64,000 nucleotides of DNA, from the sequence record OP172791; one strand, written 5' to 3'. Below are positions 1-64,000 of the stretch, piece by piece (within the stretch, counting starts at the first letter, position 1; each line of letters starts with the position of its first letter). Source of the DNA: Escherichia phage ECO340P1. Under the pieces are notes generated by a model. The model worked only from the letters and a program-made list of their open reading frames with translations, searched no databases and was not told the origin of the DNA. Position numbers and translations under genes: made by a program.

Positions 1-1
1 G

Positions 2-355
2 GTTGATGTAATCTTTGCAGTAGATTCTGTTCCGGCAGTGATCGCAGTAACACAAGAACCTCTGCTTGTATTCTCTTCGATGTTATGTGCAATCTTAGGT
101 CTACGTGCTCTGTTCTTTGTTCTTAGTGTTGCACTGAAGTATCTGGTTCACTTGGAGAAAGCAGTTATTGTGGTTCTGGTGTTTGTAGGTGTTAAACTAA
201 TGTATCACCCGTTTGCAGAAACGTTACATGAAAAAATGAGCTTCCTGCCAGCGCACATTGATCCAACTATTAGTATGTATATTGTCCTGGGCACATTAGC
301 TCTTGGTGTTATTGCAAGCTTTATCTTCCCTGAAAAAGAAGAAGCTACTGTTTAA
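2..355 (+). CDS. terC: TerC-family integral membrane protein, C-terminal fragment (5' end lies outside the window)
   Basis: Frame from nt 2 translates VDVIFAVDSVPAVIAVT...AILGLRALFF, matching the TerC-family DSxPA and AILGLR signatures; hydrophobic throughout; stop at 353-355. Confidence 0.7.
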   Translation, partial: VDVIFAVDSVPAVIAVTQEPLLVFSSMLCAILGLRALFFVLSVALKYLVHLEKAVIVVLVFVGVKLMYHPFAETLHEKMSFLPAHIDPTISMYIVLGTLALGVIASFIFPEKEEATV

Positions 356-361
356 TAAATG

Positions 362-387
362 AGCCTCCTTCGGGAGGCTATTTTATA
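362..387 (+). terminator. Rho-independent terminator after the TerC-like gene
   Basis: Stem AGCCTCC / GGAGGCT with TTCG loop, followed by ATTTTAT. Confidence 0.6.
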
Positions 388-397
388 GGAGAGATTT

Positions 398-748
398 ATG
401 AGTAATTTTGATGAAATTCAAGAACTTGTTTGGGATTTATCTGGTGATGTGGATTACATTTCAGATTATCTTTCAAAAGTTTACCCTGGGGTAAGCGTTA
501 TGATTGTGACCAAAGATCCAATTAATTTGCCTCCTAATGTTGTAGCTTGTTGTGGAAGTGGTTCAGGAGAAGTAGAGCCTGTATCTCGTTGGGAATTAAC
601 TAAAGCTGTTTCAAAACGAAACGGTGAAGTTTTGAATATTGATATTGAGCAAATATGGACTTCTCCAGCAGCCAAATGGAATGATCCAAATGGTTGGGAT
701 TTGTTCTTCTGGGATAATGAGACTGATGATGAGGTGTTTTTAAAATGA
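398..748 (+). CDS. hypothetical protein
   Basis: 116-aa ORF with ATG start directly after the terminator; no recognisable motif. Confidence 0.5.
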   Translation: MSNFDEIQELVWDLSGDVDYISDYLSKVYPGVSVMIVTKDPINLPPNVVACCGSGSGEVEPVSRWELTKAVSKRNGEVLNIDIEQIWTSPAAKWNDPNGWDLFFWDNETDDEVFLK

Positions 749-990
749 AATACTTGTTGGTTGTGTTTGAAAATATCTGTTTTGCAATAGGGTTGTTTGT
801 TGTAATTTTTGTATTGACAAGCGTAATCAACGGCAGTAAAGTGAGTTTATACCGAGATGGAGAGCAACTTTATTGCTTCTCTGGAGATTTCAAACACAGA
901 TGTATTAATAGCCAAAACGAGGAAAGCAAATATGAAAAAACTAGCCCTGATTTTAATTGGTTGTATCTTTTTAACAGCTTGCGAGGATGA
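745..990 (+). CDS. hypothetical small membrane protein
   Basis: 81-aa ORF with hydrophobic N-terminus; overlaps the lipoprotein start at 932 by 59 nt, so uncertain. Confidence 0.3.
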   Translation: MKYLLVVFENICFAIGLFVVIFVLTSVINGSKVSLYRDGEQLYCFSGDFKHRCINSQNEESKYEKTSPDFNWLYLFNSLRG

Positions 991-1369
991 AACAAATCCT
1001 GCACAATACCAACAACCTCCTCAACAATACGCTCAACAAGGATCTGACGGAGATACAACTATTATCAACAATGGTGGCGGTTCTAGTAGTAGCGGTGTTG
1101 GTGAGTTTGCTACAGGTATGTTGTTAGGGCATATGATGAGTGGCGGTAGTAATCGTAGCAGTGGGGATTATAACGATAACAGAACGATTATTAATAAGCA
1201 TTATAATACACCTAAACCGAAAACTAATTTTTATGGTAAGCCTAAACAAGAGATAAAAACTTATGAAAAGCCGAGACAAACTTTTAAAACAAATAGTAGC
1301 TATACAACTCGTAAATCTTACAATAGCCCTTTAAGTAAAAAGAGTTCATCTCGTAGCAAGCGACGTTAA
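932..1369 (+). CDS. lipoprotein (signal peptide with lipobox LTAC)
   Basis: Internal ATG at 932 preceded by AGGAAAG; N-terminus MKKLALILIGCIFLTAC is a classic lipoprotein signal; Q/G/S/N-rich body and basic C-terminus. Confidence 0.6.
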   Translation: MKKLALILIGCIFLTACEDETNPAQYQQPPQQYAQQGSDGDTTIINNGGGSSSSGVGEFATGMLLGHMMSGGSNRSSGDYNDNRTIINKHYNTPKPKTNFYGKPKQEIKTYEKPRQTFKTNSSYTTRKSYNSPLSKKSSSRSKRR

Positions 1370-1383
1370 TAAGGAGAAAAACA

Positions 1384-1977
1384 ATGACAATTTCTATTCG
1401 TACTTCCATTACAGGTGTTAAAAGTTTGCCTAATGCTTTGCAAATCACACGTGCTTTGAGGGATACGTTCTCTGCTGTGGATGAGCATAAGATGCTCGAT
1501 AATCTCTCAAATTGGCCCTATTTTCATTATTTTAAAAATGAAGACGACGAGTTTATAGACGCTGTTTCTTACGGTTATGATTTCGGTAAGGAGGTTTCTC
1601 CTGAAGAATTTGTAGCTATGGTGTTCCCAAACGGTTTGCCTACTCGCAGTAAACGTAAAAAAGGACCAAAAAACAAGAAACGTGCTACTAATAAAGCTAC
1701 CATTTTCTTTACTGATGGCACACAATATACGATTAAAGATTTTGAAGAGGTATCTTATACAGCAGGTGGGAGTCTTTCTTTCTACACCATCAAAAAACAA
1801 AACTATACGTTCAGCCATGTTTCTAACATGATTGAAATGTTAGTAGAAGATATTGAAAGCGTGGCTGTGTTAGGTATGCATAAAAGCTTTTTAATTACAA
1901 ATATTTCAGATTTCAGTGCAAGTTTATCTGGCCCTGATTTTGAAGCCACGACCACGCATTTCGCTTTTAAGGTGTAA
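1384..1977 (+). CDS. hypothetical protein
   Basis: 197-aa ORF with GGAGA RBS; no motif recognised. Confidence 0.5.
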   Translation: MTISIRTSITGVKSLPNALQITRALRDTFSAVDEHKMLDNLSNWPYFHYFKNEDDEFIDAVSYGYDFGKEVSPEEFVAMVFPNGLPTRSKRKKGPKNKKRATNKATIFFTDGTQYTIKDFEEVSYTAGGSLSFYTIKKQNYTFSHVSNMIEMLVEDIESVAVLGMHKSFLITNISDFSASLSGPDFEATTTHFAFKV

Positions 1978-1980
1978 GTT

Positions 1981-2571
1981 ATGCATACCGAGAGAGACTT
2001 GCAACTCTTGTGGTGGGAAGTGATGCAGGAAATAAAAGAAGATTTTCCTGTTTACTACAACATGTTACGTGAAGCAGGATATAAAGCTTGTGTTAGAAAC
2101 AAAGTGAATAACTCTTTCGGTTGGTGCAACTACCGAGATAAAATTGTTGTTGTAAATTGGCACTTGCATAAGAACTCCACAAGAGATATGATCGTGGATA
2201 CAATGAAGCACGAAATTGCTCATGCTATTGATGGTTGTATGGGTAAGTTTAGTAGGCACGGTGCTCATTGGCAAAAACTGGCAGCAGAATTAGGGGCTAA
2301 TCCTAAAGCCACTTCCAAAGAGCCGTTGAACCACGAATATAAATATGTTCTTGTTCTGGTAGATAGGTTTGCGACAAGATGTGTTAGAGGTTATAATCGT
2401 AAACCTAATCGCATGTACCCAGGTAAGCAACCTAATATGTGGTTGAAATCAGATAAAGAAGGGACCGAAGGAAAATTATGGTTGTATAAATGGGACGATT
2501 GGGTTAAAGTAGCTAAAGAGTACGGTGTTTCACCATATATAAGAGATGCAGAAGAGGAGAATGAAGAATGA
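1981..2571 (+). CDS. SprT-like zinc metallopeptidase domain protein
   Basis: HEIAHAIDGCMGKFSRHGAHW: HExxH plus downstream His and Trp, as in the SprT/WLM family. Confidence 0.5.
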   Translation: MHTERDLQLLWWEVMQEIKEDFPVYYNMLREAGYKACVRNKVNNSFGWCNYRDKIVVVNWHLHKNSTRDMIVDTMKHEIAHAIDGCMGKFSRHGAHWQKLAAELGANPKATSKEPLNHEYKYVLVLVDRFATRCVRGYNRKPNRMYPGKQPNMWLKSDKEGTEGKLWLYKWDDWVKVAKEYGVSPYIRDAEEENEE

Positions 2572-3680
2572 CAAGTCCATTTTTAAAAGCAGCTACTGGT
2601 GGTCAGAAGAAGCCTGAAATGAGCGTATTTGCTGCAACAACAGATGCAAGTAAATCTGTATTCGCTCCAAGCGTGTTAGATGCCAGTCCTGTTTATGCAC
2701 CAGCGGCACCGCAAGAAGTTCCAGTTTTGCCTTCTATGACCCGACAAGAGATTGAAGAGATTGGGGCAGAGGCAGGAACAACCTTGCGTTCCTTGAATGC
2801 CGAGGTGTTAAAACATCAACGTAGTAATCAAGGCGATCAGATGAGTGAACGACTCACAGCTTTGATTAAACAGGCAAAACAACTTGATCCAAACTCTATT
2901 AAACAAAGCAAGGGTATTACTAAACTCATTAAAAAAGTTATGGGTATGAAAGAAGACCTGTTCGGGGAGTTTGATAATGTTAATAACCGTATTGAAGAGT
3001 TGGTAAAGAACCTTCAAATGGATATTCGCAAAGAAGAAGATTCCTTGGTATATCTTGAAAAGCTGCATCAAGCTATTGGACAATATGCTGCAAGTTTGAA
3101 CCGAGATATGCAGCTTCTAACAGCAACCTATGAAAAAGAAGAACAAGCTTTGGCTGCTCTTCCAGAAGATGCAGTAGAACAGCGACAAGTGATCCGAGAT
3201 ACTTTGGATCTTCTGGAGATTCGTATTGCAGATTTAAAAGCATTGCGCCTACTGTGTGTCCAAATGGGACCGCGTGTACAAGGTATGCAAAAAGTTTCTG
3301 CAAGCTTAATGCGATCTGCGCGTAACATAGTAAATAATGTTATTCCTGCTTACTCTGCTAACTTCTCAATGTATATCGAGAGCTTACGTCAAATGAAAGC
3401 AGCAGAGACGCAGAATAACGTTCTTGATGAATTTAACCTGGCAATTAAACTGGGTAGCGATCTTGCCACACAGAATCAGATCGAAGCAGCAGCACTGGCT
3501 AACCGTCAAGTGTTGGATATTGAAACTCTGCGTCACGATCAGGAAAACTTGGTTAAGATGCTGGAAGAAACTAACCGCATCAATACGGAAGCCCGTGCTG
3601 CTCGTGTTGATTATATTAATGAAGTTCAATCTCTGGAAGACGGGATGGTAGCTGCTGTGAAACGAGGGCTTGGTAAATGA
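2568..3680 (+). CDS. TelA-like (toxic anion resistance) coiled-coil protein
   Basis: 370 aa, heptad-rich and charged, size and composition typical of the TelA/KlaB family; sits between TerC and TerD-family genes. Confidence 0.4.
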   Translation: MTSPFLKAATGGQKKPEMSVFAATTDASKSVFAPSVLDASPVYAPAAPQEVPVLPSMTRQEIEEIGAEAGTTLRSLNAEVLKHQRSNQGDQMSERLTALIKQAKQLDPNSIKQSKGITKLIKKVMGMKEDLFGEFDNVNNRIEELVKNLQMDIRKEEDSLVYLEKLHQAIGQYAASLNRDMQLLTATYEKEEQALAALPEDAVEQRQVIRDTLDLLEIRIADLKALRLLCVQMGPRVQGMQKVSASLMRSARNIVNNVIPAYSANFSMYIESLRQMKAAETQNNVLDEFNLAIKLGSDLATQNQIEAAALANRQVLDIETLRHDQENLVKMLEETNRINTEARAARVDYINEVQSLEDGMVAAVKRGLGK

Positions 3681-3874
3681 GAATCCGTATCTATATAATT
3701 GATGAAGACATTGGTGTCCGTTATGATGACGAAAAACGATTCGCACCGATGGGAGGCATATATCCCCCAAGTGTTCTAGCAGTTTGTCGTGATTGTTATA
3801 TTTATGAAGGTTGTCGTAACTTCCGTAAATTCGAACTCCTTGCAGATATTGACTTCAATGAGGAGGAGGAGTAA
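3677..3874 (+). CDS. hypothetical protein
   Basis: 65-aa ORF, start overlaps the upstream stop. Confidence 0.35.
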   Translation: MRIRIYIIDEDIGVRYDDEKRFAPMGGIYPPSVLAVCRDCYIYEGCRNFRKFELLADIDFNEEEE

Positions 3875-4047
3875 TGAAAATATTACGAGTGAATATTGAA
3901 ACTGCTTGGTGTGGATGCAATGAGGTTGTTGATATTGAGATTGAAGAGGATATGTCTCAAGAAGATATCGAAGATCTTGCAAAAGAAACATTCCAGGATT
4001 ATTGTAACTACGGGTTCCATATTTTAGAGGAGGGAGAAGATGTTTAA
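3874..4047 (+). CDS. hypothetical small Cys-containing protein (57 aa, below the ORF-track cutoff)
   Basis: ATG at 3874 overlapping the upstream TAA, GGAGGAGGAG RBS, open to TAA at 4045-4047. Confidence 0.3.
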   Translation: MKILRVNIETAWCGCNEVVDIEIEEDMSQEDIEDLAKETFQDYCNYGFHILEEGEDV

Positions 4048-4243
4048 CTACGAGAACGACCCTAACATTATCCAGTTAACTCGACAAGAACTGATCACAA
4101 TCATGGAAGATGCTTTTATCGATGGGTGGAAGACTCAAAACTATGATTGGAGTGGCCCAGAAGACTTTCTGCGTCTTCATAAAGAGTATGACGAGTCCAG
4201 TGAGACGACTATTGCCATTGACGATCTTAAGGCAGGTGTATAA
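4040..4243 (+). CDS. hypothetical protein
   Basis: 67-aa ORF, start overlaps the upstream gene end. Confidence 0.4.
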   Translation: MFNYENDPNIIQLTRQELITIMEDAFIDGWKTQNYDWSGPEDFLRLHKEYDESSETTIAIDDLKAGV

Positions 4244-4812
4244 TGGGTTGCTTTAGTTTTCTGTGTAAGGAGTCGGGCAAAGCTGCCCTCTCCACCTCTT
4301 TCGATGGATCTCCTTGTTATCTCTTTCTACTGAAAGATGGAAAGGTTATCGAAGAGATGCACGGCAATTATGATAGTTATGGGCGTGTCTTCTCCAGTAA
4401 GCAGGATGCTCACGGGAACAGAGAAAGCTTTAAATGGACTATACCTTGGAGCGACGTTTGTGATCTTATGTTCTCTGTAAACCGTGGAGACGGTATTGCT
4501 ATGGTTTTAGCAGAACACTTTACAGGAGAAGCCCCCACAGAACGATCCGAGGATGATCCTAATCAAGGTTGGGGAGACGGAGACGGAGAAGAAGAAGAGG
4601 ATTATTTCTACAGCACCGAAAATAATATTTTCAAACGTGTTGACAACCCTTATCATAAAGTGCATAATGTCCTCACTGAAACAGAAGACGACAAAATGGA
4701 AATTGAAGAAGATGATCCTCTTGTAACACTTCCTATAAGTGAGTTACAAAAGATCACTAAGGAAGCTTACGATTTGGGCTTCAAAATTGGTAGAGGAGGT
4801 ATGCGTGTTTAG
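4243..4812 (+). CDS. hypothetical acidic protein
   Basis: 189-aa ORF with a D/E-rich central region. Confidence 0.5.
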   Translation: MGCFSFLCKESGKAALSTSFDGSPCYLFLLKDGKVIEEMHGNYDSYGRVFSSKQDAHGNRESFKWTIPWSDVCDLMFSVNRGDGIAMVLAEHFTGEAPTERSEDDPNQGWGDGDGEEEEDYFYSTENNIFKRVDNPYHKVHNVLTETEDDKMEIEEDDPLVTLPISELQKITKEAYDLGFKIGRGGMRV

Positions 4813-5083
4813 ATTCAATATTCAAGAAGAAAAAAGTCAAGATTTACCTATTGCTTTCGAAGATCTTGACGTAGGGGCAACATTCATGTATTATGATGCC
4901 TATGAAGACGCAGGGTTGGATACCTACCGTAACTTGGTGTTCATTAAAAATTCCACAAACAGTGCGATTTGTATTAATGGATCACTAGCACAACGAGGCT
5001 ATACTCATTGCATCCCACCAGATACAAATATGGTGGAAGTAGATTTAGAAGTTACCAATATTACACTTAAGAAGGAGAAATAA
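4805..5083 (+). CDS. small conserved protein, paralog of 6105-6374
   Basis: GTG start at 4805 after AGGAGGT; shares LDVGxTFxY...GLD...VxLxVTxITLK with the 6105 ORF. Confidence 0.5.
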   Translation: MFRFNIQEEKSQDLPIAFEDLDVGATFMYYDAYEDAGLDTYRNLVFIKNSTNSAICINGSLAQRGYTHCIPPDTNMVEVDLEVTNITLKKEK

Positions 5084-5084
5084 T

Positions 5085-5879
5085 ATGTCCGAGAAAATCA
5101 GCCTGAAAAAACGTCAAGAAAACCTTGCTTTCTCTCTGAAAAAGAATAAGAACCTGAATGAAGGTAAGATTGTTCTTCGTGTAGCATGTGCTCTAGATAT
5201 TTCTGGTAGTATGCATGGTCTATATTCTAGTGGGGTAGTGAGTGATTTTGTAGGTAAACTGCTTCCTTTTGGTATGCTGTTCGACGATAATCAACAAATT
5301 GATATGTGGGCCTTCAATACGAGTTCCCAAGAGCTTACTCCAGCAACAGCAGACGTTTACGATGACTATGTTGGTAAATGTATGCGTAATGTTCGTATCG
5401 GAGGTGGAACAAATTACGCCCCTGTAATGGCAGATATCTACGATGAGTATTTTGGCACTGTTACCAAATATATTACCACTAAACAAGTGGTACAAGAGGA
5501 GGCTCCAAAGAAAGGCTTCTTTAATCGTCTGCTTGGTAAAACTGAAACAGTGTCTGTAGAGCGTGAAAAAGTTGTAGCTGTATCTGAACCAGGTGCTGAC
5601 GTTACCCCTGGTGTTGTATTCTTCCAGACGGATGGTGAGAATGGTGATCCTAGTGCTGTTCGTCGTCTTATTGAAGAGAATAAGAATAAACCTATTTATT
5701 GGTTCATGGTTGGCGTTGGTAATGAGAAGTTTGGGTTCCTGAAAGAACTGGCAAATGCTTATGATAATGTTGGTTTTATTGGCATTAAAGATTTAGACTT
5801 GACAGATTCAGAGCTTTATGACAAACTCTTATCTGAGGAGTTCGGAGAGTGGGTTGTTAAAGTAGGTGCTAAAAAATGA
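5085..5879 (+). CDS. vWA domain protein (vWA-TerF/TerY-like)
   Basis: TerD-like KISLKK N-terminus followed by a MIDAS motif DISGSM and a vWA-like fold pattern. Confidence 0.6.
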   Translation: MSEKISLKKRQENLAFSLKKNKNLNEGKIVLRVACALDISGSMHGLYSSGVVSDFVGKLLPFGMLFDDNQQIDMWAFNTSSQELTPATADVYDDYVGKCMRNVRIGGGTNYAPVMADIYDEYFGTVTKYITTKQVVQEEAPKKGFFNRLLGKTETVSVEREKVVAVSEPGADVTPGVVFFQTDGENGDPSAVRRLIEENKNKPIYWFMVGVGNEKFGFLKELANAYDNVGFIGIKDLDLTDSELYDKLLSEEFGEWVVKVGAKK

Positions 5880-6124
5880 TCGACGAGCTTGCCTCTCAAG
5901 TCATAGAAAATTATTGGCGCGAGAGAGAAGCTTTCATTATGCGCAGTCTCAAAGAGTATTTCATTGGGACTGTGCGAATGGAAGATATTGTAAGTAGAGT
6001 GGAGATTCATGTATGGCCCGATTATGAAGAATGGGTTGACAAAGAAAATGAAAATGCTATAATTCTTCGTATATACAAACCGGAGATAACATTAGGAGGA
6101 AGAAGTGTTAAACTTCGAAATTGA
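5876..6124 (+). CDS. hypothetical protein
   Basis: 82-aa ORF, translationally coupled to the upstream gene. Confidence 0.4.
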   Translation: MIDELASQVIENYWREREAFIMRSLKEYFIGTVRMEDIVSRVEIHVWPDYEEWVDKENENAIILRIYKPEITLGGRSVKLRN

Positions 6125-6374
6125 TGAGCAAAAAGTAAATAAACGATGCCTTACCATTAAAGATTTGGATGTAGGAGATACTTTCGTCTATGAAAATGCA
6201 TTTGACGAAAATGGTTTAGACCTTAGTGAAATCATTGTTTATTTAAAAGTAGATGATGGGGAAAATGATTATTCTGCTGTAGAACTAAACCATCATGCAC
6301 AATTAGTATCAATCCAAAACACATCTAAGCTTTTGGAAGTAGAATTGACTGTAACTGGTATTACACTTAAATAA
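6105..6374 (+). CDS. small conserved protein, paralog of 4805-5083
   Basis: GTG start after AGGAGGA; same conserved motifs as the 4805 ORF. Confidence 0.5.
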   Translation: MLNFEIDEQKVNKRCLTIKDLDVGDTFVYENAFDENGLDLSEIIVYLKVDDGENDYSAVELNHHAQLVSIQNTSKLLEVELTVTGITLK

Positions 6375-6389
6375 TAGAGGAGACAAAAG

Positions 6390-6992
6390 ATGACTGATAA
6401 AATTTCCCTGAAAAAAGGCTCTAGCGAAAAAATTTCCCTGAAGAAAGTTGCTCCGGCTCTGAAAGAACTGCGCCTGGAATTCTCTTGGAAATCTGATTCT
6501 AAACTGGATCTGGATGTAAGTGCACTGGTTTGTCGTCACAATGCCGCTGGTAATCCTGAAATGCTGTCTGCACGTCATCTGGTTTGCTATGCTAACAAGT
6601 TTGATCCTGAACGTTCTACCTTCGCTGGTGACGATGTTCGTGATGGAACTGGCAGCATGGAGCAGATTGATATTACTCTGGCTAAAATCTCTCCTGATGC
6701 ACAAGAGATTGCCTTTGTTCTGACCATTGATGATGATACAGGTCTGAAACGTTTTGGTCATGCTTCTGAAGGTATGCTTAAAATCTTCGACTCCGAGCGC
6801 AATGTGGAAATTCTGGATTTTGACTTCCTGGCTCCTGAAGTAGCTGGCAACACAATCTGCCACGTGGCTTCCTTGGTTCGTGAAGATGGGGAATGGAAGC
6901 TGAAAGCATATGGTGTAGGTAAAGCTGGTCTGGATATTTGTGATGTGGTGATGGCCTTCGGTGGTAAAAAAGAATGGTATGAATGTCCATAA
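6390..6992 (+). CDS. terD: TerD-family protein (TerD/TerE/TerZ-like)
   Basis: KISLKKG...KISLKK repeat, LDLDVSALV, GDDVRDGTG and EWKLKAYGVGKAG match the TerD-domain signature regions. Confidence 0.8.
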   Translation: MTDKISLKKGSSEKISLKKVAPALKELRLEFSWKSDSKLDLDVSALVCRHNAAGNPEMLSARHLVCYANKFDPERSTFAGDDVRDGTGSMEQIDITLAKISPDAQEIAFVLTIDDDTGLKRFGHASEGMLKIFDSERNVEILDFDFLAPEVAGNTICHVASLVREDGEWKLKAYGVGKAGLDICDVVMAFGGKKEWYECP

Positions 6993-7010
6993 TAATTAAC
7001 AAATGATTTT

Positions 7011-7030
7011 GAGGGGGAGAAATCCCCCTC
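7011..7030 (+). terminator. GC-rich hairpin after the TerD gene
   Basis: Perfect 8-bp stem GAGGGGGA / TCCCCCTC with GAAA loop; weak U-tract. Confidence 0.5.
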
Positions 7031-7059
7031 TTGCAATAAAGCCTCTATCGTGTTATACT
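7031..7059 (+). promoter_or_regulatory. sigma70-like promoter (TTGCAA-N17-TATACT)
   Basis: -35 TTGCAA at 7031-7036, 17-nt spacer, -10 TATACT at 7054-7059, upstream of the 7092 gene. Confidence 0.55.
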
Positions 7060-7091
7060 AGAAATTCGTTAACTTAAAAAGGAGGCAAAAT

Positions 7092-7613
7092 TTGCTGATA
7101 AAAAACTTTGTAACAGTTGCGTTACTATCCTTAACTGCTTTTACATTTACACCTGTTGTGGCGAAAGCCGAAGCTGCAAACGTAAAAACCGCTAAAGTAG
7201 TTCACAAATGTACAAAGCAATATAATGATAAAATTCTATTAGCTTGTGCAATTTACGCAGAAGGTCGCGGTCTGGGTAAAAAAGGAATGAATGCCGTTGG
7301 GAATGTGGTAATCAACAGAAGAAATGATACCTACTTCCCTAACACAGTCAGAGGAGTCTTGTTCCAGAAAGGACAATTCTCATATGCGAAAACTTTTAAC
7401 GTAACAGAGAAAGATAAGTGGCAGGAAGCAAAAGCAATAGCGGAACGTTTACTTTATTTAGAGAAACATTTTCCTGAATTGCGGTCTGTTTTAGATGTTA
7501 CTAAAGGTGCTCTATACTTCAAGAAACGGAATATAAGGACAAACTGGGAACGTGATATGCGTCTTGTTTATCGAGATAAAGTGCATGGTTTCTATCTACC
7601 AAAGGGGAGTTAA
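7092..7613 (+). CDS. secreted cell wall hydrolase (SleB/Hydrolase_2-like), candidate endolysin
   Basis: TTG start after AAGGAGG; N-terminal signal peptide ...VVAKA/EA; motifs AIYAEGRGLG...VGNVVINR...FPNT...QFSY typical of SleB-family hydrolases. Confidence 0.6.
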   Translation: MLIKNFVTVALLSLTAFTFTPVVAKAEAANVKTAKVVHKCTKQYNDKILLACAIYAEGRGLGKKGMNAVGNVVINRRNDTYFPNTVRGVLFQKGQFSYAKTFNVTEKDKWQEAKAIAERLLYLEKHFPELRSVLDVTKGALYFKKRNIRTNWERDMRLVYRDKVHGFYLPKGS

Positions 7614-7614
7614 A

Positions 7615-7899
7615 ATGCAAGAAGATAATACTGTTGTTGTAGCAAGTTACCTGGTTGTCGGTCTTACCGAAGAGGACGTATACTACACCCGTAAGCATTT
7701 GGAAGCATACGCTACTTTGTTTATGGAAGATGAAAAGGATGTAGATAAATATAGCATTGATATGATCAACGACAGTATTTATCCTTGTATGGTTCTTAAA
7801 GTAGATGCTGTGTTGTGGGAGCGTTTTGCAAGGACTCATGATGCTGTAGAATGCTCCGCAGTAATGTCTCAAAACAACATTTTAGGGGAGATTCATTGA
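7615..7899 (+). CDS. hypothetical protein
   Basis: Internal ATG at 7615 with AGGGGAG RBS chosen over the upstream ORF-track start. Confidence 0.4.
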   Translation: MQEDNTVVVASYLVVGLTEEDVYYTRKHLEAYATLFMEDEKDVDKYSIDMINDSIYPCMVLKVDAVLWERFARTHDAVECSAVMSQNNILGEIH

Positions 7900-8129
7900 T
7901 GGGAGAAGTCATTGAAGTCAATTTTCGCACTAAACAGAAAGTGCAAAAATATGTCGTTATTAAAAACATTTGCGTTGTCTGCTTCAATACAGTAATATAC
8001 GACTCACGACGCGGAGAAAACGAAAATGAACCTTACATTGAAATTTCTAAGAACAAAGGTCAATGTATTTGTAAGAACTGTGCAGTAGCTATTAAGGAGG
8101 TTGTAAATGAAAACGCTTGGGACCAATGA
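7899..8129 (+). CDS. small Cys-rich (zinc-ribbon-like) protein
   Basis: ATG at 7899 overlapping the upstream TGA; CVVC...CICKNC cysteine pairs. Confidence 0.4.
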   Translation: MGEVIEVNFRTKQKVQKYVVIKNICVVCFNTVIYDSRRGENENEPYIEISKNKGQCICKNCAVAIKEVVNENAWDQ

Positions 8130-8298
8130 AACTGGCGAAATCTCTCTTCAAGAAGTGACAAACGACAAGCTGATTAAACTACGGGATGTAGCTCGTGACC
8201 ATCTCCAAGAATCTTTTAAAGAATATATGGAAGCACGAGATCGTGTGATCCAGATTCAACAAGAAATGATTAAACGTGGGATTGTAGCTGACAGTTAA
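8107..8298 (+). CDS. hypothetical protein
   Basis: 63-aa ORF. Confidence 0.35.
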   Translation: MKTLGTNETGEISLQEVTNDKLIKLRDVARDHLQESFKEYMEARDRVIQIQQEMIKRGIVADS

Positions 8299-8314
8299 TA
8301 TAACGGAGGGGAGA

Positions 8315-8878
8315 ATGATTTATTATATTACTCCCTATCTGACAGGAAATATCGGCAAGGCTATCAATGAAGCCATTGCCGTTCTTCCAGATGATAGTTG
8401 GGTGTGTTTAAGAGATACCGATACAATGTTCCTCCTACCTGATCAACCATCTATGCTTGAAGAGCTTGTTATGTCAAATCCGCCTTTTGATGTAATAGGT
8501 GCAACTTGTAACAGGTTAGGCAGTGGTTATCAGCTTTTCTCTAACCAAATTAACGATGATCCAGATATTCTAAACCATATAGAATATGCTAAGATTGCAA
8601 GAGAATATCATAAAGTGAGTGTTGAAGAAGTTCCTTTCGGAACACCTCTAGCAGGTTTCTTCTTGCTTTTTAGAAAATCATTGTGGAATGAAATTCCTTT
8701 CGAAGAAAAATCTATCCAATTCGACTTAATTTTCTCTCGCACTTTACATGAAAAAGGAAAGAGGTTAGGATTGATGCGGGGAATGTATCTGTTTCACATT
8801 TACAGATTAGGTCAAACAAATCCTCAACGGTCTATACATCATTTATTACACTGTCATGATCACAGTAAAACTATTTAG
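8315..8878 (+). CDS. hypothetical protein, possibly glycosyltransferase-related
   Basis: 187-aa ORF with GGAGGGGAGA RBS; first gene of a glycosyltransferase block; no firm motif. Confidence 0.4.
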   Translation: MIYYITPYLTGNIGKAINEAIAVLPDDSWVCLRDTDTMFLLPDQPSMLEELVMSNPPFDVIGATCNRLGSGYQLFSNQINDDPDILNHIEYAKIAREYHKVSVEEVPFGTPLAGFFLLFRKSLWNEIPFEEKSIQFDLIFSRTLHEKGKRLGLMRGMYLFHIYRLGQTNPQRSIHHLLHCHDHSKTI

Positions 8879-8886
8879 GAGAGAAA

Positions 8887-9570
8887 ATGGAAAATATTAA
8901 AATTGGAGTGGGTGTTATCACTGTAGGTGTCCGTCCACTTAAAGACTACCTTGTAACAGATCCACGTGCAGATTTTCGAGTATTCAACGATCCAGATCGT
9001 AAAGGTGTAGCTTATGCCAGGAATGAACTTATGCACCAGTTTTATGAAGAAGGTTATGATTATTGGTTTATTTTTGACGACGATTGCTACCCAGTCATGG
9101 AGGGATGGGAAACATACTTTGTAGGTCAAGCTGTCTCTGGAGGATGGGATTTCTTTGGTATGCCGGAGTATTTCAAAGATAAAGTTGTTGGAAGCAAAGG
9201 AGAAGTTATTCTCTGGGAACTTGCAATGTGTCAATTTGCAATGTATTCTCGTGCCGTTGTTGAGAAGATGGGTTATTTCCGTCCTTACACTCACGGCTAT
9301 GGTTTTGAAGATGCTGAATGGGGACACCGTTTGCAAGCTGCTGGTTTGAATCATGGTATTCAGGCAACACCTTGTCCACTTCGTATCATGGCTTATATCC
9401 ACCCAGACGATGTTTTTGGAAACAATCCTATGCCTTTTGCTAATCTGACAAAAGAAGAGAAAGAAGCTGCTATCGGGATTAACTGGGAAGAATATAAAGC
9501 ATCTTTAGAGGATATTAAAAATGGGAAAATCCGAATTTCCTATGAGGAGGCACTGGCACATGTCAAATAA
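8887..9570 (+). CDS. glycosyltransferase, GT-A fold (family 2-like)
   Basis: N-terminal beta-alpha-beta region GVGVITVGVR and DxD-type motif FDDDC. Confidence 0.55.
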   Translation: MENIKIGVGVITVGVRPLKDYLVTDPRADFRVFNDPDRKGVAYARNELMHQFYEEGYDYWFIFDDDCYPVMEGWETYFVGQAVSGGWDFFGMPEYFKDKVVGSKGEVILWELAMCQFAMYSRAVVEKMGYFRPYTHGYGFEDAEWGHRLQAAGLNHGIQATPCPLRIMAYIHPDDVFGNNPMPFANLTKEEKEAAIGINWEEYKASLEDIKNGKIRISYEEALAHVK

Positions 9571-10507
9571 AAAATGGTCTAAACTAAAAATTGATGCAAA
9601 ACCTCATAGCGGTTGTGACTATCATCGTATTGTTATGCCATTTAACAACAATAATTTTCAACCTAAGAAAGATATTGTTGTGTTTAACCGTATCCACTCT
9701 AAAGGTGCAGAATACGTTTTATCTTTGAAACGTCAAGGTGTTAAGGTTGTTGTAGATTTAGATGATTTTTACCAACTTAATCCAGAGCATTATTTAGCAA
9801 GTCTATACGAGTCAAACACTCATGCTATTGTAGCTATGGTTAAGCTTGCTGATGTGGTTATTGTGACTACAGAATATTTGGCATATAAGATCCGTCACTT
9901 AAATAGAAATGTCGTTGTGATCCGAAATGCACTTCCTTTTGATAGCGGACAATTCACTTTGTCAAATGATCGTTCATCCGGTACCCCTGTTGTATGGGCT
10001 GGCGGTGCTAGTCACGAACCAGATTTACGACTAGTCTCTAATACTTTCGATGATGAACTTCTTACTATTGCGGGATATGAAGCATCACAAAGCATCACGG
10101 GACAAGAGTGGATTAAGATTCGCAGAAATTTACCAAATGCCAAATATAAAGCTGCTGTAAAAGATTTAGATAATTACATGAGTGTTTACGAAAGTCATGC
10201 TATTGCTATAGCTCCTTTGGTAGACAATGATTTTAATAATTGTAAAAGTAATCTCAAAATCCTGGAAGCTGGAGCAAAAGGTATTCCGATTATTTGTTCT
10301 AAGGTATTACCTTATTTTAACCCTGTAGATGCTCGCGCTGTTGCTTACGCAGAGAATAAAGCAGAATGGCATTACGAAATTGTTAAGCTTCTTCGCAATC
10401 CAAACTATCGGGAAGATCGTGGCTTGTTCTTGGCTGAACATGTTCGAACACATTATAATCTGGCAGATGCAAACGAGTTGCGACGCCAGGTTATTGAAAG
10501 TTTGTAG
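9560..10507 (+). CDS. glycosyltransferase, GT-B fold (GT1/GT4-like), paralog of 10515-11459
   Basis: ATG at 9560 after GAGGAGG; C-terminal KSNLKILEAGAKGIPIICS resembles the GT-B nucleotide-sugar binding motif; clear paralogy with the next gene. Confidence 0.55.
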   Translation: MSNKKWSKLKIDAKPHSGCDYHRIVMPFNNNNFQPKKDIVVFNRIHSKGAEYVLSLKRQGVKVVVDLDDFYQLNPEHYLASLYESNTHAIVAMVKLADVVIVTTEYLAYKIRHLNRNVVVIRNALPFDSGQFTLSNDRSSGTPVVWAGGASHEPDLRLVSNTFDDELLTIAGYEASQSITGQEWIKIRRNLPNAKYKAAVKDLDNYMSVYESHAIAIAPLVDNDFNNCKSNLKILEAGAKGIPIICSKVLPYFNPVDARAVAYAENKAEWHYEIVKLLRNPNYREDRGLFLAEHVRTHYNLADANELRRQVIESL

Positions 10508-10514
10508 GTGAAGT

Positions 10515-11459
10515 ATGGGACAAATAATTCTTGACAATCGTAACGGAATCAATTATAGTGTCTGCGATTTCCATAGGGTAGTGCTGCCTTACTCAAGGCA
10601 GTTCTCTTCACAACCTAAATACAACGTTTTCGTTTTTAACGGAGTGCCAACAAAAGGTAAAGAGGGCTTTTTAGCCCTTAAAAACCTAGGCTTTAAAATG
10701 GTTATGGATTTGGATGACTCTTTAGTTATTCCAAAAGGACACATGTTAGAAGGTATTTTTGAATCAGGTATTCGTGAACATTTAAAATGGTTTTTAGAGC
10801 ACAGTGATCTTGTTACAACTACGACACCTGCCTTGCAAGTTGAACTTTCACAATACAATGATAATGTGCACATAATCCCTAATGGACTTCCTTATGACGA
10901 AGGTCAATTTGTGTTGACCCGTGATCGCTACTCCAAAACTCCATTAGTCTGGGCTGGAAGTGAAACACATAAGCAAGATTTGGCTATCTTGCCCGATTTT
11001 GGTAAAGATCTTACAATATGTGGTTTTCGTAGGGATTCTGAAGTTTTAAGTAGTCGTGAATGGTCTGTAATCAGAGAAAATGTAGCACCAACTTGTGTTT
11101 ATGAAGGTGTAAGACCATATGCCAACTACATGGAATCTTACGATGGTCATCAAATCAGTCTTGCGCCACTGATTGATAACGTGTTTAATAATGCAAAAAG
11201 CAATCTTAAAATTCTTGAGGCAGGTGCTAAGGGTTTACCTTTGATCTGTTCTCCTCGTGAGAATTATCATACACAAGAGTTTAAAGATCTGTTGTTCTTT
11301 GCTGAAACACCTTCCGAGTGGAAAGATATTACGGAATACTTATTAAGTGCTCCCGATGTTTGCATGGAGAAAGGATTAGCATTAGCTAAGTATGTCAGGA
11401 CTCATTATCACATTGATGTGTTGAATGAGCGTCGTAGACTTTTATTTGAGGAGCTATAA
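10515..11459 (+). CDS. glycosyltransferase, GT-B fold (GT1/GT4-like), paralog of 9560-10507
   Basis: Shares CDYHRIVMPF/CDFHRVVLPY, PVVWAGGASHEPDL/PLVWAGSETHKQDL and KSNLKILEAGAKG motifs with the upstream gene. Confidence 0.55.
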   Translation: MGQIILDNRNGINYSVCDFHRVVLPYSRQFSSQPKYNVFVFNGVPTKGKEGFLALKNLGFKMVMDLDDSLVIPKGHMLEGIFESGIREHLKWFLEHSDLVTTTTPALQVELSQYNDNVHIIPNGLPYDEGQFVLTRDRYSKTPLVWAGSETHKQDLAILPDFGKDLTICGFRRDSEVLSSREWSVIRENVAPTCVYEGVRPYANYMESYDGHQISLAPLIDNVFNNAKSNLKILEAGAKGLPLICSPRENYHTQEFKDLLFFAETPSEWKDITEYLLSAPDVCMEKGLALAKYVRTHYHIDVLNERRRLLFEEL

Positions 11460-11737
11460 TGATTAACACTTTTGATTTTGAATACACCACTCGTAACGGG
11501 AAAGCCTTAGTTGTGGAGGTGGATTACTATTATGAAGAGCCTAACCCGCTTTCTCGTGAAAGTGATTGGGATTACCACGGAGGGCTTTTAATTGACGGTA
11601 TTCGTTTTTATGAAGGCTCTACAGAAGTTTTTGAAAAAGATTTAAATGTAACTGTAGCAGAAATTGCTTTCCAATTTAGAAAGCATATGGAAGAACTAGA
11701 AGCAGAATATATGATGGAGACTAACGAACCATTTTAA
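11459..11737 (+). CDS. hypothetical protein
   Basis: 92-aa ORF with overlapping start. Confidence 0.4.
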   Translation: MINTFDFEYTTRNGKALVVEVDYYYEEPNPLSRESDWDYHGGLLIDGIRFYEGSTEVFEKDLNVTVAEIAFQFRKHMEELEAEYMMETNEPF

Positions 11738-11749
11738 CAGGAGAACAAA

Positions 11750-13528
11750 GTGTCGCACATTATAACTAAATATGGATTTGATGTTGATCTTAGCAAGGAA
11801 GGGCATACAGGTTGTCCGCGCTGCATGAAAAATGGCAAGGATCGCTCTCGTAATAACCTGATGGTTTATGGATTAGATTCTAATGGAGAGCATAAAGGTG
11901 CTAAGTGCTTTGCGTGTGAATACACTATTCCTAGCGTAGAATGGTTACGAGAAAATGGTGAAGTTTTAGAAGAAGAGGAGGAGATTGTGGGTTCGGAATT
12001 TAATAAACAGATTCATCGTAAAATTGTTCAAGAAACATCAACCAACCCACGTGGTTATCGAGGAATTAAAGAAAAAGTTTCATCTTTCTATGGTGTTCGT
12101 TATGAATACCGTCAGGAAGGGGATCAGATGGTAGTAGAAAGTTGTTTATATCCGACTACTATCGGTAAAGAATTGGTTGGTTTTAAGCGTCGTATTCATC
12201 CTAAAGATTTCAGTAAACCTATTGGTCAAGTAGGTAAAGATGTAGATCTTTTTGGACAAATTCGTTTTGCAGACCGTTCTCATACTGTGGTAATTACAGG
12301 TGGTGAACACGATGCTCTGGCAGCTTATCAAATGCTATCTGAAAACTTGGACAACAAGTATGAACTTCCAGCAGTAGTTAGTGGCACAACTGGTGAAACC
12401 AGTATGTATAAACAAGTTCAGGCACAATATCCTTTCTTTGAAAAATTTAAGAAGATTATTGTTTGCATGGATAATGACAAAGCAGGTAATGAAGCATTTG
12501 AAAATATTGTTAAGGTGCTGCCTCGTAACAAAGTCTACCGTATGCAGATGGATCTTAAGGATGCCAATCAGTATCTGGAAGAAGGTCGTGCAAAAGATTT
12601 CGTAAAAGCTTTTTGGAGTGCTCGTCTATACACCCCAGCAGGTGTTTATGCTTCTAATGTCTTGTATGAAGCTGCATTAGAATGCTTGGAATCCAAGATG
12701 ATTACCTTGCCTCCTTTTATGCGTGTAGCTGCAAACATGCTGGGTGGTGGTTTAGTAGAGGAAGAGATTACAGTCATCCTGGCAAAGACCAGTATCGGTA
12801 AAACTTTAATGGTGAACGAGATCACCAAACATATTATTGTTGCGCACCCAGAACATACCCTAGGTATCCTGTCCTTGGAAGCAACTTATAAGAAATATTC
12901 TCGTAACCTGTTGTCCTCGTTCCTGCATATTCCTCTACACAGGAAAACACCGGAAGAGAAATTTCAAATCTTGGAAGAGAATAAAGAAAAAATCCTAGAT
13001 TTTTACGAAAGAGAAGATGGATCACCACGTTTTTATGTGTGTGATGATCGTGGAGCAGATGTGGAGTCTATCAAAGAAAAAGTTTTGGAGATGATCATCT
13101 ATTTTGGAGTAACAATTCTTGTTATCGACCCTTATTCTGATTTGCTTTCTGGTATGGATGTTCAAGCCCAGGAAGAGTTAGCAACATGGTTGAAGCGCAT
13201 CATGAAAGAGTATGCTATAACTATTATCGTCATCTCACACGTTAAGAAATCGGCTAATGGTGGCAATGAACACTTAACAGAGGACGATGCAATGGGTAGT
13301 AGTTTCTTGGCTAAAGGTGCTGGTATTACCTTGGCTTTGGAACGAGATAAAGCCGCTGAAGACCCTGTAGAACGCAATACGACTCATTGCTTTATCCTAA
13401 AAAACCGTGAGTTCTCGGAAACTGGTCCGGCAGGGCAGTTTTACTATGACATTAGAACTGCAACTCTGCATGACAAAGAGCAGTATTTCAACAATCCTGC
13501 TAATTTGCCTACGGATAGCAACTATTAA
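11750..13528 (+). CDS. bifunctional DNA primase-helicase (T7 gp4-like)
   Basis: GTG start after AGGAGA; N-terminal zinc ribbon CPRC...CFAC, TOPRIM motifs (GGEHDALAAY, CMDNDKAGNEA), helicase Walker A KTSIGKT. Confidence 0.85.
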   Translation: MSHIITKYGFDVDLSKEGHTGCPRCMKNGKDRSRNNLMVYGLDSNGEHKGAKCFACEYTIPSVEWLRENGEVLEEEEEIVGSEFNKQIHRKIVQETSTNPRGYRGIKEKVSSFYGVRYEYRQEGDQMVVESCLYPTTIGKELVGFKRRIHPKDFSKPIGQVGKDVDLFGQIRFADRSHTVVITGGEHDALAAYQMLSENLDNKYELPAVVSGTTGETSMYKQVQAQYPFFEKFKKIIVCMDNDKAGNEAFENIVKVLPRNKVYRMQMDLKDANQYLEEGRAKDFVKAFWSARLYTPAGVYASNVLYEAALECLESKMITLPPFMRVAANMLGGGLVEEEITVILAKTSIGKTLMVNEITKHIIVAHPEHTLGILSLEATYKKYSRNLLSSFLHIPLHRKTPEEKFQILEENKEKILDFYEREDGSPRFYVCDDRGADVESIKEKVLEMIIYFGVTILVIDPYSDLLSGMDVQAQEELATWLKRIMKEYAITIIVISHVKKSANGGNEHLTEDDAMGSSFLAKGAGITLALERDKAAEDPVERNTTHCFILKNREFSETGPAGQFYYDIRTATLHDKEQYFNNPANLPTDSNY

Positions 13529-13547
13529 GGGCTTCGGCCCTTTTATT
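13527..13547 (+). terminator. Rho-independent terminator after the primase-helicase
   Basis: Stem AAGGGC / GCCCTT with TTCG loop, followed by TTTTATT. Confidence 0.65.
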
Positions 13548-13558
13548 AAAAATACCTG

Positions 13559-13587
13559 TTGACAACTTTGCGGAAGGGACTTATACT
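13559..13587 (+). promoter_or_regulatory. strong sigma70-like promoter (TTGACA-N17-TATACT)
   Basis: Consensus -35 at 13559-13564, 17-nt spacer, -10 TATACT at 13582-13587. Confidence 0.65.
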
Positions 13588-13620
13588 TGTCTCATCAACC
13601 AAACAAGAGGAGAAGTAAAA

Positions 13621-14052
13621 ATGCGTATGACAATCGATCTGAATGCAAAAGTTAAAGCTGCTGGTGCTCTGGGTGCTGGTGTTATTAAACACAAACAAGC
13701 GTTGGCATTTGCCATCCCACATATGATTGTTGAGGATCATCCTGAAGAGTTTGCTGTAAAAGTTGTTGAGAACAATGTCTCTGTTATTGAACATCTTCCA
13801 ACTGGACGTTCTTACCGTGTTGTTTCTTCTAAAGGTTTCCGTTTCGATGTAAGCCCTTCTTTCACAAAAGGTGCTGGTCGTAGTAAAGTGGGTATTCTTT
13901 CTTACAAATATTATATCGATAAAGTTGCAGATGGTGTTGCATTCTGTCGTGTAAGTGAAGGTAAAGTAGATATCATCTTTAAAAATACTAAAAACATGGT
14001 TATTTCTGATGATGGTAAAGTTGACCTCACTATTGAGTTCGCTAACAACTAA
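13621..14052 (+). CDS. hypothetical protein (behind the strongest promoter in the window)
   Basis: 143-aa ORF with AGGAGAAG RBS; no motif recognised. Confidence 0.5.
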   Translation: MRMTIDLNAKVKAAGALGAGVIKHKQALAFAIPHMIVEDHPEEFAVKVVENNVSVIEHLPTGRSYRVVSSKGFRFDVSPSFTKGAGRSKVGILSYKYYIDKVADGVAFCRVSEGKVDIIFKNTKNMVISDDGKVDLTIEFANN

Positions 14053-14061
14053 GGAGGACTA

Positions 14062-14856
14062 TTGAGCAAGTTGAACACACTTGATCAATATTACACTAAC
14101 CCCGCTTATGCGGGGTTCTTATGTGATAAGATCAAAGAAATTTTTGGAGAGGAAGCTAACTACGTAGAACCATCTGCGGGAGAAGGAGCTTTCTCTTCTT
14201 GTTTTAAAAACATAACTTCTTTTGATATTGACCCTAAGTTTGAAGATTGTATTGAGGCAGATTTTTTAGCTCAATCTGTTGAGTCTGTTGGTAGTGTAAC
14301 TGCTTTTGTCGGTAATCCTCCATTTGGAAAAAATGCTAGTCTTGCCATTAAATTCTTTAACCATTGTGCTGAAATGCTGGATAACGAAGGTGGTATTTGT
14401 TTTATCTTGCCTCGCACATTTCAAAAAATCTTTTTTGCACACAAGCTAAATCCCCATATGCATCTTCTTTACGAAGAAGAATGTCCAAAAGGATCTTTTA
14501 TTCTTCATGGAGAACCTTGGGATGTTCCTTGTGTATTCCAGGTATGGATTAAACGCAACGAGAAGCGTTCTCCCGTTGTTTTAGGAGAGAATCGACTATT
14601 CGTATTAGGTAACAGTAAAGACTACGATATAGCCGTTAGGAGAGCGGGAGCAAGTGCAGGTAAAGTGTTATCAGAAGAAGATTCTTTATCTGAAGCATCT
14701 ACCTATTTTTTAAAAGCCTTGACTTCTGATCTTAAAACGCGTATCATTGAGGCTTACCCGTTACTTAAAGCTGAAGCTAGTAAAACTGCGGGAGTAAGAA
14801 GTTTAAGTTTAAAAGAACTTCAGTGGGTTCTGGAGAACATTAGAAAGGAGGAATAG
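14062..14856 (+). CDS. DNA amino-methyltransferase (N6-adenine or N4-cytosine)
   Basis: TTG start after AAGGAGGA; SAM-binding-like EPSAGEGAF and catalytic NPPF motifs. Confidence 0.6.
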   Translation: MSKLNTLDQYYTNPAYAGFLCDKIKEIFGEEANYVEPSAGEGAFSSCFKNITSFDIDPKFEDCIEADFLAQSVESVGSVTAFVGNPPFGKNASLAIKFFNHCAEMLDNEGGICFILPRTFQKIFFAHKLNPHMHLLYEEECPKGSFILHGEPWDVPCVFQVWIKRNEKRSPVVLGENRLFVLGNSKDYDIAVRRAGASAGKVLSEEDSLSEASTYFLKALTSDLKTRIIEAYPLLKAEASKTAGVRSLSLKELQWVLENIRKEE

Positions 14857-17453
14857 TGAGTAAGTTTACATGGGATATTGAAGCAAACGGATTGTTGAAT
14901 AATGACACTATTGATTATTTAGCTAGTCCTTATCGTCTCAAAGACACATTTCAAATGCACTGTATTGTCTTAGAGAACCATGAAACAGGAGAAATAGTAG
15001 CTTTCCACGATGGCCCTAAATACATCTTTGATGGGCGTCCTTACGAAGAGTCAGATGGTAAATACACATATGTTCTTAAAGAGTATGTGGCGCAAGATTA
15101 CACACATTTTCAACTAAAAGATTTCCCAGATTTTATTAATCATGAAGGTTATTTTAAAGACAAGCCTGAATATCTAGTTGAAATGGCTGTGGCTCACAAC
15201 GGTATCAACTACGACTGGTTGGCTACAAAACTGTTTTATGGATTAGATTACAGTGTTAAATATAATACGTGGGGCAAAAATAAGGTAAAACTTATTGACT
15301 CCTTGATTTTGAGTAAAGTGTTAAACCCAGATCGAAAGATTGAGGGCAAATCAGGACATAGCTTGGCAGCACTTTCTCGAAAAGCAGGTGGTGATGTAAA
15401 AATAGATTTCCGTAAAGAGATTCCAGAAGAAGATCGATTTAAGACTTTTGCTGCGGATATGCTTTATTACTGTATCTATGACAACAAAGCCAATACGAGC
15501 GTATATAATTACCTTATGGAAGAATGGGGTGATTATGATAAATGGGAAGGTCCATTTGAACTTGAACAACGTGTAGCAGACATTATTACACGCCAGGAAC
15601 ACCGTGGGTTTGCTTTTAACATGAAACAAGCAGAAGAGAACCTTGCTTTTTTGGATGCAGAAATGGAGCGTCTTCGTTTACTCGTTGAGCCTATTTTGCC
15701 ACCTAAACCAGCAACAAAAGGTTATCTTAAGGCTTTTATTCCACCTAAGTTGCAAATTAAAAAGAACTTAGAGCCAACTAACCATATGATCAATTTTGCT
15801 AAGAAACATGATGGTCATTTGGAAGAGAGGGATGGCGATTGGTGGTTAGTTATGTTGGGGAAAGAGTGGAAACTGCCAGTTGCAGCAGATGAGCCTCTAT
15901 GTGATCCTAACATTCCTGCAACATTGAACGATACAACCCATATTAAAAACTGGCTTGTAGGATTAGGTTGGGTACCGTCTGAATATAAAGATAAAGACTT
16001 GACGCTTAAATCTGGCACCAAAATTAAAAAGAGCGAGGAAGAACTTCAGAAAGGTATTAGAGCTTACGTTGAGCAAACTCTATCTTCTAATTTTTGTCAG
16101 GATCGTTGTGATCATCTGGAGTGCACACCGGAAACTTTGGAAAGGAAGATTCAAGAGCGTATAGCAAAAGGTAAAGGTCGCGGTCTTAAAGTATTGACTA
16201 ACCCATGTTTTACCAAAGGTCAGGAAAAAGAAATTTGTCCTAACCTGCAAGCTTTGGGTGAGAAATTTCCTTATGCTACACAGATTGTAGAATACTTAAC
16301 GTATAAGCATCGTAGGAACTCTATTTTAGGTGGCGGTGCTGATTGGGAAGAAGATGAAGAAGATCAAGAATACGATAAAGGTTTCTTAGCCGCAGTAAGG
16401 GCGGATGGGCGTATTCCTACACCAGCCGCTACATGTGATGCTGCAACCTCTCGTATGAAACATAGATCTGTAGCTAATATTCCTCGTGTCACATCTTTGT
16501 TTGGATGGGAGATGCGTAACTTGTTTGGTGTAGAGGTTCCTAAATACTTCCAGATCGGCTACGACTTCGACTCTTTGGAAGCAAAAATTGAATCACATTA
16601 CTGTTGGCGGTACGAGCCGGAGCCACACGAGTATTGTAACGCTCTGTTGTTAGAGAAACCTAATGATGTTCACACAATGATGGCAAAACGTATCACTGAA
16701 ACTATTGGACGTAAATTTGAACGTAGTCCTGCTAAATCTGTTAAGTATGGTATTACCTATGGTGCACAAGCCGACAAGGTTGCTAAAACAATTGGTAGCG
16801 ACAAGTTTACAGGTCAATTGGTGTTCGATGCTTTCTGGGAAGCTGCATTCCCATTGGCGCGTCTTAAAGAACGTTTAAACGATTTCTGGGTTAAGACTGG
16901 TAAACAATATGTTTTGGGTATTGACGGTCGTAAGGTTCCTACTCGTTCTGCTCACGCGATTCTTAACTCTCTGTTCCAAAGCGGTGGGGTTATCTGTGCT
17001 AAACGTGCAATGGTTATTTATGATGACATGATCGAAGAAGAAGGGCTAAGTGTTGACTTCTTTAAAGATGACTGGAAGAATAAAGACTTCGTGCAACAAA
17101 TGATTGCATATCACGATGAAGCCCAGCTTGAAGTTTCTCGTAACCTTGTAGAATTCAAATGGTTTTCACCTGAATCATTAGGTTGGAAGAAAGTAGACGA
17201 TCCTGAAGAACAAAAGAAAATTGATAAAGAATGCCTTGCTAAAGTCGAAGAATGGAAGCATAATAAGGAAAAAGAGACAGGGCAAATTTGGGCTAACATT
17301 CATGAATCTCCCAAAGGTGGATGGTTTACAGCCTATAGTCGGGCAGGTGAACTTGCTGCTTTAGCTGTTACTAAAGCTGGAGAATTTTACAATCTTAATG
17401 TTCAGCTTACTGCTGGATATGACGTGGGGAATTCCTGGGCCAGTTGTCACTAA
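14856..17453 (+). CDS. family A DNA polymerase with 3'-5' exonuclease domain
   Basis: Exo I motif TWDIEANGL; polymerase motifs YDFDSLEAKI (A), KSVKYGITYGAQ (B), YHDEAQLEV (C). Confidence 0.85.
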   Translation: MSKFTWDIEANGLLNNDTIDYLASPYRLKDTFQMHCIVLENHETGEIVAFHDGPKYIFDGRPYEESDGKYTYVLKEYVAQDYTHFQLKDFPDFINHEGYFKDKPEYLVEMAVAHNGINYDWLATKLFYGLDYSVKYNTWGKNKVKLIDSLILSKVLNPDRKIEGKSGHSLAALSRKAGGDVKIDFRKEIPEEDRFKTFAADMLYYCIYDNKANTSVYNYLMEEWGDYDKWEGPFELEQRVADIITRQEHRGFAFNMKQAEENLAFLDAEMERLRLLVEPILPPKPATKGYLKAFIPPKLQIKKNLEPTNHMINFAKKHDGHLEERDGDWWLVMLGKEWKLPVAADEPLCDPNIPATLNDTTHIKNWLVGLGWVPSEYKDKDLTLKSGTKIKKSEEELQKGIRAYVEQTLSSNFCQDRCDHLECTPETLERKIQERIAKGKGRGLKVLTNPCFTKGQEKEICPNLQALGEKFPYATQIVEYLTYKHRRNSILGGGADWEEDEEDQEYDKGFLAAVRADGRIPTPAATCDAATSRMKHRSVANIPRVTSLFGWEMRNLFGVEVPKYFQIGYDFDSLEAKIESHYCWRYEPEPHEYCNALLLEKPNDVHTMMAKRITETIGRKFERSPAKSVKYGITYGAQADKVAKTIGSDKFTGQLVFDAFWEAAFPLARLKERLNDFWVKTGKQYVLGIDGRKVPTRSAHAILNSLFQSGGVICAKRAMVIYDDMIEEEGLSVDFFKDDWKNKDFVQQMIAYHDEAQLEVSRNLVEFKWFSPESLGWKKVDDPEEQKKIDKECLAKVEEWKHNKEKETGQIWANIHESPKGGWFTAYSRAGELAALAVTKAGEFYNLNVQLTAGYDVGNSWASCH

Positions 17454-17471
17454 TCTAACGTATTGTTTTAT

Positions 17472-17492
17472 AAGGGGCTTCTGCCCCTTTAT
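17472..17492 (+). terminator. hairpin terminator after the DNA polymerase
   Basis: Stem AGGGGC / GCCCCT with TTCT loop, then TTTAT. Confidence 0.5.
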
Positions 17493-17502
17493 AGGAGAAG
17501 AT

Positions 17503-17694
17503 ATGAGTTACGATTTAGATTGTTTTGGTATGCCTTACCTACCAGATGAATTTGAAGGTAAAGAAGAACGTGAATGGGACGATGGGGATATCCGTTGTTG
17601 GTCTTGTGGTAAAGATATGTCTTATGAACAACATATGCACAATGATGGTTTCTGCATACATTGCTATAATGAAATTGATCTGGAGGAAGATTAA
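17503..17694 (+). CDS. small Cys/His zinc-binding protein
   Basis: ATG at 17503 after AGGAGA; CWSC...CIHC pairs. Confidence 0.4.
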   Translation: MSYDLDCFGMPYLPDEFEGKEEREWDDGDIRCWSCGKDMSYEQHMHNDGFCIHCYNEIDLEED

Positions 17695-17855
17695 TGGGAA
17701 ATGGTATCATGATTTGCTATAAAATTGTGCGTATTGTCGGAGACGAAATTACCACTCGGTATTTTATGATAGAGTCTCAAGCCGATGAGGTTTACAATGA
17801 CTGGCTTGAAAAAGGTGGATACGATTTTGTATCTAAAGAAACTTTCCGTTTAGAA
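17694..17855 (+). CDS. hypothetical small protein (53 aa, below the ORF-track cutoff)
   Basis: ATG overlaps the upstream TAA; open through 17853. Confidence 0.25.
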
Positions 17856-17871
17856 GTATAAGGAGAAAACA

Positions 17872-18090
17872 ATGCGTAAATTAGTGAGCTTTAATGTTTC
17901 AATTCTTGTTGATGAACAAAATGAAGATGTTATTAAAGGTCTTGCAAATAAGATTGCAGGTGGAATGACGGAAGCTGAAGTGTGGGAAGAATGTGCTCGA
18001 CTTTATGAGGAAGGTGTTATTGAGGTCTTGGGGGATGAGATTAATATGGACGATGTTGTAAAAGTAACTGTGGAGCGTATCAATGACTAA
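17872..18090 (+). CDS. hypothetical protein
   Basis: 72-aa ORF with AAGGAGAA RBS. Confidence 0.45.
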   Translation: MRKLVSFNVSILVDEQNEDVIKGLANKIAGGMTEAEVWEECARLYEEGVIEVLGDEINMDDVVKVTVERIND

Positions 18091-18676
18091 ATCAAAACAA
18101 ATCAATATTGCCAAAGAAATTCTTACCGTATTAAAGATCGCTGATCCTAATTCTGTCTTGGCTGGCGGTGCTGTTCGTGATTGGCGTATTCTTGATATTG
18201 CTGGACGTGATCTGGATTTCTATACATCCCTTCCTGCACATCGGACTGAAGAACAAATACAAGGATTAATTGCATCTGCTTTAATGGGAACCAATATTCG
18301 TAAACTAGGAAACAAAGAGGCTTCTGACAATTATGAAGGTGTTACTGGTCTTAAACACGTTTTTGAGTTTGAACGTGATGGTCAGCTTTGCAACCTTATG
18401 ATTATGGAACCAAGCGTAATGACAACCTTTCTAAATGAGTTCGATCTGTCCATCTGCCAGGCTGCATTTGATGGGAAGGATTGTTATTATTCTAAAGATT
18501 TTGAAACAACCTTGGAAACAGGGATCTGCTTCTTGCACAAAGACGTTAGAGAAGATGCCAAACACGTTATTAAAATTGCTACACGTTTCCCATATCTTCG
18601 TTTTGTGAAAGAGGTTAAGGTTCCACGTCCACCTCAAGTAGATACCAGATTGGAAGAAGATGATATTCCTTGGTAA
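18083..18676 (+). CDS. nucleotidyltransferase (Pol-beta superfamily, CCA-adding enzyme head-domain-like)
   Basis: LAGGAVRDW...GRDLDF matches the GGxVRD ... DxD signature of tRNA nucleotidyltransferase / poly(A) polymerase head domains. Confidence 0.55.
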   Translation: MTKSKQINIAKEILTVLKIADPNSVLAGGAVRDWRILDIAGRDLDFYTSLPAHRTEEQIQGLIASALMGTNIRKLGNKEASDNYEGVTGLKHVFEFERDGQLCNLMIMEPSVMTTFLNEFDLSICQAAFDGKDCYYSKDFETTLETGICFLHKDVREDAKHVIKIATRFPYLRFVKEVKVPRPPQVDTRLEEDDIPW

Positions 18677-18703
18677 TTAAAGCTTGACAATATTAAACAT
18701 TTT
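18674..18703 (+). promoter_or_regulatory. sigma70-like promoter (TTGACA-N18-TAGGAT)
   Basis: -35 TTGACA at 18674-18679, -10-like TAGGAT at 18698-18703. Confidence 0.45.
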
Positions 18704-18721
18704 ATGATAGGATAGCATTCA

Positions 18722-19114
18722 ATGACTGAACGTTCTAAGATAGCTGTTGAAACTGTTTATGGAAACTATACCAGTTTGACACTAGTTGAGAAAAATGTTG
18801 TAGGTCTTGACAACTCTTTTTATTTTCAAATTTTGGTTATTCAAGGTGGAAACAAGAAGCTAACTGCTCGTGTTGAAACATCTGAAATAATTGAAACCAC
18901 TGTTACAAACAAAGAATTCATTTCACTGCAAGATACAATCCGAAACGTTATAGACGAAGAAGGCAAAGCTGCCACAATTAAACTCGGAGGTTTCCCAGTG
19001 CAAATAGTTCATTTTCCTAATGGTGAAATTGGAGTTGGAATAGGTAAAGGTAAATACCTGTTAGAGCAAGATGATATGGAAAGACTCCGTTCTTTCTGTG
19101 CAAAATTAATGTAA
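18722..19114 (+). CDS. hypothetical protein
   Basis: 130-aa ORF downstream of the promoter. Confidence 0.45.
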   Translation: MTERSKIAVETVYGNYTSLTLVEKNVVGLDNSFYFQILVIQGGNKKLTARVETSEIIETTVTNKEFISLQDTIRNVIDEEGKAATIKLGGFPVQIVHFPNGEIGVGIGKGKYLLEQDDMERLRSFCAKLM

Positions 19115-19130
19115 TGTAGAGGAGATAATA

Positions 19131-20018
19131 ATGTCCGTAATTAATACTGAAACTGATCGTAAAGGCAAAACCGTAACTTATGCAACTGGTATCGTAGACT
19201 ACGTTAAACTGGATAAATTCGCTGAACCTAAAACTTTTCATTGGGAAGGAAAAACGATTGTTTCAACTCACCGAGCTTCTCTTGTTCTGAAAGAGAAAGG
19301 TGCTAAACCAGATGAGAAAGGTGTTTGGATTTCTCTTGGTGACATTGAACTGAAAGAAGGTTATGAAAACCTGCAAGTCAAAGAAGGTGATAATTGGATC
19401 ACTATTGAAAAAGGTGTAGAAGTAAGTATTGATATTGATCGCGTTGATAATAAAGGCGGTAAAACTTACTACAATACTAAAAAATCTCGTATTACAGTAT
19501 TGTCTACCGATGGTGTTCAGAAGTCTAACAAATCTTCTGGCAATAAAGGTTCCAACGATGCTGCTCCTAAGCAATCCTATAAAAAACGTGATACTGTAGG
19601 TCTGGAAACTGGTCACGCAGTAAATGGTGCACTGGAACTGATTCGTAATGGTGTTAAAGGCGATGCTTTCGATATCGCTGGGGTTGTTCAATCTGCAACT
19701 GTCACGCTGAAATCGGAAATTGCTGAATCTCGTGGCGTTGATATTAATGATTATGATCTTGGGGCATCTGTTGGTCACGCTATTCTTAATGCTTGTAAAG
19801 ACCATACCATTAAGACTGTATCTGTAGAAGATCTGATTGACTCTGCTCGTAAAGTTCTAGCTCTGTCTGATAAAGTTGCTGCTGCCATTCGTGGTTCCGC
19901 AGAACAACCTAAGAAAGAAGAGAAGAAAGAAGTTAAAAAGCCTGAACCACAACCAGAACCAACTCCAAGCAATCAAGAAGAACCTCCAATGGACTTCGAT
20001 GATGATATTCCATTCTGA
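19131..20018 (+). CDS. single-stranded DNA-binding protein with acidic C-terminal tail
   Basis: C-terminus MDFDDDIPF is identical in pattern to the bacterial SSB protein-interaction tail; preceded by a Pro/Glu-rich linker. Confidence 0.6.
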   Translation: MSVINTETDRKGKTVTYATGIVDYVKLDKFAEPKTFHWEGKTIVSTHRASLVLKEKGAKPDEKGVWISLGDIELKEGYENLQVKEGDNWITIEKGVEVSIDIDRVDNKGGKTYYNTKKSRITVLSTDGVQKSNKSSGNKGSNDAAPKQSYKKRDTVGLETGHAVNGALELIRNGVKGDAFDIAGVVQSATVTLKSEIAESRGVDINDYDLGASVGHAILNACKDHTIKTVSVEDLIDSARKVLALSDKVAAAIRGSAEQPKKEEKKEVKKPEPQPEPTPSNQEEPPMDFDDDIPF

Positions 20019-20050
20019 TCTTATTGATTTATAAAGAGTTTTTATAAAAG

Positions 20051-20080
20051 AAAAGGGAACCTTTGCGGGTTCCCTTTTTT
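20051..20080. terminator. bidirectional Rho-independent terminator between convergent early and late blocks
   Basis: AAAA-GGGAACC-tttgcg-GGTTCCC-TTTTTT, with A-tract and T-tract flanks, between the SSB stop (20018) and the tail fibre stop (20082). Confidence 0.7.
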
Positions 20081-20081
20081 A

Positions 20082-22757
20082 TTAGTCGTAATATTTCAAA
20101 CCTGTAATGAACTTCGATCCCCAATCCGCACTTGCGGCGGTGAACGTCAACATCCAAGTTGTAGCTGTACCAGTGAAGACCTCTCGTTGCACAGTACCAT
20201 CAGTGTGGTAAATGTCCACGCCAGTATGTCCATTCTTAGGAATAGTGAAGGTAACAGCACTGGTAGTGTCTCGTGCATAAGAACAAACAAATGGTGTCCC
20301 CGCCCAAACTGGATTTGTCATATCACCCATCTCAAGCTGTGGAACCCAAGCAATAAGACCTGCCGTACCATCTCCTGCGAAAGTGTCTGATCCACTTGCA
20401 TTCAAAGCTATAATCTCATAGGTTATAGATGCTTGTTTGGCAACTGTCACTTTGTGTAGAATTACACGATACCAACCGTTCCCCATATCGATTATGTTTG
20501 CATCTGCACCTGTAAATGTTCCAGCTACAAGATCATAAGTCCCTTCGTTAATCTCATCTCCTGAAGTCAATTTGAGTTTCACTTTAGTGATCCCGTCTGG
20601 CTTCAAGAATACGGATGCCGCCCAGTGCTTACCTGCTGTAATATCAGAAGCTGTATTCACTGCTGATAAAATATGTTGTCCTGAAGTTGTAGAAGGTGTT
20701 AACTTGTAAGTGTTAGCCGTAGTTCCAACCGGAGAGTTGATTGTTGATGCTGTGACTGTCAAGTTCGTCTTCAACCACGGGGAAGCTGTTGTCAAGTTAT
20801 TGTTGATAAAGATATGTGTACGGTTGGCTGCTACAACACGTCTACCTTGTGGAGTTGTACCAACATATTCTAAAGGTGCTACGGGAGCAGAACTCTCTGT
20901 AGGTACAAGGATATCTCCAGAAGCCCTGGCATAACGGTTACTCCTGTTGACCTTTACATCCGCCGGAATAGTTTCTTGCGTCAAATCATAGTCCATCACA
21001 ATGACCACAGCATTCACTGTGAGATAAGAACTATCTTCGGCAGTTACCACACCTTGATAAGTTGCTCTACAACCGATACGACAACCTCCATCAGCAACCG
21101 CTGTAATAACGCCTGTAACGGGGTCAACTGTTGCTACCGTAGGGTCATTAGAGAAATACTCAACAACCACACCAGGTAAGCTTGCTGCTCCTGTTGGCGT
21201 TATTTCTGCTACCATTGTTTGTGTTGTTCCTACATCCATCGCAGATAAGCTAGGAGTGTAAACGCTCAATGTTGAAGCATATCCTCCAGAGGTATCTGAT
21301 AAAGTTGTTCCTTCAGCGTTTAAGGCTGTCATACCTGCATCAAAACCACCTTCTGCATGGAAAGTCATTAAACCAGTAGATGATATTGTCATGTTTGCAG
21401 GGGCAGAAGAAGTGTATTTAATATTGAAAAGTTTACCTCCTTCTGGGCTAACAGAATGTGTCAACTGTTTAGTTCCACCTACAATACAAATTCCTAAAGA
21501 ATCTGTAGTTAAGCCAGTTGCCAGAATATCACCCGTAATCACGGAGCTTGCTATTGGTGTGAATTTATTATAGTTTAGACCACTATTGAACAGATACGAG
21601 GCTTTCCCATCTTTCCAAATACCGGAATAATACATATCCCCGTTATAAACGAAAAAGGTTCCTTGATAACCTAATTGGTTAGTAATATCCATATTCAGCG
21701 TATGAACGCTTGTGAGCTTGTTTATATCCCAGGAACCCACTCCTTCAGGTTTAACTGGTTTTCCCACTTGGAGTGGATCTCCGCTCGCAGAATCATACCC
21801 CAAACCTAAGTTTGCAGTGTAGTTCTTACCAATAGCCCACAAGGAATTGTTGATCCCAACGAAAAAAGAGTGGCGGCTTGGTGGAAATTTCCATGTTGAG
21901 AAACCTGCTGCAAAGGTATCCAGTTTAGTGTAGGTTGTTTCTGTATTAGACCTGACATATAAGTAGTTTACCGTGCCCGTACCACCGGAGGTATCTCCTA
22001 CAACTATTGTCTGGGAAACTGTATTGATGTAATCTTTGACATACACTGTTTCAGTAGCGGATATCGTGGCATTGACAAAAGCGGTTGTTGTGTTATTATT
22101 ACCTGCTAAACCTTTACTAGCTCCACAAACACGCAAGGTTCCCACATTGTTGACATAAGAGCATTGGTTGTAACCTGCATCAAAAGCAACTGCTGAACTT
22201 GTTATCTGACGAGGAGTAGAAACTTCGTTAGTAGTGCTTGCACCTAAACTACCTACTGTGTTTTGACCCGATCCATAAAGAACACCACTATTCATTAACC
22301 AGAGAGTATTGTTATACCCTCCTTTAACCTCTTTAAGATTGGCTAAAGAAATAGTCCCTGTTATTACAGATGGAAAGCTGGTCCAAGTAGTTACACATGC
22401 ATCCGTACCACCTGCTGCTATAGATCCTACCAACCCTGCTGTCAATCCTGAATATTGCCATCCCCCACTGTTAGTTTTAATAACAAAACAACGATCTGCG
22501 GTAAACACATCCGCTACTACAGTAGAAGCTAAGTGGAAATTATTGAATCGTGCACTACGAGTTCCATCTGCAATCTCACCAAAGAGGTTTGCGCCTTGAG
22601 TAAACAATCTACCATCATTAAGCAAAATTGCCAAACTGCTGTTAGAATTACCAGCGTTATCTGGGTAATCTAAAGTAATTACTTTTTTAACAATACCTGC
22701 TGGCAGAGGAACGACACCAGTGCTGGTCATAATAGTAAATATTGGAATTGGAAACAT
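20082..22757 (-). CDS. tail fibre / receptor-binding protein
   Basis: 891 aa, Gly/Thr/Ser/Asn-rich beta-type composition; last gene of the tail fibre block. Confidence 0.6.
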   Translation of the reverse strand: MFPIPIFTIMTSTGVVPLPAGIVKKVITLDYPDNAGNSNSSLAILLNDGRLFTQGANLFGEIADGTRSARFNNFHLASTVVADVFTADRCFVIKTNSGGWQYSGLTAGLVGSIAAGGTDACVTTWTSFPSVITGTISLANLKEVKGGYNNTLWLMNSGVLYGSGQNTVGSLGASTTNEVSTPRQITSSAVAFDAGYNQCSYVNNVGTLRVCGASKGLAGNNNTTTAFVNATISATETVYVKDYINTVSQTIVVGDTSGGTGTVNYLYVRSNTETTYTKLDTFAAGFSTWKFPPSRHSFFVGINNSLWAIGKNYTANLGLGYDSASGDPLQVGKPVKPEGVGSWDINKLTSVHTLNMDITNQLGYQGTFFVYNGDMYYSGIWKDGKASYLFNSGLNYNKFTPIASSVITGDILATGLTTDSLGICIVGGTKQLTHSVSPEGGKLFNIKYTSSAPANMTISSTGLMTFHAEGGFDAGMTALNAEGTTLSDTSGGYASTLSVYTPSLSAMDVGTTQTMVAEITPTGAASLPGVVVEYFSNDPTVATVDPVTGVITAVADGGCRIGCRATYQGVVTAEDSSYLTVNAVVIVMDYDLTQETIPADVKVNRSNRYARASGDILVPTESSAPVAPLEYVGTTPQGRRVVAANRTHIFINNNLTTASPWLKTNLTVTASTINSPVGTTANTYKLTPSTTSGQHILSAVNTASDITAGKHWAASVFLKPDGITKVKLKLTSGDEINEGTYDLVAGTFTGADANIIDMGNGWYRVILHKVTVAKQASITYEIIALNASGSDTFAGDGTAGLIAWVPQLEMGDMTNPVWAGTPFVCSYARDTTSAVTFTIPKNGHTGVDIYHTDGTVQREVFTGTATTWMLTFTAASADWGSKFITGLKYYD

Positions 22758-22767
22758 TTAAACCCTC

Positions 22768-22795
22768 CATAAAAAGAAAGCCCCTTTCGGGGCTT
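22768..22795 (-). terminator. Rho-independent terminator after the collagen-like fibre gene
   Basis: Minus-strand hairpin AAGCCCC-gaaa-GGGGCTT followed by TTCTTTTTAT. Confidence 0.6.
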
Positions 22796-22798
22796 CTG

Positions 22799-24823
22799 TT
22801 ATCGTGTTACAACAACCATGTCCACGATATTACCCACACCAGGATACGTTAATTGCAAAATTGTTACTGCGTTAGCAGTAGTTGCTATTTCTGTATCATT
22901 CAGTGCTCCATAAGACGCATCTAGTGTAACCGTGTGTCCCGTTGTATCTTGAATCAAATAAATCATTGCTGAAAATGCTTTAGGTTTTGTAGATCCAGTG
23001 ACACCAGGCCATGCTCCAACTGTCAGAGCGTCAGTTACTGTAACAACATACATATTGGAAGTTCCAGAAGGAGTCCAAGATGCTCCAGAGTTGGCAGTAG
23101 TTGTTTCAAGTTCCATGAAACCTGCTGTAACTTTAGTTGGTGTTATAGCTTCTGTAGGATCTGATCCTGATATTTCGATCCAGTTCCCATCAGAACGACC
23201 ATACGTCAAGCCGTCTTGAGGTGCTTCTGGTATACTAGGAAGAGTTCCTATAAGTGTCCACGTAGAAGAATCTGTTTTCTTGAACACTGCTCCAGTGGTA
23301 GTATTGAAGGCGTAATCATTGATAACACCATCTCCTGCGACTGGATTAGTTGTTGCTACAAACCACTGTGCGCCGTCCTTACCGTTGGTCCCATCTGTAC
23401 CGTTGGTTCCGTTTGTTCCAGGATCACCCTTATCTCCTTTATCCCCTTTTTCACCTTTGTCGCCTTTAATACTTCCCATGTCAACAAAAGATGCGGAATT
23501 GGTGTCTTGATCGTAGGTATAGATATAAAGATTACTAGTATCTTCAGTTAAGTAGGCATCACCATAGTTATTATAAACAGGGAGAGCTTCACTGTTCGGA
23601 ACATGACCTTTAGCTGTAATTGATGTTCCTCCAAGACTGCCAACATTCATCCATTCTGTAGCATCTTGAACCCAAACATACAAATCATTATTAATTTTAT
23701 ATGCATCACCTACTTCTCCAGTAGGAGGAAGTTCAGCTTCACTGTTCAGAACCCCGATAATCTCTAAGCCTGATCCTGTTGCACCCACTGGTCCTTGTGG
23801 ACCTAGTTCACCTTGTGGACCTCGCTCTCCTTGATCACCCTTGTCTCCTTTTGGACCTTTAAGTGAGTCAATAAAATCTACTTCTGTCCCTTCATTACCA
23901 GCATCCAGCCAACTTTGATATGCAGATTTCCCTTCATCTCCATCTGTTCCATCAAGACCGTCTTTACCTGCCTCACCTTGTGGACCTTGAGGACCAACAA
24001 TATTACCCATGTTGACCCAAGCTGTCCCATTAGAGACATAAAGATTACCATTGATAGAATAAGCTTGGCTTACGTTTTCAGAGTTAGGTTGTGGTAAGTT
24101 ACTTGTAGAAGGTAAATCCCCACGATAATCAAAACCGTTGGCGTTAACACCAGGTGCTCCCTGTGGCCCTGTAGGACCAACATCACCTTTATCACCTTTT
24201 ATAGAGGTAAGAAAGTCATAAACAGATCCTGTATTACCATCTGCCAACCATACCTCATAAGCTGATTTCCCTTCTGGTCCAAGAGAAGAAATAAGTTTCC
24301 AAACAGAACCATCCCAAGCATAGATTACATCGCCTACGATATAACCGTCCCCTGCAACGTTACCTGTAGATGGTAGCTCACTAGTGCTTGCTAATGATCC
24401 TTTAATATTAAGTTGAGCACCAGTATCTCCTTTCAAAGAAGCAAGCCATTGTGCTTCTGTTCCAACAAAACCATTATCAAGTGCGATCTGATAAGCTGAT
24501 TTACCAGCTTCAGGTATTGTTTCCGACAGATCATCGATCTGTTGCTGCACTGCCGTAAACTTGGCATTGATAATTGCTATATCATCAGCGGTCCCAACAT
24601 TTTGCCATGCAAGGGAAGAAATACCACCTGTGGTGGCTGGTGTAGAGTTTGCTGGAACTACTTTAGGAAAAGTTCCTTTCCATTGGTAATAATTCCCTTC
24701 TGCTGCTAACAGCAAAACTTCACGGGAATTACGTAATGTAAAACCTGCCTCAAAACTGCGACGTTTTCGATAAGTAGCTTCTACCAGATCGGCTATCGCA
24801 CTATTAGGTCTTGTTAAATTCAT
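22799..24823 (-). CDS. tail fibre protein with collagen-like Gly-X-Y repeats
   Basis: Several runs such as GDKGDVGPTGPQGAPG and KGDKGEKGDKGDKGDPGTNGTNGTDG, interspersed with repeated GKSAY modules. Confidence 0.65.
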   Translation of the reverse strand: MNLTRPNSAIADLVEATYRKRRSFEAGFTLRNSREVLLLAAEGNYYQWKGTFPKVVPANSTPATTGGISSLAWQNVGTADDIAIINAKFTAVQQQIDDLSETIPEAGKSAYQIALDNGFVGTEAQWLASLKGDTGAQLNIKGSLASTSELPSTGNVAGDGYIVGDVIYAWDGSVWKLISSLGPEGKSAYEVWLADGNTGSVYDFLTSIKGDKGDVGPTGPQGAPGVNANGFDYRGDLPSTSNLPQPNSENVSQAYSINGNLYVSNGTAWVNMGNIVGPQGPQGEAGKDGLDGTDGDEGKSAYQSWLDAGNEGTEVDFIDSLKGPKGDKGDQGERGPQGELGPQGPVGATGSGLEIIGVLNSEAELPPTGEVGDAYKINNDLYVWVQDATEWMNVGSLGGTSITAKGHVPNSEALPVYNNYGDAYLTEDTSNLYIYTYDQDTNSASFVDMGSIKGDKGEKGDKGDKGDPGTNGTNGTDGTNGKDGAQWFVATTNPVAGDGVINDYAFNTTTGAVFKKTDSSTWTLIGTLPSIPEAPQDGLTYGRSDGNWIEISGSDPTEAITPTKVTAGFMELETTTANSGASWTPSGTSNMYVVTVTDALTVGAWPGVTGSTKPKAFSAMIYLIQDTTGHTVTLDASYGALNDTEIATTANAVTILQLTYPGVGNIVDMVVVTR

Positions 24824-24857
24824 TTATCTCTCCTATCATTAGACCATTCTATTGGAA

Positions 24858-24882
24858 GAAGAGGGGGAATCCCCCCCTCTAT
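24858..24882 (-). terminator. GC-rich hairpin after the tailspike gene
   Basis: AGAGGGGG / CCCCCTCT stem; weak T-tract. Confidence 0.45.
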
Positions 24883-24886
24883 TCCA

Positions 24887-27800
24887 TTAGGTTGTTGGCA
24901 CATCTACTACTGGCGTTGGGCGAATAACTGCAGTATTACCTACAGAAACATTACTGGAATCATTAGGTATGGTTTTAATTCTAACTCCAGCACTTGTAGG
25001 CGTTACAATTGGATCTGCAATGTCTATTTTAACTGGGTTAGTCCACGTATCATTATCTTGATAAGGTGCACGAGTAATAACTGTGTCCAAATCTGCTCCA
25101 CCTACGCCAGCACCAGGAATACGGATACGTGTCCCTGCTGACAGAGGGTAATGATACAACCAAGAAGCATTTGTTGCTGTCCCGTTAGGAGTCAAGTTCT
25201 GTGTCAGGAAGGTATCTCCTGCCTGTGTAGCTCGAATACCGAAAGCTGGGATATCTGGAATATATGCCCCACTTGTTGTTACAAGGAAGAACGTATTATC
25301 CGCCTTGACTATCATATCACCTTTGTCAAACTCTTTCCCTGTTGGGAAATGCATTCCATCAATGTTTCGACTAGGATTAGGCTCTAAGTAATAAACTTTG
25401 CCCGTTGTCCCTACAATAGCTCCAATACCACCTGCGATATTGGTATACATATTAGCTTCAACATTACAGTTGACACGATGAATATCCGAGTAACGGCAAC
25501 GGCTCCACTGTGGACGACCAGTAACCATCGTCTTGCCATCTGGGTAACAGTTTACGTTAACCATTTCAAGAACAGATTTTTCTCTACGGAAGAATCCATC
25601 ATAAAATGTCCCTGGACCAGATTCAGGTTGACCAACACAATCGAAGATATTACAGGTGATGTTAGACATTGAAAGCCAAGAAGCTATACCGAACAACTGC
25701 AATGCAGCGCAACGAATATTTTCAAAGCTAACTCTGTTTTCATAACCTGGCCCAGCGGAAACTCCCGCAAAAACACGCCCAGTTTTGGTGTGAATGTTAC
25801 GAACAGAATAGTTAAAACATGGATTTGAAGGTCTGCCCTGTGCCGGAACTACCGGATTACCCTCTTCGTCCAGAACTGCGTTAGTTCCCCACTCCAAATA
25901 AATCATACGGATATTACTTGCAAGTGTGCTACCGTCTGTTTTAGGCTCTCCATAAACACCGTCAATCGTAAAATCTTTACTTCCGTACATTACAACTGCG
26001 CCAGTTGCCAAACCTGTCCCAACAGATACAGTCTGATCTGGATCGCCATGAATGTTTTCGATAGAGATATTACGACCAACTTCTACGTGGACAATCTGAC
26101 GACAACGTTTTGCAAAAACGTTACGAATTGTAATATTCTTGCAATATTGATCATCAGGGATTCCGTAACCATATGGTCCTTTACCAGCTACACCGATACC
26201 GATACCCCAGTTGGACAGAGGAATAGGAGCGTTAGTCCCATCGATATTAGACAGGTAAATATTCTCAATCACACAACCATCGTCATAATGTTTATTGATG
26301 ACGTTCAGTTCTATTGCATCACCTTGCATGTCCATGAAGGTAAGGTTACGGAAGACACCACGTGTTACTGGTTCCCCTGTTCCTTGTTGAAGGATGCCAT
26401 ACAACCCGTTTTTAAAAGTACAGTTATCAATTTCAAAAGTACCTGATATTGGGTTGCCTTGGAATACCAAGCTACCAACTTGACCTGCGCGAGGAGCACC
26501 GTCCCACAAACAATCGAACATGCGCACAGCACCACCCCAATACATAACACGAGAGTTACGGAAAGTTGTGCCTTCTACTGTAGCATTTTGCACACGATAG
26601 TCGCGTTGACCACGGAACACACCCCCACGCAAAGTGATACCTTGAATATCAAAAGAGCTTGTCGTGAAAGTCATATCGCAACCGTAAGCATCGAGAATCT
26701 TGCTTTTCGAAGATTTTGCTGCTAACAGTGCCGCTTGGAAAGCTGCTTCTGGTGTGGTATAGGTAGTTGTATTGTTAGCAAATTCGGACAAGTAGACAAC
26801 ATCGAATAAATCGTTGTATGTTCCACCACGAGGGGTTAACAGTCCTTCTGTATTAGTCAGAACCCATGCATTTGGACCTAATCCTCCGCTCGTCTCCAAG
26901 GTATCGGAAGCCAAAATACTTTTTGGTAAACTTCCAGCCCAACGATAACGACCAGCGCCACGTCCAATCGTCTGATTTTTAGCTGTCAGAGTTACATTAT
27001 TACCAAAGCTTGTAGGCAAATGAACAAACTGTCCACGCTCAACAGCCAGTGCAGAAAGGTCTACAGATCCTCCAGAATAAGTCATTACTCCAGAAACAGA
27101 CAAGGATGTTAAAGTGCCTGTAATGTTAGGAGGTAATGTGTAGGAAGACTGCGCTACCGGATCATACAGAGCTTTAATCCCTGTTAACGATTGACCTGCT
27201 GTTGCGTAAGCCACCTCATCATCTAACAAACCATACTTACGAGCAATAGTTTGCAGAGGGACTTTATCCATGCTTTCTGTTAGTTCTTCCGTTTTTGTTT
27301 CTAAACTAACAAGACGGTTCTCTAGATTAGGATCTGTATCTGCTGAAGCTACGATTTTGCCAATATAAGCAAAAAGTTTGTTTGGCAGTCCTGTTGCAGG
27401 ATCGTGTCCCAAAGGTTCAGATAAGATGATCTTACTATCTTCTATACGGAAAGCTTCCCCCAGAACCTGAATAACACCATTGATCGTAACAATAGCACTA
27501 TCAAAGATGTAAGGAGGACTAATTACTGTTTCATAACCAGTTGCACCAGAATATACCCAAGGGGTGACTTCTGTTGCCAATTGTTCTGTCTTCAGTCCCC
27601 ACAATACCCAGTTGTTATCTCCTACTGGAGTCCCTTGCATAGGGATTGGGTTAACCAATGTAGCGTTAGGGGCATAGTAATAACCGCTCAATACTCCATT
27701 CTGGAAATAACGAAGTTGGTTAAAAACTGTTTCGTTTGTGCCTTGCGCCCAATCCAATGGGCTTTTAAAGAAAAAGTTGTCAACAAGGGCTTTTCTCAGG

Positions 27801-27940
27801 GTTGGTATCAACCCTGATTCTGTTTCAATACTCTCTGTAGCACTTCCATTAATAACATCATGGAGTTGGTTAGATGAGAAAATAACCAGGTCTACGCCCT
27901 GTTCGAGAGACGTTGCTGGATATGTTGGGAATGTTGCCAT
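24887..27940 (-). CDS. tailspike protein, probable right-handed beta-helix depolymerase
   Basis: 1017 aa; central region has periodic N/G/V/I-rich repeats (NITIRNV, NISIENI, NIRMIYLE) typical of parallel beta-helix tailspikes. Confidence 0.55.
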   Translation of the reverse strand: MATFPTYPATSLEQGVDLVIFSSNQLHDVINGSATESIETESGLIPTLRKALVDNFFFKSPLDWAQGTNETVFNQLRYFQNGVLSGYYYAPNATLVNPIPMQGTPVGDNNWVLWGLKTEQLATEVTPWVYSGATGYETVISPPYIFDSAIVTINGVIQVLGEAFRIEDSKIILSEPLGHDPATGLPNKLFAYIGKIVASADTDPNLENRLVSLETKTEELTESMDKVPLQTIARKYGLLDDEVAYATAGQSLTGIKALYDPVAQSSYTLPPNITGTLTSLSVSGVMTYSGGSVDLSALAVERGQFVHLPTSFGNNVTLTAKNQTIGRGAGRYRWAGSLPKSILASDTLETSGGLGPNAWVLTNTEGLLTPRGGTYNDLFDVVYLSEFANNTTTYTTPEAAFQAALLAAKSSKSKILDAYGCDMTFTTSSFDIQGITLRGGVFRGQRDYRVQNATVEGTTFRNSRVMYWGGAVRMFDCLWDGAPRAGQVGSLVFQGNPISGTFEIDNCTFKNGLYGILQQGTGEPVTRGVFRNLTFMDMQGDAIELNVINKHYDDGCVIENIYLSNIDGTNAPIPLSNWGIGIGVAGKGPYGYGIPDDQYCKNITIRNVFAKRCRQIVHVEVGRNISIENIHGDPDQTVSVGTGLATGAVVMYGSKDFTIDGVYGEPKTDGSTLASNIRMIYLEWGTNAVLDEEGNPVVPAQGRPSNPCFNYSVRNIHTKTGRVFAGVSAGPGYENRVSFENIRCAALQLFGIASWLSMSNITCNIFDCVGQPESGPGTFYDGFFRREKSVLEMVNVNCYPDGKTMVTGRPQWSRCRYSDIHRVNCNVEANMYTNIAGGIGAIVGTTGKVYYLEPNPSRNIDGMHFPTGKEFDKGDMIVKADNTFFLVTTSGAYIPDIPAFGIRATQAGDTFLTQNLTPNGTATNASWLYHYPLSAGTRIRIPGAGVGGADLDTVITRAPYQDNDTWTNPVKIDIADPIVTPTSAGVRIKTIPNDSSNVSVGNTAVIRPTPVVDVPTT

Positions 27941-27943
27941 TAA

Positions 27944-28279
27944 TTACCCCTTATTCTGTGTACGTTTAACTATGTCATCTAGCATCATTTGGATAGTCGC
28001 ATTCTTGAGGTCCATAATCTTTTCAATTTTTTGCTCAAGGGTGTTATTATTTGCCATTAATGTAGAGTTAATTTGATTTAGCATCTGGGTAAGTTCGGCT
28101 TTAGTTGCATAAGTTGATTCAACAAAGACCAACTTCTTCTCTAGCTCTCGACTTTTCTCCTCCATTTCCTCAAGATCAGAGCCGAATTTATCCATTTTTT
28201 GTTTGAAAAAGAACCAGATGACTCCGATTAAAGGGATTATTGCATCCTTTGCAAGTCCCCATGCTTCTTGAAATTCCAT
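27944..28279 (-). CDS. small membrane-anchored coiled-coil protein
   Basis: N-terminal hydrophobic segment AIIPLIGVIWFFF followed by a charged coiled coil. Confidence 0.35.
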   Translation of the reverse strand: MEFQEAWGLAKDAIIPLIGVIWFFFKQKMDKFGSDLEEMEEKSRELEKKLVFVESTYATKAELTQMLNQINSTLMANNNTLEQKIEKIMDLKNATIQMMLDDIVKRTQNKG

Positions 28280-28288
28280 AGTGATCCC

Positions 28289-28834
28289 TTATTCTGTCGG
28301 TAATGTAGGCCAATCTATAGCGTAAGGATAGTCTTTTTGAAGCGGAACACGATTTAGTTTAACTACATAAACTTGAAGATTTTTAAGATAAGCTAATTCG
28401 TCTTCAGTAGCCATTTCTAAATCTTTAGCATACTGTAAAGGTGTTATAAGTGCTACCGCTGTTTCTTGTAAAGAGCGAATTTTTGCACTAGCTTGTGTCA
28501 TCAACTCTTCACGGGAATACTCTTTATCCTTAAGAGTTAAGGTTTCTAAATCCAGAACCTTGTTCCTAATATCCTCAAAAGTATCTATATTAAAGTCTAC
28601 TTGTGCTATAGAAAGATCTTCAGGGCAAAGTAGTGTAGGATCAGTATTCCAAAACACAATACGATTTTGATCATCAAAAACGACTTTCATTTTATCGTTA
28701 TTGAATTCTGTGCTACGTAAATCATACCAATCGTAACCTTGATCGCAACGAAGAAAAAGAATGTTCTCTGCTTCTACCAATTCTTTTAGTTCAGGGTCTT
28801 CAGGAATATATTTTTTAAAGTTTGTAAATATCAT
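28289..28834 (-). CDS. tail fibre assembly protein (Tfa family chaperone)
   Basis: C-terminal region APLQYAKDLEMATEDE...YVVKLNRV...IDWPTLP parallels the lambda Tfa C-terminus (APLQDAADLEIATKEE...LLNRV...IEWPAVP, recalled from memory). Confidence 0.8.
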   Translation of the reverse strand: MIFTNFKKYIPEDPELKELVEAENILFLRCDQGYDWYDLRSTEFNNDKMKVVFDDQNRIVFWNTDPTLLCPEDLSIAQVDFNIDTFEDIRNKVLDLETLTLKDKEYSREELMTQASAKIRSLQETAVALITPLQYAKDLEMATEDELAYLKNLQVYVVKLNRVPLQKDYPYAIDWPTLPTE

Positions 28835-29896
28835 TTAGCCTCCAATATCGTACCAGTTTCCGTTAACGTTGCGCTGGAGGCGTTTGAAGTAAACCCCACC
28901 GATGTTATCCGCAGAGCTACGTCCTGTTTCCTGTACGATAATACCAGAAAGAACATAACCAGAAGAACAGATATAAGTCCAAGAAACCTCGTTCCCTGGT
29001 GGATAATACACACCTTGGCTAGTATAACGAATATCTCTTACAAAGGTTCCGTTAGCATAATTGTAGTTATTTGTAATCTGACTTTGATGATTACTTTCTA
29101 CATTGTTTATACGGGAAGAAAGGTTGCTGTTAACATTATTCAAGTTATTTTGAACAGTGTTAATATTCGTCTGCAATGTGTTCTGAAGGGAAGTCAAACG
29201 AGAGTTCAGATAATCTAAACGAACTAAAGCATTTCCGTTAGAAGTATCTTGTCCACTGTTTGATCTTGGATTATCTATTAGAACATAACCTGCATCATAT
29301 AAACGAACACCTGCCGATACACTACCTGTGCTAGGATTTCTACGATAAATATAAAGCTGACCTCCGCTTTGATACTCGGCAGAAATCTCACCATTTGTTT
29401 GTCCTGCAAAGTTTTTGAAGAACAGTGTTGCAGGATCTGTTGTGGAAGTACCGTTAACATAAACATCGCCACCATAAATAGCACCACCCGCATCACGTTT
29501 TACCAGCACGTTTGGTGTTACTGTTGAACTAGTGGCATCTGTAATGTTTGCCGACAAGTGATTATGACTGTTATCTTGAACCTGGATAGATAAAGTAACT
29601 TCTTTGTTACCGTTCCAAGTGGCCTCACCAGTAGCATCACCTGCCATTGTAATCTTAGTTCCCACTAAAGGCAAGTAGGTATTAGGTAAAGTTGGAAGAA
29701 AATCATCCACCAAATAGCGAATCCATAAACCGATATTATTAAGAATCCAGTTCATTTCTTCGCAAGTCATGATTTGACCATAATCCATACCAACTGTGCG
29801 GATGGTTTCTTTAGGTCTAATTTTGTTTGTGTTTAAAGTTCCTGGGAGCGTTACAGTTTGTGTAGCCCAGTCAGGATAATATATTGGCTTCGCCAT
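28835..29896 (-). CDS. tail fibre protein
   Basis: 353 aa, N/S/T/Q-rich, immediately upstream of the Tfa gene. Confidence 0.55.
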   Translation of the reverse strand: MAKPIYYPDWATQTVTLPGTLNTNKIRPKETIRTVGMDYGQIMTCEEMNWILNNIGLWIRYLVDDFLPTLPNTYLPLVGTKITMAGDATGEATWNGNKEVTLSIQVQDNSHNHLSANITDATSSTVTPNVLVKRDAGGAIYGGDVYVNGTSTTDPATLFFKNFAGQTNGEISAEYQSGGQLYIYRRNPSTGSVSAGVRLYDAGYVLIDNPRSNSGQDTSNGNALVRLDYLNSRLTSLQNTLQTNINTVQNNLNNVNSNLSSRINNVESNHQSQITNNYNYANGTFVRDIRYTSQGVYYPPGNEVSWTYICSSGYVLSGIIVQETGRSSADNIGGVYFKRLQRNVNGNWYDIGG

Positions 29897-29905
29897 TTAA
29901 ACTCC

Positions 29906-30535
29906 TTAATCTATTTGCTTGAGAAGCGTACACATGCGTCCTGTTTCATCCCCAGTAGATTCCATGTACAGGGAACCTAAACCACCAATACCATGAGGCG
30001 GTTTGGTAGCATAATAAGAACTAAAACCAAAAGCTGATCCTGCTTTTGCTCCAAGACGGTAGCTACTAATAATAGGGAAAACACTTAGCAACTGCTCTAA
30101 AGCTTGATCAGATTGAAGACACAGGTTGTAGAAAAACACATCAAAGGTTTTATTCAAACCTACGTAAGTATTAAGCGTTTCACGCTCTGTTCCTGTGAAA
30201 CGGGCGAAGATATCAATTATGTCGCCACGAGTCCCCGATGAGGCTACGCGGTAAGCCCTGATTTTTAATATTGTTCTATACTCTTCATCATCAGAGCCAT
30301 TACGTTCGATCCCCATTTCTTCCCCTAGAATATCTAGGTATTTGCCTGTGGCTGTAGAGATCAAGCGGTGTTTAGCAAGATAGATCATTGCCTGATCTAT
30401 CTTTTGCTTTTCACTGGATACGATGTAGAGGAGCTTGACAATGTTAGGAGAAGATTTAAAATCTTCAATCAGAAGGTTTTTAACATCTTCATTGATACTG
30501 GCCCAAGTTGTTACATGGTCAACACTCACTGCCAT
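29906..30535 (-). CDS. putative baseplate protein
   Basis: 209-aa ORF between baseplate J-like and fibre genes; assignment by position only. Confidence 0.35.
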   Translation of the reverse strand: MAVSVDHVTTWASINEDVKNLLIEDFKSSPNIVKLLYIVSSEKQKIDQAMIYLAKHRLISTATGKYLDILGEEMGIERNGSDDEEYRTILKIRAYRVASSGTRGDIIDIFARFTGTERETLNTYVGLNKTFDVFFYNLCLQSDQALEQLLSVFPIISSYRLGAKAGSAFGFSSYYATKPPHGIGGLGSLYMESTGDETGRMCTLLKQID

Positions 30536-30537
30536 TT

Positions 30538-32025
30538 TTACACTCCATACTCGTAAGAAATGTTATCAAGGTCAAAAGAAGGGACAACATTATAAGCAGG
30601 AACTATATTATTCTCTGTATATTTACTGTCATCCTCAGTATTAAGTTTAACATAAACACGAAGAGAAGTCAAGCGTCCAAAAGCAAGTGCTGCATAAATA
30701 ACACCTTTGATTTGATCGTTCGTTACTGAAGAACCTAACTCAAAGTAAGCTTGCAGGTTTTGCAAAGCTTCTACGATGTTTTGTTTTTCTGTTCCACTTA
30801 AAGTTGTTCCGTTGACAGTTTGATAAACAAGTTTTACGGAATACATAGCAGAAGCACCAGGAGAGAAGCGAATAATTTCTTGTCCTCCATCTTCTGTTGT
30901 AACTGTTATGTTAGTTGTTCCGTGTGTCAAAGTGTTGATTGGTTTGGTTTTATAGATAACATTTGCAATTTCTTCTGCACTGCCACCATAAACTATAGTC
31001 TGGAAAGTCATAGCTGGAGCATGTTCTTGATCGTGTAATGTGGGGTTATCGTAGATTTTCACTTTGGTAACACCATCTGTAAGCAGCAGTGCTTTCACAA
31101 TAGCTGCTCGTGTCCCCGCATTAGCTTCATCCACATTATCATTGAAACGAGAGCGGAATTCTGCATCTGTCTCAACATCTCGACCAGGAGAAAACGAATA
31201 GAAGTTACCACTATCAAGATAACCTGTAAAGGTAGAAGATATCCCTGTAATAGACTCCACACCCACCGGATTGTATCCTTTCTCTGCTGCAACTACCGGA
31301 ATTTCACTCCATTTGGTTCCAACTGGAACACTAGCATAAAATTTGATAGGAGTTACTAGTCCCACTGGAGTATCGCTGGTTAAAGAAGTAAAACCAATTG
31401 ACAAGTTACCAGAATCAGAAAATACAAGACTACGATCAGCTTCTGTTAAATTCGCCTTGATAAAAGTTTCAAGATCGGTTATAAATGTAGAAGAACCAGG
31501 TGCAAGTGTTTTACTGTTTAGTCCTCCATCCACCGCACTTTGTGCATAAAAAGTAATATTTGGAACACCTGTAGCAGTTGCATTAGCACGGGAGATTTGA
31601 TAAGCTGCAATCTTAGCATTCAACATAGTTGGTGTGCTAACATAGTAGTTCATATCACTATCAGAGTTGAAATAAATATCTGTGCCTAGCTCATAAGTCC
31701 AAGCTGCTTTGTTATTACTCTTAACATATGCATAACCTGTACTTGCTGCTGCACCTGCTCGATAGAAACCGCGTTTAGAAAAGATTTCATCAAGATAAAT
31801 ACCTTCTGCACCATCCAGTGTTTGAGTATTATAAACACCTTGCATACCTTCCCACAATGTGTAATCTGTGTATGCAATTATTCTAAACAGTTGTCCGATC
31901 ACAGTATCTTCCGAAGTGGCTGCATCTGCACCAAATGTGTTTTTTACTGCTGTCATGTAGTTGTTTAAAACATCGTCAAAAGTCGGGATTACAAATCCCG
32001 CATCTGTCAAACCATATTCGTCCAT
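30538..32025 (-). CDS. baseplate J-like protein
   Basis: 495 aa; N-terminal region resembles Baseplate_J family starts; position in the baseplate block. Confidence 0.5.
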   Translation of the reverse strand: MDEYGLTDAGFVIPTFDDVLNNYMTAVKNTFGADAATSEDTVIGQLFRIIAYTDYTLWEGMQGVYNTQTLDGAEGIYLDEIFSKRGFYRAGAAASTGYAYVKSNNKAAWTYELGTDIYFNSDSDMNYYVSTPTMLNAKIAAYQISRANATATGVPNITFYAQSAVDGGLNSKTLAPGSSTFITDLETFIKANLTEADRSLVFSDSGNLSIGFTSLTSDTPVGLVTPIKFYASVPVGTKWSEIPVVAAEKGYNPVGVESITGISSTFTGYLDSGNFYSFSPGRDVETDAEFRSRFNDNVDEANAGTRAAIVKALLLTDGVTKVKIYDNPTLHDQEHAPAMTFQTIVYGGSAEEIANVIYKTKPINTLTHGTTNITVTTEDGGQEIIRFSPGASAMYSVKLVYQTVNGTTLSGTEKQNIVEALQNLQAYFELGSSVTNDQIKGVIYAALAFGRLTSLRVYVKLNTEDDSKYTENNIVPAYNVVPSFDLDNISYEYGV

Positions 32026-32288
32026 TAGTCATCCTCTTTGGTAGATTGTGATCTGCCCCAACGTAAATCAATAAGATTTTTCATGAGGCGAGAAGGGGTT
32101 ATCATGAAAACAAAAGCCCAACCCATCCATTCAGGAATTTCTTTTTCTATTCCTAAAAAGATAAACATGCCTGTCATAACCGACATGCCTACAGCGTTCC
32201 AGACTTTCGTAGAGCTTACCCCGTTGCCGGGGTAAGTGCAGAACATTCCACGAATAAATTTTTTAAAACCGTTTTTCTCTTTAGCCAT
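32025..32288 (-). CDS. small two-TM membrane protein (holin-like)
   Basis: 87 aa with two hydrophobic segments and a charged C-terminus RWGRSQSTKEDD. Confidence 0.3.
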   Translation of the reverse strand: MAKEKNGFKKFIRGMFCTYPGNGVSSTKVWNAVGMSVMTGMFIFLGIEKEIPEWMGWAFVFMITPSRLMKNLIDLRWGRSQSTKEDD

Positions 32289-32309
32289 GAGTACCTCTAA
32301 GTGAGATAT

Positions 32310-32337
32310 AAAGATTGAAATACCGCCTAAGCGGTAT
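32310..32337 (-). terminator. hairpin with T-tract just upstream of the holin-like gene
   Basis: Minus-strand ATACCGC-ttag-GCGGTAT followed by TTTCAATCTT. Confidence 0.4.
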
Positions 32338-32624
32338 TATTTACTTTCTAGGGTTGCAAGCCTTTCTTCAAGAGCTTTTAACTTTTTACGTTGATAAGCC
32401 ATCTCAATAAAAAACATTTGGTCAGCGCGGATACCCCATCGCGATCCTGCTGGAGTTATTTCGATAGTTTCTACAACATCTTCTACGATTGTTACTGGAT
32501 TACCTTACAACCTTCCCCTTCATCAAATAAAGGGATTTCTTTTTGTCCCGTAACAACACTATCGTACATAACAGGGTATTCATCATAACACAGAAAAGCA
32601 TACTTACAATCTTAGTTATTTTAT

Positions 32625-34235
32625 TTATACTATATTGATGGTCCCCGATATACTTATGGCTCTTGCTGAACCGTCAGATACATCTGTCCAGTGTGCGTAC
32701 CGAGTAGTTCCATCTATGAATGTTAATAAGAACTTAGCTGTATTATCTGACACCACCTCTAAGGAAACATCGTATAATTGTTTAGCTGAGTTTGCTGTAG
32801 CATAGTAAAATGCGTACAGGCCGCCCCTAACTGTACCTCCAAATCCAGATTTAATGCCATAAACAGGAGCTATATTTACAATTACATCACCTGTTGCTGA
32901 CGGTATAGCTGCTACTGTTGTAGCTATGGAAAAACTTAATGTGTTATACCATATTCCAGAGGTCAGAGTTTGGCTCGACATCGTTACACCATCAGCACTT
33001 GCAAGAACAGCCCCTGAATTGGGTCCAAAGGTCATTCCTGTACGCATTTTTTCAGCATATCCATAACCTGAAATGTGATTTCTGGCTATCCCTGAATTGT
33101 TTTCAAATGAAATCCATATGTCTGTTACATATTGCTCACCCGAAACCTGAAAATCTTTTATTGTCGATCTTTGAGTCGTGGTGATCATTGGTAAGGTACT
33201 TTTTGCTACTGTGTCATGTCTGGACGGTAATACAAGAATCCCATCAAGAACGCAGTCCCATGCATCACAAATTACACCAACCCCACCATTACTTCTAGAT
33301 GGTGCATTATTGGTGTTTTTCCTTACCGGAGTATCAAGAATAATATTTGAATATGTAGAAAAACCTGCGTTCTCTGTGATTACGATACCAACATTCATCT
33401 TCCCCATCACGCCTACGCGATTATCAACAGTGTTTCCCCAGGGGTGTGCTTTATCAACCACATTTGCGCTCTTATTAAACTTTAGCCCAATTGAATAACC
33501 AACTGGCGAAAGTTCACTAAACCAACTGTCAGTTGAATTACTTTCAAATCCTACAGAGTTATCAAGCCTTGTATTTGCTACAACCATCGTGAATTTGCTG
33601 GCTTTTCCTTCGTAGTTGTTCGTCTCATAGAACCCGCCATTATTAAAACCGATGATTGCCCCTCCTTCGTAAGTCCATCCGTAGCAATGGCGAACACAAA
33701 CACCTTTAGCAGAAATACCTGTTGTGTAATCCTCTGCTACTAAGAAGAGGTTATAGCAATTTGTTTTGTTAGCTTTAGTAAAGTGATGGGAACTGCTGTA
33801 TGTAGGAGTATCTGCTCCACCATCCATTATATAAGCATATTCAGCAGTTAATCCTGACTTAACTTTAGCTACAGCGTTCCATCGCACAGTTACATTCTCT
33901 TTGTGCATAATAGGAAGGGATGTAAAGAGTATGTCCTCATTGACGAATAGTGTTCCACCACCATTAGCTGACAACTCAGACATCGCGGCGTTAAAACCTT
34001 CTTCTCCGGCCCCCCATCCCCGTACATCACCTTCATCTCTCCAGCGTGACATTTGAAGTTCTGGGTACTTGGTAGCTCCAGAAATATCTTTTAACTGGGT
34101 GGCTAAAACCACCCCAGTGTCAGTAAGAAAGTTGGAAACTGTGCTTTTAACAGTCTTATCAGGTTGGTCTAAAACCAGGTAATCAGAACCATTAACTTTT
34201 GATGTTTCGGGTAAATTAGTAATTGTAGTTGACAT
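32625..34235 (-). CDS. tailspike / tail fibre protein
   Basis: 536 aa; N-terminus TITNLPETSKVNGSDYLVLDQ typical of tailspike adaptor regions; Gly/Asn/Thr-rich body. Confidence 0.55.
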   Translation of the reverse strand: MSTTITNLPETSKVNGSDYLVLDQPDKTVKSTVSNFLTDTGVVLATQLKDISGATKYPELQMSRWRDEGDVRGWGAGEEGFNAAMSELSANGGGTLFVNEDILFTSLPIMHKENVTVRWNAVAKVKSGLTAEYAYIMDGGADTPTYSSSHHFTKANKTNCYNLFLVAEDYTTGISAKGVCVRHCYGWTYEGGAIIGFNNGGFYETNNYEGKASKFTMVVANTRLDNSVGFESNSTDSWFSELSPVGYSIGLKFNKSANVVDKAHPWGNTVDNRVGVMGKMNVGIVITENAGFSTYSNIILDTPVRKNTNNAPSRSNGGVGVICDAWDCVLDGILVLPSRHDTVAKSTLPMITTTQRSTIKDFQVSGEQYVTDIWISFENNSGIARNHISGYGYAEKMRTGMTFGPNSGAVLASADGVTMSSQTLTSGIWYNTLSFSIATTVAAIPSATGDVIVNIAPVYGIKSGFGGTVRGGLYAFYYATANSAKQLYDVSLEVVSDNTAKFLLTFIDGTTRYAHWTDVSDGSARAISISGTINIV

Positions 34236-34243
34236 TTTTACTC

Positions 34244-36397
34244 CTATATATAAAATTTTTGTGTTGTTACTAAATCTTCTCCAGATTTAGTGGCTAATGT
34301 AATTCCACTTATGGTGGCAATCTCAACATTTACCTGTTTAAGAGTGATATCCTGTAAATAAACGTTCAAAGGCACGTTACCCATATAGAAAACTTGGGAT
34401 TGAGAATTAACTACCGTGATAGAATCGTGCATTATTTGAGGATAGGCCCATATATATTGTGTAAGTCCATTGAACTTATTGGCGTTCAACACTATGTTAC
34501 CTATAATCATCTTCCAAAGATATGTGCGGTAGTTTGATTCAGGATCAAAGCCATACAAAGGTGCAAGAGTAGCATCTGGAACAAAACCTGCAAGATAGTG
34601 AATATCAGAATATTCAAAACCTAATTTTTCATGTGGTATGGTAATTGCATCAAATGCTTTCATCATTTTACCTTCCAGAAGCCAGTCGTAACACTCCGAA
34701 CAGTAAAAATCAAAAGCTTCAGGAATGTAGTAATCAGACGGAAAGTTAACTTTCTCCATCAACCCGTTGCCAATAATTGATGGTAAGAATGGAAGCAATG
34801 TTACTTTAGCTCCTGGATAAGTTGCTCTAGTATCTGTTGCAAACTTTGTAACTCTTAACCCTAGTTTACGAGACAAAAATGCATAGTATTCGTCAAATGG
34901 CGTTCCTGTTTTATAATTATCTATTGTTCCTGCATCTTGTGCAAATAAGCCTGTTTCTGTATTGAATGCCAGTTTGGTAGTGTAATCATATATACAAGGC
35001 ATTTTACTTGCTGTATTATACCACCACCAAGGTTCACCAATTTGAATGACGACTGGAATATTGTTAGCTTGAGAAATAGATGCTATTTTGTTAATAACAT
35101 TTTGCAAATATTCCATACCTTCATCAATTGTTGGAGATAACACATAACTAGGCGGCTCATAACCTGTTGCTGCAAGAGCATCGTTCCAATCATGTTGAAC
35201 CCATTCTACAGGACAAACTGTGCTCATCAACTCAAAACTCAAAGAGTTCATTATTGTGTAGCCATTTTCATTAGCTATAGAATGGAAACTGTTAAGCCAA
35301 GCTTCTGTAGCCGGATTCAGGAAAACAGATCTATTCAAAGCCCAAGATGTTCCGTTCCATGAGAACTCATAATAGTGAGACATTCCGTTGTAATGGTTAA
35401 TCATTCCACGATAACCTAGTGCATATGTATTATAAATAACTCTCTCTGGAGTCAGGTTATACATATCATCATAAGATGTGCACATGCGAATATCATGTTC
35501 AGGCTGGACAAGGTTGCTGACTTTCATCATACTGTAACCAGAAGTAGGTTCAAGAAGAGTGAAAGTAAACCAAGCCTCTTGACTGGCAATAGGCACAATC
35601 TCTTCTATTTCTTCATACCTTGCTGTAATCAAAGAGAAGAAAATATTATCTACAGCACTCATATCCAAAGGAATATCATTATTAGGGCCAGAAAAGATAT
35701 TACCAAAATCTAACTTGATTGTGGCTGTTTTACCATCTTCTGAAATATCTGAAGCGTAGAATCCTAAACTGACATAATGAACACTTTTATCCAAGAGAGT
35801 TACAGTCAAAGTCGGCACCAAAGGTTCTTCTTTAAAACCTGGCATGTTTTGACTAATTTCCATTTTAAACCAAAGTTTCTCTGAACTTAAATCTGTGTGG
35901 GGTAAATACCCAACACCTTTGTGATCATATTTGTCAACTGTGCTCCAGATAACCCCTGCCAAACCTGCTGTTGTTCTGTTTACAAATCTTGCAGTAAAAG
36001 AGTCTCCATGAGATACAATAGAACAACTTTCCGTTGCTTGAGAATCTATTGTCCAATACATAGGAGAGAACATTTTAACGTCTTTTGTAGTCCAAGTTAT
36101 TGGAGTAGTATTTTCTTGGATAGTAGTTATAATACAATTGATGGTTGTTTCAACCATCATGTTATTTTGACTAATCCCTGAAACTTGGAGGGAGAAGTTA
36201 AGATCTATTGAGTTCTTTGGTCGTTCAAATACTTCAACCACAATAGTAGCAGAATCAGCATCATCAGGGAACACAAGTGTTCCCGATTTTGCAATATAAT
36301 CTCTACCAGCGACTGCTGTTCCATCAACAGTCGTGTAGTTAAATGAACTCGCATTTACTCTCTTGTCTCGCGTGACAGTAAATATAGCTTGTTTCAT
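34244..36397 (-). CDS. tail-associated protein with N-terminal Calx-beta domain
   Basis: FTVTRDKRVNASSFNYTTVDGTAVAGRDYIAKSGTLVFPDDADSATIVVEVFERP fits the Calx-beta signature. Confidence 0.55.
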   Translation of the reverse strand: MKQAIFTVTRDKRVNASSFNYTTVDGTAVAGRDYIAKSGTLVFPDDADSATIVVEVFERPKNSIDLNFSLQVSGISQNNMMVETTINCIITTIQENTTPITWTTKDVKMFSPMYWTIDSQATESCSIVSHGDSFTARFVNRTTAGLAGVIWSTVDKYDHKGVGYLPHTDLSSEKLWFKMEISQNMPGFKEEPLVPTLTVTLLDKSVHYVSLGFYASDISEDGKTATIKLDFGNIFSGPNNDIPLDMSAVDNIFFSLITARYEEIEEIVPIASQEAWFTFTLLEPTSGYSMMKVSNLVQPEHDIRMCTSYDDMYNLTPERVIYNTYALGYRGMINHYNGMSHYYEFSWNGTSWALNRSVFLNPATEAWLNSFHSIANENGYTIMNSLSFELMSTVCPVEWVQHDWNDALAATGYEPPSYVLSPTIDEGMEYLQNVINKIASISQANNIPVVIQIGEPWWWYNTASKMPCIYDYTTKLAFNTETGLFAQDAGTIDNYKTGTPFDEYYAFLSRKLGLRVTKFATDTRATYPGAKVTLLPFLPSIIGNGLMEKVNFPSDYYIPEAFDFYCSECYDWLLEGKMMKAFDAITIPHEKLGFEYSDIHYLAGFVPDATLAPLYGFDPESNYRTYLWKMIIGNIVLNANKFNGLTQYIWAYPQIMHDSITVVNSQSQVFYMGNVPLNVYLQDITLKQVNVEIATISGITLATKSGEDLVTTQKFYI

Positions 36398-36405
36398 TTT
36401 ACCCC

Positions 36406-39282
36406 TTACTCAGTAACGTCCACACTAATGTTTGCCATTGTCAAAACAGTAAGTGCAGGAATATTGCTCGAATCCAAAACAGGTAATGCATTTTGGGGAT
36501 TAAGTTTTTTGTATAAAGCATACAACCCAAAACCACGTAACAACTCTCCAGCGTGGAAGCCAAAGAAGACTCCGTTATCACTGTCTGGTCTAGGAGCGGC
36601 ACTCCAACAACCATTCATAACGTGATTAGGACCAAGAACAATATAATTTTCCTGAATAAGTTCAAAACAGCGGTCTGCTACTATTTTAATGTTAGGAATT
36701 TCTGAATCATATCCAGCCATCCCCATTATAGCACATCCCGCCATAAAGAGCGCAGACATGTGACTTGTAAAGTCATCTACAGGCGCAGCCACTTCTCCGT
36801 TAGGATAAAATATTGTTGGTGTTCTTCCTTCGTTGTTATCTTGGAACCACTTCAGATAGTTGATCCAGTTTTTACAAACTGTTAAAAGTTTTTCAGGAAC
36901 TTCTGCTCCTCGTTGTTTCAGTTCGTATACTGTATGACACGCACAGAAGAATGCTCGTGCTTCATAACCATCCCAAGCTTTATCGTTCCAATGATACATT
37001 GTGAACTCATTCTTGTTTCCGTATTTATGAGCATCCCAACGATCCCAAACATAAGCTTGTGCCATTGGCCCAGGCATTACAGGGGCAAACTTATTATAAA
37101 ACCACATTTGTGAATCATATAAAAAGTCTATACTGTTGTTCATACGAACCCAGTCAATATCTCTCCCTTTAAAACAATATAAGGATGGGTATTGATAACC
37201 TGGGTAAGGAATACCACGCCAACCGTCATATAATGCTGTATTAGGATCACTAATATTGGAAAATGGAATGATTCCTGGAGTATAATTCAAACTGTCAAGT
37301 TTGTAGTCCAGTATTGTACAATCTCCAAGTTTTGCTGTATAAGGATTTTCAGATGAAACTGTAACCCTGAAATACATTGTGTAATCATCACCAGCGGCTG
37401 AAGAATACAAAGATGGGATATCGTTAACGCAATAAAAGTCGATTGCCCCTGTCAAGCCATTTGCAGGTTCAGAATCCAATGCAATGTTGATCTGATCAAC
37501 AGCAGTCAGGTTTATTGACGAAGGTTTTGTCTCTGTGTCATCGTGATTAGGTTGCCAAGTACTTAATTTGAAATCAGCAGGACTTAAAGCTTTAGTAACC
37601 CATGCAGAATTTGTTTTTTCTAACATAGCCCACCATCTCCAACCTGCGGAATCCGTAATAGTGATGTTAAAATCATCTGCGTATGAACGATACGTAATAG
37701 ATTTTAAATTGGCTGTTTTAGTTGGTGTTAACCAAAACCCAATAGTAAAACCACCATCTGAATCCATATTAGCAGAAACTATCTGATCACTATTTGTCCC
37801 AGCAATACCAGTTGCATATTTATATTGTATCACAGTATTGCTTCCCCAGTCAACAATGATTCTAGGTTCAGCAATAATATATACACCACCTCCAGGAGGT
37901 TCAGTGCGCATAAAACTGGATAAAGGTATATCCATCTTAGTCATATTAGCTGCACCAAGAGGTAAGCCACAACGATATGTCACTGTGTCTGTTTCACTCT
38001 TAGTCTTGCTTAATTCTAACTCTGGACGGAAAAGAACACCTTCCCCTGCATCATCTACGCCTTGAAACTCAATACGTAGTTTTGAATTCTGATCCACTCT
38101 GAACCAAACTGCCTGTTGTTCTAGAGTTGTTTGTGCTGCAACATCTTGGCGAATTACTGTGTATCCTAATTCGTCACGAGAATATTTAGGTATTGCTGTA
38201 GATGGGTATGAGTAATCATAAGAAATACCATCTGTAAAAGGAATTATTGCTGTCGTAGATCTACGGAAGAATTTATCAAACATATCGATGTTTGAGTAGT
38301 CTTGACACAGCAATAAAGAAGATTGCCAGCAAAGCCAGTATTTTCTCTCTCCTGTGATCTGATACATCAAGTAGTTTGCATCACACCACCACGTTTCAGC
38401 ATCGGAAGCATTATCTTGATAACCTAACTCTACCGGAACGTTTACAGGACGGTTATGCCACATCTCATTACGTTTAAGTAGATACCCACCGTGTTCTACA
38501 GGGTTGCATGTAGCATAGTTGAATTTATAGTCACCGTTCACAGAAGCGTTTTTAAGTTGCACTGTTCCATATTCTGCAAAGCTATGACCAGTAGATAAAA
38601 TGTTACCATCCCAATCAACTTTACGTCCTAGACGGTCTATAATCCATTCAACGTCCCACTGATCTCCATATTCTTTCCAGTTGGTTGAACCATCTGGGTT
38701 AGTTGCATACACTGTTGCGTTAACAGAGTTCCAACCAAGATTACCATTGAAAGCAAACCAAGCTTTATCTAAGTATTCTCCCCAGTGTGGCGCACCTTTA
38801 GGAATAATAGTCCTTCCGTTAATCCAAGTCATCATGCTACCTTTGAACCCACCGTGCGTAGGATACCCATCATCTGTGAGAGGGTAATGTGCTAAACGTG
38901 GTTCTTTACCATTGATGATCCAGTTGGGACGATATTTAGCCGGAGGATCAGGAATAGGTTGGCCCCCGAAGAAGTGATCTATATAAGCTTGCCAATACTT
39001 CTCGGCAGATTCAAGATATTTTTTATCCCCTGTAGCCAAATATGCATAAGCAAAACCAGTGATAAGCACAGATTGACCTTCGGTAGTAGCGTCACCGTTT
39101 GGTTGCCCTTCCTGCGCTGTCCAGTTAATAAAGTGTCTGTTGTTCGCCAATACGTTTTGTGGGTTGATAATGTAATGCTGAACCGTAGGATCTATGGTAA
39201 GCCCAGTATTTCTTTCCAAAAACTGAACCAACCCTTCAATCAACTGAAACGTGTTGTCAATATTGTGCTTAACTCTTGACAT
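36406..39282 (-). CDS. large tail-associated protein with glycoside-hydrolase-like (alpha/alpha toroid) regions
   Basis: 958 aa; W/Y/G-rich segments such as GFAYAYLATGDKKYLESAEKYWQAY; fold assignment is tentative. Confidence 0.45.
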   Translation of the reverse strand: MSRVKHNIDNTFQLIEGLVQFLERNTGLTIDPTVQHYIINPQNVLANNRHFINWTAQEGQPNGDATTEGQSVLITGFAYAYLATGDKKYLESAEKYWQAYIDHFFGGQPIPDPPAKYRPNWIINGKEPRLAHYPLTDDGYPTHGGFKGSMMTWINGRTIIPKGAPHWGEYLDKAWFAFNGNLGWNSVNATVYATNPDGSTNWKEYGDQWDVEWIIDRLGRKVDWDGNILSTGHSFAEYGTVQLKNASVNGDYKFNYATCNPVEHGGYLLKRNEMWHNRPVNVPVELGYQDNASDAETWWCDANYLMYQITGERKYWLCWQSSLLLCQDYSNIDMFDKFFRRSTTAIIPFTDGISYDYSYPSTAIPKYSRDELGYTVIRQDVAAQTTLEQQAVWFRVDQNSKLRIEFQGVDDAGEGVLFRPELELSKTKSETDTVTYRCGLPLGAANMTKMDIPLSSFMRTEPPGGGVYIIAEPRIIVDWGSNTVIQYKYATGIAGTNSDQIVSANMDSDGGFTIGFWLTPTKTANLKSITYRSYADDFNITITDSAGWRWWAMLEKTNSAWVTKALSPADFKLSTWQPNHDDTETKPSSINLTAVDQINIALDSEPANGLTGAIDFYCVNDIPSLYSSAAGDDYTMYFRVTVSSENPYTAKLGDCTILDYKLDSLNYTPGIIPFSNISDPNTALYDGWRGIPYPGYQYPSLYCFKGRDIDWVRMNNSIDFLYDSQMWFYNKFAPVMPGPMAQAYVWDRWDAHKYGNKNEFTMYHWNDKAWDGYEARAFFCACHTVYELKQRGAEVPEKLLTVCKNWINYLKWFQDNNEGRTPTIFYPNGEVAAPVDDFTSHMSALFMAGCAIMGMAGYDSEIPNIKIVADRCFELIQENYIVLGPNHVMNGCWSAAPRPDSDNGVFFGFHAGELLRGFGLYALYKKLNPQNALPVLDSSNIPALTVLTMANISVDVTE

Positions 39283-39755
39283 TAAATAACTCCTGCTAAA
39301 ACTAAGCTACCTGTCCAAGTTGCACCATTATCATAACTGATAAACTCAAAAGTGTCTGTTGCACCTTGACGATAACTCAAAACTGGGGGACGACCAAAAC
39401 TCCATTTTACAGAAGAAGGCCATACGACTTTATTTGCACCACTTCCTTGACGCAAAGCTAAAGTAAAGTTTAAAACTGCATTTGTTGCTACTGGAATATT
39501 AGTAAAACTAATTGTGCACGTTGCAGAAGATAAAGTTGCTGAAAAATATTCTGCTGAACTAATATCTAATGCCAAGGTGCTAGTTACTGTTCCCCGTGCA
39601 TTCAGACGGTTTCTAGTTACCCCTGCACCACTCAACAGCACTTTCAAAGAAGTTTTCTTTGTTATTCCAGCCTGATCTGTTACAAAGAAATCTGTATCAG
39701 ATACAGAGGTTGTTTGTGTAAGATCAGAAATTTTGATCGTAGTTAAATCTGCCAT
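39282..39755 (-). CDS. hypothetical tail/baseplate protein
   Basis: 157-aa ORF, Thr/Ser-rich, coupled to neighbours. Confidence 0.4.
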   Translation of the reverse strand: MADLTTIKISDLTQTTSVSDTDFFVTDQAGITKKTSLKVLLSGAGVTRNRLNARGTVTSTLALDISSAEYFSATLSSATCTISFTNIPVATNAVLNFTLALRQGSGANKVVWPSSVKWSFGRPPVLSYRQGATDTFEFISYDNGATWTGSLVLAGVI

Positions 39756-40381
39756 TACTCTTCTACTCCTGTCATAGCTGTTATACCGAAATCATTGTTT
39801 GTAGCTAATGCATCACCTTTTTCGTTAACCATGATTCTTTCCACTGCTGACTCTGTGGACCATTCATTCCACCAAGTAGAGTAGGTATCACGTGGCAAAC
39901 CAACAAAGTTGATAAAGCGATAAAGTCTATTCGAATTCTCAACAATACTGTAAGCTTCACAAATGATCGCTGCATTGTCTTCGCCAGCTTCAGGGTAAAT
40001 AAACTCTTCAGAAGGTTGAGTATTGAATATAGATGTTACTGTATCTGCTCCAACTGTGACCATAACTGTCATTGAGTAATAACGTTGGTCCATATCATAA
40101 GCAGATTTATAACTGTTTATTGTATCGATGTAAACGTTTTTGGCAATCTCTGCTAAAAATATTCTGTCTACAATATCTTTCTTTCTGGCAACACCAATAA
40201 TCTCTTGTAAGTAAGGAACACCAAAGTTAGTATTTAAAAACCACTCCCCACGATACGTGTTCAGAGTTATCCCAAGAGTTTGTGCTGCAATTTCTGTTCT
40301 GGTTGTGGTAAGGACCAAATCCCCATCGTCCATGATGAGGTCGTTGTTTGGTCCAAGTTTTAAGTCAAAAGGGATTCCCAT
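39755..40381 (-). CDS. baseplate wedge protein (gp25/gpW-like)
   Basis: N-terminus GIPFDLKLGPNNDLIMDDGDLVLTTTRTEIAAQTLGITLNTYRGEWFLNTNFGVP resembles the GPW_gp25 family. Confidence 0.5.
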   Translation of the reverse strand: MGIPFDLKLGPNNDLIMDDGDLVLTTTRTEIAAQTLGITLNTYRGEWFLNTNFGVPYLQEIIGVARKKDIVDRIFLAEIAKNVYIDTINSYKSAYDMDQRYYSMTVMVTVGADTVTSIFNTQPSEEFIYPEAGEDNAAIICEAYSIVENSNRLYRFINFVGLPRDTYSTWWNEWSTESAVERIMVNEKGDALATNNDFGITAMTGVEE

Positions 40382-40382
40382 G

Positions 40383-41117
40383 TTAGGCTCCTGTTGGTTT
40401 TAAGGACTCGGCACTTGAGCTACCGCTCTGAATGTTACGAACCGTGTGCGTGTGAGTATGGAATCCGATGCCATTACCATCTGTCATCAAACCGTTCTGA
40501 TCTATTTTAAGACCATTGATATCTGCTACGCCGCCTTTGAAAGTTAAATTACCACCTTTTAGATCCAAAGTCCCTGTGCCATCTGTAATAGTAATACCGG
40601 AGGTAGTAATGTCTATTTTCATCCCTTGACTATTCCATATTGAAATATTACCTGTAGGGTCGAAAGAAGCGTACGTGTTTTTGTTATTAGAAATAACTAC
40701 CTTTTCAGAATCTACAGCTTCTGTTGAATCTGTTCCTGTAGCTATTTTGGGAATAAAACAAATAGGGTATAATCCACAAGGCTGCATAAAAGTGGATGAT
40801 GAAGAAGTTTCCCCACTAGTTTGCAGTGCATTAGAAGGATCTCGTTCAGAAAATATAACGGTCCCTAAATCTCCTGATTTAATAGGGAATGAGATTCTTC
40901 CTGTCCCACCACCATTAACCATGAAAGGAACATCTTCAAAAGTAGGATAATCTATTTCATCTTCACTAGATCGTGTGTTTTTAACAATAGATTCTAAGGT
41001 GACAGTCTTAGCACCATAATTAACGCCAGTCACACGGACTGGCAAGGCTGTATGGACTTCTGCTAATTGTTCTGTCATTAAGCCACGCATTGCTGTGACA
41101 AAATTCAATGCATCCAT
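40383..41117 (-). CDS. baseplate spike / hub protein (gpV-like)
   Basis: OB-fold-like N-terminus and Gly-rich C-terminal repeats; position after the wedge gene. Confidence 0.45.
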   Translation of the reverse strand: MDALNFVTAMRGLMTEQLAEVHTALPVRVTGVNYGAKTVTLESIVKNTRSSEDEIDYPTFEDVPFMVNGGGTGRISFPIKSGDLGTVIFSERDPSNALQTSGETSSSSTFMQPCGLYPICFIPKIATGTDSTEAVDSEKVVISNNKNTYASFDPTGNISIWNSQGMKIDITTSGITITDGTGTLDLKGGNLTFKGGVADINGLKIDQNGLMTDGNGIGFHTHTHTVRNIQSGSSSAESLKPTGA

Positions 41118-42127
41118 TATTTCTCCTTAGTCATTATTTCAGACACGGATACACACTCCACTTCAGTAACCCACTCTTTACCTTCTTTATCTCCGTTGTG
41201 AGAAACAGAAACTACTTTAAATGGACCATCATAATCTCGGCTTTTTAACCAGATTGTTTTTTCTGGTAATATTGCACCATTCATTTGGCATTTGAATTTA
41301 ACACCATCTGTAGGTTTCTTTGCCTTCTTAGATGACTTGGTAACTTTTTTAGTAGGTTTTATATCGTTGTGGAATGGTTCTGGACTTCCTATCAGACCAG
41401 TTTCAGGGCTAATGTAGGCGCTACGTGCACTAGACATTTGTGAACGAGGAGTGACATAAACAGATCCATCTTGTATTGACACATTGTGATCAATACTTTT
41501 ACAAATATGTTCTAGGTAATGTGAAGTGTTTCCACACATAGCTGTTGCTGAGGATAAGGTTTGATCATTATCTACGTGTATATTACCTTCTGTAGTTCCT
41601 AAATCCTTTACCAAATCTGTCACAACACGTTTGATTTTAGTTCCTTTTGGATAACTGCGGCTTGTTCTTGCTTCTGCAATGTTAATACCGCCATCCAAAC
41701 AGTGTAAAGTGGTTTTCCTGTCTACCGAGTCAAAAGTATCACTAACCCACTGGATAGTTCCTTTGAAGACCATAACCAACTCTTCACCTTCGTATCCTAC
41801 CGCTAAAGCAACAGCCAAGTTATTTCGGATACCACGGTTTATATAGTTAACAGTATCATCCGAAAGGTTATAAACTACAATCTCTGCTTGGTTAGGATCT
41901 TTGTTATTATCTTTCTTAATACTGAAGGTTATTTGATGGTCTTGCAACAAATACAAATTAGAAGAGGATTTTTCTGTTGTTCCTAACTTGGTATCCAAAT
42001 CTACTGTAGATTTAAATGCCGAGTTCTTAGTTCTCTTCTGTATTGTGTTTGTGGCAGAACCAATTAATAATTTGTATGCCCTGTTTAAATTAGGGGCAGG
42101 AGCTTTTGTATACTCTCTTTCTGCCAT
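41117..42127 (-). CDS. putative baseplate hub protein (gpD-like)
   Basis: 336-aa ORF in the expected position; weak assignment. Confidence 0.35.
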   Translation of the reverse strand: MAEREYTKAPAPNLNRAYKLLIGSATNTIQKRTKNSAFKSTVDLDTKLGTTEKSSSNLYLLQDHQITFSIKKDNNKDPNQAEIVVYNLSDDTVNYINRGIRNNLAVALAVGYEGEELVMVFKGTIQWVSDTFDSVDRKTTLHCLDGGINIAEARTSRSYPKGTKIKRVVTDLVKDLGTTEGNIHVDNDQTLSSATAMCGNTSHYLEHICKSIDHNVSIQDGSVYVTPRSQMSSARSAYISPETGLIGSPEPFHNDIKPTKKVTKSSKKAKKPTDGVKFKCQMNGAILPEKTIWLKSRDYDGPFKVVSVSHNGDKEGKEWVTEVECVSVSEIMTKEK

Positions 42128-42136
42128 ATTATCTCC

Positions 42137-42550
42137 TTACGCCTGATTAGGTTTGTTATCAATATAAACCAATACAAAACGTTTATCTCGACCTGTAGTT
42201 GTATACCCAGGACGACCATTAATCTTAACTGTATCTACTATATACAATTGACCATCTGGCACACTTTCAAGATATTTATAAGGTTTAAGAAGATCTAAAC
42301 CATTTGTAACTTTGAAACTTATACTTGGATCATCTCCAGATAATCCAATCTGACATTGCCAAGACTCGTCCCTAGTGTTCCACCTTAAACGAATGTCATA
42401 ATCAACTCCATCCAATGTAACTGTATATGTTTGATCAGGATACTCTTCAGTTTTCAGATACCATGCAAAATAAGTAGAATGGTCCTCTAGATAAACTGCA
42501 CTGTAGCCTGTATTACTTGTAGACCTTGTTGTTTTAGAATAAGTTGTCAC
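42137..42550 (-). CDS. hypothetical tail protein
   Basis: 137-aa ORF. Confidence 0.4.
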   Translation of the reverse strand: MTTYSKTTRSTSNTGYSAVYLEDHSTYFAWYLKTEEYPDQTYTVTLDGVDYDIRLRWNTRDESWQCQIGLSGDDPSISFKVTNGLDLLKPYKYLESVPDGQLYIVDTVKINGRPGYTTTGRDKRFVLVYIDNKPNQA

Positions 42551-42552
42551 TA

Positions 42553-43254
42553 TTAACCTCCGTTGTTTGTTGGGGTATTAGTAGCTTCAGCAGTTCTTAC
42601 TGTAATATCTGACTTAGGACCATTCGAAGCAACTTGACCTTTCACATCACCACCAGTCGATTTATTTGGTGCTGTTTTTACAGCAATAGCATTAGTAGTG
42701 GCCTTAGAAACGAGACGGATTTGTTCAAACTCTAAATCAAATTGCATAGCAAATTCAGATTTATAATCATAAGAGTAGCCTTTGAGAATAACATTTTCAA
42801 AAGTCCTGTGTTCTGTCAAAAGAACTATTGGTTGTCTTGACTCAAATATTTGATCTAGATATTCTATTGCTTGAGAAATCCTTGCCCCATTTACACCTGC
42901 ACTGTATAATTGATCTCGCATAAGCCGAATTGGTGTTTCGGTAATTATACCTGAAAGTTTAAATCTGTTGTTTTTTATTTGAACGTGGTCACTTACATCC
43001 GATCCTGATTCTACTGGAAAACTTGTAACATCTGCCTCACGAGTTACACCTACTTCAGGGACCGAATCGAAAGTAATTGCTTTAAAGTTTTGAATGTATT
43101 GATCACTTGAACTATTATAAACACTTGCTAAAATGCAGAAACCATTATCACCCTTTACAGTAGATGCCGAGGTATTTTTATTCTCGGTAGAGTTGATTTC
43201 CTGTTCTGCCTTATAGACGGCTCTCACCGACTGTTGTGGAGTCATTGCTGCCAT
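42553..43254 (-). CDS. hypothetical tail protein
   Basis: 233-aa ORF, first gene after the tape measure. Confidence 0.4.
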   Translation of the reverse strand: MAAMTPQQSVRAVYKAEQEINSTENKNTSASTVKGDNGFCILASVYNSSSDQYIQNFKAITFDSVPEVGVTREADVTSFPVESGSDVSDHVQIKNNRFKLSGIITETPIRLMRDQLYSAGVNGARISQAIEYLDQIFESRQPIVLLTEHRTFENVILKGYSYDYKSEFAMQFDLEFEQIRLVSKATTNAIAVKTAPNKSTGGDVKGQVASNGPKSDITVRTAEATNTPTNNGG

Positions 43255-43313
43255 GATAACCTCGTAGTAATGATAATGCCAAAAGGAAGATGCAAGATCT
43301 TCCCATATTGATT

Positions 43314-43343
43314 ATTGTAACACATATAGAAACTTCGTGTCAA
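43314..43343 (-). promoter_or_regulatory. sigma70-like promoter (TTGACA-N18-TACAAT) for baseplate genes
   Basis: Minus-strand -35 TTGACA (43338-43343), 18-nt spacer, -10 TACAAT (43314-43319). Confidence 0.55.
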
Positions 43344-43350
43344 GGGAAAC

Positions 43351-43376
43351 GAAAAAACCCCGCCGAAGCGAGGTAT
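43351..43376 (-). terminator. strand-specific Rho-independent terminator after the tape measure gene
   Basis: Minus-strand CCUCGC-uucg-GCGGGG (one G-U pair that works only on this strand) followed by TTTTTT. Confidence 0.55.
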
Positions 43377-43380
43377 TTTA

Positions 43381-45366
43381 TTAACCACCAGTGTTAGATT
43401 GTCCACTTAGAGTTGAAAGAGATAAACGTTGGAAAATGCTATTTCCGCTATTTTGAATTCTTGCATCAAGAATATTTCCAAACTCTGAAGAAGGGCTGAT
43501 CGTAACTTTGATAAGATCACTTGGTATTGCTACCGTATTCTCAACAACAGGTTGATTACGAGCCAAACTTACATTAGGTGTATATGCCGACTGACGTAAA
43601 TCTTCCAAAGGGTTTCCGAAACCGAAGGTTTGTGATCTGGTTTCTTCTCCTCTTATAGCACGACCAACATCTCGTGTATCTAAACCAGTGGCATTAAATA
43701 TCCAATCTGCTATAGTATTTGGTATTATTTGAGATGCGTCATTCACCTTATCTAATATAGATTTGTTAGGATCTGAATTTTTACCAAAAGTATCAGGGAA
43801 AGTTTCTTTTAACCAGTTATTAAAAGATCCAAAACCATCTCCTAATTCTTTAGCAAACCCTGTAAGCTGGACAGTTGTCTTACCAAGTTCTTCACCTAAA
43901 TTTTTGGCGAACTGATCTAACACTTTAACGTTATCCAACCAACCATCATCTTTAGGTAAAGCTTTTACAAAACCTTCTAAGAAATGGTTCTGCATACCTT
44001 GACCTACAAGTTGAACTGTTGCAGCAAAACGAGTAAACTCTTTAGAAGCGTCTATTTGTTCTTGAGTTAATGTTGCACCTGTTCTTTGAAGCATTTTCAA
44101 TGTTTCATTGTATCCTTCGCCGTTTTTACTAAACATTCGTTGGTAGTGCATAAGGTCGTCACCAAGGTTTTCAAGAAGTCGCCCGATTTGAGCAGAGTTC
44201 ATACCTCGACGCTCACCTTCATTAACAGTAGCCTGAATAAAAGCTAAAGGATCGTTCTGTAAAGGTTTAAGTTGTTCTGGATTCCATCCAAACAAGTTCA
44301 TAATGTCATTTATGCCATTATCACCGCCTTTCCACTTCCCTTCTTTCTCATTCCATTTTGAGGCTAAAACTGTATTACCAAGACGTTCACGAACGTCTTT
44401 AATATTATCTATTGACTTAATAATATTTGCAGAGTCTACACCGTTCTGTTCACCCCAAGCTGTCATCGTTAAAATAGAGTTGGCGTTTGTCTGAACGTTT
44501 TCAGCGCCACGGCTTACAAGTTTAATTCTTTCGTTAGTATTCATCAAAGTGTTACCAACTACAGAACCACCTGCAAACAGCCCAGCACCTATTAAAGAGG
44601 ATGCAATCATGCGTGGATTAAGACCTGCTGCACCTTCTTTTAATTGTCCATATCGACGATCACGATCACGTTTTTGTTGAGCTAATTCACGCTTACGGTT
44701 GCGTTCTATATCTCTAAGTTCACGATTTCGCATACGTATACGCATTTTAGCTTCTGCTTCTAGCTCTCTACGAATACGGCGACGACCGCGAACCTCGTCT
44801 TCTATTTCAGCATTCTTTTCACGATGAGATCTGCGTAAGGCATCTAACTGGTGAGCAAGAGCTTGGTTCATACGTTGAAGAGTTATTTCACCCTTTTTGT
44901 ATTGCTCTACAGCTTTACCCATAACGTCTCTAGCTTCTTGCATAGCGCCAGGACTAGCTTTACTAAATGCTCTTGCTCGATAGTTAAAGTTCTGCAAACG
45001 AAGATTACCTAAATCTTCCCTACGTGCTGCTGCTTTAGCTTCGCGTTCAGCAGCTTTACGAGCTTTTTCTTCTTCTCTTCCTTGCGGGGTTTTAGGAGTT
45101 CTAGGTCTACCAGATCCGCCTACAGGAGCACCCGCTCCAGCGGGAGTAGGTGCTCGCATAGGTTTTTGACTTTGAGTTTGAGCTTTCTTAAGTTCACGCT
45201 CAATCTCTTTCATTTGTTGTCTAAACTTGGTCATGTTCATAGTGGGTTGCATTTTATTTGCAAACTTCTGAACACTCAACACGGCATCTTTTGCTTCCTT
45301 GAGACTGTTCTTGTCCACCTTAAACGTAACCACGTTACTAATTTTGGAGGCGTTAATTTCTAACAA
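43381..45366 (-). CDS. tail tape measure protein
   Basis: 661 aa; Arg/Glu-rich coiled-coil N-terminal half, Gly-rich hydrophobic segment GAGLFAGGSVVG, located downstream of the chaperone pair. Confidence 0.7.
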   Translation of the reverse strand: MLEINASKISNVVTFKVDKNSLKEAKDAVLSVQKFANKMQPTMNMTKFRQQMKEIERELKKAQTQSQKPMRAPTPAGAGAPVGGSGRPRTPKTPQGREEEKARKAAEREAKAAARREDLGNLRLQNFNYRARAFSKASPGAMQEARDVMGKAVEQYKKGEITLQRMNQALAHQLDALRRSHREKNAEIEDEVRGRRRIRRELEAEAKMRIRMRNRELRDIERNRKRELAQQKRDRDRRYGQLKEGAAGLNPRMIASSLIGAGLFAGGSVVGNTLMNTNERIKLVSRGAENVQTNANSILTMTAWGEQNGVDSANIIKSIDNIKDVRERLGNTVLASKWNEKEGKWKGGDNGINDIMNLFGWNPEQLKPLQNDPLAFIQATVNEGERRGMNSAQIGRLLENLGDDLMHYQRMFSKNGEGYNETLKMLQRTGATLTQEQIDASKEFTRFAATVQLVGQGMQNHFLEGFVKALPKDDGWLDNVKVLDQFAKNLGEELGKTTVQLTGFAKELGDGFGSFNNWLKETFPDTFGKNSDPNKSILDKVNDASQIIPNTIADWIFNATGLDTRDVGRAIRGEETRSQTFGFGNPLEDLRQSAYTPNVSLARNQPVVENTVAIPSDLIKVTISPSSEFGNILDARIQNSGNSIFQRLSLSTLSGQSNTGG

Positions 45367-45386
45367 AGTATGTTCCTCGTGTTGGA

Positions 45387-46135
45387 TTAAACAAGTTTCT
45401 TAAACAAATCTGACATTTTATTTGTCTGGTTTTGATGTTTTCTCTTTATTGAAGTGTCTTTAACATACATGGCTTCAACATACTCTTCGTATGTTAAATA
45501 CTCATATAGTTTTAAAAGATAATCTACACCGTAGTTATCCAATGTTTTCAGTGTTTCCGAGGTATCTTTAACGACTTTGCAAAGAATAACCTCATACCAC
45601 TTCAAAGTAAGGGTTTTCGTTGCTATGTCGATAGCATGTTCAATCGCAGGTGTTAATTTGCTGCTAAACTCGTCATCGCCTGAAGCTGTGTGAACAGTTT
45701 TCCGAAACCTCGTTTGAAAAAAGGGCCGTAGTTTACCTCCAGAACTTTAGCAGTAAGATCTAACACTAGTTCTGGGTGAGCCATAAATAATTCATCAAAA
45801 TTTTCTGCAACGTTATAACCGTCTTGAGTATAAACCTCATCTAAAATTTTACGCAAAAAGACAGTTAAATTCTTTTCTTCCAAACCTGCAAAAAGTTGGA
45901 TCAATGCCATAGCAATACGTGACTCAAGGTCTTCGTCTGCGGACATTGTTGCTGTGCTATACATAGTCATAGGAACAACCAGAACACTACCTAATTCTGG
46001 AATCCTGTCAAACACTTTAGATGGACTCCACTTCATAATACGGAAAGTAACAGATCTGTTTCCATCTAACGGAATCTCAACTACTTCTTCTGGTCGAGCA
46101 TATTTTTGAATTGTGTTATCTTGTTCTTGTGACAT
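45387..46135 (-). CDS. tail assembly chaperone GT-like fusion via programmed -1 frameshift
   Basis: Slippery heptamer T_TTT_TTC in the 0 frame; the -1 frame is open from the slip site to the stop at 45387 and includes the 72-aa ORF-track product. Confidence 0.5.
45653..46135 (-). CDS. tail assembly chaperone (G-like, 0-frame product)
   Basis: 160-aa ORF between tube and tape measure; ends 48 nt before the -1 frame ORF. Confidence 0.6.
   Translation of the reverse strand: MSQEQDNTIQKYARPEEVVEIPLDGNRSVTFRIMKWSPSKVFDRIPELGSVLVVPMTMYSTATMSADEDLESRIAMALIQLFAGLEEKNLTVFLRKILDEVYTQDGYNVAENFDELFMAHPELVLDLTAKVLEVNYGPFFKRGFGKLFTQLQAMTSLAAN
45716..45722 (-). other. -1 ribosomal frameshift slippery site (T_TTT_TTC)
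   Basis: Codons CCT TTT TTC (P F F) of the G-like ORF form a canonical X_XXY_YYZ heptamer. Confidence 0.5.
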
Positions 46136-46150
46136 ATTTTCCTCTCTAAT

Positions 46151-46174
46151 GATAAAAAGGGCATTTCTGCCCTT
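46151..46174 (-). terminator. Rho-independent terminator after the tail tube gene
   Basis: Minus-strand GGGCAG-aaa-TGCCC hairpin followed by TTTTTATCATT. Confidence 0.6.
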
Positions 46175-46180
46175 TATTTA

Positions 46181-46660
46181 TTATTGAATTGTCAGAGCAG
46201 AGATTGAGTTAAGGGTGCTCAAACCTACACCAACTTCATTACGCAGAAGGCTTGCATCTTTAAGACCAATAACCCATTGGTTCTCTGTAATCATTTCGCC
46301 AATAGTATCTTCAGGCTGACTTTGAATCCATCCAATCGTGCTAATGTAATAGCCACGTGGGTCTTCTAAATAAACACTGAACGCTACTTGACGAGTAGAA
46401 TACATTGTTTGTGCATATGTTGCAAGTACTTCGTTAGCTGGAGATGTGCGTTGCAAAGACATTGTGAGTGTTCCCAAACGGTTACGACTCAAAGCTAGTG
46501 AAACGTCGCCATCAGTCCCTGCATAAGGGTTGATAATATCGTTAGATTTAGCAATAACGATTTTAGTATCAGCCGCAAAACCCCACGGTTCCCAACCACC
46601 TAATGAAAGGATAACTTGAGATGGGTCGTAGGCCATTACGCCAGTAAGCATTTTATCCAT
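46181..46660 (-). CDS. tail tube protein
   Basis: 159-aa ORF directly downstream of the sheath gene. Confidence 0.55.
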   Translation of the reverse strand: MDKMLTGVMAYDPSQVILSLGGWEPWGFAADTKIVIAKSNDIINPYAGTDGDVSLALSRNRLGTLTMSLQRTSPANEVLATYAQTMYSTRQVAFSVYLEDPRGYYISTIGWIQSQPEDTIGEMITENQWVIGLKDASLLRNEVGVGLSTLNSISALTIQ

Positions 46661-46706
46661 TATAGATCCTCTTTATTTTGATAACGGGGGCTTAACCCCC
46701 GCCGTA

Positions 46707-48080
46707 TTAGTTTGCAGTACGGTTAGTCAGGACGTTGACCTGAACTTTAACGTAATGGAAGAAGCCAGCGTAAACATATTCAATCTTCATCCCATCTACC
46801 AGACGAGCATTGATTTGCGCATCAGTCATATCGGCACGAGAAGGAATATAAACAATAGGTTTCAGATCGACACGCAAACCAGTCTCTTCAGAAGTAACAA
46901 CTTCATTAGCGATGGAACCGTTGAGGATACCTACTTGGATCGGGTTAGCCAGAACAGCTTGTCGAATCAAAGCCAGACCGTTTGAAGTAGCACGAACACC
47001 ACCACCCAGCATAGACTGTTGTTTAAACAGTGTAAACAGTGATTCTTCTGTGCGAGCTTTAAACCACAAAGCATGAACAACATAGTCAACAAAGAAACCG
47101 CTAACCATCAATCCATCACGATAGAACAGAGTTCCGTGCTCTTTACGATAGATGTTGCCGTTCTGTTGAACAATATTGTTTTCCGAAGTCTGATCCAGTT
47201 TCTCGATCTCTACACCTACCAGTGTTTTACCGTGAAGAGTAGTTAAACCAGGTTGACGAGAACAGATTGCACCAACAACTGCTGCTTCTGGGAATACAGA
47301 ATCTGCATCGGTCATCCACAAAGCAAAGCAAGTGTTATTATAACCGAGGTCATTCAGTCGTTCCAGAACGTTATCTTCTGCTTTCGTTTTAATTCCAGGT
47401 TCAGAGCTAGAGAAGAAGTAAACTTTATCATTCTCTTCTACCCATGCAGCCAAAGCTAGAACATCTTCTGTTTCATGGGAATCTGAAAGGGTCCAGAACC
47501 AGCTACTATCGATATCATGCAGAGCAGCAATATCTTCCGTAATAGCATTAGCATAGACAGTTTCTTGAGTGAAACCTGTGCTGTCAATAGAACCAAACTT
47601 ACCTTCTACTGGAGTGAAAGTCATTGCAGCGCCGTTGTTAGCTACTGTAAACAGTGGGCCATAAACAAGATCTGCATTGATCATTTCAGTCAGACCAACT
47701 ACAATCTCTTGTGCAGTTGCAGTGTCATCAGCAATGAATTTAAATTCTTTTTTCTTGGTACCATTTTTGATGGTAATTGTGTAAGTTGCACTATCTTCTA
47801 CGATTGGAGTTAGAGTAAAGTTTGTAACTTCACGCTTACCAACCATGACTTGATCTGGTGGGAACAAACCGTTAAACAGTTTGACTGCCATAATATACGC
47901 TGGATCATTTAATCCATAACCTGCTTCCAAAAGTGCATCGGAAGAAGAGTAATATTGAATCGCTTCGCCAGTTACGTTCTGACCTGTAAGGATCAGGGGA
48001 ATATCGAACTGGGTTTCACGAATTGATGTAGCACCATACAGTAAAGTTACGGTTGCTACCTTTTCACGAAAAGTTGCCAT
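46707..48080 (-). CDS. tail sheath protein
   Basis: 457 aa; contractile-sheath-like composition and position upstream of tube, chaperone and tape measure. Confidence 0.65.
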   Translation of the reverse strand: MATFREKVATVTLLYGATSIRETQFDIPLILTGQNVTGEAIQYYSSSDALLEAGYGLNDPAYIMAVKLFNGLFPPDQVMVGKREVTNFTLTPIVEDSATYTITIKNGTKKKEFKFIADDTATAQEIVVGLTEMINADLVYGPLFTVANNGAAMTFTPVEGKFGSIDSTGFTQETVYANAITEDIAALHDIDSSWFWTLSDSHETEDVLALAAWVEENDKVYFFSSSEPGIKTKAEDNVLERLNDLGYNNTCFALWMTDADSVFPEAAVVGAICSRQPGLTTLHGKTLVGVEIEKLDQTSENNIVQQNGNIYRKEHGTLFYRDGLMVSGFFVDYVVHALWFKARTEESLFTLFKQQSMLGGGVRATSNGLALIRQAVLANPIQVGILNGSIANEVVTSEETGLRVDLKPIVYIPSRADMTDAQINARLVDGMKIEYVYAGFFHYVKVQVNVLTNRTAN

Positions 48081-48114
48081 TTATGCTCCTGTTAGAAACT
48101 TAATTCCAATGAGT

Positions 48115-48774
48115 TTATTCGGTAGGGTTGTTAAATAATGATCCATTTTGATTGACTGACGAGTATTCGCCTGGAACCAAAGTAATTGCATAAACCCTGT
48201 TTAGAATTAAATCTAAAGGGATAGGATCATTGTAACTATCTCTGAATGAACGGATGTGCATGTTGATTGCTTCTATTGGTGTAGTAGCAATATCTTCAAT
48301 ACTCATACGAGTGTTGAACGTCATAACCATACGCGCTCTTAATTCAGTCTTATCTCCGTCTACAATTGTATTGGCTTGAGCTATATTGGAGGCTCCTAAA
48401 AAACCAAGACCTTTAGAATAGAGATGTTTGTATTTTAATTCCTCTGCACCACGGAGAGCAGCCAGAACATAGCTCATCAAAGTGGTAGGTCTTCCACGAT
48501 AGGCTACAAGTTCAATCTCGTAGGTATTATCCATCTCGTAGGAATACATATCATTTTGAATAGAGCTTCGGTAAGACCAACCTCCAGAATCGCTGGAAGT
48601 GATAATACGTAGTGCTAGGTAAGGAGTATCCGGTTTAATGAATGGCTTATCCATAACATAGACTGGCAACCCCACTAATTCTTGAAGGAAGCCACCTATA
48701 TTTAAGTAGATGGCATTTTCGTATGCTTCTATTTGTTGGTAAATATTAGCCAAAGTTTCCTCCTTCTGTTCCAT
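48115..48774 (-). CDS. putative tail completion / neck protein
   Basis: 219-aa ORF between neck genes and sheath. Confidence 0.4.
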   Translation of the reverse strand: MEQKEETLANIYQQIEAYENAIYLNIGGFLQELVGLPVYVMDKPFIKPDTPYLALRIITSSDSGGWSYRSSIQNDMYSYEMDNTYEIELVAYRGRPTTLMSYVLAALRGAEELKYKHLYSKGLGFLGASNIAQANTIVDGDKTELRARMVMTFNTRMSIEDIATTPIEAINMHIRSFRDSYNDPIPLDLILNRVYAITLVPGEYSSVNQNGSLFNNPTE

Positions 48775-49195
48775 AAGACCAGGAGTTGTTTTGATCGTCT
48801 AATATTGCAACACAGTGATGATGGACTAAGAAAGATGTTCTGGTCCAATCTTTAAGGGAATAAACAGAATACCATTTACCATCTATCAATATCTGATCTG
48901 ATAACTGTTCTGTTCCTTGTTGTAACCCCTTCATTTCTGTTTTAGTCCAGAAACTATATTGAGCCTTAGATCTGTAACCTTCGGGTAGTGCATTCAGTGT
49001 TTTACCAGATATCGGTTGTAAGCTTGCCGCTTCAATAGTAAATGGTTCATATTCTACACTACTTTCTAAGTTAGCAATAACTGAACCAACGGCCTCTTTG
49101 TAGACTCGTCTACGACCTTGGTATTCAGTTAGATCAAGGAGAGTAAATTGATCTAGTAACACTTGTATCTCCTTTTTAGTATACATCAAAAACAA
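48746..49195 (-). CDS. putative neck / head-tail joining protein
   Basis: 149-aa ORF. Confidence 0.4.
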   Translation of the reverse strand: MFLMYTKKEIQVLLDQFTLLDLTEYQGRRRVYKEAVGSVIANLESSVEYEPFTIEAASLQPISGKTLNALPEGYRSKAQYSFWTKTEMKGLQQGTEQLSDQILIDGKWYSVYSLKDWTRTSFLVHHHCVAILDDQNNSWSYGTEGGNFG

Positions 49196-49207
49196 AGTTT
49201 ATGCAAG

Positions 49208-49696
49208 TTATTTTTTAGACTTGCTTTTTGTGATTTTTGTTTCGATTGCATTTATCATGTGTGCCGTATCTATTAAGATATGATTAGAATAGTTGCCTTT
49301 ATCTTGTCGTATCTTAATTGTCACAGGAGATAAAGGACGATAACGTTGCATTGCAATCGCTTGAGCTATTCCTTCTCTAGAGGCTCTCGCTATAGGCTCA
49401 AAAACAGCCAACCCAACATTGTTCATTAGGTAATTTGCAAAAACCTGCTTCATCTTTTTAGCGATATTGTTCTGTGAGATAACAGCACCATCTGTTATAA
49501 AAGGGCGAGCAGGTATGTTGTTTGTTTCATTACCATATTGTTGAATAGCTGCTATTGCAGGAATAGTGAGATCTGATTCAGGATGCCTTTTGTTTGTTAA
49601 AAAACCAGCTTCGATTTGAACTTGTTCAAGATCCATCATCTTTTTGATAATGGTTTCCCAATCTGTATCGTCACCTGGTAAGATCTCACTTTCCAT
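49208..49696 (-). CDS. putative head completion / neck protein
   Basis: 162-aa ORF. Confidence 0.4.
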   Translation of the reverse strand: MESEILPGDDTDWETIIKKMMDLEQVQIEAGFLTNKRHPESDLTIPAIAAIQQYGNETNNIPARPFITDGAVISQNNIAKKMKQVFANYLMNNVGLAVFEPIARASREGIAQAIAMQRYRPLSPVTIKIRQDKGNYSNHILIDTAHMINAIETKITKSKSKK

Positions 49697-50244
49697 TATT
49701 TGTCCCTACGATAAAAAGAAACAGGTCCGTAATTTCGCAAATAATTAACGTTACGTGTATTACGATCAACACTTGCAACATTACCAAGACCATTCACAGA
49801 GTTAGGATCGCTGTTTACTCGATCAATCTCACGAGCATCCACACCGCCAATAAGAACTTTGCTGGTTGCTCCTCGTCCTGCCGTGCACCCAGGGATCACC
49901 ATAAGACCATTTAAATAGTTATGATAGATATCTTCCCACGGAGATTTATAAGTGACTTGACCGTTGTTAAATTTAACTTCAACTTCGACTTCACCCATCT
50001 TTTCTCTGCGGGACATAGCTCCTCCTGTTTGAGTACTGTTGTTAAGAACATCGTTGTTCCATAAATACTCTAAAACAGAAATCAAGCTGTTCCACAATAC
50101 TGCACACTTATCCTTATCTTCATTCCCTATGATATCAATCCAAGTTTGGATGATCTGAATCAGCATTGCATCTGGCAATACTTCTTGAGAAGGGTTATAA
50201 ACAAGAATTCTGATCAGTGGTGCCAACTCTACCGCATTCAGCAT
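49696..50244 (-). CDS. putative head-tail connector protein
   Basis: 182-aa ORF, coupled to neighbours. Confidence 0.4.
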   Translation of the reverse strand: MLNAVELAPLIRILVYNPSQEVLPDAMLIQIIQTWIDIIGNEDKDKCAVLWNSLISVLEYLWNNDVLNNSTQTGGAMSRREKMGEVEVEVKFNNGQVTYKSPWEDIYHNYLNGLMVIPGCTAGRGATSKVLIGGVDAREIDRVNSDPNSVNGLGNVASVDRNTRNVNYLRNYGPVSFYRRDK

Positions 50245-50253
50245 AAGCCCACC

Positions 50254-50652
50254 TTATTTTTTACGAAGGGAACGTTTTTTAGCTGGAGTGTCTACCGCTT
50301 CTACTTTTAAAACTTCTTCTTTGATTTTTACAGGTGCATAGTCTTCGTAACTTACAAGATAGTAACCCATGTGTTCTTCACTTGCAAAAGGATGCACAAG
50401 AATACCTGTTTCTTCTCTCAAACGCGTGAGGAAGTGAATGAAGTTTCCACCTAATGCAATACGACCATCTTTCAGATAGAAAGACATTGGTGGCGCAGAT
50501 ACTAATGTTTTATCAGCATCAATCAGTGGTGAAAGCGATTCGAAATCACGAATCATTTCGTGATAACTAAAGTAACGTTTCAATTCTGGGTTTGACATAT
50601 CAATCTCCTCGTTGTAAACTCTTATTGTAAACAGAAAAGGCTCGCCCATCAC
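50254..50652 (-). CDS. hypothetical head-proximal protein
   Basis: 132-aa ORF immediately downstream of the capsid gene terminator. Confidence 0.4.
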   Translation of the reverse strand: MMGEPFLFTIRVYNEEIDMSNPELKRYFSYHEMIRDFESLSPLIDADKTLVSAPPMSFYLKDGRIALGGNFIHFLTRLREETGILVHPFASEEHMGYYLVSYEDYAPVKIKEEVLKVEAVDTPAKKRSLRKK

Positions 50653-50662
50653 GGACGAGCCT
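50630..50662 (-). terminator. Rho-independent terminator after the major capsid gene
   Basis: Minus-strand 9/10-bp stem around GGCTCG...CGAGCC followed by TTTTCTGTTT. Confidence 0.55.
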
Positions 50663-50682
50663 CTAATCTTAACAGAGTTCTA

Positions 50683-51684
50683 TTAAGCCGTAGTCAGTTT
50701 AACTACCAGTTCTGGACGGGTGTTAACTGCGAGCAGCGAGAATTCAGACTGAAGCTGAATAGTGCGGTGCTGGCTGATCATGAAGGTATACAGTTCACGA
50801 GCTTGGGTGTTAGCCAGTTCTGGAGTATCCGCAGGAGCGTAGTGCGCCTGGAACATACCTTCGATACCCATAGGCAGAACATATGCTTCACCAGCAGGGA
50901 TGTTACCGTGGATATCTTCAATGTAAGTTACACCGTTCCATTCGAACACCTGAACATCCATGTTACCGCTAAGGCGATCACGCAGAAGGTTAGGAGTTCC
51001 CTGGAAATACTGATATGCCTGGCGAACAAATGGAGAGTTAACCAGAGATGCGAAAAATTCACGAGAACACAGAGCTACGATACGAGTAGCGGTAGAGCCA
51101 TCTTGTTTAGTATCGATGATGTAAGCACGAGCTTCTTTCTCGATAGTGGCTGCTGGAGAAACAGTGGTAGAAGCAAAGTCTACAGCAACAGATTTCTGGG
51201 TAGCACCCCATTCGGTATACCAGTTGTATGCAGAGTTAGCTGCACCACCTACGCCGTTATAGGCACGACCCATAACTGCTTCTGCAAAGATTTTCTCTTT
51301 GGTTTTTGCTACGTCACGCAGAATCTGGGACATATAGCGGTTAACAACTTCAGCGTCTGTGCGCAGAGAGTCATTGATTCCTGCCATTGCAAAGCTACGG
51401 AAAGATTGAATATCTTGAGCTTTGATGTTTTTATCCAGAGGGAAGAACGGAATGCGGAACGCTTTCAGTTCTGGATTTTTCATGCTCAGGAAGTTACGCT
51501 CACCACCACGCTCACGAGCGGAGATCAGAGCATCTTCAGCTTTTTCTTTACCGATTTCAATAGCGGTAGTTGAATGATAGTCAACACTGAACAGATTCAG
51601 GCTGGCAATCAGTGTATCAGGGGAATCCTGAAGTTCGATCATAGGGCTGAAATCTACAACCTGATCTAAAATTACTGCTGGCAT
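50683..51684 (-). CDS. major capsid protein (lambda gpE-like family)
   Basis: 333 aa; C-terminal region NTQARELYTFMISQ...LVVKLTTA parallels lambda gpE (NTQARGLRTYGCIQ...FVSVQLA, recalled from memory). Confidence 0.8.
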   Translation of the reverse strand: MPAVILDQVVDFSPMIELQDSPDTLIASLNLFSVDYHSTTAIEIGKEKAEDALISARERGGERNFLSMKNPELKAFRIPFFPLDKNIKAQDIQSFRSFAMAGINDSLRTDAEVVNRYMSQILRDVAKTKEKIFAEAVMGRAYNGVGGAANSAYNWYTEWGATQKSVAVDFASTTVSPAATIEKEARAYIIDTKQDGSTATRIVALCSREFFASLVNSPFVRQAYQYFQGTPNLLRDRLSGNMDVQVFEWNGVTYIEDIHGNIPAGEAYVLPMGIEGMFQAHYAPADTPELANTQARELYTFMISQHRTIQLQSEFSLLAVNTRPELVVKLTTA

Positions 51685-51705
51685 TATATTAATCTCCTAT
51701 TAAAA

Positions 51706-52104
51706 TTAAGAAGTGAAAACGACTTTTTCGGTCAGTTTCAGATCATGTGTTTCCAGTGCTGCTACGCCAGCGTCATCTACCAGGGAGCCATCTTTGTAGT
51801 ATACTGCAAAGCGGTTCAGAGTAAGATCACGTACGCCAACAACTGCGGTGAAAGTGTCACCTACTGCTACATCGTCAATACCGAACAGAGCATCAGTCCA
51901 AATCAGAACTTTAGCAGCATCGGCAGCTTCAGCTTTAGCAGCTTCAGTGTTGTCAGCTTTCAGGATAGAACCAATTTTCATGGTTGCTGTTTTAACCAGG
52001 TTAACTTCACGTACACAGTGTCCAAGGTCAGAGCTAAACACTCCACCCAGAACCAGGTGTCCGAATTCCTGGCGAGAGTTAGATAAAGTAATTCCTTTAG
52101 CCAT
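51706..52104 (-). CDS. head decoration protein (gpD-like)
   Basis: 132-aa ORF immediately upstream of the major capsid gene, Ala/Gly/Val-rich. Confidence 0.5.
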   Translation of the reverse strand: MAKGITLSNSRQEFGHLVLGGVFSSDLGHCVREVNLVKTATMKIGSILKADNTEAAKAEAADAAKVLIWTDALFGIDDVAVGDTFTAVVGVRDLTLNRFAVYYKDGSLVDDAGVAALETHDLKLTEKVVFTS

Positions 52105-52123
52105 TTAATTTAATCTCCTAAGA

Positions 52124-53239
52124 TTATTGTTTCTGGGCTTTTTTAAGTTCAGCAGCTTTCTGACTAATCAGTTCAGAAGAAGATTTAGCTACAGGTTGAG
52201 TATTGATCACGTCAACACCACGTTCTGTTCCAAATTCTTTCTTAACTGCGTCCACTTCTGCACGTGCTTTTTCGAATGCTTTGACGATAGTTTCAGCGAT
52301 ATCTTTATTGTCTACCAGATATTTAACGAGAGCTTCAACTTTGTCTTCTTCTACGAAAGAATAGGATTTAACAACAGTTGTATATTCTTCTTCGATACGA
52401 GCTTGTTCAGCTTTACGAAGTTCTTCTGCTTCCTGTTCTGCCTTAGCGATTTTTTCCTGTGCTTCAAGTTCTGCGGCTGCACGTGCATCTGCGGCTGCTT
52501 TTTCTACAGCTTCAGCGATCTGTGCTTTCATCAGTTCTTGGAATTCAGCAGATTTCAGGAATTCTTCTTTGTTGATATTTTCCAAAGGGGTTTCTCCTTT
52601 ATTGATTCCAGTTGTGTTTGCAGATTTATCACCTGCGGGGTTAGCCTCTGCATCCACAGAGTTTGTATTAGCTTTAGCGTGAGCTTTCACTAAATAATCT
52701 TTAACTTGACTTTGTTTCAAGGAACTCTTAACGAGATTACTCAAAGCATCGTCTAAAACGTCCTCAAAGAAATCAATGGAGATCATTACATCACCATCAA
52801 CAACTTGATAATCAGTAACACGAACAACAGGTTTAGCAACCTCTTCAACTTCAACATTCAGTCCGTCAACTTTAAAGCCAACAGAGAACATACCGTTATC
52901 TGAACAGAAAATTGCAACGTTCGCATCGAAGTCAGCATCAATAACGTAAACCCAATCCCAACCAGCTTCAAATTTTTCACGCACTTTTTCAGAAATGCGA
53001 TCCATCACTTGTTGAATATAGCTTTTACGTAACTCTGTAACATCTTCTCCCATTTTAGTGAGAGCTTCTAACTTTTCAAAAGTTATGTCTGGAGATCCGT
53101 CTGACTTAAATAAAAGGGGGGTATTGTAACCAGATGCCGCTCCACCTTGAAAATCAAAAGTGTAAGCAATATGAGCACCTAGTGACTCTTCCGTAGCTTT
53201 TCCTGAAAAGTCTACGTTAGTTAAATATGTATTTGCCAC
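52124..53239 (-). CDS. scaffolding protein
   Basis: 371 aa with a long A/E/K-rich coiled-coil C-terminal half; sits between protease-position gene and decoration gene. Confidence 0.5.
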   Translation of the reverse strand: MANTYLTNVDFSGKATEESLGAHIAYTFDFQGGAASGYNTPLLFKSDGSPDITFEKLEALTKMGEDVTELRKSYIQQVMDRISEKVREKFEAGWDWVYVIDADFDANVAIFCSDNGMFSVGFKVDGLNVEVEEVAKPVVRVTDYQVVDGDVMISIDFFEDVLDDALSNLVKSSLKQSQVKDYLVKAHAKANTNSVDAEANPAGDKSANTTGINKGETPLENINKEEFLKSAEFQELMKAQIAEAVEKAAADARAAAELEAQEKIAKAEQEAEELRKAEQARIEEEYTTVVKSYSFVEEDKVEALVKYLVDNKDIAETIVKAFEKARAEVDAVKKEFGTERGVDVINTQPVAKSSSELISQKAAELKKAQKQ

Positions 53240-53241
53240 GA

Positions 53242-53721
53242 TTAGTCCTTCTTGACTTTAACGCCCATTGCGCCTATACTCAAACCTTTAAGAACGCCGT
53301 CTTTACGAGCTTGATATAATTCAGGGTCGTTGAATTGGATTTTAACGAGGGGAGTTCCTTCCACAACGAGTTCGTCACCAATGTAACAATCGACTTCATT
53401 TACCCAAGCTTTAATTGGAGCAAACTTATCGGTGTTCTTCATGTGACCAAGATTACCGCTAATATTGGTAATATTCTCATTGAAGTTGTCAACCATCTTC
53501 CTGATTTCCAAATCAGACATGCGCTCTCCGTGGAGATCGTCTTCTTCAGGTGGACAATACAAGACCTCAATAACCTGCATCTTTTCTTCATCAAATTTAT
53601 TTTGTTTGACTAGAGTTTCAGGTTTTTGAGATGGTATAGAATCTTGTTGGGATTCAGAATTCTCTTTAAAACCAGCGAAGGTTTTGAAGAGTTCCCACAG
53701 TGTATCTTTATTGAGTTCCAT
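53242..53721 (-). CDS. putative prohead protease or head morphogenesis protein
   Basis: 159-aa ORF in the canonical portal-protease-scaffold position; no catalytic motif confirmed. Confidence 0.3.
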   Translation of the reverse strand: MELNKDTLWELFKTFAGFKENSESQQDSIPSQKPETLVKQNKFDEEKMQVIEVLYCPPEEDDLHGERMSDLEIRKMVDNFNENITNISGNLGHMKNTDKFAPIKAWVNEVDCYIGDELVVEGTPLVKIQFNDPELYQARKDGVLKGLSIGAMGVKVKKD

Positions 53722-53757
53722 TTGAAACCTCTTAAAAACAGATATCCCATAAATCTT

Positions 53758-53786
53758 AGTCTACAGGATATTTGTTGTTTTGTCAA
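53758..53786 (-). promoter_or_regulatory. sigma70-like promoter (CTATTGACAA-N17-TAGACT)
   Basis: Minus-strand -35 at 53781-53786 within the recurring motif CTATTGACAA; -10 TAGACT at 53758-53763. Confidence 0.45.
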
Positions 53787-53814
53787 TAGAAAAATTAAAA
53801 AATATTAAATATTT

Positions 53815-55380
53815 TTAATTCGACAGGTTTTGTGCTGAAGGATCTAGAGCAGAAACAGTATCAGACGTTCCAGTTCCCGCTGTAGCTAAACCATCTCCTG
53901 ATCGTGAAGTTTTGTCAGGCATATAGTTATCCATGAATTCAAAGAATTTCTCTTTATTGGCAACAATATCATCAGGGATGCGATATTCAAAACCAATTTT
54001 TTCAAGAAACTCGTTAATAACTTCTGGGGTTAAAGGTATCGCACCAGAGGCTACCAACTGCTGAATAGCTTTAGCATTTACTTCAATATCAGGATCACCC
54101 ATTTCACCACTGACAAACTTAGGCATATCTTCATCAGAAAGGAAGATATTGTTTAGTCGTAGTGTTTGAGGGATCAGTTGAGAGTTTATAGCTTCTACAA
54201 CAATATCTACATCTCGCTCAATAAAATGAGACAATAGTGTTTGTTTGTTGTCAGAAAGCGCAAAACTTCCTGCATCACCATCACCCATAATCAACACACC
54301 CGCACCAAAGCGGTTATAAATATCTAGCTTGCGTTGTTTGATTAGTGCTTGAGTGTCAAACTGTTTACCCGTGCCATCAACACCTTGGAATACAAGATCG
54401 TATTGACGCATCACTGTGCCTTCATAAACGTCTGAAGGCAATACCATGTAGGCTTGCTCACCAGAGTGCAGGTTAGCGATGTTGGCTTGGAGAACTCGAA
54501 GAGATTGTGCTTCATCCCCCGCAGGATCTAAAGATGCCCTGTTTAGAATGTCACTTGGAACCTTAAGAACTGGCATACCGCCTAAATCTTTAGATACCCC
54601 AATAACCTCAAATTCCTGAATAAGAGATTTTTCACGCCAGCTACGATATACAGCTAAAAGCGGACTAACTCCTAATGGGTTATTCTCTGTAATGTTGCTA
54701 CCAACAAATAAAACTTTACTGAAAGGGATTTCTTTAATACCCGTTTCTAAAGTTGTATTACCTGGAGCTAACATCGTATTGGTGATATTCTGGTTAACAG
54801 ATAGAATAGAACGTCCGTCTGCCGAATATGTAAAAGGTTGAGCCATGTGAAGAGTGTCTTGTGGTCTAAAAGCCAGTTTGGTTAATCGCCAATACCCAAA
54901 GTAAGGACTTTTAGGATCTTCATCCAACTCATAAACTTTCTCTGCGAATGCAAAACCATATTGCTTATATGTCAAAAGTGATCTAACATATTGACGTAGA
55001 GGGGCTTGCATATTGCGCAACATGTAATCAATAAACTTAGCAGCTTTTCTTGACTTTGCCGAGTTTACATTGTATTTTATCTTGAAATCAAAGAATGCTC
55101 TATCTACAAAGATATATGTAGCGTCAAGAGCAGTAGCTACATCAGGGTCTTCACCCATCTCTTTAAAAGTGCGAATACATTCTGGGAAACGAGTCTCATA
55201 AGGTTGCATGAAATTCGTAAATGCTTTGATTGAGTTTAATCCGATCGTTCCTATTTCAGGTGACAGGAGTAACGTTTTCTCTTTCTCTGCCTCTTTTGTT
55301 GGAGAGAGAGCAGCTTTATTTGCAGCACCTTTGTCCCAGTATTCTGACTTTTTAGTGTACGTTCTTTTTCCTGTTGACAC
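53815..55380 (-). CDS. portal protein
   Basis: 521 aa, between terminase and head maturation genes. Confidence 0.65.
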   Translation of the reverse strand: MSTGKRTYTKKSEYWDKGAANKAALSPTKEAEKEKTLLLSPEIGTIGLNSIKAFTNFMQPYETRFPECIRTFKEMGEDPDVATALDATYIFVDRAFFDFKIKYNVNSAKSRKAAKFIDYMLRNMQAPLRQYVRSLLTYKQYGFAFAEKVYELDEDPKSPYFGYWRLTKLAFRPQDTLHMAQPFTYSADGRSILSVNQNITNTMLAPGNTTLETGIKEIPFSKVLFVGSNITENNPLGVSPLLAVYRSWREKSLIQEFEVIGVSKDLGGMPVLKVPSDILNRASLDPAGDEAQSLRVLQANIANLHSGEQAYMVLPSDVYEGTVMRQYDLVFQGVDGTGKQFDTQALIKQRKLDIYNRFGAGVLIMGDGDAGSFALSDNKQTLLSHFIERDVDIVVEAINSQLIPQTLRLNNIFLSDEDMPKFVSGEMGDPDIEVNAKAIQQLVASGAIPLTPEVINEFLEKIGFEYRIPDDIVANKEKFFEFMDNYMPDKTSRSGDGLATAGTGTSDTVSALDPSAQNLSN

Positions 55381-55481
55381 TTGTTCCTCCAGTCAGGTAT
55401 AAAATCGTTAAGGCAAGGCTGTATTATATACAACCTCACCTATCTAGTTATAATACACTTTAAAGTGACTTTTGTCAACAA

Positions 55482-64000: not shown

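Follow-up and report, generated by a model that had tools for sequence, protein, structure and literature searches.

The first 7 kb of the DNA analyzed here, a 64,000-nucleotide window from Escherichia phage ECO340P1 (OP172791), encode a TerC-family membrane protein, a TelA-family protein, a TerF-type vWA protein, and TerD, a cluster that is the Stephanstirmvirinae version of a minimal phage Ter system. The window belongs to the genus Phapecoctavirus (phAPEC8-like, E. coli), with 96 to 98% identity to ESCO37, Mt1B1_P17, and relatives. The identification of the Ter families is firm, and their function is what we infer from them.

Genes of the Ter block

The translated ORFs were searched with the five Pfam families named in the initial annotation (TerC, SprT-like, TelA, vWA-TerF-like, and TerD), and all five gave matches above their curated gathering cutoffs, with none falling below. 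All genes of the block lie on one strand, as first reported, namely the + strand, as do the promoter and hairpins described below. Shine-Dalgarno sites precede most of the genes, and those between 1384 and 6374 are chained, each stop codon overlapping or abutting the next start.

TerC (2 to 355) is an Alx-type inner-membrane protein truncated at the window edge, as had been noted; its gene starts upstream, and the C-terminal 117 aa that remain contain four hydrophobic segments and both expected signatures, DSVPA and AILGLR. The Pfam match (E = 4.6e-16; 59.5 bits versus a cutoff of 27.8) covered profile positions 109 to 177 of 178. The full-length SKA64 orthologue scored 318.9 bits on TIGR03718 TerC/Alx (cutoff, 246.4), and the paired acidic motifs of TerC are conserved. 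In sister lineages a DUF475-type TerC replaces the Alx type at the same syntenic position, a swap suggesting that this site requires a transporter of the TerC type.

These features would suit an auxiliary role in metal homeostasis, which we regard as an unlikely alternative. TerC (Alx/DUF475) would move Mn2+ and Zn2+ (or Ca2+) under the control of TerD, vWA, and TelA as metal-sensing regulators, and the purpose would be to adjust cytoplasmic metal to the needs of phage enzymes or to supply metal to exported phage proteins such as the neighboring secreted SleB-like hydrolase, not to exclude competitors. Both the score above the NCBIfam cutoff for the Alx subfamily and the conserved acidic motifs speak for it, together with the anaerobic RNR genes located just upstream of the block and the signal-peptide hydrolase found 3' of TerD (see below); the B. 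subtilis TerC homologues MeeF and MeeY, which load exoenzymes with Mn2+, count in the same direction. Deletion of terC in K. pneumoniae lowers Zn and Mn resistance, as summarized in PMC12054061. However, no metal need is known for SleB/CwlJ-type hydrolases, a search did not turn up the yybP-ykoY Mn riboswitch, the regulator of bacterial alx, and this reading does not account for the association of TerC with TelA, vWA, and PRTase/HAD in unrelated phages.

Four further genes follow terC. The first encodes an acidic 116-aa protein (398 to 748; PHROG 27498, 6e-80) which was without a match in the Pfam scan and whose orthologues come after terC in phiWec188 and FBKp34. Next come an 81-aa protein with a single transmembrane segment near its N terminus by hydropathy (745 to 990; orthologue, phi92 gp181) and, overlapping its gene, a predicted lipoprotein, MKKLALILIGCIFLTAC (932 to 1369; start as annotated in SKA64), with a signal sequence and the lipobox LTAC; its homologue phi92 gp180 has an annotated signal peptide. 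The 197-aa protein at 1384 to 1977 is a shortened member of the phi92 gp179/phiWec188 288-aa family that precedes TelA (BLASTP, 1e-42 versus the phiWec188 protein and 3e-11 versus gp179); it gave no match in the Pfam scan, and its homologues are confined to close relatives.

The SprT-like zinc metallopeptidase (1981 to 2571; HEIAH ... HGAHW; Pfam SprT-like, 4.2e-09, 36.7 bits versus a cutoff of 25.6) had been counted as a member of the module. Its stop codon overlaps the TelA start and its dN/dS is 0.06, but only some sublineages have it before TelA (the window, SKA64, phiWec188, and loci L012, L014, L016 to L018, L021, and L022) and was not found in the phi92-type, L023, and FBKp34-type loci; it is a patchy neighbor of the Ter genes and not part of the core. 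TelA itself (2568 to 3680; Pfam TelA, toxic anion resistance, 3.2e-33, 115.7 bits versus a cutoff of 30) matched PHROG 5890, "tellurite resistance" (1.5e-139). It is followed by three small acidic ORFs with abutting or overlapping stops and starts (3677 to 3874, 3874 to 4047, and 4040 to 4243), with phiWec188 orthologues; the second product has a subthreshold match to DUF7167, and the third matches phi92 gp176. The 189-aa protein at 4243 to 4812 comes from a very large, highly conserved phage family, its fold was unmatched, and the family probably lacks specificity for Ter clusters.

The stand-alone vWA-TerF-like protein (5085 to 5879; Pfam, 1.6e-37, 130.1 bits versus a cutoff of 29.4) has the intact MIDAS motif initially ascribed to it, and the residues concerned (D38-x-S40-G41-S42, T109, and T182-D183-G184) are invariant across the vWA alignment. 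The TerD-like N terminus also ascribed to it proved to be a short LxK motif of the vWA-TerF family; the Pfam scan detected no TerD domain in the protein. Stand-alone vWA-TerF-like proteins show this motif (ISLKK...SLKK, about 20 residues) without variation, and in true TerF-like proteins the TerD-vWA linker aligns with it. Directly 5' of the vWA gene and of terD lie the genes of two small paralogous proteins, A (4805 to 5083; PHROG 11278; orthologue, phi92 gp174) and B (6105 to 6374), which match each other by BLASTP (2e-14). A DNA repeat (5034 to 5111 and 6334 to 6416) takes in the end of each paralogue gene, the ribosome-binding site after it, and the opening codons (KISLKK) of the vWA gene and terD, respectively. 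Between vWA and TerD, an 82-aa ORF (5876 to 6124), specific to Phapecoctavirus (orthologue in phiWec188 and none in phi92), encloses an internal promoter.

The single TerD-domain protein (6390 to 6992; Pfam TerD, 3.2e-28, 98.9 bits versus a cutoff of 25.3) aligned over 179 residues with the solved structure of K. pneumoniae TerD (2KXT). The invariant D40, D82, G86, and E91 are retained, and Ca2+ binding may be reduced because the acidic GDGDDE cluster has been lost (TGSMEQ in the phage protein). GenBank annotators label phage TerD "general stress protein 16U," which is YceD of B. subtilis. A GC-rich hairpin (7011 to 7030; GAGGGGG-AGAAAT-CCCCCTC, no T-run) 3' of terD is the downstream limit of the Ter unit; it is followed by a promoter-like site (7031 to 7059) and a SleB/CwlJ-type cell wall hydrolase with a signal-like hydrophobic N terminus (7092 to 7613; Pfam Hydrolase_2, 1.3e-17). 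Such a hydrolase lies 3' of TerD, directly or past one or two ORFs, in the Stephanstirmvirinae-like loci (L001, L005, L011 to L013, and L015 to L023), and after TelA or further downstream in FBKp34-type loci.

With several predicted envelope-targeted products in the block and a conserved TerD-SleB adjacency, a role in lysis timing or envelope remodeling can be proposed, though we hold it to be improbable. TerC, the 81-aa transmembrane protein, the lipoprotein, and the SleB-like hydrolase would stabilize the envelope or alter cell shape (filamentation), TelA might add a membrane-associating scaffold, and the effect would be delayed lysis and a larger burst. In Yersinia pestis, a possible involvement of the ter operon in filamentous growth has been investigated (PMC4633105). 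Related genomes, however, have a separate annotated endolysin and Rz-like spanin (PMC13096147), the transmembrane protein and lipoprotein are poorly conserved, and the core cassette of other phages is without an adjacent hydrolase.

Transcription signals

The block had been described as one early operon. The single operon does not stand, given the separate promoters and an internal terminator. A hairpin directly 3' of terC (362 to 379; AGCCTCC-TTCG-GGAGGCT, then ATTTTAT), identified by terminator scan and sequence, resembles an intrinsic terminator, and in relatives terC has its own sigma-70-type promoter. Upstream of paralogue B and terD lies a promoter (6036 to 6063; TTGACA-16 nt-TATAAT, extended −10 TG) that is the sole perfect (12/12) sigma-70 consensus in the 64-kb window and has equivalents before terD in phi92 and FBKp34. 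Early expression is plausible from the sequence, since promoters of the host type lie ahead of terC and terD in several genera and the block sits among nucleotide metabolism and replication genes.

Conservation and distribution

The cluster had also been put forward as the best candidate for an undescribed system, which the GenBank records contradict: the same cluster is annotated (TelA-like, TerD family, SprT-like, and TerC family) in records 96 to 98% identical. Phage Ter clusters are already known, with more than 100 annotated phage genomes and discussion since 2012, including mentions in phi92, phiKp34, PhiPsa374, and jumbo phages. By megablast, the 7-kb region matched 104 phage records, 61 of which cover at least 80% of it. 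At the protein level, vWA was found in 219 phage records, TelA in 224, and PRTase_3 in 156; the presence of the same genes together in the vWA and TelA records excludes a chance association. The Ter proteins gave no match to PADLOC defense models.

Selection on all four Ter genes is strongly purifying, with dN/dS values of 0.02 to 0.14 (terC, 0.02 to 0.08; telA, 0.04 to 0.09; vWA, 0.05 to 0.14; terD, 0.06 to 0.13). Such selection, together with retention across genera, argues against functionless passenger genes derived from a host, as does DNA similarity to 0 of 5,426 E. coli genomes. Literal tellurite resistance has in its favor the database label carried by the genes, but long-term host metalloid resistance is useless to a virulent phage, and the authors of the PhiPsa374 study deem it unlikely because components are missing. 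Both readings are already disfavored, and we give them hardly any credence.

Comparison with known Ter systems

The same four families occur in the Ter clusters of phi92 (gp172 to gp187; Justusliebigvirus), phiKp34/FBKp34, PhiPsa374 (Otagovirus), ME3, and the Caulobacter phiCbK-like jumbo phages (Iyer et al. 2021, PMC7824862), although TelA was undetected in Acinetobacter phage ME3 (vWA-TerC-TerD). Phi92 has the gene order of the window, likewise with the SleB-like gene next, and its orthologues are 95% identical for full-length TerC (94% over the window fragment), 79% for TelA, 67% for vWA, and 81% for TerD. Phapecoctavirus differs from other phage clusters in the SprT-like gene before TelA, the second small paralogue, and the ORF between vWA and TerD; its TerD is single, against two copies in FBKp34. 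The core recurs in unrelated large phages, namely Caulobacter, Rhizobium, Pseudomonas, and uncultured phages; the first three groups have the compact order TelA-vWA-TerC-TerD, in contrast to the order TerC...TelA...vWA-TerD found here.

The likeness initially drawn to bacterial clusters was borne out: the terZABCDEF clusters of IncHI2 R478, E. coli O157, and K. pneumoniae (and L009) share TerC, TerD-domain, vWA-TerF-like, and TelA proteins with the phage, as well as linkage to PRTase and HAD enzymes; the PRTases are of the PRTase_1 (StiP) and PRTase_2 types in bacteria versus PRTase_3 in the phage. Scanning of 17 ORFs gave no match to TerB, TerZ/A/E paralogues, the TerY kinase/phosphatase switch, ATP-grasp, or C-C lyase, so that bacterial ter phenotypes may not transfer to the phage; the TerD-vWA fusion, AIM24, and PP2C of bacterial clusters are likewise missing. 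The envelope stress operon yceCDEFGH of B. subtilis encodes three TerD proteins, the TerC homologue YceF/MeeF, and the TelA homologue YceH. Like the phage, it combines TerD, TerC, and TelA in a single locus without TerB or biosynthetic genes; unlike the phage, it has three TerD paralogues and no vWA-TerF-like protein, and it is regulated by sigma-W, sigma-M, and sigma-B instead of phage-borne sigma-70 promoters.

Upstream neighbors

In close relatives the module extends past the upstream edge of the window with genes for HAD, PRTase_3, and a Poa1p-like Macro protein, and HAD and PRTase_3 are linked in FBKp34 and phi92 as in Phapecoctavirus. The PRTase_3 phage groups among the matches listed (E. 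coli/Klebsiella Stephanstirmvirinae, Rhizobium, Brevundimonas/Caulobacter, and Xanthomonas XaC1) have the vWA gene as well, even in RHph_TM30 and Y65, where the two genes are about 87 kb apart (PRTase_3 at ~5 kb and vWA at ~92 kb). In bacterial cluster L009 and in ME3, Ter genes are linked to PRTase_1, PRTase_2, and HAD.

These neighbors raise the possibility, a rather doubtful one in our judgment, of a nucleotide- or NAD-linked counterdefense, in which HAD, PRTase_3, and Macro would make or recycle a ribosylated metabolite (e.g., an ADP-ribose/NAD+ derivative), the Ter proteins would act as its sensors or responders, and the block would counter NAD+-depleting or nucleotide-signaling immunity. 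In Phapecoctavirus and phi92, the Macro gene separates PRTase_3 from terC, and its product is 42% identical to the Macro protein of PhiPsa374, whose gene adjoins Prs-like and NAMPT-like genes; the latter two flank Ter or vWA genes in PhiPsa374, L008, and L038, with TerD-vWA-TerC flanked directly in a Neobacillus prophage-like element and vWA-Macro in L038. This recalls NARP1-AP (Adps-Adpp-Namat), a phage NAD+ reconstitution pathway, and the Poa1p-like Macro proteins encoded in NARP1 operons act as ADPR-1''-phosphate phosphatases and overcome aRES defense (bioRxiv 10.64898/2026.01.28.702374). Yet the published pathway does not include Ter proteins and functions without them, no Adps or Namat homologue was found in the window or, in SKA64, in the upstream 9 kb, no NAMPT homologue was found in the window, and no Macro, Prs, or NAMPT gene lies within 10 kb of the Caulobacter and Rhizobium cassettes. 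The adjacency may mean only that accessory genes cluster in early regions.

Proposed early protection of the infected cell

From the observed gene identity, conservation, purifying selection, and promoter signals, we tentatively favor, at somewhat less than even chances, a minimal Ter envelope/metal stress system that is expressed early and protects the infected cell; the host takeover or counterdefense suggested initially is a hypothesis. Its parts would be a TerC-family inner-membrane metal transporter and the soluble TelA, MIDAS-bearing vWA-TerF-like protein, and single TerD. Host RNA polymerase would transcribe the genes from the sigma-70-type promoters soon after infection, TerC would insert in the membrane, and TerD, vWA, and TelA would gather on its cytoplasmic face in a divalent-cation-dependent complex, with HAD phosphatase and the Ter-associated PRTase_3, encoded upstream in close relatives, possibly making a nucleoside-like ligand. 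Counting against this proposal are the bacterial ter families missing from the phage, the altered acidic cluster of TerD, the negative PADLOC result, and the NAD/ADP-ribose genes that adjoin the module in several phages and point to another theme. In bacteria, as summarized in PMC12054061, terC, terD, and terZ insertions abolish phage inhibition and colicin resistance, terC deletion in K. pneumoniae enlarges plaques, and TerC-TerD is reportedly the minimal functional unit; superinfection exclusion has been proposed for phage Ter systems (PMC7824862). By altering the envelope and ion state, the complex might shield the infected cell during the latent period against superinfecting phages, pore-forming colicins, and envelope/metal stress. 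If so, the phage inhibition and colicin resistance phenotypes of plasmid ter would be reproduced to the benefit of the phage.

RESULTS

Seventeen ORFs were scanned with the curated Pfam cut-offs, and the five families that the initial annotation had read as a Ter module at 2-6992 were all recovered above the cut-off, each on the plus strand: TerC at 2-355 (59.5 bits; C-terminal 117 residues only), SprT-like (PF10263) at 1981-2571 (36.7 bits versus a cut-off of 25.6), TelA (PF05816) at 2568-3680 (115.7 bits; residues 59-361 covered), vWA-TerF-like (PF10138) at 5085-5879 (130.1 bits), and TerD (PF02342) at 6390-6992 (98.9 bits). No Pfam match over threshold was obtained for the remaining 12 of the 17 ORFs. 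All four tested components of the phage-type minimal Ter system (TerC, TelA, a vWA-TerF-like protein with a MIDAS motif, and at least one TerD) are present, and the identification of the block as Ter genes is practically certain.

As had been noted, the window begins within terC, and both the DSVPA and the AILGLR strings are found in the truncated product; a full-length orthologue scored 318.9 bits on the NCBIfam model TIGR03718 (TerC/Alx; cut-off, 246.4). The MIDAS motif of the vWA protein is intact (D38-x-S40-G41-S42, T109, and T182-D183-G184, invariant across phage and bacterial relatives), and the HExxH motif of the SprT-like peptidase reads HEIAH, with a downstream His ligand in HGAHW. 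This protein scored 21 bits on the NCBIfam SprT equivalog model, short of the 175 required, and was rejected as an orthologue of E. coli SprT. TerD aligned over 179 residues to the solved Klebsiella pneumoniae TerD structure 2KXT and also to PDB 3IBZ; a PDB sequence search returned no solved relatives of TelA, vWA, or the SprT-like protein. The residues invariant across the TerD alignment (D40, D82, G86, and E91) are kept in the window TerD, and the K. pneumoniae acidic cluster GDGDDE is replaced by TGSMEQ, as in phage phi92; the window protein reads GDDVRDG--TGSMEQ, so that the DGDD residues are lost, and other phage TerDs retain G(D/E)G.DE. Pan et al. (2011) reportedly described a conserved acidic motif, GDN(R/L)TG(E/A)GDGDDE, in the Ca2+-binding K. 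pneumoniae-type TerD.

The TerD-like N terminus ascribed to the vWA protein came down to a motif of about 20 residues (ISLKK...SLKK), and no TerD domain was found. The motif is invariant among stand-alone vWA-TerF-like proteins and aligns to the linker that follows the TerD domain in the true TerD-vWA fusions P0062 and P0059; it is therefore a feature of the vWA-TerF family and not a TerD remnant. In the window phage, the likeness of the vWA start to the N terminus of TerD is sharpened by a local duplication, a DNA repeat (5034-5111 and 6334-6416; 76 to 77% identity, 1,300 to 1,305 nt apart) of which each copy runs from the end of a small ORF through a ribosome-binding site into the opening KISLKK codons of vWA or TerD. 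The small ORFs, 4805-5083 and 6105-6374, are themselves paralogues (E = 2e-14). Phage phi92 carries only the first junction copy, the one before vWA. The product of 4243-4812 was considered as a hidden TerD- or TerB-like protein and rejected, since it belongs to a huge unrelated phage family without a fold match; its GDGDGEEEED run resembles the TerD acidic motif and sits in a variable, low-confidence segment. A homologue search with the 1384-1977 protein gave only two clusters.

By megablast, the first 7 kb of the window matched 104 phage records, with at least 80% of the query covered in 61 of them. The best matches (96 to 98% identity) were E. coli myoviruses of the genus Phapecoctavirus (Stephanstirmvirinae), among them ESCO37, REC, Mt1B1_P17, SKA64, tuntematon, and phAPEC8-type phages. 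Alignments to several relatives were split in two by an indel of about 190 bp at 4040-4243, an ORF of 67 aa in the window; its SKA64 orthologue (13040-13438 of L001, the SKA64 locus) has 132 aa. Some of the 96%-identical records carry Campylobacter, Acinetobacter, Klebsiella, or Pseudomonas phage labels, which probably reflect mislabelled hosts or contamination and not true host range. In SKA64, the region is preceded by genes for a UvrD-type helicase, class III ribonucleotide reductase, a HAD hydrolase, a phosphoribosyltransferase, and a macro-domain phosphatase and is followed by genes for a SleB-like hydrolase, four glycosyltransferases, a primase/helicase, a Dam-like methylase, and DNA polymerase, without a change of strand. 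The four glycosyltransferase genes form a row at 8315-11459 (+) of the window (two GT2-like and two paralogous GT1/WbuB-like by the SKA64 annotation), with the Ter block on one side and the primase/helicase gene (11750-13528) on the other.

The extent of the module was assessed with self-built HMMs run on the ORFs of 39 loci, comprising GenBank phages, 28 contigs from IMG/VR, a single bacterial ter cluster, and a single prophage-like element. The gene order in Stephanstirmvirinae-like loci was [HAD-PRTase_3-Macro]-TerC-...-TelA-...-vWA-TerD-SleB, and a compact TelA-vWA-TerC-TerD cassette was found in phages of Caulobacter, Rhizobium, and Pseudomonas and in other uncultured ones. In Acinetobacter phage ME3, the set is vWA-TerC-TerD; neither our own HMM nor Pfam picked up a TelA there. 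In SKA64, phiWec188, phi92, and several uncultured relatives, the three genes 5' of terC encode a HAD hydrolase (below the Pfam cut-off), PRTase_3 (PF15610; 143.9 bits), and a Poa1p-like Macro protein. Because the window starts inside terC, we infer only from 97%-identical relatives that the window phage has these three genes, located 5' of the window. PF15610 was defined from Ter-associated operons. The PRTase_3-bearing phage groups listed (156 records in all) carry vWA too, including those in which about 87 kb separates the two genes.

The SprT-like gene, which had been counted as a module member, lies 5' of TelA in some sublineages only (the window, SKA64, phiWec188, L012, L014, L016 to L018, L021, and L022 among the loci compared, with Pfam confirmation in L017) and is absent from the phi92-type, L023, and FBKp34-type clusters; this patchy distribution rules it out as a core Ter component. 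The syntenic TerC position is occupied by an Alx-type protein in some lineages and by a DUF475-type protein in others, with similarity at motif level only. Such alternation at one position speaks for a requirement for a TerC-type transporter at that site. The DUF475-type protein, of the TerC superfamily, has 354 aa and is found in the sister lineages L017, L018, L022, and L023, in place of the Alx type (324 aa) seen at window 2-355; the difference is a swap between distant subfamilies.

Transcription of the block as one operon, as first proposed, was contradicted by an internal terminator and by separate promoters for terC (in relatives) and terD. A terminator hairpin (362-379) directly follows terC. 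Stop and start codons overlap or abut along the gene chain 1384-6374, and Shine-Dalgarno sites precede most ORFs. A perfect TTGACA-16-TG-TATAAT promoter at 6036-6063, the sole 12/12 sigma-70 consensus match in the whole 64-kb window, lies 5' of 6105-6374 and terD, and equivalent promoters are found directly 5' of terD in phi92 and FBKp34. Between terD and the SleB-like gene are a GC-rich hairpin (7011-7030) and a promoter-like site (7031-7059). In relatives, the terC promoter reads TTGAC(A/T/G)-17 nt-TAAGAT, TATAGT, or TAGAAT (-10 box) and is followed by a leader hairpin. Early expression from these predicted host-type promoters is plausible, given their type and the setting of the block, amid genes for replication and nucleotide metabolism.

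Four lineages share an arrangement 5' of terC, namely, a sigma-70-like promoter for that gene and then a leader stem-loop immediately 5' of the ribosome-binding site (8300-8380 in SKA64, just 5' of the window start; 6800-6870 in L005; 3710-3790 in L017; 4665-4735 in L014). The stems differ wholly in sequence, and three of them have the loop ATAG(G/T) in common; FBKp34 is without such a stem-loop. An auxiliary function in metal homeostasis is an unlikely reading of the block. Across the homologous 25-kb locus, no yybP-ykoY or other riboswitch was matched in Rfam at E ≤ 1; control of terC by the Mn2+-responsive yybP-ykoY element was rejected, the leader containing a simple hairpin only.

The SleB-like gene (7092-7613, +) encodes a SleB/CwlJ-type cell-wall hydrolase with a signal-peptide-like N terminus and a TTG start, and has the promoter-like site as its own; in the Stephanstirmvirinae-like loci examined, it comes next after terD or is separated from it by one or two ORFs. 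Within the block, a small single-pass membrane protein (745-990, +) overlaps a predicted lipoprotein (932-1369, +) with the lipobox LTAC and a mature part rich in Ser, Pro, and Gln; the phi92 counterparts, gp181 and gp180, are weakly conserved. Both products may be envelope-acting early proteins, and their arrangement is unlike that of typical spanins. That the block serves lysis timing or envelope remodelling is very unlikely.

Against phiWec188 and phi92, dN/dS values (with dS partly saturated) were 0.02 to 0.08 for TerC, 0.04 to 0.09 for TelA, 0.06 to 0.13 for TerD, and 0.05 to 0.14 for vWA; that of the SprT-like gene was 0.06, again with dS partly saturated. With dS at 0.66 to 0.82, constraint and not recent transfer accounts for the 94 to 97% amino acid identity that TerC shows across phage lineages. 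Recent capture of terC from the host was ruled out, since blastn found no DNA similarity in 5,426 complete E. coli genomes. The Ter genes are long-resident, functional phage genes, and it is scarcely credible that they are passengers or serve literal tellurite resistance.

We compared the block with the bacterial cluster L009, retrieved through a TerD-vWA fusion, which holds the classical ter set: C-C lyase, StiP/PRTase_1-PELOTA, PRTase_2, TerC, five TerD-domain genes including TerF, AIM24, a Ter-type ATP-grasp, TelA, and PP2C. TerC, TerD, TelA, and vWA are shared, but the Phapecoctavirus version is much reduced, with one TerD, a stand-alone vWA, and PRTase_3 instead of PRTase_1 and PRTase_2, and without TerB, ATP-grasp, lyase, or the kinase/phosphatase switch; ME3 retains PRTase_2, HAD, and StiP. 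TerB of the classical terZABCDEF determinant of tellurite resistance, phage inhibition, and resistance to pore-forming colicins had no match among the 17 ORFs scanned, and of multiple TerD paralogues (TerZ, A, D, E, and F), only one TerD was found in the 64-kb window, the vWA protein having no TerD domain. As summarized in PMC12054061, deletion of terC in K. pneumoniae enlarges plaques and lowers Zn and Mn resistance, and TerC-TerD has been reported as the minimal functional unit. Among the PADLOC defence models (including TerY-P), none matched TerC, TelA, vWA, or TerD; other proteins gave weak matches only, e.g., the upstream Macro protein to the DarG macro domain (4e-10).

That Macro protein is 42% identical to the Macro protein of phage PhiPsa374, whose gene lies between a NAMPT-like gene and the Ter cassette, with a Prs-like gene nearby. 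A Neobacillus prophage-like element has a tight array, TerD-vWA-TerC-Prs-like-NAMPT-like, and the viral contig L038 reads Prs-like ... vWA-Macro ... NAMPT-like. Genes for Poa1p-like Macro, Prs-like, or NAMPT-like proteins near Ter or vWA genes were located at 6104-8067 of the SKA64 locus, 1-3876 of L003, 9404-13928 of L008, and 7747-17703 of L038. Prs-like and NAMPT-like (NARP1-like) genes stand directly beside Ter or vWA-TerF genes in three independent elements. aRES defence is overcome by the Poa1p-like Macro proteins of NARP1 operons, which act as ADPR-1''-phosphate phosphatases, and the NARP1 pathway needs no Ter protein (bioRxiv 10.64898/2026.01.28.702374). The phage Macro protein may be an Adpp-type, anti-aRES phosphatase, either Ter-independent or functionally linked to Ter. 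As NARP1 needs no Ter protein and no Adps or Namat homologues were found in the window, the adjacency may be mere co-location of accessory genes; its recurrence is worth testing. A nucleotide- or NAD-linked counter-defence role for the block is quite unlikely.

DISCUSSION

The Ter cluster is real and already known: the initial annotation held it to be an undescribed system, yet its genes already bear annotations in numerous GenBank records and have been treated in the literature. The finding itself therefore adds little, and its value lies in experiment rather than discovery. Our preferred reading, to which we give slightly less than an even chance, is that the block is a minimal Ter envelope/metal stress system used by the phage to protect the infected cell. 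TerC would reside in the inner membrane. At its cytoplasmic side, TerD, the MIDAS-containing vWA protein, and TelA would assemble into a complex that depends on cations and may be tuned by a nucleoside-like compound made by PRTase_3 and HAD. Host-type promoters would drive early synthesis of the complex, which would guard the infected cell from superinfecting phages, from pore-forming colicins, and from envelope or metal stress. The same idea, superinfection exclusion, was put forward earlier for jumbo and "related smaller" phages (PMC7824862). Our data establish the identity of the genes, their conservation and selection, and the promoter signals; the complex, its timing, and the phenotype are inferred.

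A broader proposal, in which HAD-PRTase_3-Macro, TerC, TelA, vWA, and TerD make up a single virus-encoded signal-and-response pathway, is a long shot. The phage would make a ribosylated small molecule, possibly tied to ADP-ribose/NAD+ turnover; TerD, vWA, and TelA would read it at the membrane and switch a TerC-dependent ion and envelope state, and the phage would gain control of superinfection, abortive-infection triggers, or lysis timing. If true, bacterial nucleotide-signalling immunity would have a viral counterpart here.

Of the bacterial loci for stress and phage resistance that await a mechanism, Ter clusters rank with the most widespread. That virulent phages carry a stripped-down set (TerC, TerD, vWA, and TelA, plus PRTase and HAD) under strong purifying selection points to a minimal working Ter set, and an E. 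coli phage of 150 kb, grown on K-12, offers a tractable system for asking what Ter proteins do.

Follow-up and report, generated by a model that had tools for sequence, protein, structure and literature searches.

Two small genes in the Ter gene region of Escherichia phage ECO340P1 (sequence record OP172791), a phAPEC8-like coliphage (Phapecoctavirus, Stephanstirmvirinae), were found to be paralogous members of a family that is confined to one phage lineage in every case whose genomic context was examined and is tied throughout to genes for a vWA-TerF-like protein and a TerD-domain protein. The encoded proteins are acidic, are predicted to adopt an SH3-like small β-barrel and may plausibly serve the phage Ter module as an accessory partner restricted to this lineage. 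The 64,000 nt of ECO340P1 DNA that we analysed are referred to as the window, and the features of the region are collected in Table 1.

Table 1. Annotated and predicted features of the Ter region, numbered from the first nucleotide of the window
Feature	Position	Strand	Description
TerC/Alx-family membrane protein, C-terminal part, cut by window edge	38..355	+	NCBIfam TIGR03718, E 2.1e-24, model positions 215-302
TelA-like protein	2568..3680	+	Pfam PF05816, E 3.2e-33
σ70-type promoter-like site	4640..4668	+	TTGACA-17-CATAAT (11/12); consensus match only; ~165 nt upstream of copy A
Small protein copy A	4805..5083	+	92 aa, GTG start, pI 4.4, phrog_11278, predicted SH3-like small β-barrel
vWA-TerF-like protein	5085..5879	+	264 aa; Pfam PF10138, E 1.6e-37; starts MSEKISLKKRQENLAFSLKK
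82-aa ORF (ORF82)	5876..6124	+	phrog_22387, no assigned function; only in two-copy gene order
Predicted σ70 promoter, perfect consensus	6036..6063	+	TTGACA-16-TGnTATAAT; 12/12 plus extended -10; 42 nt upstream of copy B
Small protein copy B	6105..6374	+	89 aa, GTG start, pI 4.3, net charge -11, phrog_11278
TerD-domain protein	6390..6992	+	200 aa; Pfam PF02342, E 3.2e-28; starts MTDKISLKKGSSEKISLKK
G+C-rich hairpin	7011..7030	+	8-bp stem, 4-nt loop; just 3' of TerD; -17.2 kcal/mol, z -3.2

An earlier, sequence-only reading of the window had placed both small ORFs at correct coordinates and in correct reading frames, and its view that each begins with GTG behind a strong ribosome-binding site was borne out: GGAGG (4794-4798) lies 6 nt ahead of the start codon of copy A, and AGGAGG (6094-6099) lies 5 nt ahead of that of copy B. 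As M1 and F4 are invariant across the family, the annotated starts are favoured over a longer ORF beginning at 4739. Pairwise alignment extended from end to end of the two proteins (34 % identity, 54 % positives, E 2e-14), which confirms the proposed paralogy, and both matched the phrog_11278 profile over their full length (copy A, residues 1-92 of 92, E 4.2e-51; copy B, residues 1-89, E 7e-45). The AlphaFold model of copy A superposed with a TM score of 0.81-0.83 on the BFVD model of an 89-aa phAPEC8 protein, which has the length of copy B and is 34 % identical to copy A, the same figure as between the two copies. The shared motif that had been proposed, LDVGxTFxY...GLD...VxLxVTxITLK, stood in part: L21, G24, (T26), F27, G37-L38-(D39), V79, L81, V83 and L88 are conserved in the family, whereas 'LDVG' lacks such conservation at its D and V, and D39 in the G-L-D loop falls short of invariance in the family alignment. 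Each small ORF does lie directly upstream of a protein starting K-I-S-L-K-K, copy A before the vWA-TerF-like protein and copy B before TerD. The stop codon of copy A ends 1 nt ahead of the vWA ATG, and copy B is separated from the TerD ATG by 15 nt containing AGAGGAG; in general, the small genes are packed against vWA or TerD with short gaps or overlaps. No further copy of the family was found in the window or in any of the related loci compared.

The family had not been recognised from sequence alone, and profile searches against Pfam, NCBIfam, PADLOC and PDB sequences returned no meaningful match, leaving a PHROG with no assigned function as the sole hit. The phrog_11278 entry (PHROGs v4) carries neither function nor context annotation; the predicted barrel fold was obtained here, as was the finding that the genes are strictly linked to those for vWA and TerD. 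The model is that of a generic SH3-like small β-barrel (pLDDT 84.6), with an extra helix at residues 30-36 and with the conserved N- and C-terminal segments unpaired in the monomer. Known SH3-like barrels (ribosomal protein L2 C-domain, DtxR/IdeR C-terminal domain, FeoA, EF-P domain I, KOW and Tudor) are only 4-21 % identical to the small protein, gave no profile match and differ from it by the extra helix. Its fold neighbours in BFVD come from many different, unrelated phages and are small proteins without characterisation. We also considered that the small protein might be a TerD family member or a TerD fragment; this was rejected, as hhalign against the TerD alignment gave a probability of 0.3 % (E 0.23) and there was no Pfam match, and hhalign of the family against vWA likewise revealed no relation. 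The label 'RNA ligase' attached to copy B in phage EF1-1 was supported by none of the searches and was rejected. Family members are strongly acidic (pI 4.3-5.5, net charge -2 to -11), and the first 24 residues of both vWA and TerD are basic (net +4 to +7).

Ter-type genes (TerD, TelA, TerC and TerF-type vWA) occur widely in bacteria and on plasmids, and also in some phages, and confer resistance to tellurite, phages and colicins (see also PMC7824862). To our knowledge, how the Ter proteins cooperate is still unclear and their biochemistry is poorly understood. Iyer et al. (2021; PMC7824862) described abbreviated Ter systems of TerC, TelA, TerF-type vWA and TerD in jumbo and other tailed phages, and such a system has been reported in Klebsiella phage phiKp34 (PMC8386662). 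The proposed roles are superinfection exclusion or protection from envelope stress (PMC7824862; PMC8386662); according to Iyer et al. (2021), the module as a whole may modify the host envelope during infection, for instance so that other phages are shut out. The window holds the same gene set, with TerC (cut by the window edge), TelA, vWA-TerF and TerD all encoded on a single strand of an early-type region; the set recurs in loci L012 and L006, and TerC is full-length in related loci. The passages of these two papers covered here mention no small SH3-like protein beside vWA or TerD. A Pfam scan restricted to the ORFs of positions 1-7613 found no TerB, no set of several TerD paralogues, and no phosphoribosyltransferase or HAD biosynthetic genes, and PADLOC-DB searches at E up to 0.01 gave no match for the small proteins, vWA, TerD, TelA, ORF82 or the 189-aa ORF upstream of copy A.

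The vWA-TerF-like protein scores 130.1 bits against PF10138 (cutoff 29.4) and its DxSxS...T...D metal-site signature is intact, with D38, S42, T109 and D183 invariant and S40 near-invariant among 35 homologues; its AlphaFold model is of the vWA-type α/β kind (pLDDT 91.6), with residues 7-20 modelled as a helix. TerD scores 98.9 bits against PF02342 (cutoff 25.3) and matches the Klebsiella TerD structure 2KXT over residues 5-183 (E 1.5e-15). It bears the canonical doubled N-terminal motif ISLKKGSSEKISLKK, and the vWA N-terminus carries K-I-S-L-K-K...F-S-L-K-K. In bacterial TerF-type proteins, TerD and vWA domains are fused, the h-S-L-x-K double motif precedes the vWA domain as it does in the phage protein, and the vWA part is 28-31 % identical to phage vWA; the phage differs in encoding TerD and vWA as separate genes, with one or two small-barrel genes alongside.

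A word-indexed homologue search with copy B alone retrieved only two clusters, such that an alignment query and then an exhaustive search were needed. Searched exhaustively with the family profile, 1.84 billion representative proteins gave just 20 hits, including one false positive, the 1191-aa protein P0034, which matched on FN3-like repeats. IMG/VR contributed only three loci, and a genome collection returned a single match, on a contig of phage origin that had been assigned to a MAG. Wherever a small gene was present, in 20 of 20 loci and for all 27 genes, it adjoins vWA, TerD or a second copy abutting TerD. Four gene orders were seen (S denoting the small gene): S-vWA-TerD, S-vWA-ORF-S-TerD, vWA-S-TerD and vWA-S-S-TerD. 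A single copy is present in phage phi92 and in Klebsiella phage 05F01, other relatives have two neighbouring copies between vWA and TerD, and contact with vWA or TerD has been kept through at least three gene-order rearrangements. As all members belong to one syntenic lineage, this adjacency may be merely inherited, and adjacency inside one such lineage cannot tell function from inheritance.

Sequence searches covering bacterial proteins found no counterpart in bacteria, with TerD or otherwise, nor was the family found by such searches in other TerD-bearing phages. It is also absent from about 6 of 131 Stephanstirmvirinae records with closely related TerD, among them those of FKP3 (a Klebsiella phage) and Tr1 (a Citrobacter phage), which retain vWA (67-68 % identical) and TerD (81-86 %); from the more distant phages L016-L019, which share the TelA...vWA-TerD-hydrolase synteny; and from Caulobacter phage CcrColossus, whose version of the Ter module differs from that of ECO340P1 in this respect. 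Relatives that keep vWA and TerD without a small gene count against the family being obligate. Unrelated small ORFs fill its positions: a 53-aa ORF in FKP3 and Tr1, a 46-aa ORF in L019 and, in both positions of L017 and L018, phrog_4658 proteins of 116 and 110 aa, showing that these positions accept unrelated small genes. The phrog_4658 family is frequent among KP15-like Klebsiella phages, which did not feature in the TerD matches.

The small protein also changes faster than its neighbours. Between the window and phage phiWec190, identity falls from 90 % for TerD and 74 % for vWA to 54 % for copy A and 45 % for copy B, and pN/pS for copy A was 0.38 compared with 0.08 and 0.02 for its neighbours. 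These ratios were taken against phage WPEC4, near-identical phages having yielded only 0-6 differences. The small genes are real and under purifying selection, the latter as measured for copy A.

With regard to expression, the promoter-like site ahead of copy A also stands in phi92 and phiWec190, with its distance unchanged; it lies within the 3' part of the 189-aa ORF, and as such its conservation may stem from the protein. A site identical to the predicted promoter of copy B precedes copy B in phiWec190, and the equivalent place in phi92 has TTGACT-16-TAAAAT directly before TerD. The hairpin 3' of TerD is a possible terminator, albeit one that by its sequence has no clear U run, and phi92 has a terminator-like hairpin in the same place. 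Framed by a perfect σ70 consensus promoter and this hairpin, copy B and TerD are predicted to be transcribed together, as a two-gene unit, by the RNA polymerase of the host.

The two small genes with their downstream neighbours had been taken for a tandem duplicated two-gene cassette. Comparison did not support this, as the downstream genes fall into separate Pfam families and are alike over residues 1-21 only, leaving the small gene alone as duplicated; furthermore, the same vWA/TerD pair is accompanied in relatives by one small gene, by two or by none. Of the resemblance expected between the downstream N-termini, a match of about 20 residues was confirmed (profile-to-profile E 6.6e-5, probability 64 %), with no similarity beyond it. 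A variant in which a recent local duplication of DNA took in the small gene and the 5' end of the next gene, the second gene being replaced later, would explain why the same motif starts both downstream proteins and why the two junctions are collinear, being 76-77 % identical over 37-39 nt, in register and at a spacing of 1300-1305 nt. The motif is, however, general to TerD and vWA-TerF-like proteins of bacteria and phages: its residues L7, K9, L18 and K20 are near-invariant in 35 vWA-TerF-like proteins, bacterial ones included, and the double motif also stands ahead of the vWA domain in TerD-vWA fusion proteins, making it a family-wide feature and not the product of a local duplication. Moreover, a serine codon is AGC in one junction and TCC in the other, so that the likeness reflects the peptides encoded and not a recent copying of the DNA; copies A and B are merely 34 % identical; and relatives show single-copy and adjacent-copy gene orders. 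We therefore disfavour a recent two-gene duplication, and regard the replacement variant as highly improbable.

As to the role of the family, we tentatively propose, while conceding that the odds lie slightly against it, that this lineage-restricted, acidic, predicted SH3-like barrel of ~90 residues is an accessory binding partner, an adaptor or modulator, of the abbreviated Ter module. The proposal draws on the paralogy of the small genes and the purifying selection on them, on the linkage, in that the small gene touches vWA or TerD in every known locus although its position differs between phages, as well as on the framing by promoter and hairpin, the charge complementarity and the intact MIDAS-type residues of vWA. 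The small protein would physically bind vWA and/or TerD, with two candidate contacts. In one, the acidic barrel would face the basic N-termini of vWA and TerD; in the other, the conserved, exposed G-L-D loop would give a carboxylate to the vWA metal site, which in vWA/integrin I-domains normally takes one from the ligand. The incomplete conservation of D39 in this loop counts against the proposal. In two-copy phages, one copy may be specialised for each partner. A bolder version is unlikely in our estimation, namely that the barrel is a specific Ter subunit that docks on the basic N-terminal h-S-L-K-K double motif shared by TerD and vWA-TerF proteins or uses its G-L-D loop to plug the vWA metal site, thereby controlling assembly of a complex of TelA, vWA and TerD at the membrane, with one dedicated copy per partner where there are two.

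A doubtful but serious competitor to the accessory-partner reading is that these are ordinary early phage 'extra' genes, such as those for host-protein binders, which are functionally unconnected with vWA and TerD and entered convenient promoter-proximal insertion sites upstream of these two genes, in an arrangement that one lineage then inherited. The unrelated small ORFs in the same positions of FKP3, Tr1, L017, L018 and L019 fit this explanation, as do the spread of phrog_4658 through phages absent from the TerD matches, the dispensability of the family in close relatives, its much faster evolution, its fold neighbours in unrelated phages and the crowding of the whole region with small ORFs without assigned function. 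It accounts less readily for a family that, unlike phrog_4658, was not seen apart from vWA/TerD, that kept this contact through rearrangement, and whose duplication, perhaps a repeated one, left both copies in place beside vWA/TerD. Improbable to our minds is a regulator that binds nucleic acid or polymerase, in the manner of SH3-like KOW, Tudor and Sm-like proteins, and governs transcription or translation of the downstream gene; the small gene is indeed the first after a consensus promoter, but the strong acidity of its product speaks against direct nucleic-acid binding and there is no sequence match to the KOW, Tudor or Sm families. Were the small protein a Ter subunit, it would offer a simple two-protein handle on Ter biochemistry, and as a protein encoded only beside vWA/TerD and, by prediction, co-expressed with them it would be a cheap entry point to Ter interaction surfaces. 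Should it not bind, it would be one more fast-evolving early phage gene, and the gains would be a corrected annotation and the recognition of the TerD/vWA-TerF N-terminal motif as a general family feature.

Finally, ORF82, whose 3' part carries the predicted promoter of copy B, is conserved as a protein in phiWec190 and has a pN/pS of 0.12 against WPEC4.

The two small ORFs, A (92 aa) and B (89 aa), lie within an abbreviated phage Ter module (TerC, TelA, vWA-TerF-like and TerD) known from earlier literature (PMC7824862, PMC8386662). The sequence-only reading had taken these ORFs for paralogs, and they do align end to end (34 % identity, E 2e-14), with both copies matching phrog_11278 (function unknown) over their full length. 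As had also been stated, both begin with GTG a few bases 3' of a strong, GGAGG-type ribosome-binding site; M1 and F4 are invariant in the family alignments, placing the start of copy A at 4805 and not at the upstream GTG at 4739. Further conserved residues are L21, G24, T26, F27, A32, Y33, G37-L38-D39, K48, A54, L57-N58, V79, L81, V83 and L88. Over 5.2 kb the window is ∼96 % identical to dozens of phAPEC8-like Escherichia phages (Phapecoctavirus, Stephanstirmvirinae), which have genomes of roughly 150 kb. Its left edge cuts the gene of a TerC/Alx-family membrane protein, leaving the C-terminal 105 aa (model positions 215-302 matched), and the Ter-type gene set thus runs on past that edge.

Genes of the Ter region, with identity between the window and phiWec190 and pN/pS between the window and WPEC4 (pN/pS figures are based on few substitutions)
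Feature	Position	Strand	Pfam match	Identity, phiWec190	pN/pS, WPEC4
TerC/Alx fragment	38-355	+			
SprT-like	1981-2571	+			
TelA	2568-3680	+			
Three small ORFs	3677-4243	+			
189-aa ORF	4243-4812	+			
Small A	4805-5083	+		54 %	0.38
vWA-TerF-like	5085-5879	+	E 1.6e-37	74 %	0.08
82-aa ORF	5876-6124	+			
Small B	6105-6374	+		45 %	Not computable (no synonymous differences)
TerD	6390-6992	+	E 3.2e-28	90 %	0.02
SleB-type cell-wall hydrolase	7092-7613	+			

Each small ORF sits, as previously claimed, directly upstream of a gene whose product opens with the TerD-like K-I-S-L-K-K motif, followed in both the vWA protein and TerD by a second h-S-L-K-K. The further proposal of a tandem two-gene duplication held for the small ORFs but not for their downstream neighbours, which belong to different Pfam families and match profile-to-profile over their first 20 residues only (E 6.6e-5, probability 64 %), with nothing matching beyond. 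In TerD this N-terminus is the canonical motif, aligning to VSLSKGG--NVSLSK of Klebsiella TerD (structure 2KXT). In vWA-TerF-like proteins L7, K9, L18 and K20 are nearly invariant in a set of 35 homologues that extends to 28 % identity and takes in a Neobacillus protein. Fused bacterial proteins, too, carry the motif between their TerD and vWA domains. From these comparisons we consider the motif a general feature of both families and no product of local duplication. The DNA of the two gene junctions is 76-77 % identical over 37-39 nt, but Ser is encoded by AGC at one and TCC at the other; the likeness therefore stems from similar peptides rather than recent duplication. In an AlphaFold model of the phage vWA protein (pLDDT 91.6), residues 7-20, which hold the ISLKK...FSLKK motif, form an α-helix and not a TerD-like hairpin, so the motif may fold differently in the two proteins. 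Outside the Pfam core match, the same model has a long inserted β-hairpin, its two strands spanning residues 125-141 and 153-169.

Using local profiles to place the small, vWA and TerD genes in each fetched locus, we found that in all 20 family-bearing loci (27 genes) every small gene (S) abuts vWA, TerD or a second small gene abutting TerD, the genes, where checked by coordinates, overlapping slightly or lying up to about 40 nt apart. The fetched loci contained no copy elsewhere, nor did the remainder of the 64-kb window. The gene orders were S-vWA-TerD (phi92, 05F01 and two IMG/VR contigs), S-vWA-ORF-S-TerD (the window, phiWec190 and loci L020, L025 and L026), vWA-S-TerD (L006-L009 and L022) and vWA-S-S-TerD (L010-L012). 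Members at these loci are as little as 22-30 % identical to copy A, and their TerD and vWA proteins 44-63 % identical to those of the window. Conservation beside TerD in other genomes, on which the sequence-only reading depended, thus holds within this lineage. To judge from position, the older slot is probably the one separating vWA from TerD; the sequences are too short to tell which copy is ancestral.

Searches across collections show a rare family, restricted to a single phage lineage: a word-indexed search returned 22 clusters; an exhaustive profile search of 1.84 billion representatives gave 20 matches, all of 54-93 aa save one false positive; a phage collection held it in 126 records, all Stephanstirmvirinae-type; IMG/VR yielded three loci; and a 185,579-species genome set contained one occurrence, on a 99 %-identical 18.6-kb contig binned into a MAG. 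Of 131 records whose TerD is closely related, about six have no family member. Both genes of the pair persist in Klebsiella phage FKP3 and Citrobacter phage Tr1 (vWA 67-68 % and TerD 81-86 % identical), where an unrelated 53-aa ORF stands at the place of the window's 189-aa ORF and copy A. The family is also absent from Caulobacter phage CcrColossus and from four more distant phages (L016-L019) sharing the TelA...vWA-TerD-hydrolase synteny.

Neither copy had a match in Pfam, NCBIfam, PADLOC or PDB sequences, in keeping with the earlier failure to recognize the family, and profile comparison revealed no relation to TerD or vWA. An AlphaFold model built with a 21-sequence alignment (pLDDT 84.6, pTM 0.75) predicts short β-strands and a single helix (residues 30-36), the conserved termini being less well defined. 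Its best Foldseek match among viral models was a phAPEC8 protein of 89 aa (TM 0.81-0.83), equal to copy B in length and 34 % identical to A; lower matches were weak, to uncharacterized small proteins from many phages.

A perfect σ70 consensus match (12/12 plus extended -10, TTGACA-16-TGnTATAAT, 6036-6063) lies 42 nt before copy B, within the 3' end of the 82-aa ORF, and is identical in phiWec190. In phi92, where copy B is missing, the corresponding position immediately upstream of TerD reads TTGACT-16-TAAAAT, so that in the window copy B lies between TerD and its predicted promoter. A TTGAC(T/A)...TA(A/G)AAT promoter-like site occupies this intergenic position, next to TerD, in phi92, FKP3 and Tr1. 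Copy A has an 11/12 promoter-like site ∼165 nt upstream that phi92 and phiWec190 share; this conservation is weak evidence because the site falls inside a coding region. A G+C-rich hairpin follows TerD, as it does in phi92. These promoter and hairpin signals, which rest on consensus matching and not on measured transcripts, are consistent with co-transcription.

Exclusive adjacency across several rearrangements, tight spacing and the promoter and hairpin signals argue, tentatively, for the small protein as an accessory partner of vWA and TerD specific to this lineage, which is the best-supported reading although we would put it at somewhat under an even chance. A reading almost as likely is that an early gene, unrelated and evolving fast, came to occupy promoter-proximal slots and was passed on by inheritance. 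Both slots evidently accept unrelated small genes, since a second small acidic family, phrog_4658 (110-116 aa, unrelated to phrog_11278), lies between vWA and TerD in L017 (116 aa, 4244-4594) and just upstream of vWA in L018 (110 aa, 3153-3485). Otherwise phrog_4658 is frequent among KP15-like phages of Klebsiella, Enterobacter and Cronobacter, and no such phage was among the TerD matches. On the substitution figures tabulated, the small genes are constrained, though much less than their neighbours. A third role, as a regulator binding nucleic acid, is unlikely because every member is acidic (pI 4.3-5.5, net charge -2 to -11).

As an accessory partner, the small protein would bind vWA/TerD, plausibly through contact between its predicted acidic barrel and the basic N-terminal motif common to both. 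It is also plausible that the G-L-D loop would serve as the carboxylate ligand of the metal site characteristic of vWA domains. The phage Ter module was already described and the small family catalogued without function; for its fold, lineage restriction and strict vWA/TerD placement we found no account in the literature searched, which excluded the 2012 Ter comparative-genomics study.

Several database labels in these phages found no support in our searches: 'RNA ligase' for copy B of phage EF1-1, where copy A is split by a frameshift (the two copies at 5231-5573 and 6598-6867); 'HNH endonuclease' for TerD in FKP3 and some other records; and 'tail protein' for the FKP3 vWA (FKP3 region 2612-4103 for both genes). 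The host labels of genomes ∼96 % identical to window positions 2500-7700 (Campylobacter jejuni, Acinetobacter, Klebsiella and Shigella), like that of a Pseudomonas coronafaciens phage (PsgM04F) whose copy A is more divergent at 54 % identity, look doubtful for a coliphage genus or point to contamination. Finally, a run of four ORFs lies 3' of the hydrolase (8315-11459), three of them with EF1-1 orthologues annotated as glycosyltransferases; the adjacent ORFs 9521-10507 and 10515-11459 look like mutual paralogs and would represent a second local duplication in the region.

Follow-up and report, generated by a model that had tools for sequence, protein, structure and literature searches.

According to published work, lysis genes are usually dispersed in the Stephanstirmvirinae and in rV5-like phages. 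A Phapecoctavirus genome announcement described two lytic proteins, one with a Phage_lysozyme and the other with a Hydrolase_2 domain, and a second publication on the subfamily reported two hydrolases, no adjacent holin and separate spanin genes. In the rV5 paper the PF00959 protein was named the 'obvious lysin', with a separate holin 'as in phage T4', while the SKA64 paper claimed a single Hydrolase_2 endolysin. The catalytic glutamate of SleB is reported to be essential for lytic transglycosylase activity. Cwh from Aeromonas phage ASG01 combines a signal peptide with a hydrolase-2 domain, and its induction lyses E. coli in the absence of a holin or any other phage gene; this lysis was abolished by the substitutions C34A, P68A, V57A and V74A and reduced by E42A and others. 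The CB7 paper describes a signal peptide in SleB-like homologs across the Vequintavirinae, and toxicity to E. coli (CB7_83). In Gram-negative Zymomonas, a SleB homolog acts in murein remodelling and stress resilience.

Phage ECO340P1 is a phAPEC8-like Phapecoctavirus of the Stephanstirmvirinae with a genome of about 150 kb. We analysed a stretch of 64,000 nucleotides from it (record OP172791), here called the window, which covers ~43% of the genome. The region is 99.7–99.8% identical to Escherichia phages ESCO37, REC and Mt1B1_P17, and databases and the literature already contain the gene treated here and its annotation, as well as the arrangement with two hydrolases and the scattering of the lysis genes. 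Several near-identical genomes have also been deposited as Campylobacter, Acinetobacter or Klebsiella phages (MG065650.1, OP562383.1, MH252123.1), host labels that look doubtful. When window positions ~20000–36500 were set against 57288–71543 of NC_052662.1 (Mt1B1_P17), the offset shifted by ~1.6 kb across the tail-fibre/baseplate region, which indicates indels or replacements in receptor-binding genes, for example the ORF at 32625–34235.

The hydrolase gene and its catalytic domain

The ORF at 7092–7613 has its next in-frame Met at residue 66, within the catalytic domain, so only the TTG start spans both the leader and the active site (features are collected in Table 1). In a profile search the product matched Pfam Hydrolase_2 (PF07486) with E = 1.3e-17 and 64.6 bits against a cut-off of 27, over profile positions 3–100 of 100; it also matched PHROG 938, 'endolysin'. 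This is the cell-wall hydrolase domain that an earlier note on this DNA had read from the letters, and on whose presence it had let its claim depend. A sequence search for solved relatives returned the SleB catalytic domains 4f55 and 4fet only. The same two structures were the sole significant PDB matches (probability 1.0, target TM 0.72–0.75) of an AlphaFold model, which was built on 50 homologs and has a mean pLDDT of 87.7, being confident from about residue 31.

Table 1. Positions of the hydrolase gene, its signals and the spanin genes in the window
Feature	Position	Strand	Details
GC-rich hairpin GAGGGGGA-GAAA-TCCCCCTC, between the TerD and hydrolase genes	7011..7030	+	without T-run
Candidate sigma70-type promoter TTGCAA-17-TATACT, extended -10 TG	7031..7059	+	directly after the hairpin
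Shine-Dalgarno AAGGAGG	7079..7085	+	6 nt ahead of the TTG start; from sequence
SleB/CwlJ-type (Hydrolase_2) predicted peptidoglycan-cleaving enzyme gene	7092..7613	+	173 aa, TTG start
Predicted cleavable Sec signal peptide, residues 1-26	7092..7169	+	cleavage AKA↓E; alternative AEA↓A after residue 28
Conserved inverted repeat, arms 7131-7154 and 7172-7195	7131..7195	.	within the leader-coding region
Codons of the sole two cysteines, Cys40 (7209-7211) and Cys52 (7245-7247)	7209..7247	+	putative disulfide
Codon of Glu57, predicted catalytic glutamate, YAEGRG motif	7260..7262	+	aligns with the Glu of SleB YGESRG
o-spanin (Rz1-like) lipoprotein	57567..57911	-	lipobox LMMTG↓C; PHROG 1267 'Rz-like spanin', 9e-21
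i-spanin (Rz-like)	57802..58194	-	N-terminal TMD and coiled coil; PHROG 4297 'Rz-like spanin', 3e-35

Glu57 was invariant in 50/50 homologs, and across this set, which reaches down to ~30% identity, Arg76 was the only other invariant residue. Both cysteines were invariant in 14 close homologs and were found together in 35 of the 50 wider homologs; this conservation fits an oxidising compartment and suggests a periplasmic Cys40–Cys52 disulfide. The protein is not an equivalog of SleB itself (51.6 bits against the TIGR02869 cut-off of 236.5), and a Pfam scan returned the catalytic domain alone, with no N-terminal peptidoglycan-binding domain. Its membership of the Hydrolase_2 / SleB-CwlJ superfamily is solid, as profile, fold and conserved glutamate all agree. 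Lytic-transglycosylase chemistry is predicted for the enzyme by homology with SleB. SleB requires the muramic-delta-lactam of the spore cortex, and because E. coli murein has no muramic-delta-lactam, the substrate chemistry of SleB is not simply transferable.

The leader and the expression signals

The leader begins with M-L-I-K, continues through an uncharged core (F6–T20) to Pro21 and ends in V-V-A-K-A↓E. It was assigned by sequence rules and hydropathy: K4 provides a basic n-region, a hydrophobic h-region follows, P21 is a helix breaker and A24-K-A26↓E27 is a suitable cleavage site, while the cleaved leaders of PhoA and OmpA have a similar mean hydropathy and a similarly long uncharged run. 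The residues at the cleavage site differ among the homologs aligned, but all keep small residues at −3 and −1 with a charged residue after them, if in shifting registers (AQA↓E, GIA↓E, AKA↓A, ALA↓A; in more distant homologs SLA↓K, VQA↓K, AHA↓K, VVA↓A). Of 150 representative relatives from a library of 1.8 billion proteins, 120 have an N-terminal hydrophobic leader when a simple criterion of hydropathy is applied. In the AlphaFold model residues 1–30 are not packed against the domain and have low pLDDT, with an isolated helix at 7–17. Among homologs down to 61% identity, 12 of the 26 leader positions are invariant, including all of LLSLTAFTFTP. The hallmarks of a SAR domain were not found in the leader, whose core has no Gly and 3 Ala and whose AxA site is conserved. 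A paper on near-identical phages detected no signal peptides, whereas the CB7 and ASG01 papers reported one for their homologs. On these features we consider a cleavable Sec leader likely, with good confidence, and the Sec-type signal peptide proposed in the earlier note fits them throughout, from n- and h-regions to Pro, AxA site and PhoA/OmpA-like hydropathy.

The signals ahead of the gene were compared in 11 Stephanstirmvirinae-type homologs, down to 61% protein identity. The intergenic hairpin is kept in place in all 11, where its stem sequences vary in ways compatible with pairing; a terminator scan did not call it, and it is probably a transcript boundary. The promoter elements, −35 TTGCnA and TGnTAnAnT, were kept in position in 11/11 of these diverged homologs, as were a GGAGGC element and the TTG start. 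The rare TTG occurs in every one of the Stephanstirmvirinae-type homologs (11/11, L004–L014), and a Vequintavirus homolog (L005:2495) starts with GTG. These starts hint that inefficient translation of a toxic product has been selected for.

In all contexts examined, TelA, vWA-TerF and TerD genes lie upstream, and small ORFs, glycosyltransferases and a primase-helicase downstream; in Vequintavirus the SleB-like gene is directly upstream of rIIA/rIIB. 'Early region' may be an apt label for the locus, judged from these neighbours and the sigma70-like promoter. The T4 late-promoter motif TATAAATA was rejected as a classifier of timing, as it was not enriched (8 matches against 4.9 expected), and because sigma70-like sites are present on both strands, promoter motifs cannot tell early from late genes.

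The Ter genes upstream form a tellurite-resistance-like set on the plus strand, with 'tellurite resistance' (TelA-like) at 2568–3680, vWA-TerF at 5085–5879 and TerD at 6390–6992; TerC lies outside the window (in a relative, L001:35920–36894), and the set is conserved in diverged relatives. Within this block a perfect consensus sigma70 promoter (6036–6063, +; TTGACA-16-TATAAT, extended -10 TG, 12/12) precedes a small ORF at 6105–6374. Elsewhere in the early block, a 170-aa ORF (857–1369, +) has an internal lipoprotein-like leader (MKKLALILIGCIFLTAC) and may encode an exported phage protein.

The leader-coding part of the hydrolase gene is conserved beyond its amino acids. In codons 2–43 the codon itself was invariant in 11 of 22 columns with an invariant amino acid, against 4 of 47 in the remaining codons (Fisher p = 2.4e-4, six homologs), and third-position identity drops along the gene from 0.7–0.8 to 0.3–0.5. 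The frozen bases, in the region 7092–7220, make up an inverted repeat. On the antisense strand this gives a long hairpin (−43.2 kcal/mol, z = −4.0), whereas the sense fold is unremarkable (z = +0.6); the antisense hairpin is more stable because several pairs that are G·U there are A·C in the sense strand. Antisense z-scores for 85-nt segments lay between −2.3 and −5.9 in 10 of 11 homologs, and the most diverged homolog keeps the helix through two changes that affect both sides. The arms pair in 90.9% of cells compared with 31–45% in slid controls, and three pairs have changes on both sides (8/500 shuffles). The covariation score did not reach significance (120/500), and pairing in the outer stem breaks down with no compensating changes.

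Several sources for the frozen sites were tried and rejected. For a sense-strand RNA structure there was a weak alignment fold, no covariation and the z-score of +0.6 given above; an overlapping ORF, as in CB7, is precluded by stops in every other frame of every homolog; and the motif TTTACATTTACA does not recur in the genome beyond expectation (15 matches, 15.9 expected). No Rfam family matched across 6800–7800, no conserved antisense promoter was found, and the hairpin is absent from the Vequintavirus SleB-like gene. The inverted repeat may be a regulatory element of a toxic gene, a site that acts at the DNA level, or partly a by-product of the encoded peptide. It is conceivable, though we would call it quite unlikely, that the TTG start, private promoter, frozen sites and antisense-favoured hairpin together amount to post-transcriptional control that throttles or time-gates a toxic, Sec-exported lytic transglycosylase. 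Such control might be exerted by a cis-antisense RNA or by a structure within the mRNA or the DNA, and, were it real, the Stephanstirmvirinae would gain a regulated, holin-independent second route of wall degradation beside a T4-type holin and lysozyme.

Scattered lysis genes and the T4-type lysozyme

The earlier note had placed Rz/Rz1-like spanins about 50 kb from the hydrolase gene. The distance is 50.5 kb and both genes match spanin PHROGs. They form a two-component spanin pair, in which an i-spanin with a TMD and an o-spanin with a lipobox are encoded by overlapping genes: the o-spanin gene overlaps the 3' end of the i-spanin gene and adjoins the large terminase gene, upstream of it. The spanin survey from the Young laboratory already lists the phi92/phAPEC8 pair, and in CB7, rV5 and PVP-SE1 the spanins are likewise directly upstream of the large terminase gene. 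Just past the spanins, a cluster of 10 tRNA genes lies at 59060–60982 on the minus strand (Met x2, Ile, Pro, Gln, Gly, Thr, Asn, Ser, Arg).

No holin or endolysin gene was found adjoining the spanins or the T4-type lysozyme described below. Nor does a holin gene adjoin the SleB-like gene, whose neighbours are TerD and small ORFs for soluble proteins, and which is not part of a canonical holin-endolysin-spanin cassette. Hydrolase and spanins occupy separate loci, just as the earlier note had it in calling the lysis functions dispersed. A re-scan beside the spanins, the place where that note would have looked for a canonical endolysin to overturn its reading, found none there, but this was too narrow a test, because the canonical endolysin lies elsewhere. 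A gene annotated as 'hol-like chemotaxis' in a relative was rejected as a holin, since its product is an acidic coiled coil that lacks a TMD. In the baseplate cluster, an 87-aa ORF (32025–32288, −) encodes two TMDs or hydrophobic segments and a charged C-terminus, resembling a class II holin; PHROG 1322 labels its product 'membrane protein' only. It is a plausible candidate for the missing holin, judged by this topology.

In the complete genome of Mt1B1_P17, a 166-aa Phage_lysozyme gene without a leader lies at 118858–119358 (PF00959, 5e-11). The N-terminus of its product carries what we take to be the Glu/Asp/Thr motif of T4 lysozyme (gpe). The lysozyme of the relatives is 47% identical to the T-even gene e product over 99% of its length, and it recurs at 99.4–100% identity in ESCO37, REC, phAPEC8 and about 60 other records. 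The numbers of phage records with the SleB-like gene and with the lysozyme match, at 64 and 64 for at least 95% identity and 67 and 68 for 60–90%. As the closest relatives carry a soluble T4-type lysozyme, the SleB-like enzyme is a second hydrolase and not the sole candidate endolysin. From gene content, it is a conserved second, predicted hydrolase beside a canonical soluble endolysin.

Inside the 64-kb window no peptidoglycan hydrolase other than the SleB-like protein is recognisable: the ten virion ORFs scanned there (nine of 336–1017 aa and a 137-aa baseplate plug) have no hydrolase or lysozyme domain. Genome-wide, the claim of an only hydrolase fails, given the relatives' lysozyme. It is an artefact of the window edge, because the lysozyme lies outside the window, and the premise that the hydrolase is the sole endolysin candidate fails when genomes 99.7–99.8% identical carry the T4-type gene. 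The SKA64 paper made the same error for a different reason: in record OM362897.1 the T4-type lysozyme gene (30692–31192) is annotated 'tyrosine 2,3-aminomutase', and this mislabelling accounts for the single endolysin claimed. An annotation trap is corrected in this way, in which a partial genome or a mislabelled lysozyme record turns a SleB-like protein into the 'only endolysin'.

Function and comparison with known systems

The explanation we favour, with moderate confidence, is that 7092–7613 encodes an accessory, periplasm-targeted, murein-cleaving enzyme of SleB/CwlJ fold that works beside a T4 gpe-type lysozyme. The domain, fold, conserved Glu, leader features, conserved expression signals and co-occurrence of the lysozyme are its observed basis; from them we infer export, cleavage, chemistry, timing and a contribution to lysis. 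The gene would form its own transcription unit, with a host-type sigma70 extended -10 promoter and a predicted transcript start near 7066, within a block of replication, Ter and glycosyltransferase genes, and transcription by the host polymerase, if it is used as the promoter suggests, would not be restricted to late times. Translation from the conserved TTG start would be inefficient and deliberately weak. The product would be exported by Sec and cut by signal peptidase I after Ala26, and the mature domain (~17 kDa, very basic, with a pI of about 10) would fold in the periplasm, probably with the Cys40–Cys52 disulfide. There Glu57 would cut glycan strands, by lytic-transglycosylase chemistry if SleB homology is a guide, and the sacculus would be weakened or helped to dissolve independently of the holin. 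The holin-dependent T4-type lysozyme would supply the holin-gated burst. Against this explanation stand the ASG01 substitution E42A, which only reduced lysis, and the paper on near-identical phages, which detected no signal peptide.

A holin-independent endolysin or an early wall remodeller, as the earlier note had suggested, is a legitimate hypothesis by analogy with lysis by ASG01 Cwh and toxicity of the CB7 homolog. In its strongest form the SleB-like enzyme would be the principal endolysin, exported by Sec and restrained until membrane depolarisation, as Lys44 is, and the T4-type lysozyme would be secondary. RefSeq and PHROGs do label it 'endolysin', the ASG01 homolog lyses E. coli by itself, and the T4-type lysozyme has no neighbouring holin, the 'hol-like' protein having no TMD. 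We nevertheless regard this role as improbable: a full-length gpe ortholog has been retained (47% identity, 99% of length), the equivalent PF00959 lysozyme is the 'obvious lysin' of rV5, two-TMD holin-like ORFs such as 32025–32288 exist, and a weak TTG start and a place among replication genes are atypical of the main late lysis enzyme. Wall remodelling during infection, not lysis, has a small but appreciable chance of being the function, whether in cell enlargement, as a superinfection barrier or in envelope stress together with the Ter-like genes. It would suit the location in a Ter / glycosyltransferase / replication block, the host-type promoter, the position of the Vequintavirus gene directly upstream of rIIA/rIIB and the part played by the Zymomonas homolog in murein remodelling and stress resilience. 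However, expressed homologs are lytic or toxic, and the gene has no conserved functional partner, because its neighbours vary by subfamily (Ter genes versus MoxR and rII).

The fate of the N-terminus separates a further possibility from the favoured one. Left uncleaved, it would act as a signal-anchor or SAR tether and keep the enzyme inactive until the membrane is collapsed by a holin or pinholin, or until a Mu-like releasin acts. An uncharged, Thr/Ser-rich stretch of 20 residues could serve in this way, and the unusual conservation of the leader (12/26 invariant) could mean a function beyond export. But much of that conservation is one of nucleotides and falls on the inverted repeat, so a constraint on the protein is not required to explain it. 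The core, with no Gly and few Ala, is unlike the SAR domains of P1 Lyz and R21, the helix-breaking Pro21 and the AxA-type site occur in all close homologs, and the hydropathy matches the cleaved PhoA and OmpA leaders; T4 RI, once called a SAR protein, was later reported to be cleaved. We judge an uncleaved anchor rather unlikely and keep to the exported, accessory enzyme.

The Stephanstirmvirinae and Vequintavirinae retain a SleB-like enzyme, predicted to be secreted, besides a canonical endolysin. Should it cause holin-independent lysis or wall softening, this would be relevant to the design of enzybiotics and to candidates for phage therapy from this group.

Among characterised proteins, ASG01 Cwh is similar: it too is small, has Hydrolase_2 as its single domain and a predicted Sec leader, and comes from a virulent myovirus. 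It differs in its distant sequence and in the placement of its cysteines (C34 and C72 instead of C40 and C52), and ASG01 was reported to have no other lysis genes, whereas the ECO340P1 type has a lysozyme and spanins. The Bacillus SleB and CwlJ enzymes share the catalytic fold and the aligned catalytic Glu, and CwlJ, like the protein here, is a bare single domain; here there is no peptidoglycan-binding domain and no YpeB partner, and the spore cortex is not a possible substrate. Lys44 of Oenococcus phage fOg44 and the SAR endolysins P1 Lyz and R21 share the concept of holin-independent export, but they belong to other catalytic families, the host of Lys44 is Gram-positive, and SAR domains are Gly/Ala-rich and uncleaved.

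The layout of phage T4, with e, t, rI and rz/rz1 scattered, is comparable, as the gpe ortholog, spanins and presumed holin are also at separate loci here; T4 is not known to have a secreted hydrolase of the SleB-like kind. SleB-like homologs occur in Pakpunavirus and T5-like phages too. The Vequintavirinae proteins (CB7_83, PVP-SE1 gp243, rV5 group, nomine gp63) are 33–37% identical and have in common with ours a predicted signal peptide, a non-ATG start (GTG in nomine), a separate canonical endolysin, spanins beside the large terminase gene and no lysis cassette. Their neighbours are a MoxR ATPase and rIIA/rIIB, not Ter genes, and the conserved inverted repeat is absent; in CB7 a small 2-TMD ORF overlaps the SleB-like gene, and ECO340P1 has none. 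In the Stephanstirmvirinae the same gene is found in phAPEC8, ESCO37, Mt1B1_P17 (gp098), phi92 (gp170) and BME3 ('SleB-like hydrolase'), variously annotated as cell wall hydrolase, endolysin or spore cortex-lytic enzyme. Amino-acid identity by tblastn is 97.7–98.8% for the Phapecoctavirus orthologs listed and about 74% for phi92, and the place between TerD and the glycosyltransferases, the TTG start and the promoter are shared. From these orthologs the locus shows essentially no difference, and ECO340P1 is another isolate of a sequenced species group.

Follow-up and report, generated by a model that had tools for sequence, protein, structure and literature searches.

Gene content and predicted expression of the locus

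The window analysed here is a 64,000-nucleotide stretch of DNA from Escherichia phage ECO340P1 (sequence record OP172791), of which positions 13000–17500 share 98–99.8% nucleotide identity with phAPEC8-like phages (Phapecoctavirus, Stephanstirmvirinae). In the early replication block of the phAPEC8 reference, four glycosyltransferases are followed by a primase/helicase, a promoter, gp077, gp078 and DNA polymerase I. The same order of primase/helicase, gp077-like gene (hereafter the partner), methyltransferase and Pol I as in the window is found in Klebsiella phage 05F01. The features of the window are as follows; conservation refers to 56 homologs of the methyltransferase.

8315–11459, + strand: four glycosyltransferases, matching the annotation of phAPEC8 gp071–074
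13559–13587, + strand: sigma-70-type promoter-like site TTGACA-17-TATACT, 11 of 12 consensus matches, directly upstream of the partner ORF
13621–14052, + strand: partner ORF, 143 aa; phAPEC8 gp077; PHROG 9938 ('unknown function'); restriction-endonuclease-derived PD-(D/E)xK fold with a remodelled active site
14052–14057, + strand: Shine–Dalgarno sequence AGGAGG, read from the sequence, 4 nt 5' of the methyltransferase TTG start
14062–14856, + strand: gamma-class N6-adenine DNA methyltransferase ORF (predicted activity), 264 aa; phAPEC8 gp078; PHROG 5172; PADLOC MTase_II PDLC03255
14167–14193, + strand: motif I (SAM binding) EPSAGEGAF, residues 36–44; E36, P37, A39, G40 and G42 invariant
14314–14325, + strand: motif IV (catalytic) NPPF, residues 85–88; N85, P86, P87 and G89 invariant, F88 at least 90%
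14638–14664, + strand: family-specific RRAGASAGK, residues 193–201, in the C-terminal domain; R194, G196 and G200 invariant, R193 and V195 at least 90%
14785–14808, + strand: family-specific TAGVRSLS, residues 242–249, in the C-terminal domain; G244 and S247 invariant, T242 at least 90%
14856–17453, + strand: DNA polymerase I gene, GTG start (RefSeq phAPEC8 annotation)

The promoter-like site lies exactly where phAPEC8 annotates a 'putative host dependent promoter'. The methyltransferase gene ends in a TAG that shares 1 nt with the GTG start of the polymerase, which makes translational coupling or co-transcription likely. Together with the promoter-like site, the lack of terminator-like sites between 13300 and 17700 and the spacing of 9 nt between the partner stop and the methyltransferase start, this overlap indicates that the pair is probably co-transcribed with DNA polymerase I. 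Three successive replication genes use non-ATG starts, namely the primase/helicase (GTG, 11750), the methyltransferase (TTG, 14062) and the polymerase (GTG, 14856). Elsewhere in the window, a cluster of ten tRNA genes (59060–60982, − strand: Met twice, Ile, Pro, Gln, Gly, Thr, Asn, Ser and Arg) agrees with the 10–11 tRNAs reported for phAPEC8-like phages.

An earlier note on this DNA placed the methyltransferase next to the DNA polymerase, and the ORF that follows it is indeed DNA polymerase I. The functional link to the glycosyltransferases that the note also proposed is rejected, because only in phAPEC8-like genomes do the glycosyltransferases accompany the pair: they are absent from its vicinity in rV5 and in metagenomic phage contigs, and in the window itself the primase/helicase gene lies between.

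Several of the records consulted carry annotation or labelling oddities (MN850627, MN850578, MN850630, LR597654, OP562383 and MG0656xx). One 'Acinetobacter phage' record is 99.8% identical to the window, and over 20 entries titled 'Campylobacter phage' contain rV5-like coliphage genomes.

Family, fold and substrate of the methyltransferase

The NPPF tetrapeptide alone is weak evidence for a methyltransferase, because translating the window in six frames yields five instances of the pattern [DNS]PP[YFW]; one chance NPPF sits in the first glycosyltransferase ORF (8315–8878), where methyltransferase context is lacking. What lifts the assignment beyond chance is that motif I precedes motif IV by about 49 residues, together with the invariant residues and a confident class-I fold. 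The alignment comprised 56 homologs with 37–90% identity, drawn from 2427 database matches; D55 and P58 are likewise invariant in it, and the N-terminus MSKxxxLDQYYT is common to the homologs. The SAM-binding-like EPSAGEGAF and the catalytic NPPF, from which the earlier note had recognized an amino-methyltransferase, are thus both present and conserved, in agreement with the fold, and the possibility that NPPF might vary among homologs, which would have undermined the assignment, is contradicted by the alignment.

The AlphaFold model built from this alignment (pLDDT 93.9, pTM 0.89) has a class-I Rossmann methyltransferase fold, and its best Foldseek matches in the PDB are M.TaqI, M.BseCI, CamA and a Type I M subunit. 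Near-full-length structural alignment is obtained only with gamma-class N6-adenine DNA methyltransferases (M.TaqI, MmeI, M.BseCI and CamA), and the superposition on M.TaqI-type enzymes includes part of the C-terminal domain. The order of elements is that of the gamma class, with motif I (36–44) followed by motif IV (85–88) and then by the C-terminal domain (approximately 170–264), and the conserved NPPF conforms to the gamma-class pattern (N/D/S)PP(Y/F/W). From the Asn-type motif IV, the gamma order and the exclusively adenine-specific structural neighbours we infer specificity for adenine N6. The C-terminal domain, which contains RRAGASAGK, is the putative target-recognition domain.

At the level of sequence models, the PADLOC Type II methyltransferase model PDLC03255 matches over the full length (E 3.6e-36), and PHROG 5172, whose function label is unknown, is also a strong match. 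Pfam PF07669 (Eco57I) reaches only 15.6 bits against a gathering threshold of 25.3 (E 0.017), and only over residues 90–130. NCBIfam returned no match for the query or for eight homologs, and a PDB sequence search with the methyltransferase found nothing significant. Precomputed matches to PF26055 (Mtase_EDM2) are on record for many family members but not for the query's close relatives; the local Pfam scan gave no match to this model, even for homologs with a precomputed match. Many viral relatives lie on giant-virus metagenome bins (GVMAG contigs, for example L100, L102, L103, L108 and L109). Since some members carry PF26055 and others lie on GVMAG contigs, the family spans bacteria, phages, giant viruses and plants.

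The nature of the substrate is indicated by the bacterial relatives, for which 79 loci were fetched. In 21 of these a protein of about 215 aa is encoded directly 3' of the methyltransferase on the same strand, and all 14 such neighbours that were tested match PADLOC REase_II PDLC03460; in five further loci the methyltransferase is followed by a protein of about 160 aa that matches REase_II PDLC03550. In 26 of the 79 loci, then, a member of the family serves as the methyltransferase of a Type II pair, and the substrate of the family is accordingly DNA. The two restriction endonuclease (REase) families concerned, A2 and A4, are unrelated to one another (hhalign probability 2%), neither group has a significant match to a named Pfam REase family or in a PDB sequence search, and database searches for the recognition site returned no enzyme names. 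Taken together, the ORF at 14062–14856 is, by its predicted activity, an adenine DNA methyltransferase of a phAPEC8-like coliphage.

The remaining bacterial loci are varied. Neither REase type is adjacent in 52 of the 79, and in several Sphingomonadales genomes (L013, L014, L039, L054 and related Sphingomonas loci) the homolog occupies a conserved chromosomal neighbourhood with both REase types absent beside it; these homologs may be true bacterial orphans, or may be paired with undetected REase families. In Poseidonibacter ostreae (L002:4701–7740) the restriction–modification pair of this family adjoins an N6_Mtase/MmeI-like methyltransferase and a Methylase_S subunit, and the locus, flanked by IS1595 and mutator-type transposases, forms a small mobile defence island. 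On a contig labelled 'MAG: Rickettsia typhi' the canonical REase ORF (L083:4791–5447, 219 aa) ends in 57 residues that match the C-terminus of fumarase C (PF10415, E 3.8e-14), which suggests that genes have fused, that a neighbouring gene is truncated or that the assembly is at fault.

Annotation of the gene as a methyltransferase is already public, the phAPEC8 and rV5 orthologs being recorded as 'putative DNA N6-adenine methyltransferase'. The rV5 record notes similarity to a Sphingopyxis alaskensis hypothetical protein and nothing else, and one GenBank record labels the methyltransferase 'DarB-like anti-restriction'.

The restriction-enzyme-derived partner

The partner at 13621–14052 is a homolog of restriction enzymes according to profile–profile comparison and fold. 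Its α–β–β–β–α–β core can be superposed on members of the PD-(D/E)xK superfamily; direct matches to REase HMMs were not obtained with the PADLOC REase models, and the PDB sequence searches by implication gave nothing significant. The weaker matches of the partner profile carry the textbook nuclease signature, for example SYDIYSDRAELYEVKTVT...PSNQHGQGR, and all seven of those tested hit PADLOC REase_II PDLC03550. Viral contigs also exist in which the REase lies upstream and retains an intact D...DxK site. Four long multi-stretch matches to the partner profile (P0128, P0136, P0141 and P0146) were all treated as artefacts, because the two that were inspected, P0136 and P0146, are tandem-repeat proteins.

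The active site was compared in an alignment of 21 partners, from 24 representatives found among 1.84 billion. In the canonical relatives D66 is conserved at 100%, E76 (the E of ExK) at 88% and K/R78 at 100%, whereas the partners read K/R-V-V at the ExK positions (canonical Y-E-V-K becoming Y-K/R-V-V) and have no acidic column above 76%. Conserved instead are K/R66 (95%), K83 (100%) and R87 (100%), and the motif P-S..G..R is common to the partner family and the canonical REases. The PD-(D/E)xK catalytic residues characteristic of a Type II enzyme are thus not kept, and the window contains no canonical restriction enzyme, an A2-type (PDLC03460-type) REase being absent from it (best E 1.8). With no invariant acidic residue and with ExK replaced, the partner is most likely not a conventional Mg-dependent restriction enzyme, and this residue pattern argues against the conventional two-metal or one-metal PD-(D/E)xK mechanism. 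Judged from the alignment, its nuclease function would on balance appear to have been lost or changed. Within the PD-(D/E)xK superfamily catalytic residues are known to have migrated, so residual nuclease activity is possible.

Partner and methyltransferase are linked well beyond the window. Homologs of the two abut one another in phage contigs that look unrelated and have different outer flanks, with NrdD/NrdG and PhoH in one contig and RNR/Thy1 and tail-fibre genes in another, and when 173 loci were searched with an iterated profile, the partner family adjoined the methyltransferase in about 19. In phAPEC8-like phages and six metagenomic contigs the partner lies upstream of the methyltransferase, and in rV5 (gp097) and its relatives it lies downstream. 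A tblastn search detects the partner in 65 records of phAPEC8-like phages and about 120 of rV5-like phages, so that about 185 phages carry the pair. Every one of these records either calls its product 'hypothetical' or mistakes it for another methyltransferase, and several use the name 'putative DNA N6-adenine methyltransferase' a second time, for the rV5-type partner. Strict coupling of the methyltransferase to a polymerase was considered as a general rule and rejected: it holds in Stephanstirmvirinae and not everywhere. In rV5 the methyltransferase gene comes after that of the Pol exonuclease subunit, and elsewhere the pair adjoins NrdD/NrdG or RNR/Thy1. A contig deposited as 'MAG: Proteobacteria bacterium' (L006, JAEZZU010000159.1) carries the same partner ORF as the window together with a methyltransferase 99% identical to the one there; most likely it comes from a phAPEC8-like phage and was mis-binned as bacterial.

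In a neighbour-joining tree of 165 methyltransferases of the family, calculated without support values, the partner-bearing enzymes form one clade, and the nearest methyltransferases outside it in the same tree have canonical PDLC03550-type REases beside them. The partner is missing from Felix O1-like and KIL-like phages, whose methyltransferases are more distantly related. Within the clade, wherever there is flanking sequence, the REase-derived gene adjoins the methyltransferase. The description of the methyltransferase as an orphan consequently does not hold: although the window has no canonical REase, the gene immediately upstream is derived from one and is co-inherited. In the sequence records and literature searched, neither the REase-derived partner nor the module that it forms has been reported.

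The module, its alternatives and known systems

We consider it likely that an active gamma-class methyltransferase and a remodelled, REase-derived partner form a two-gene module that has been conserved. The simplest scenario is the capture of a small Type II restriction–modification pair by an ancestral phage, after which the methyltransferase would have been kept intact and the nuclease remodelled. The methyltransferase would be an active, SAM-dependent enzyme from a Type II restriction–modification lineage, driven together with the upstream gene and DNA polymerase I by an early host-type promoter, and would modify adenine within a short sequence of the replicating phage DNA. The partner would descend from the small PD-(D/E)xK REase that accompanies this methyltransferase family in bacteria and other viruses. 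In the clade containing the phAPEC8-like and rV5-like phages, D...ExK would have been replaced while another set of residues came to be conserved, leaving a maintained derivative that probably binds DNA. A more specific proposal, which we regard as tentative and rather doubtful, is that the partner is a catalytically lost, repurposed REase that reads the site of the methyltransferase and binds DNA in a methylation-sensitive manner; such a protein may mark or block unmethylated DNA of the host or of rival phages, may time gene expression or replication, or may poison a related host REase through inactive heterodimers.

Doubts about the substrate concern both the kind of molecule and the base. 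Methylation of RNA (rRNA or tRNA m6A, as by METTL5, Ta1320 or KsgA/Erm-like enzymes) or of protein glutamine (HemK-like) is most improbable, as such structural matches cover only about 150 core residues (136–153 for METTL5/Ta1320), only DNA methyltransferases align with the C-terminal 100 residues, the PADLOC models for Type II MTases match over the full length and Type II REases pair with the family in the bacterial loci described above (26 of 79). The single domain of about 200 aa and the sequence similarity typical of METTL5/Ta1320 are likewise not found, the E value being 0.25 and an extra C-terminal domain being present. Motifs of the form (D/N/S)PP(Y/F) are found in both the N4-cytosine and the N6-adenine classes, and the earlier note had left the choice between the two undecided. 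An N4-cytosine enzyme is nevertheless very unlikely, given that the DNA methyltransferases among the top structural matches are all adenine-specific. M.EcoRI is a further adenine enzyme with an Asn-first motif IV in the gamma order. The same combination in the adenine enzymes M.TaqI and M.HpyAXII (PMC2588503) also speaks against cytosine.

Two other readings address the relation between the genes. The pair might be a fully functional phage-borne Type II system in which the partner cuts unmethylated DNA of the host or of competitor phages through a non-canonical, relocated active site, and in which the methyltransferase shields the phage genome, as in the restriction–modification systems of chloroviruses. 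The fold and ancestry of the partner are those of a restriction enzyme, the gene arrangement matches real restriction–modification pairs in viral contigs, the partner is under purifying selection (K83 and R87 invariant, K/R in 95% at position 66), and relocated catalytic residues have precedents in its superfamily. Against these points, no acidic residue reaches 90% in the 21 partners, whereas the canonical relatives have an invariant D and a near-invariant E; the partner lacks a direct match to a PADLOC REase model, and the literature search found no phenotype of host-DNA degradation. We regard this reading as unlikely. Orphan methyltransferases are common in phages, and a stand-alone anti-restriction enzyme, beside an upstream ORF of unrelated function that is adjacent through shared phage ancestry, would suit the lack of a canonical REase in the window and the partnerless relatives in Felix O1-like and KIL-like phages. 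We judge this decidedly improbable, because the adjacency survives an inverted gene order (phAPEC8 versus rV5) and differing flanking genes, the partner is itself derived from a REase and its presence tracks the methyltransferase clade, and the pair-bearing rV5-like phages are described as 'exceptionally susceptible' to restriction–modification systems (PMC8594841).

This susceptibility also bears on the self-protection against host restriction that had been suggested for the methyltransferase. The orthologous pair also occurs in phages that were isolated with E. coli K-12 as host and bear the names of BASEL isolates (EmilHeitz, DrSchubert, MaxTheCat and others), and in view of this and of the reported sensitivity the methyltransferase is not a broad anti-restriction device. 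Self-protection in the broad form is weakly supported, and protection would be limited at most to one cognate specificity. Neither methylomes nor restriction digests of phAPEC8-like or rV5-like phages turned up in the literature searched; a ClaI/Dam result published for phage CB7 relates to a methylase with a Dam-type annotation.

The methyltransferase alone is routine and was annotated before; what is new is the conserved REase-derived gene beside it in about 185 phages, which replaces the assumption of an orphan anti-restriction methyltransferase, itself a poor fit with the reported sensitivity to restriction–modification systems. The rV5-like and phAPEC8-like phages are widely isolated for phage therapy. 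If the partner still cuts DNA, these lytic phages possess a restriction–modification system of their own, with a bearing on host-DNA degradation and on how phages compete; if catalysis has been lost, the protein clearly exemplifies a restriction enzyme turned to another role. Should the methylation-sensitive reader prove true, it would define a new methyltransferase-plus-reader module across these two groups of therapeutic coliphages. Either way, PHROG 9938 gains a testable function.

Compared with M.TaqI, M.BseCI, CamA and the methyltransferase domain of MmeI, the window protein is shorter (264 aa versus 382–751 residues in the matched chains). Sequence identity to the M.TaqI-type enzymes is 13–19%, and unlike them it has a C-terminal domain that is compact, at about 95 residues, and conserved motifs of its own, RRxGxxxGK and TAGVRSLS. 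The 'ELP' domain of plant EDM2 (PF26055) matches many family members, with no match recorded for the window protein itself. EDM2 is a large chromatin regulator, and we know of no demonstration of catalytic activity for this domain. T4 Dam and T1 Dam (alpha class, MethyltransfD12) are, like the window enzyme, phage-encoded adenine methyltransferases expressed with replication genes, but they differ in class, motif order and family and have no REase-derived neighbour; the window protein has no match to Pfam MethyltransfD12.

The closest counterparts are the bacterial and viral Type II pairs with REases of the PDLC03550 (about 160 aa) or PDLC03460 (about 215 aa) type, whose methyltransferases belong to the same family (35–43% identity) and whose small gene is immediately adjacent on the same strand, as in the window. 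The PDLC03550-type REase is a homolog of the partner and shares its P-S..G..R motif; the difference lies in the active site, as REases of both types keep E...D...(E/D)xK, whereas the phage partner has K/R and V at ExK and a new invariant K83. M.HpyAXII of H. pylori (GTAC) is a short gamma-class adenine methyltransferase with catalytic N87 (PMC2588503), a position nearly identical to that of N85 in the window protein, the two being compared by description. M.HpyAXII is maintained in H. pylori while R.HpyAXII decays by truncation or fusion (PMC2588503). The two proteins, of 331 and 252 aa, differ in size from those of the window, and in contrast to the decaying R.HpyAXII the partner is an intact derivative conserved across a large phage clade; by analogy, the H. 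pylori pair nevertheless offers a precedent for a conserved gamma-class adenine methyltransferase that loses its restriction enzyme.

Follow-up and report, generated by a model that had tools for sequence, protein, structure and literature searches.

A predicted nucleotidyltransferase related to the anti-Gabija protein Gad2 in the replication module of a Phapecoctavirus

A 197-residue protein, hitherto labelled as a tRNA nucleotidyltransferase, is in the reading that we favour (at a probability of roughly 45%) a short, distant phage Gad2-like nucleotidyltransferase which probably serves counter-defence, its family being an offshoot of the class II head domain. The window analysed here is a 64,000-nucleotide stretch of Escherichia phage ECO340P1 (OP172791), a phAPEC8-like Phapecoctavirus, and the ORF lies on its plus strand (18083..18676, stop codon included), beginning with ATG. 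Proteins 100% identical to its product are found in deposited Phapecoctavirus genomes, and the GenBank label has been 'putative tRNA nucleotidyl transferase / poly(A) polymerase' since the deposition of phAPEC8. The protein matches phrog_10174 (E 6.5e-63) and phrog_1614 (E 5e-11).

A GGAG ribosome-binding site (18072..18075, plus strand) stands 7 nt before the ATG, and the ATG itself overlaps the 3' end of the upstream ORF by 8 nt (upstream stop at 18088-18090), which suggests that the gene is translationally coupled to its neighbour. Promoter and terminator scans gave site numbers not above those in shuffled sequence. An earlier interpretation made from the letters alone (the sequence-only reading) had described a protein with a GGAVRD...DLD signature, devoid of the usual C-terminal body and encoded near replication genes, and all three observations were borne out. 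A six-frame translation of the window contains a single instance of the pattern GG.[VP]RD.{5,14}D.D, and 200 shuffles contain none. The protein ends at residue 197, and the body and tail of CCA enzymes, amounting to about 200 residues, are thus absent. Upstream, a family A DNA polymerase (DNA polymerase I; 14856..17453, plus strand) heads the same-strand gene run, and the annotated SSB gene (19131-20018) follows downstream.

An AlphaFold model built from a 147-sequence alignment replaced one built from 11 sequences, which had been poor in its C-terminal half. With this confident predicted model (pLDDT 90.4), the best 29 matches in a Foldseek search of the PDB were all class II CCA-, CC- or A-adding enzymes, and the nearest solved folds are those of class II CCA-adding and poly(A) enzymes, with alignments that span about half of these 340-520-residue proteins and TM-scores, normalised to the target, of 0.22-0.32. 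An N-terminal helix (residues 3-20, 18089..18142), in which Q6 and A10 are conserved across the family, aligns with the helix ahead of motif A both in class II CCA enzymes and in Gad2. Motif A itself, LAGGAVRDWRILDIAGRDLDFY (residues 26-47, 18158..18223), comprises the G28-G29 loop, R32, D33, a family-specific W34, D43 (18209-18211) and D45 (18215-18217), and no other stretch matches PF01743 or the CCA enzymes of the PDB by sequence. Searches of the PDB with sequence profiles of the family recovered only this motif of CCA enzymes, at marginal E-values of 0.002-0.03, and a Gad2 profile recovered nothing, so that no solved relative was found by sequence.

The residues of motif A are strongly constrained. 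Among 147 diverse members of 21-35% identity, G28, G29, D43 and D45 never vary, a pattern that points to selection on catalysis, and A27, A30, R32, D33 and W34 are conserved at 90% or more. D43 and D45 are the predicted metal-binding residues of an Asp-x-Asp site that is intact. A beta-hairpin (18365..18394) bears E95 (18365-18367), the probable third catalytic metal ligand, and cross-strand N104 (18392-18394). The strand of E95 precedes the one that bears the third carboxylate in class II enzymes, where the family has Gln or Asn at position 104; 79% of members carry Gln there, as does Gad2, and this protein has Asn. Position 95 is Asp or Glu in 71% of the family and non-acidic in 25-29%, and because of the latter, activity may differ among members. 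Position 104 is Asp in all four sequences with Lys or Arg at 95, and in one of two with Gly there; on the alignment, the two positions compensate for each other. The predicted catalytic carboxylates are present on alignment, D43 and D45 invariantly and E95 in the protein itself. That the protein is a catalytically dead scaffold or decoy, which would act by binding, for instance through an SSB-like tail competing for SSB partners, draws on the members with a non-acidic third ligand position and on the likeness of its C-terminus to a protein-interaction hub motif. Against the invariance of the glycines and aspartates at 21-35% identity, and with all three carboxylates in the query, we regard it as most improbable. 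The protein is rather a stand-alone nucleotidyltransferase of predicted Pol-beta fold, and probably an active one.

The remaining landmarks of class II enzymes are altered or missing. In hhalign alignments FDLSICQAAFD (residues 120-130, 18440..18472) stands opposite FDFTVCMGAFD of Gad2 and RRDFT(I/M)NA, the motif B of class II enzymes; F120, S123 and C125 within it are conserved at 75-86% in the family. Both arginines of the RRD motif are absent, the corresponding residues being E119-F120-D121, with D, P or S at position 121 across the family. The C-terminal core (residues 155-175, 18545..18607) consists of a helix with H161 and a near-invariant K164, followed by R168-F169-P170, which aligns with the invariant (F/Y)P of Gad2. 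The EDxxR motif D is not conserved: the protein has E157-D158-A-K-H161, positions 157 and 158 vary, and the arginine is replaced by His or Tyr in the family, while the alternative register at R168-F169-P170 holds no acidic residue.

These alterations bear on the proposal, put forward in the sequence-only reading, that the protein is a CCA-adding or CCA-repair enzyme which restores the 3'-CCA that host nucleases have trimmed from phage or host tRNAs. In its favour, every one of the nearest solved structures is a tRNA nucleotidyltransferase of class II, and in motif A the match is almost perfect; the phage carries ten tRNA genes or more; a distant member of the family has a ligase-like gene on one side and RtcB on the other, an RNA-repair context; and single-domain MenT toxins provide a precedent for a small nucleotidyltransferase that acts on tRNA acceptor ends (PMC11541572). 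Against it, the motifs that select ribose and the C and A bases, RRD and EDxxR, are not conserved in the family, and the neck helix bundle, body and tail are all missing, so that there is no tRNA-binding body. The expected PF01743 match does exist but remains below the gathering threshold (13.9 bits against 23) and covers residues 26-65 only; TIGR02692 scored 12.6 bits against a cut-off of 438.8, and only 20 of the 147 family members reach PF01743 at E <= 0.01. The two observations that the sequence-only reading had named as fatal to it, the want of any nucleotidyltransferase profile hit and of the catalytic carboxylates, gave no clean answer in either direction. The ten tRNA genes of the window are at 59060-60982, about 41 kb away, and a tRNA gene occurs within 6 kb at only five of 54 viral loci of the family. 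Members are also present in phages without any tRNA gene, namely Vibrio phage 1.235.O (whole genome) and Caulobacter phage ERS, and the host has its own Cca. The gene sits instead nearly always inside a replication module. A CCA enzyme tied to the phage tRNA set was thus not upheld, and we consider it very unlikely.

The Gad2-like reading draws instead on profile comparison. The family comprises more than 1,000 clusters of phage proteins of about 190 residues, and its profile aligned to the single sequence of SPbetaL7 Gad2 with a probability of 89% (hhalign; E 2e-6, 120 columns) and to a 9-sequence Gad2 alignment at 97.2% (E 4e-11, 113 columns). With the protein's own clade, the alignment to the Gad2 family reached 94.4% (E 9e-8) over 142 columns, from query residues 7-179 to Gad2 residues of about 12-154, and included the common FD(L/F)(S/T)(I/V)C and FP motifs. 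Against a class II profile, the family gave 83% over 42 columns only; this profile was shallow, being made of relatives of E. coli Cca at 71% identity or more together with three PDB sequences from HMMER alignments, and the extended, low-confidence part of the alignment was trusted only within motif A. The single 197-residue sequence did not reach significance against the Gad2 profile (E 0.009); both Gad2 and the protein match phrog_1614. Precomputed PF26128 (Gad2) matches are recorded for 54 of 120 listed family members (about 45%), and no precomputed PF01743 match is recorded for any of the 120. These PF26128 matches are mostly weak or faint, as on P0014, P0016, P0124 and P0131; one is recorded on P0009, 60% identical to the protein, and none on P0001, which is 98% identical. 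When Gad2 was searched by tblastn, 199 phage records matched, 189 of them over less than 80% of its length, and the partial matches listed lay in its N-terminal 200-220 residues. By these comparisons the family is homologous to the nucleotidyltransferase domain of Gad2 over nearly the whole core, and the protein is nearer to Gad2 than to the CCA-adding enzymes.

Knock-out of Gad2 renders SPbetaL7 sensitive to Gabija and a homolog restores resistance, and Gad2 carries a predicted nucleotidyltransferase domain (bioRxiv 10.1101/2023.05.01.538930). The closer kinship to Gad2 makes counter-defence a likelier role than tRNA repair, and the protein thus probably functions in counter-defence. The fallback suggestion of an anti-defence nucleotidyltransferase, which the sequence-only reading had offered beside CCA repair, is favoured by the domain homology, although the function itself is inferred. 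Literature searches, which included a review of February 2026, returned no biochemical study of the family of about 190 residues or of the mechanism of Gad2; a likeness to Gad2 accordingly predicts a phenotype rather than a chemistry. The possibility of a split Gad2, in which the 130-residue protein encoded downstream would represent the Gad2 C-terminal domain, was rejected (probability 0.1%). This conserved protein (18722..19114, plus strand; phrog_16560) always lies between the nucleotidyltransferase and SSB in this lineage, is unrelated to the Gad2 C-terminal domain by profile comparison and gave no relative in PDB or Pfam.

The position of the gene, within a module for DNA replication and repair, is conserved. 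The order of polymerase followed by nucleotidyltransferase recurs in distant phages, with the gene directly after the DNA polymerase in phi92, fHe-Kpn01 and loci L008 and L031, and after a 5'-3' exonuclease in loci L003, L028 and L030. A polymerase, primase-helicase, exonuclease, SSB or ligase lies within 6 kb at 44 of the 55 viral loci of at least 10 kb. This strong synteny with DNA polymerase, 5'-3' exonuclease, ligase and SSB genes, along with the SSB-like tail, would also be accounted for by a replication accessory without a defence role, which processes phage DNA ends, primers or nicks during replication or recombination. Its distribution, however, is patchy, KP34 lacking a member that the related fHe-Kpn01 possesses and only a minority of Autographiviridae carrying the gene (PMC7693777), and this fits an accessory or arms-race gene better than a core replication function. 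Given also the homology to an anti-defence protein, we hold a purely replicative role to be unlikely. A role in DNA modification, as speculated for a nucleotidyltransferase of Gordonclarkvirinae, was set aside, as nothing here links the fold to base modification.

A further possibility is a toxin-like enzyme directed at the host, which would add nucleotides to the 3' ends of host tRNA, RNA or DNA, or drain a nucleotide pool, and so bring host functions to a stop, independently of any defence system. Three relatives point in this direction: fHe-Kpn01 Gp22, which matches phrog_1614 at E 1.3e-39 and is encoded directly after the DNA polymerase, is toxic when over-expressed; Emajogi gp22 is cytotoxic at high induction; and SPbetaL7 Gad2 is itself toxic (bioRxiv 10.1101/2023.05.01.538930). 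The toxicity was nonetheless seen only under over-expression, and with Emajogi only at the highest induction, and PADLOC gave no match to AbiE/MenT-type or other defence nucleotidyltransferases. The conserved position in a replication module and the SSB-like tail are more in keeping with DNA transactions than with a shut-off of translation, and we judge a host-directed toxin to be unlikely.

The nuclease GajA is inhibited by nucleotides, according to published biochemistry. The protein could also be imagined as a synthase of small nucleotides that uses no polymer acceptor, its product either serving as a competitor ligand or decoy or keeping an NTP-inhibited nuclease such as GajA off. This idea is favoured by the small size of the protein, which could not accommodate a large substrate alone, and by the synthesis, in other phage nucleotidyltransferases, of competitor cyclic dinucleotides which block TIR-STING (bioRxiv 10.1101/2022.06.09.495361). 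The characterised phage enzymes, however, belong to the MNT clade and have a GS...SDxD motif in place of GGAPRDW...DLD, and no PADLOC or Pfam model of the cyclase families was matched. A small-molecule synthase is thus, to our judgement, also an unlikely account.

Beyond its core, the protein carries a C-terminal tail. A linker (residues 178-190) and a tip, EEDDIPW (residues 191-197, 18653-18673), together occupy 18614..18673, a region with pLDDT of 54-72, and among homologs of 59-98% identity the tip is conserved and the linker variable. EEDDIPW resembles the SSB tip DDDIPF, with Trp in place of the terminal Phe, and SSB-like ORFs of other phages end in DDIPW or EDIPW. The annotated phage SSB ends in DFDDDIPF (19992..20015, plus strand) and matches E. 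coli SSB at every one of the last 12 positions. When all six frames of the window were scanned for ORFs of 60 residues or more, only the SSB and the nucleotidyltransferase were seen to have such an acidic and aromatic C-terminal end. The tail, found in only about 9-15% of the family, is a new detail, and literature searches returned no precedent for a phage enzyme with an SSB-tip mimic. One could go further and envisage EEDDIPW as a true mimic, through which a minimal, template-independent nucleotidyltransferase would be anchored among the partners of SSB at the phage replication fork. There it would extend exposed DNA 3' ends or nicks with nucleotides, or else modify an SSB partner by nucleotidylation, so that end-sensing nuclease-helicase defences such as Gabija would fail to recognise or process replicating phage DNA. 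We regard this full scheme as speculative and improbable. Candidate anchoring partners would include, on the phage side, the polymerase and, on the host side, exonuclease I, RecQ, PriA and the chi subunit.

In terms of the Gad2-like reading, the enzyme would be produced together with the polymerase and SSB, and its two-metal centre would take an NMP from an NTP or dNTP and attach it to a 3'-OH acceptor. As the probable acceptor we favour a nucleic-acid end or nick on replicating phage DNA, with a small nucleotide or a protein as alternatives; isoelectric points did not discriminate between nucleic-acid and other acceptors. Such transfer could weaken a Gabija-type defence of the host, a nuclease-helicase system that responds to DNA ends or to the level of nucleotides. 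The disordered tail of the Phapecoctavirus clade, which ends in EEDDIPW, may act like an SSB tip and dock the enzyme onto SSB-tip-binding proteins, that is, at the replication fork.

If the reading is correct, the 'tRNA nucleotidyltransferase' label on genes of about 190 codons in many coliphages, Vibrio phages and podophages probably hides short Gad2-like enzymes, and a widespread annotation would be corrected. Gad2 is one of few anti-defence proteins predicted to be enzymes, and the 197-residue protein offers a minimal, single-domain member, tractable in E. coli, with which its chemistry could be worked out. Should the SSB-tip-like tail prove functional, it would give easy access to the partner of the enzyme, and true mimicry would supply both a mechanism for the Gad2 family and a new form of enzyme targeting through imitation of a hub motif. 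Phapecoctaviruses are used as therapeutic phage candidates, and knowledge of their counter-defence genes thus helps in predicting host range.

Among known systems, NP_344798.1 of Streptococcus pneumoniae (PDB 2LA3), a 191-residue stand-alone 'CCA-adding enzyme head domain', could not be related by sequence either to the family or to the Gad2 profile, and it adds no mechanism. The MenT/AbiEii toxins are a weaker structural match than the class II enzymes, and the protein, which has no antitoxin partner and lies in a phage replication context, matched no PADLOC or Pfam model of these, of the CD-NTases or of the MNT families. With the MNT-type enzymes of BCP1 and Av05 it has in common that these are minimal, phage-encoded nucleotidyltransferases used for counter-defence (bioRxiv 10.1101/2022.06.09.495361), but they form another clade, with GS-x-AY..SDxD rather than GGAPRDW...DLD and a different fold neighbourhood, and identity with such a cyclic-dinucleotide-making enzyme was set aside because the motifs differ.

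The best structural matches are bacterial poly(A) polymerase I and the tRNA nucleotidyltransferases of class II (PF01743 head; PDB 1MIV, 3H37, 1VFG and 3AQL among others). Motif A, GGxVRD...DxD, and the preceding helix align at the sequence level, and the strand with DFT(I/M)N has a recognisable counterpart. In contrast to them, the protein is a head only, without neck helices, body or tail, with RRD and EDxxR missing or not conserved, with the Pfam and NCBIfam cut-offs unreached and with no genomic link to tRNA genes. The small 'tRNA nucleotidyltransferases' of Autographiviridae (phrog_1614), such as Gp22 of Klebsiella phage fHe-Kpn01, those of Pectobacterium phages PP47 and Q19, and Pseudomonas phage Emajogi gp22, belong to the same PHROG at about 170-210 residues, likewise adjoin the DNA polymerase and are structural neighbours of the protein in BFVD; they are too divergent for direct BLAST and are without the EEDDIPW tail. 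A tblastn search from the Caulobacter member gave no bridge to the Klebsiella and Pectobacterium podophage proteins, the link being through phrog_1614 only, and relatives of Emajogi gp22 are annotated as members of the Gad2 family.

Gad2 itself (SPbetaL7; PF26128), for which alone anti-Gabija activity has been demonstrated, is a protein of 400 residues with a C-terminal domain of about 235 residues that the 197-residue protein lacks, and the homology covers only about 150 of the 400. It has GGAITS where the family retains a class II-like GGA(P/V)RDW, shows no obvious counterpart of E95, and is encoded in an anti-defence locus of a temperate Bacillus phage rather than in the replication module of a virulent coliphage. 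Both are nonetheless phage-encoded and have in common the N-terminal helix, the GG loop, the Asp-x-Asp strand, a conserved Gln on the next hairpin strand, and the FD(F/L)(T/S)(V/I)C and (F/Y)P motifs, and relatives of both proteins are toxic when over-expressed.

The open reading frame of the 197-aa nucleotidyltransferase runs, as the sequence-only reading had placed it, from an ATG at 18083 to a stop codon at 18674-18676, and the GGAVRD...DLD signature reported for it is present at residues 26-47 (LAGGAVRDWRILDIAGRDLDFY). Translated in six frames, the 64-kb window contains the pattern GG.[VP]RD.{5,14}D.D a single time, and none of 200 shuffles contains it. Across this region phAPEC8-like phages (genus Phapecoctavirus, Stephanstirmvirinae) show 98.6-99.9% identity, and GenBank already labels the identical proteins of phAPEC8 and many further copies 'putative tRNA nucleotidyl transferase / poly(A) polymerase' (RefSeq, 'nucleotidyltransferase'; other records, 'hypothetical protein'). 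The enzyme assignment made earlier thus repeated an existing annotation, itself putative; the gene and its family were in databases, and the Gad2 family had been described. Two of the phage-database entries appear to be from coliphages, which makes their host labels doubtful: 'Acinetobacter phage vB_AbaM_ABPW7' (H1/H27) shares 99.9% identity with the coliphage region studied here, and the genome of 'Campylobacter phage A110a' (H53) is phi92-like.

The location near replication genes was borne out, as the gene lies in a same-strand run beginning with a family A DNA polymerase (14856-17453, plus strand) and ending with an annotated SSB (19131-20018, plus strand). GGAG stands 7 nt 5' of the ATG, and the start codon overlaps the final codons of an upstream 72-aa ORF, so that translation is probably coupled to that of the preceding ORF within the run. 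Directly 3' of the polymerase is a 63-aa Cys-rich protein (17503-17694; CWSC...CIHC, zinc-ribbon-like; phrog_25582, of unknown function), followed by two conserved small ORFs (17694-17861 and 17872-18090). Between the nucleotidyltransferase and the SSB lies a 130-aa protein (18722-19114; phrog_16560) with an invariant GEIGxGIGxGKY motif, without a relative in Pfam or PDB and found in the same gene order in phi92 (gp157) and the viral loci L008 and L031. A sigma-70-like site (18684-18713; TTGACA, 18 nt, TAGGAT, extended TG) lies in the 45-nt gap that follows the stop codon of the nucleotidyltransferase, although in the promoter scan overall such sites were no commoner than in shuffles. Four consecutive 'glycosyltransferase' genes, labelled from the near-identical phage Mt1B1_P17 and positioned by correspondence with L001 1-3060, precede the polymerase by a few kb (about 8400-11460).

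An AlphaFold model built from a 147-sequence alignment (pLDDT 90.4, pTM 0.83) was searched against the PDB with Foldseek, and each of the 29 best matches was a class II enzyme that adds CCA, CC or A (E 3e-5 to 7.5e-3; query TM 0.45-0.59). On this model the protein is CCA-adding-type by fold, but by its sequence it is not a class II family member. The proposed head-domain profile, PF01743, did match, but only over residues 26-65 and at 13.9 bits, below the cut-off of 23; TIGR02692 scored 12.6 bits against a cut-off of 438.8, and family profiles aligned with PDB CCA enzymes over the N-terminal helix and motif A only (E 0.002-0.03). The catalytic carboxylates are in place, D43 and D45 being invariant across the family alignment together with G28 and G29, while conservation reaches at least 90% at A27, A30, R32, D33, W34, Q6, A10, Y84 and K164. 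Where class II enzymes have motif B, RRD, the query has E119-F120-D121 and so lacks the arginines, and E157-D158-x-x-H161 looks similar to class II EDxxR, yet its positions vary freely across the family. The third metal ligand is probably E95, which strand order would place one strand before that used by class II enzymes. An acidic residue, D or E, occupies position 95 in 71% of members, and the cross-strand position 104, normally Gln, is Asp in all four members with K or R at 95 and in one of the two with G. This compensation argues that a carboxylate at that site matters, and suggests that either hairpin strand (18365-18394) can provide the ligand. A nucleotidyltransferase fold with an intact active site we regard as very probable.

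It had been proposed that the protein might repair or tail the CCA ends of the phage's own tRNAs. The phage does carry ten tRNA genes (Met x2, Ile, Pro, Gln, Gly, Thr, Asn, Ser and Arg). The link to tRNA did not hold, for the cluster is 41 kb away on the minus strand (59060-60982), and relatives occur in tRNA-free phages: Vibrio phage 1.235.O (complete 47-kb genome) and Caulobacter phage ERS (no tRNA genes across essentially the whole genome). Any tRNA gene lay within 6 kb of the family gene in only 5 of 54 viral-contig loci. A CCA-repair enzyme is very unlikely. Of the five viral loci, unrelated to the window, that had any tRNA gene near a relative, four had tRNA-Arg(TCT), which the window's cluster also contains.

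An exhaustive HMM search returned 1,047 cluster representatives, of which 334 reached E <= 1e-10; almost all of them are stand-alone proteins, 175-220 aa long, that match profile positions 1-177. The isolate genomes that carry a member are those of phAPEC8-like and phi92-like Stephanstirmvirinae, several Vibrio phage groups, ICP1, and podophages of Caulobacter and Ralstonia. The gene is directly 3' of the DNA polymerase in phi92, fHe-Kpn01, L008 and L031; in L003, L028 and L030 it follows a gene for a 5'-3' exonuclease, overlapping the exonuclease end in L003 and L028. A polymerase, primase-helicase, exonuclease, SSB or ligase lies within 6 kb in 44 of the 55 loci of at least 10 kb, and the family gene belongs to the replication and repair module. 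This link, rather than one to tRNA genes, is new in being quantified.

Some relatives depart from this form. Vibrio phage ICP1 (H57-H65; BFVD F1D1P7, ORF223) has a truncated 137-aa protein matching query residues 4-127 only, the catalytic half without the C-terminal core. The metagenomic viral contig L029 (10001-10990) encodes a 329-aa member that is extended at its N-terminus and has the tail SFSDDDF, situated between a DNA-ligase-like gene and RtcB, the sole RNA-repair-like context seen; this locus also has thymidine kinase, NUDIX and dNMP kinase genes and a 5'-3' exonuclease-like protein ending EFDDDYDF.

The SSB-tip-like tail of the query is likewise new. The protein ends ...PRPPQVDTRLEEDDIPW, modelled with low confidence by AlphaFold, and its tip DDIPW is kept in homologs down to 59% identity, while the linker before it varies in sequence and length. 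The neighbouring phage SSB ends ...EEPPMDFDDDIPF (tip 19980-20015, EPPMDFDDDIPF), and since it shares its final 12 residues with E. coli SSB, it probably connects to the host's network of SSB partners, DDDIPF being the established hub motif by which SSB recruits partners (e.g. PMC5872125). PHROG 'SSB' matches to this protein are confined to its C-terminal ~45 residues, and its body matches phrog_4477, of unknown function. Among window ORFs of at least 60 aa in six frames, only the query and the SSB have acidic and aromatic ends. AEDDIPW and GEDIPW are the endings of SSB-like ORFs in other phages, and the terminal Trp would thus be a natural variant of the tip. Acidic-aromatic ends are enriched in the family: they were found in 24 of 264 members against 1 of 120 Cca controls and, within viral loci, in 11 of 71 members compared with 3% of background ORFs, counts that are not phylogenetically independent and that leave most members without such a tail. 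Separate clades have their own versions (ESPDVFNF, PWDEEF, SFSDDDF), and we infer that the tail is a lineage-specific docking device. In the viral contigs L039-L043 (members 34-35% identical) the nucleotidyltransferase ends ...ESPDVFNF. Four of these contigs have, ~500 bp downstream, an SSB-like ORF that ends ...DFDDDIPF or nearly so, and the fifth, L042, is too short to show one.

The closest relationship points to Gad2, the anti-Gabija protein of Bacillus phage SPbetaL7 (OQ921347.1, 109563-110765, 400 aa). In a precomputed Pfam table the Gad2 model PF26128 was assigned to 54 of the 120 best family members and PF01743 to none, with every match of reported strength weak or faint; PF26128 falls on P0009, a homolog 60% identical to the query, and weakly or faintly on the homologs P0014, P0016, P0124 and P0131. 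The family profile matched the single Gad2 sequence with 89% probability (E 2e-6, 120 columns), against 27% for E. coli Cca (E 7e-4, 24 columns), and a 9-sequence Gad2 alignment made from phage homologs with 97.2% (E 4e-11, 113 columns), against 83% for a class II alignment (E 9e-6, 42 columns). The Gad2 and class II alignments did not match significantly (15%, E 2e-3, 166 columns). The query's own clade of 11 sequences matched the Gad2 family with 94.4% probability (E 9e-8, 142 columns, query 7-179), and the query as a single sequence gave no significant match to the Gad2 profile. PHROGs provided an independent link: Gad2 matched phrog_1614 (8e-6) and phrog_4400, the query phrog_1614 (5e-11), and phi92 gp158 both. 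We put the probability that the query is a homolog of the Gad2 nucleotidyltransferase domain at roughly 0.8; the assignment of this Phapecoctavirus gene and a large short-form family to the Gad2 periphery, not to the CCA enzymes, is new. A 168-aa Gad2-N-like gene of S. thermophilus phages (L024, Streptococcus phage SW22, 470-976) sits between nuclease and SSB genes, recalling the SSB-adjacent position in the window.

Deletion of Gad2 renders SPbetaL7 Gabija-sensitive and a homolog brings resistance back; in the same study (bioRxiv 10.1101/2023.05.01.538930) the protein proved toxic and was predicted to contain a nucleotidyltransferase domain. According to a review of February 2026 (PMC12904381), Gad2 is one of the inhibitors with a mechanism 'yet to be elucidated'. 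Small podophage relatives have been noted as 'tRNA nucleotidyltransferases' of unknown role (PMC7693777). Gp22 of fHe-Kpn01, encoded immediately after the DNA polymerase and matching phrog_1614 (E 1.3e-39), is toxic in E. coli (PMC7291057), and the toxicity of three separate members suggests a real enzymatic activity on a host-relevant substrate. In the mechanism that we favour, the query is an active two-metal nucleotidyltransferase of the Gad2-like family, co-expressed with replication genes, that would transfer nucleotides to a 3'-OH, the likeliest acceptor being a nick or a nucleic-acid end at the fork, and so shield replicating phage DNA from Gabija-type nuclease-helicase defence; in the query's clade the SSB-tip-like tail could position the enzyme. 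A counter-defence role is possible, at slightly under even odds, and a DNA-end acceptor together with functional SSB-tip mimicry is unlikely. The query would be of use as a minimal, tractable way into an unsolved anti-defence mechanism.

Class II enzymes have a neck, body and tail, and the usual C-terminal body is indeed missing, as had been noted: the chain stops where the neck begins, without body or tail for holding tRNA. The C-terminal 235 residues of Gad2 are missing too; the adjacent 130-aa protein, considered as their supplier, is unrelated to that domain. The class II-like GGA(P/V)RD is kept by the family and lost in Gad2. Family EFDLSICQAAFD aligns with Gad2 TFDFTVCMGAFD, RFP with AFP, whose Pro is invariant among Gad2 relatives, and the alignments pair the Gln on the second hairpin strand. 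By sequence comparison, the family thus lies between the class II heads and Gad2, and nearer to Gad2.
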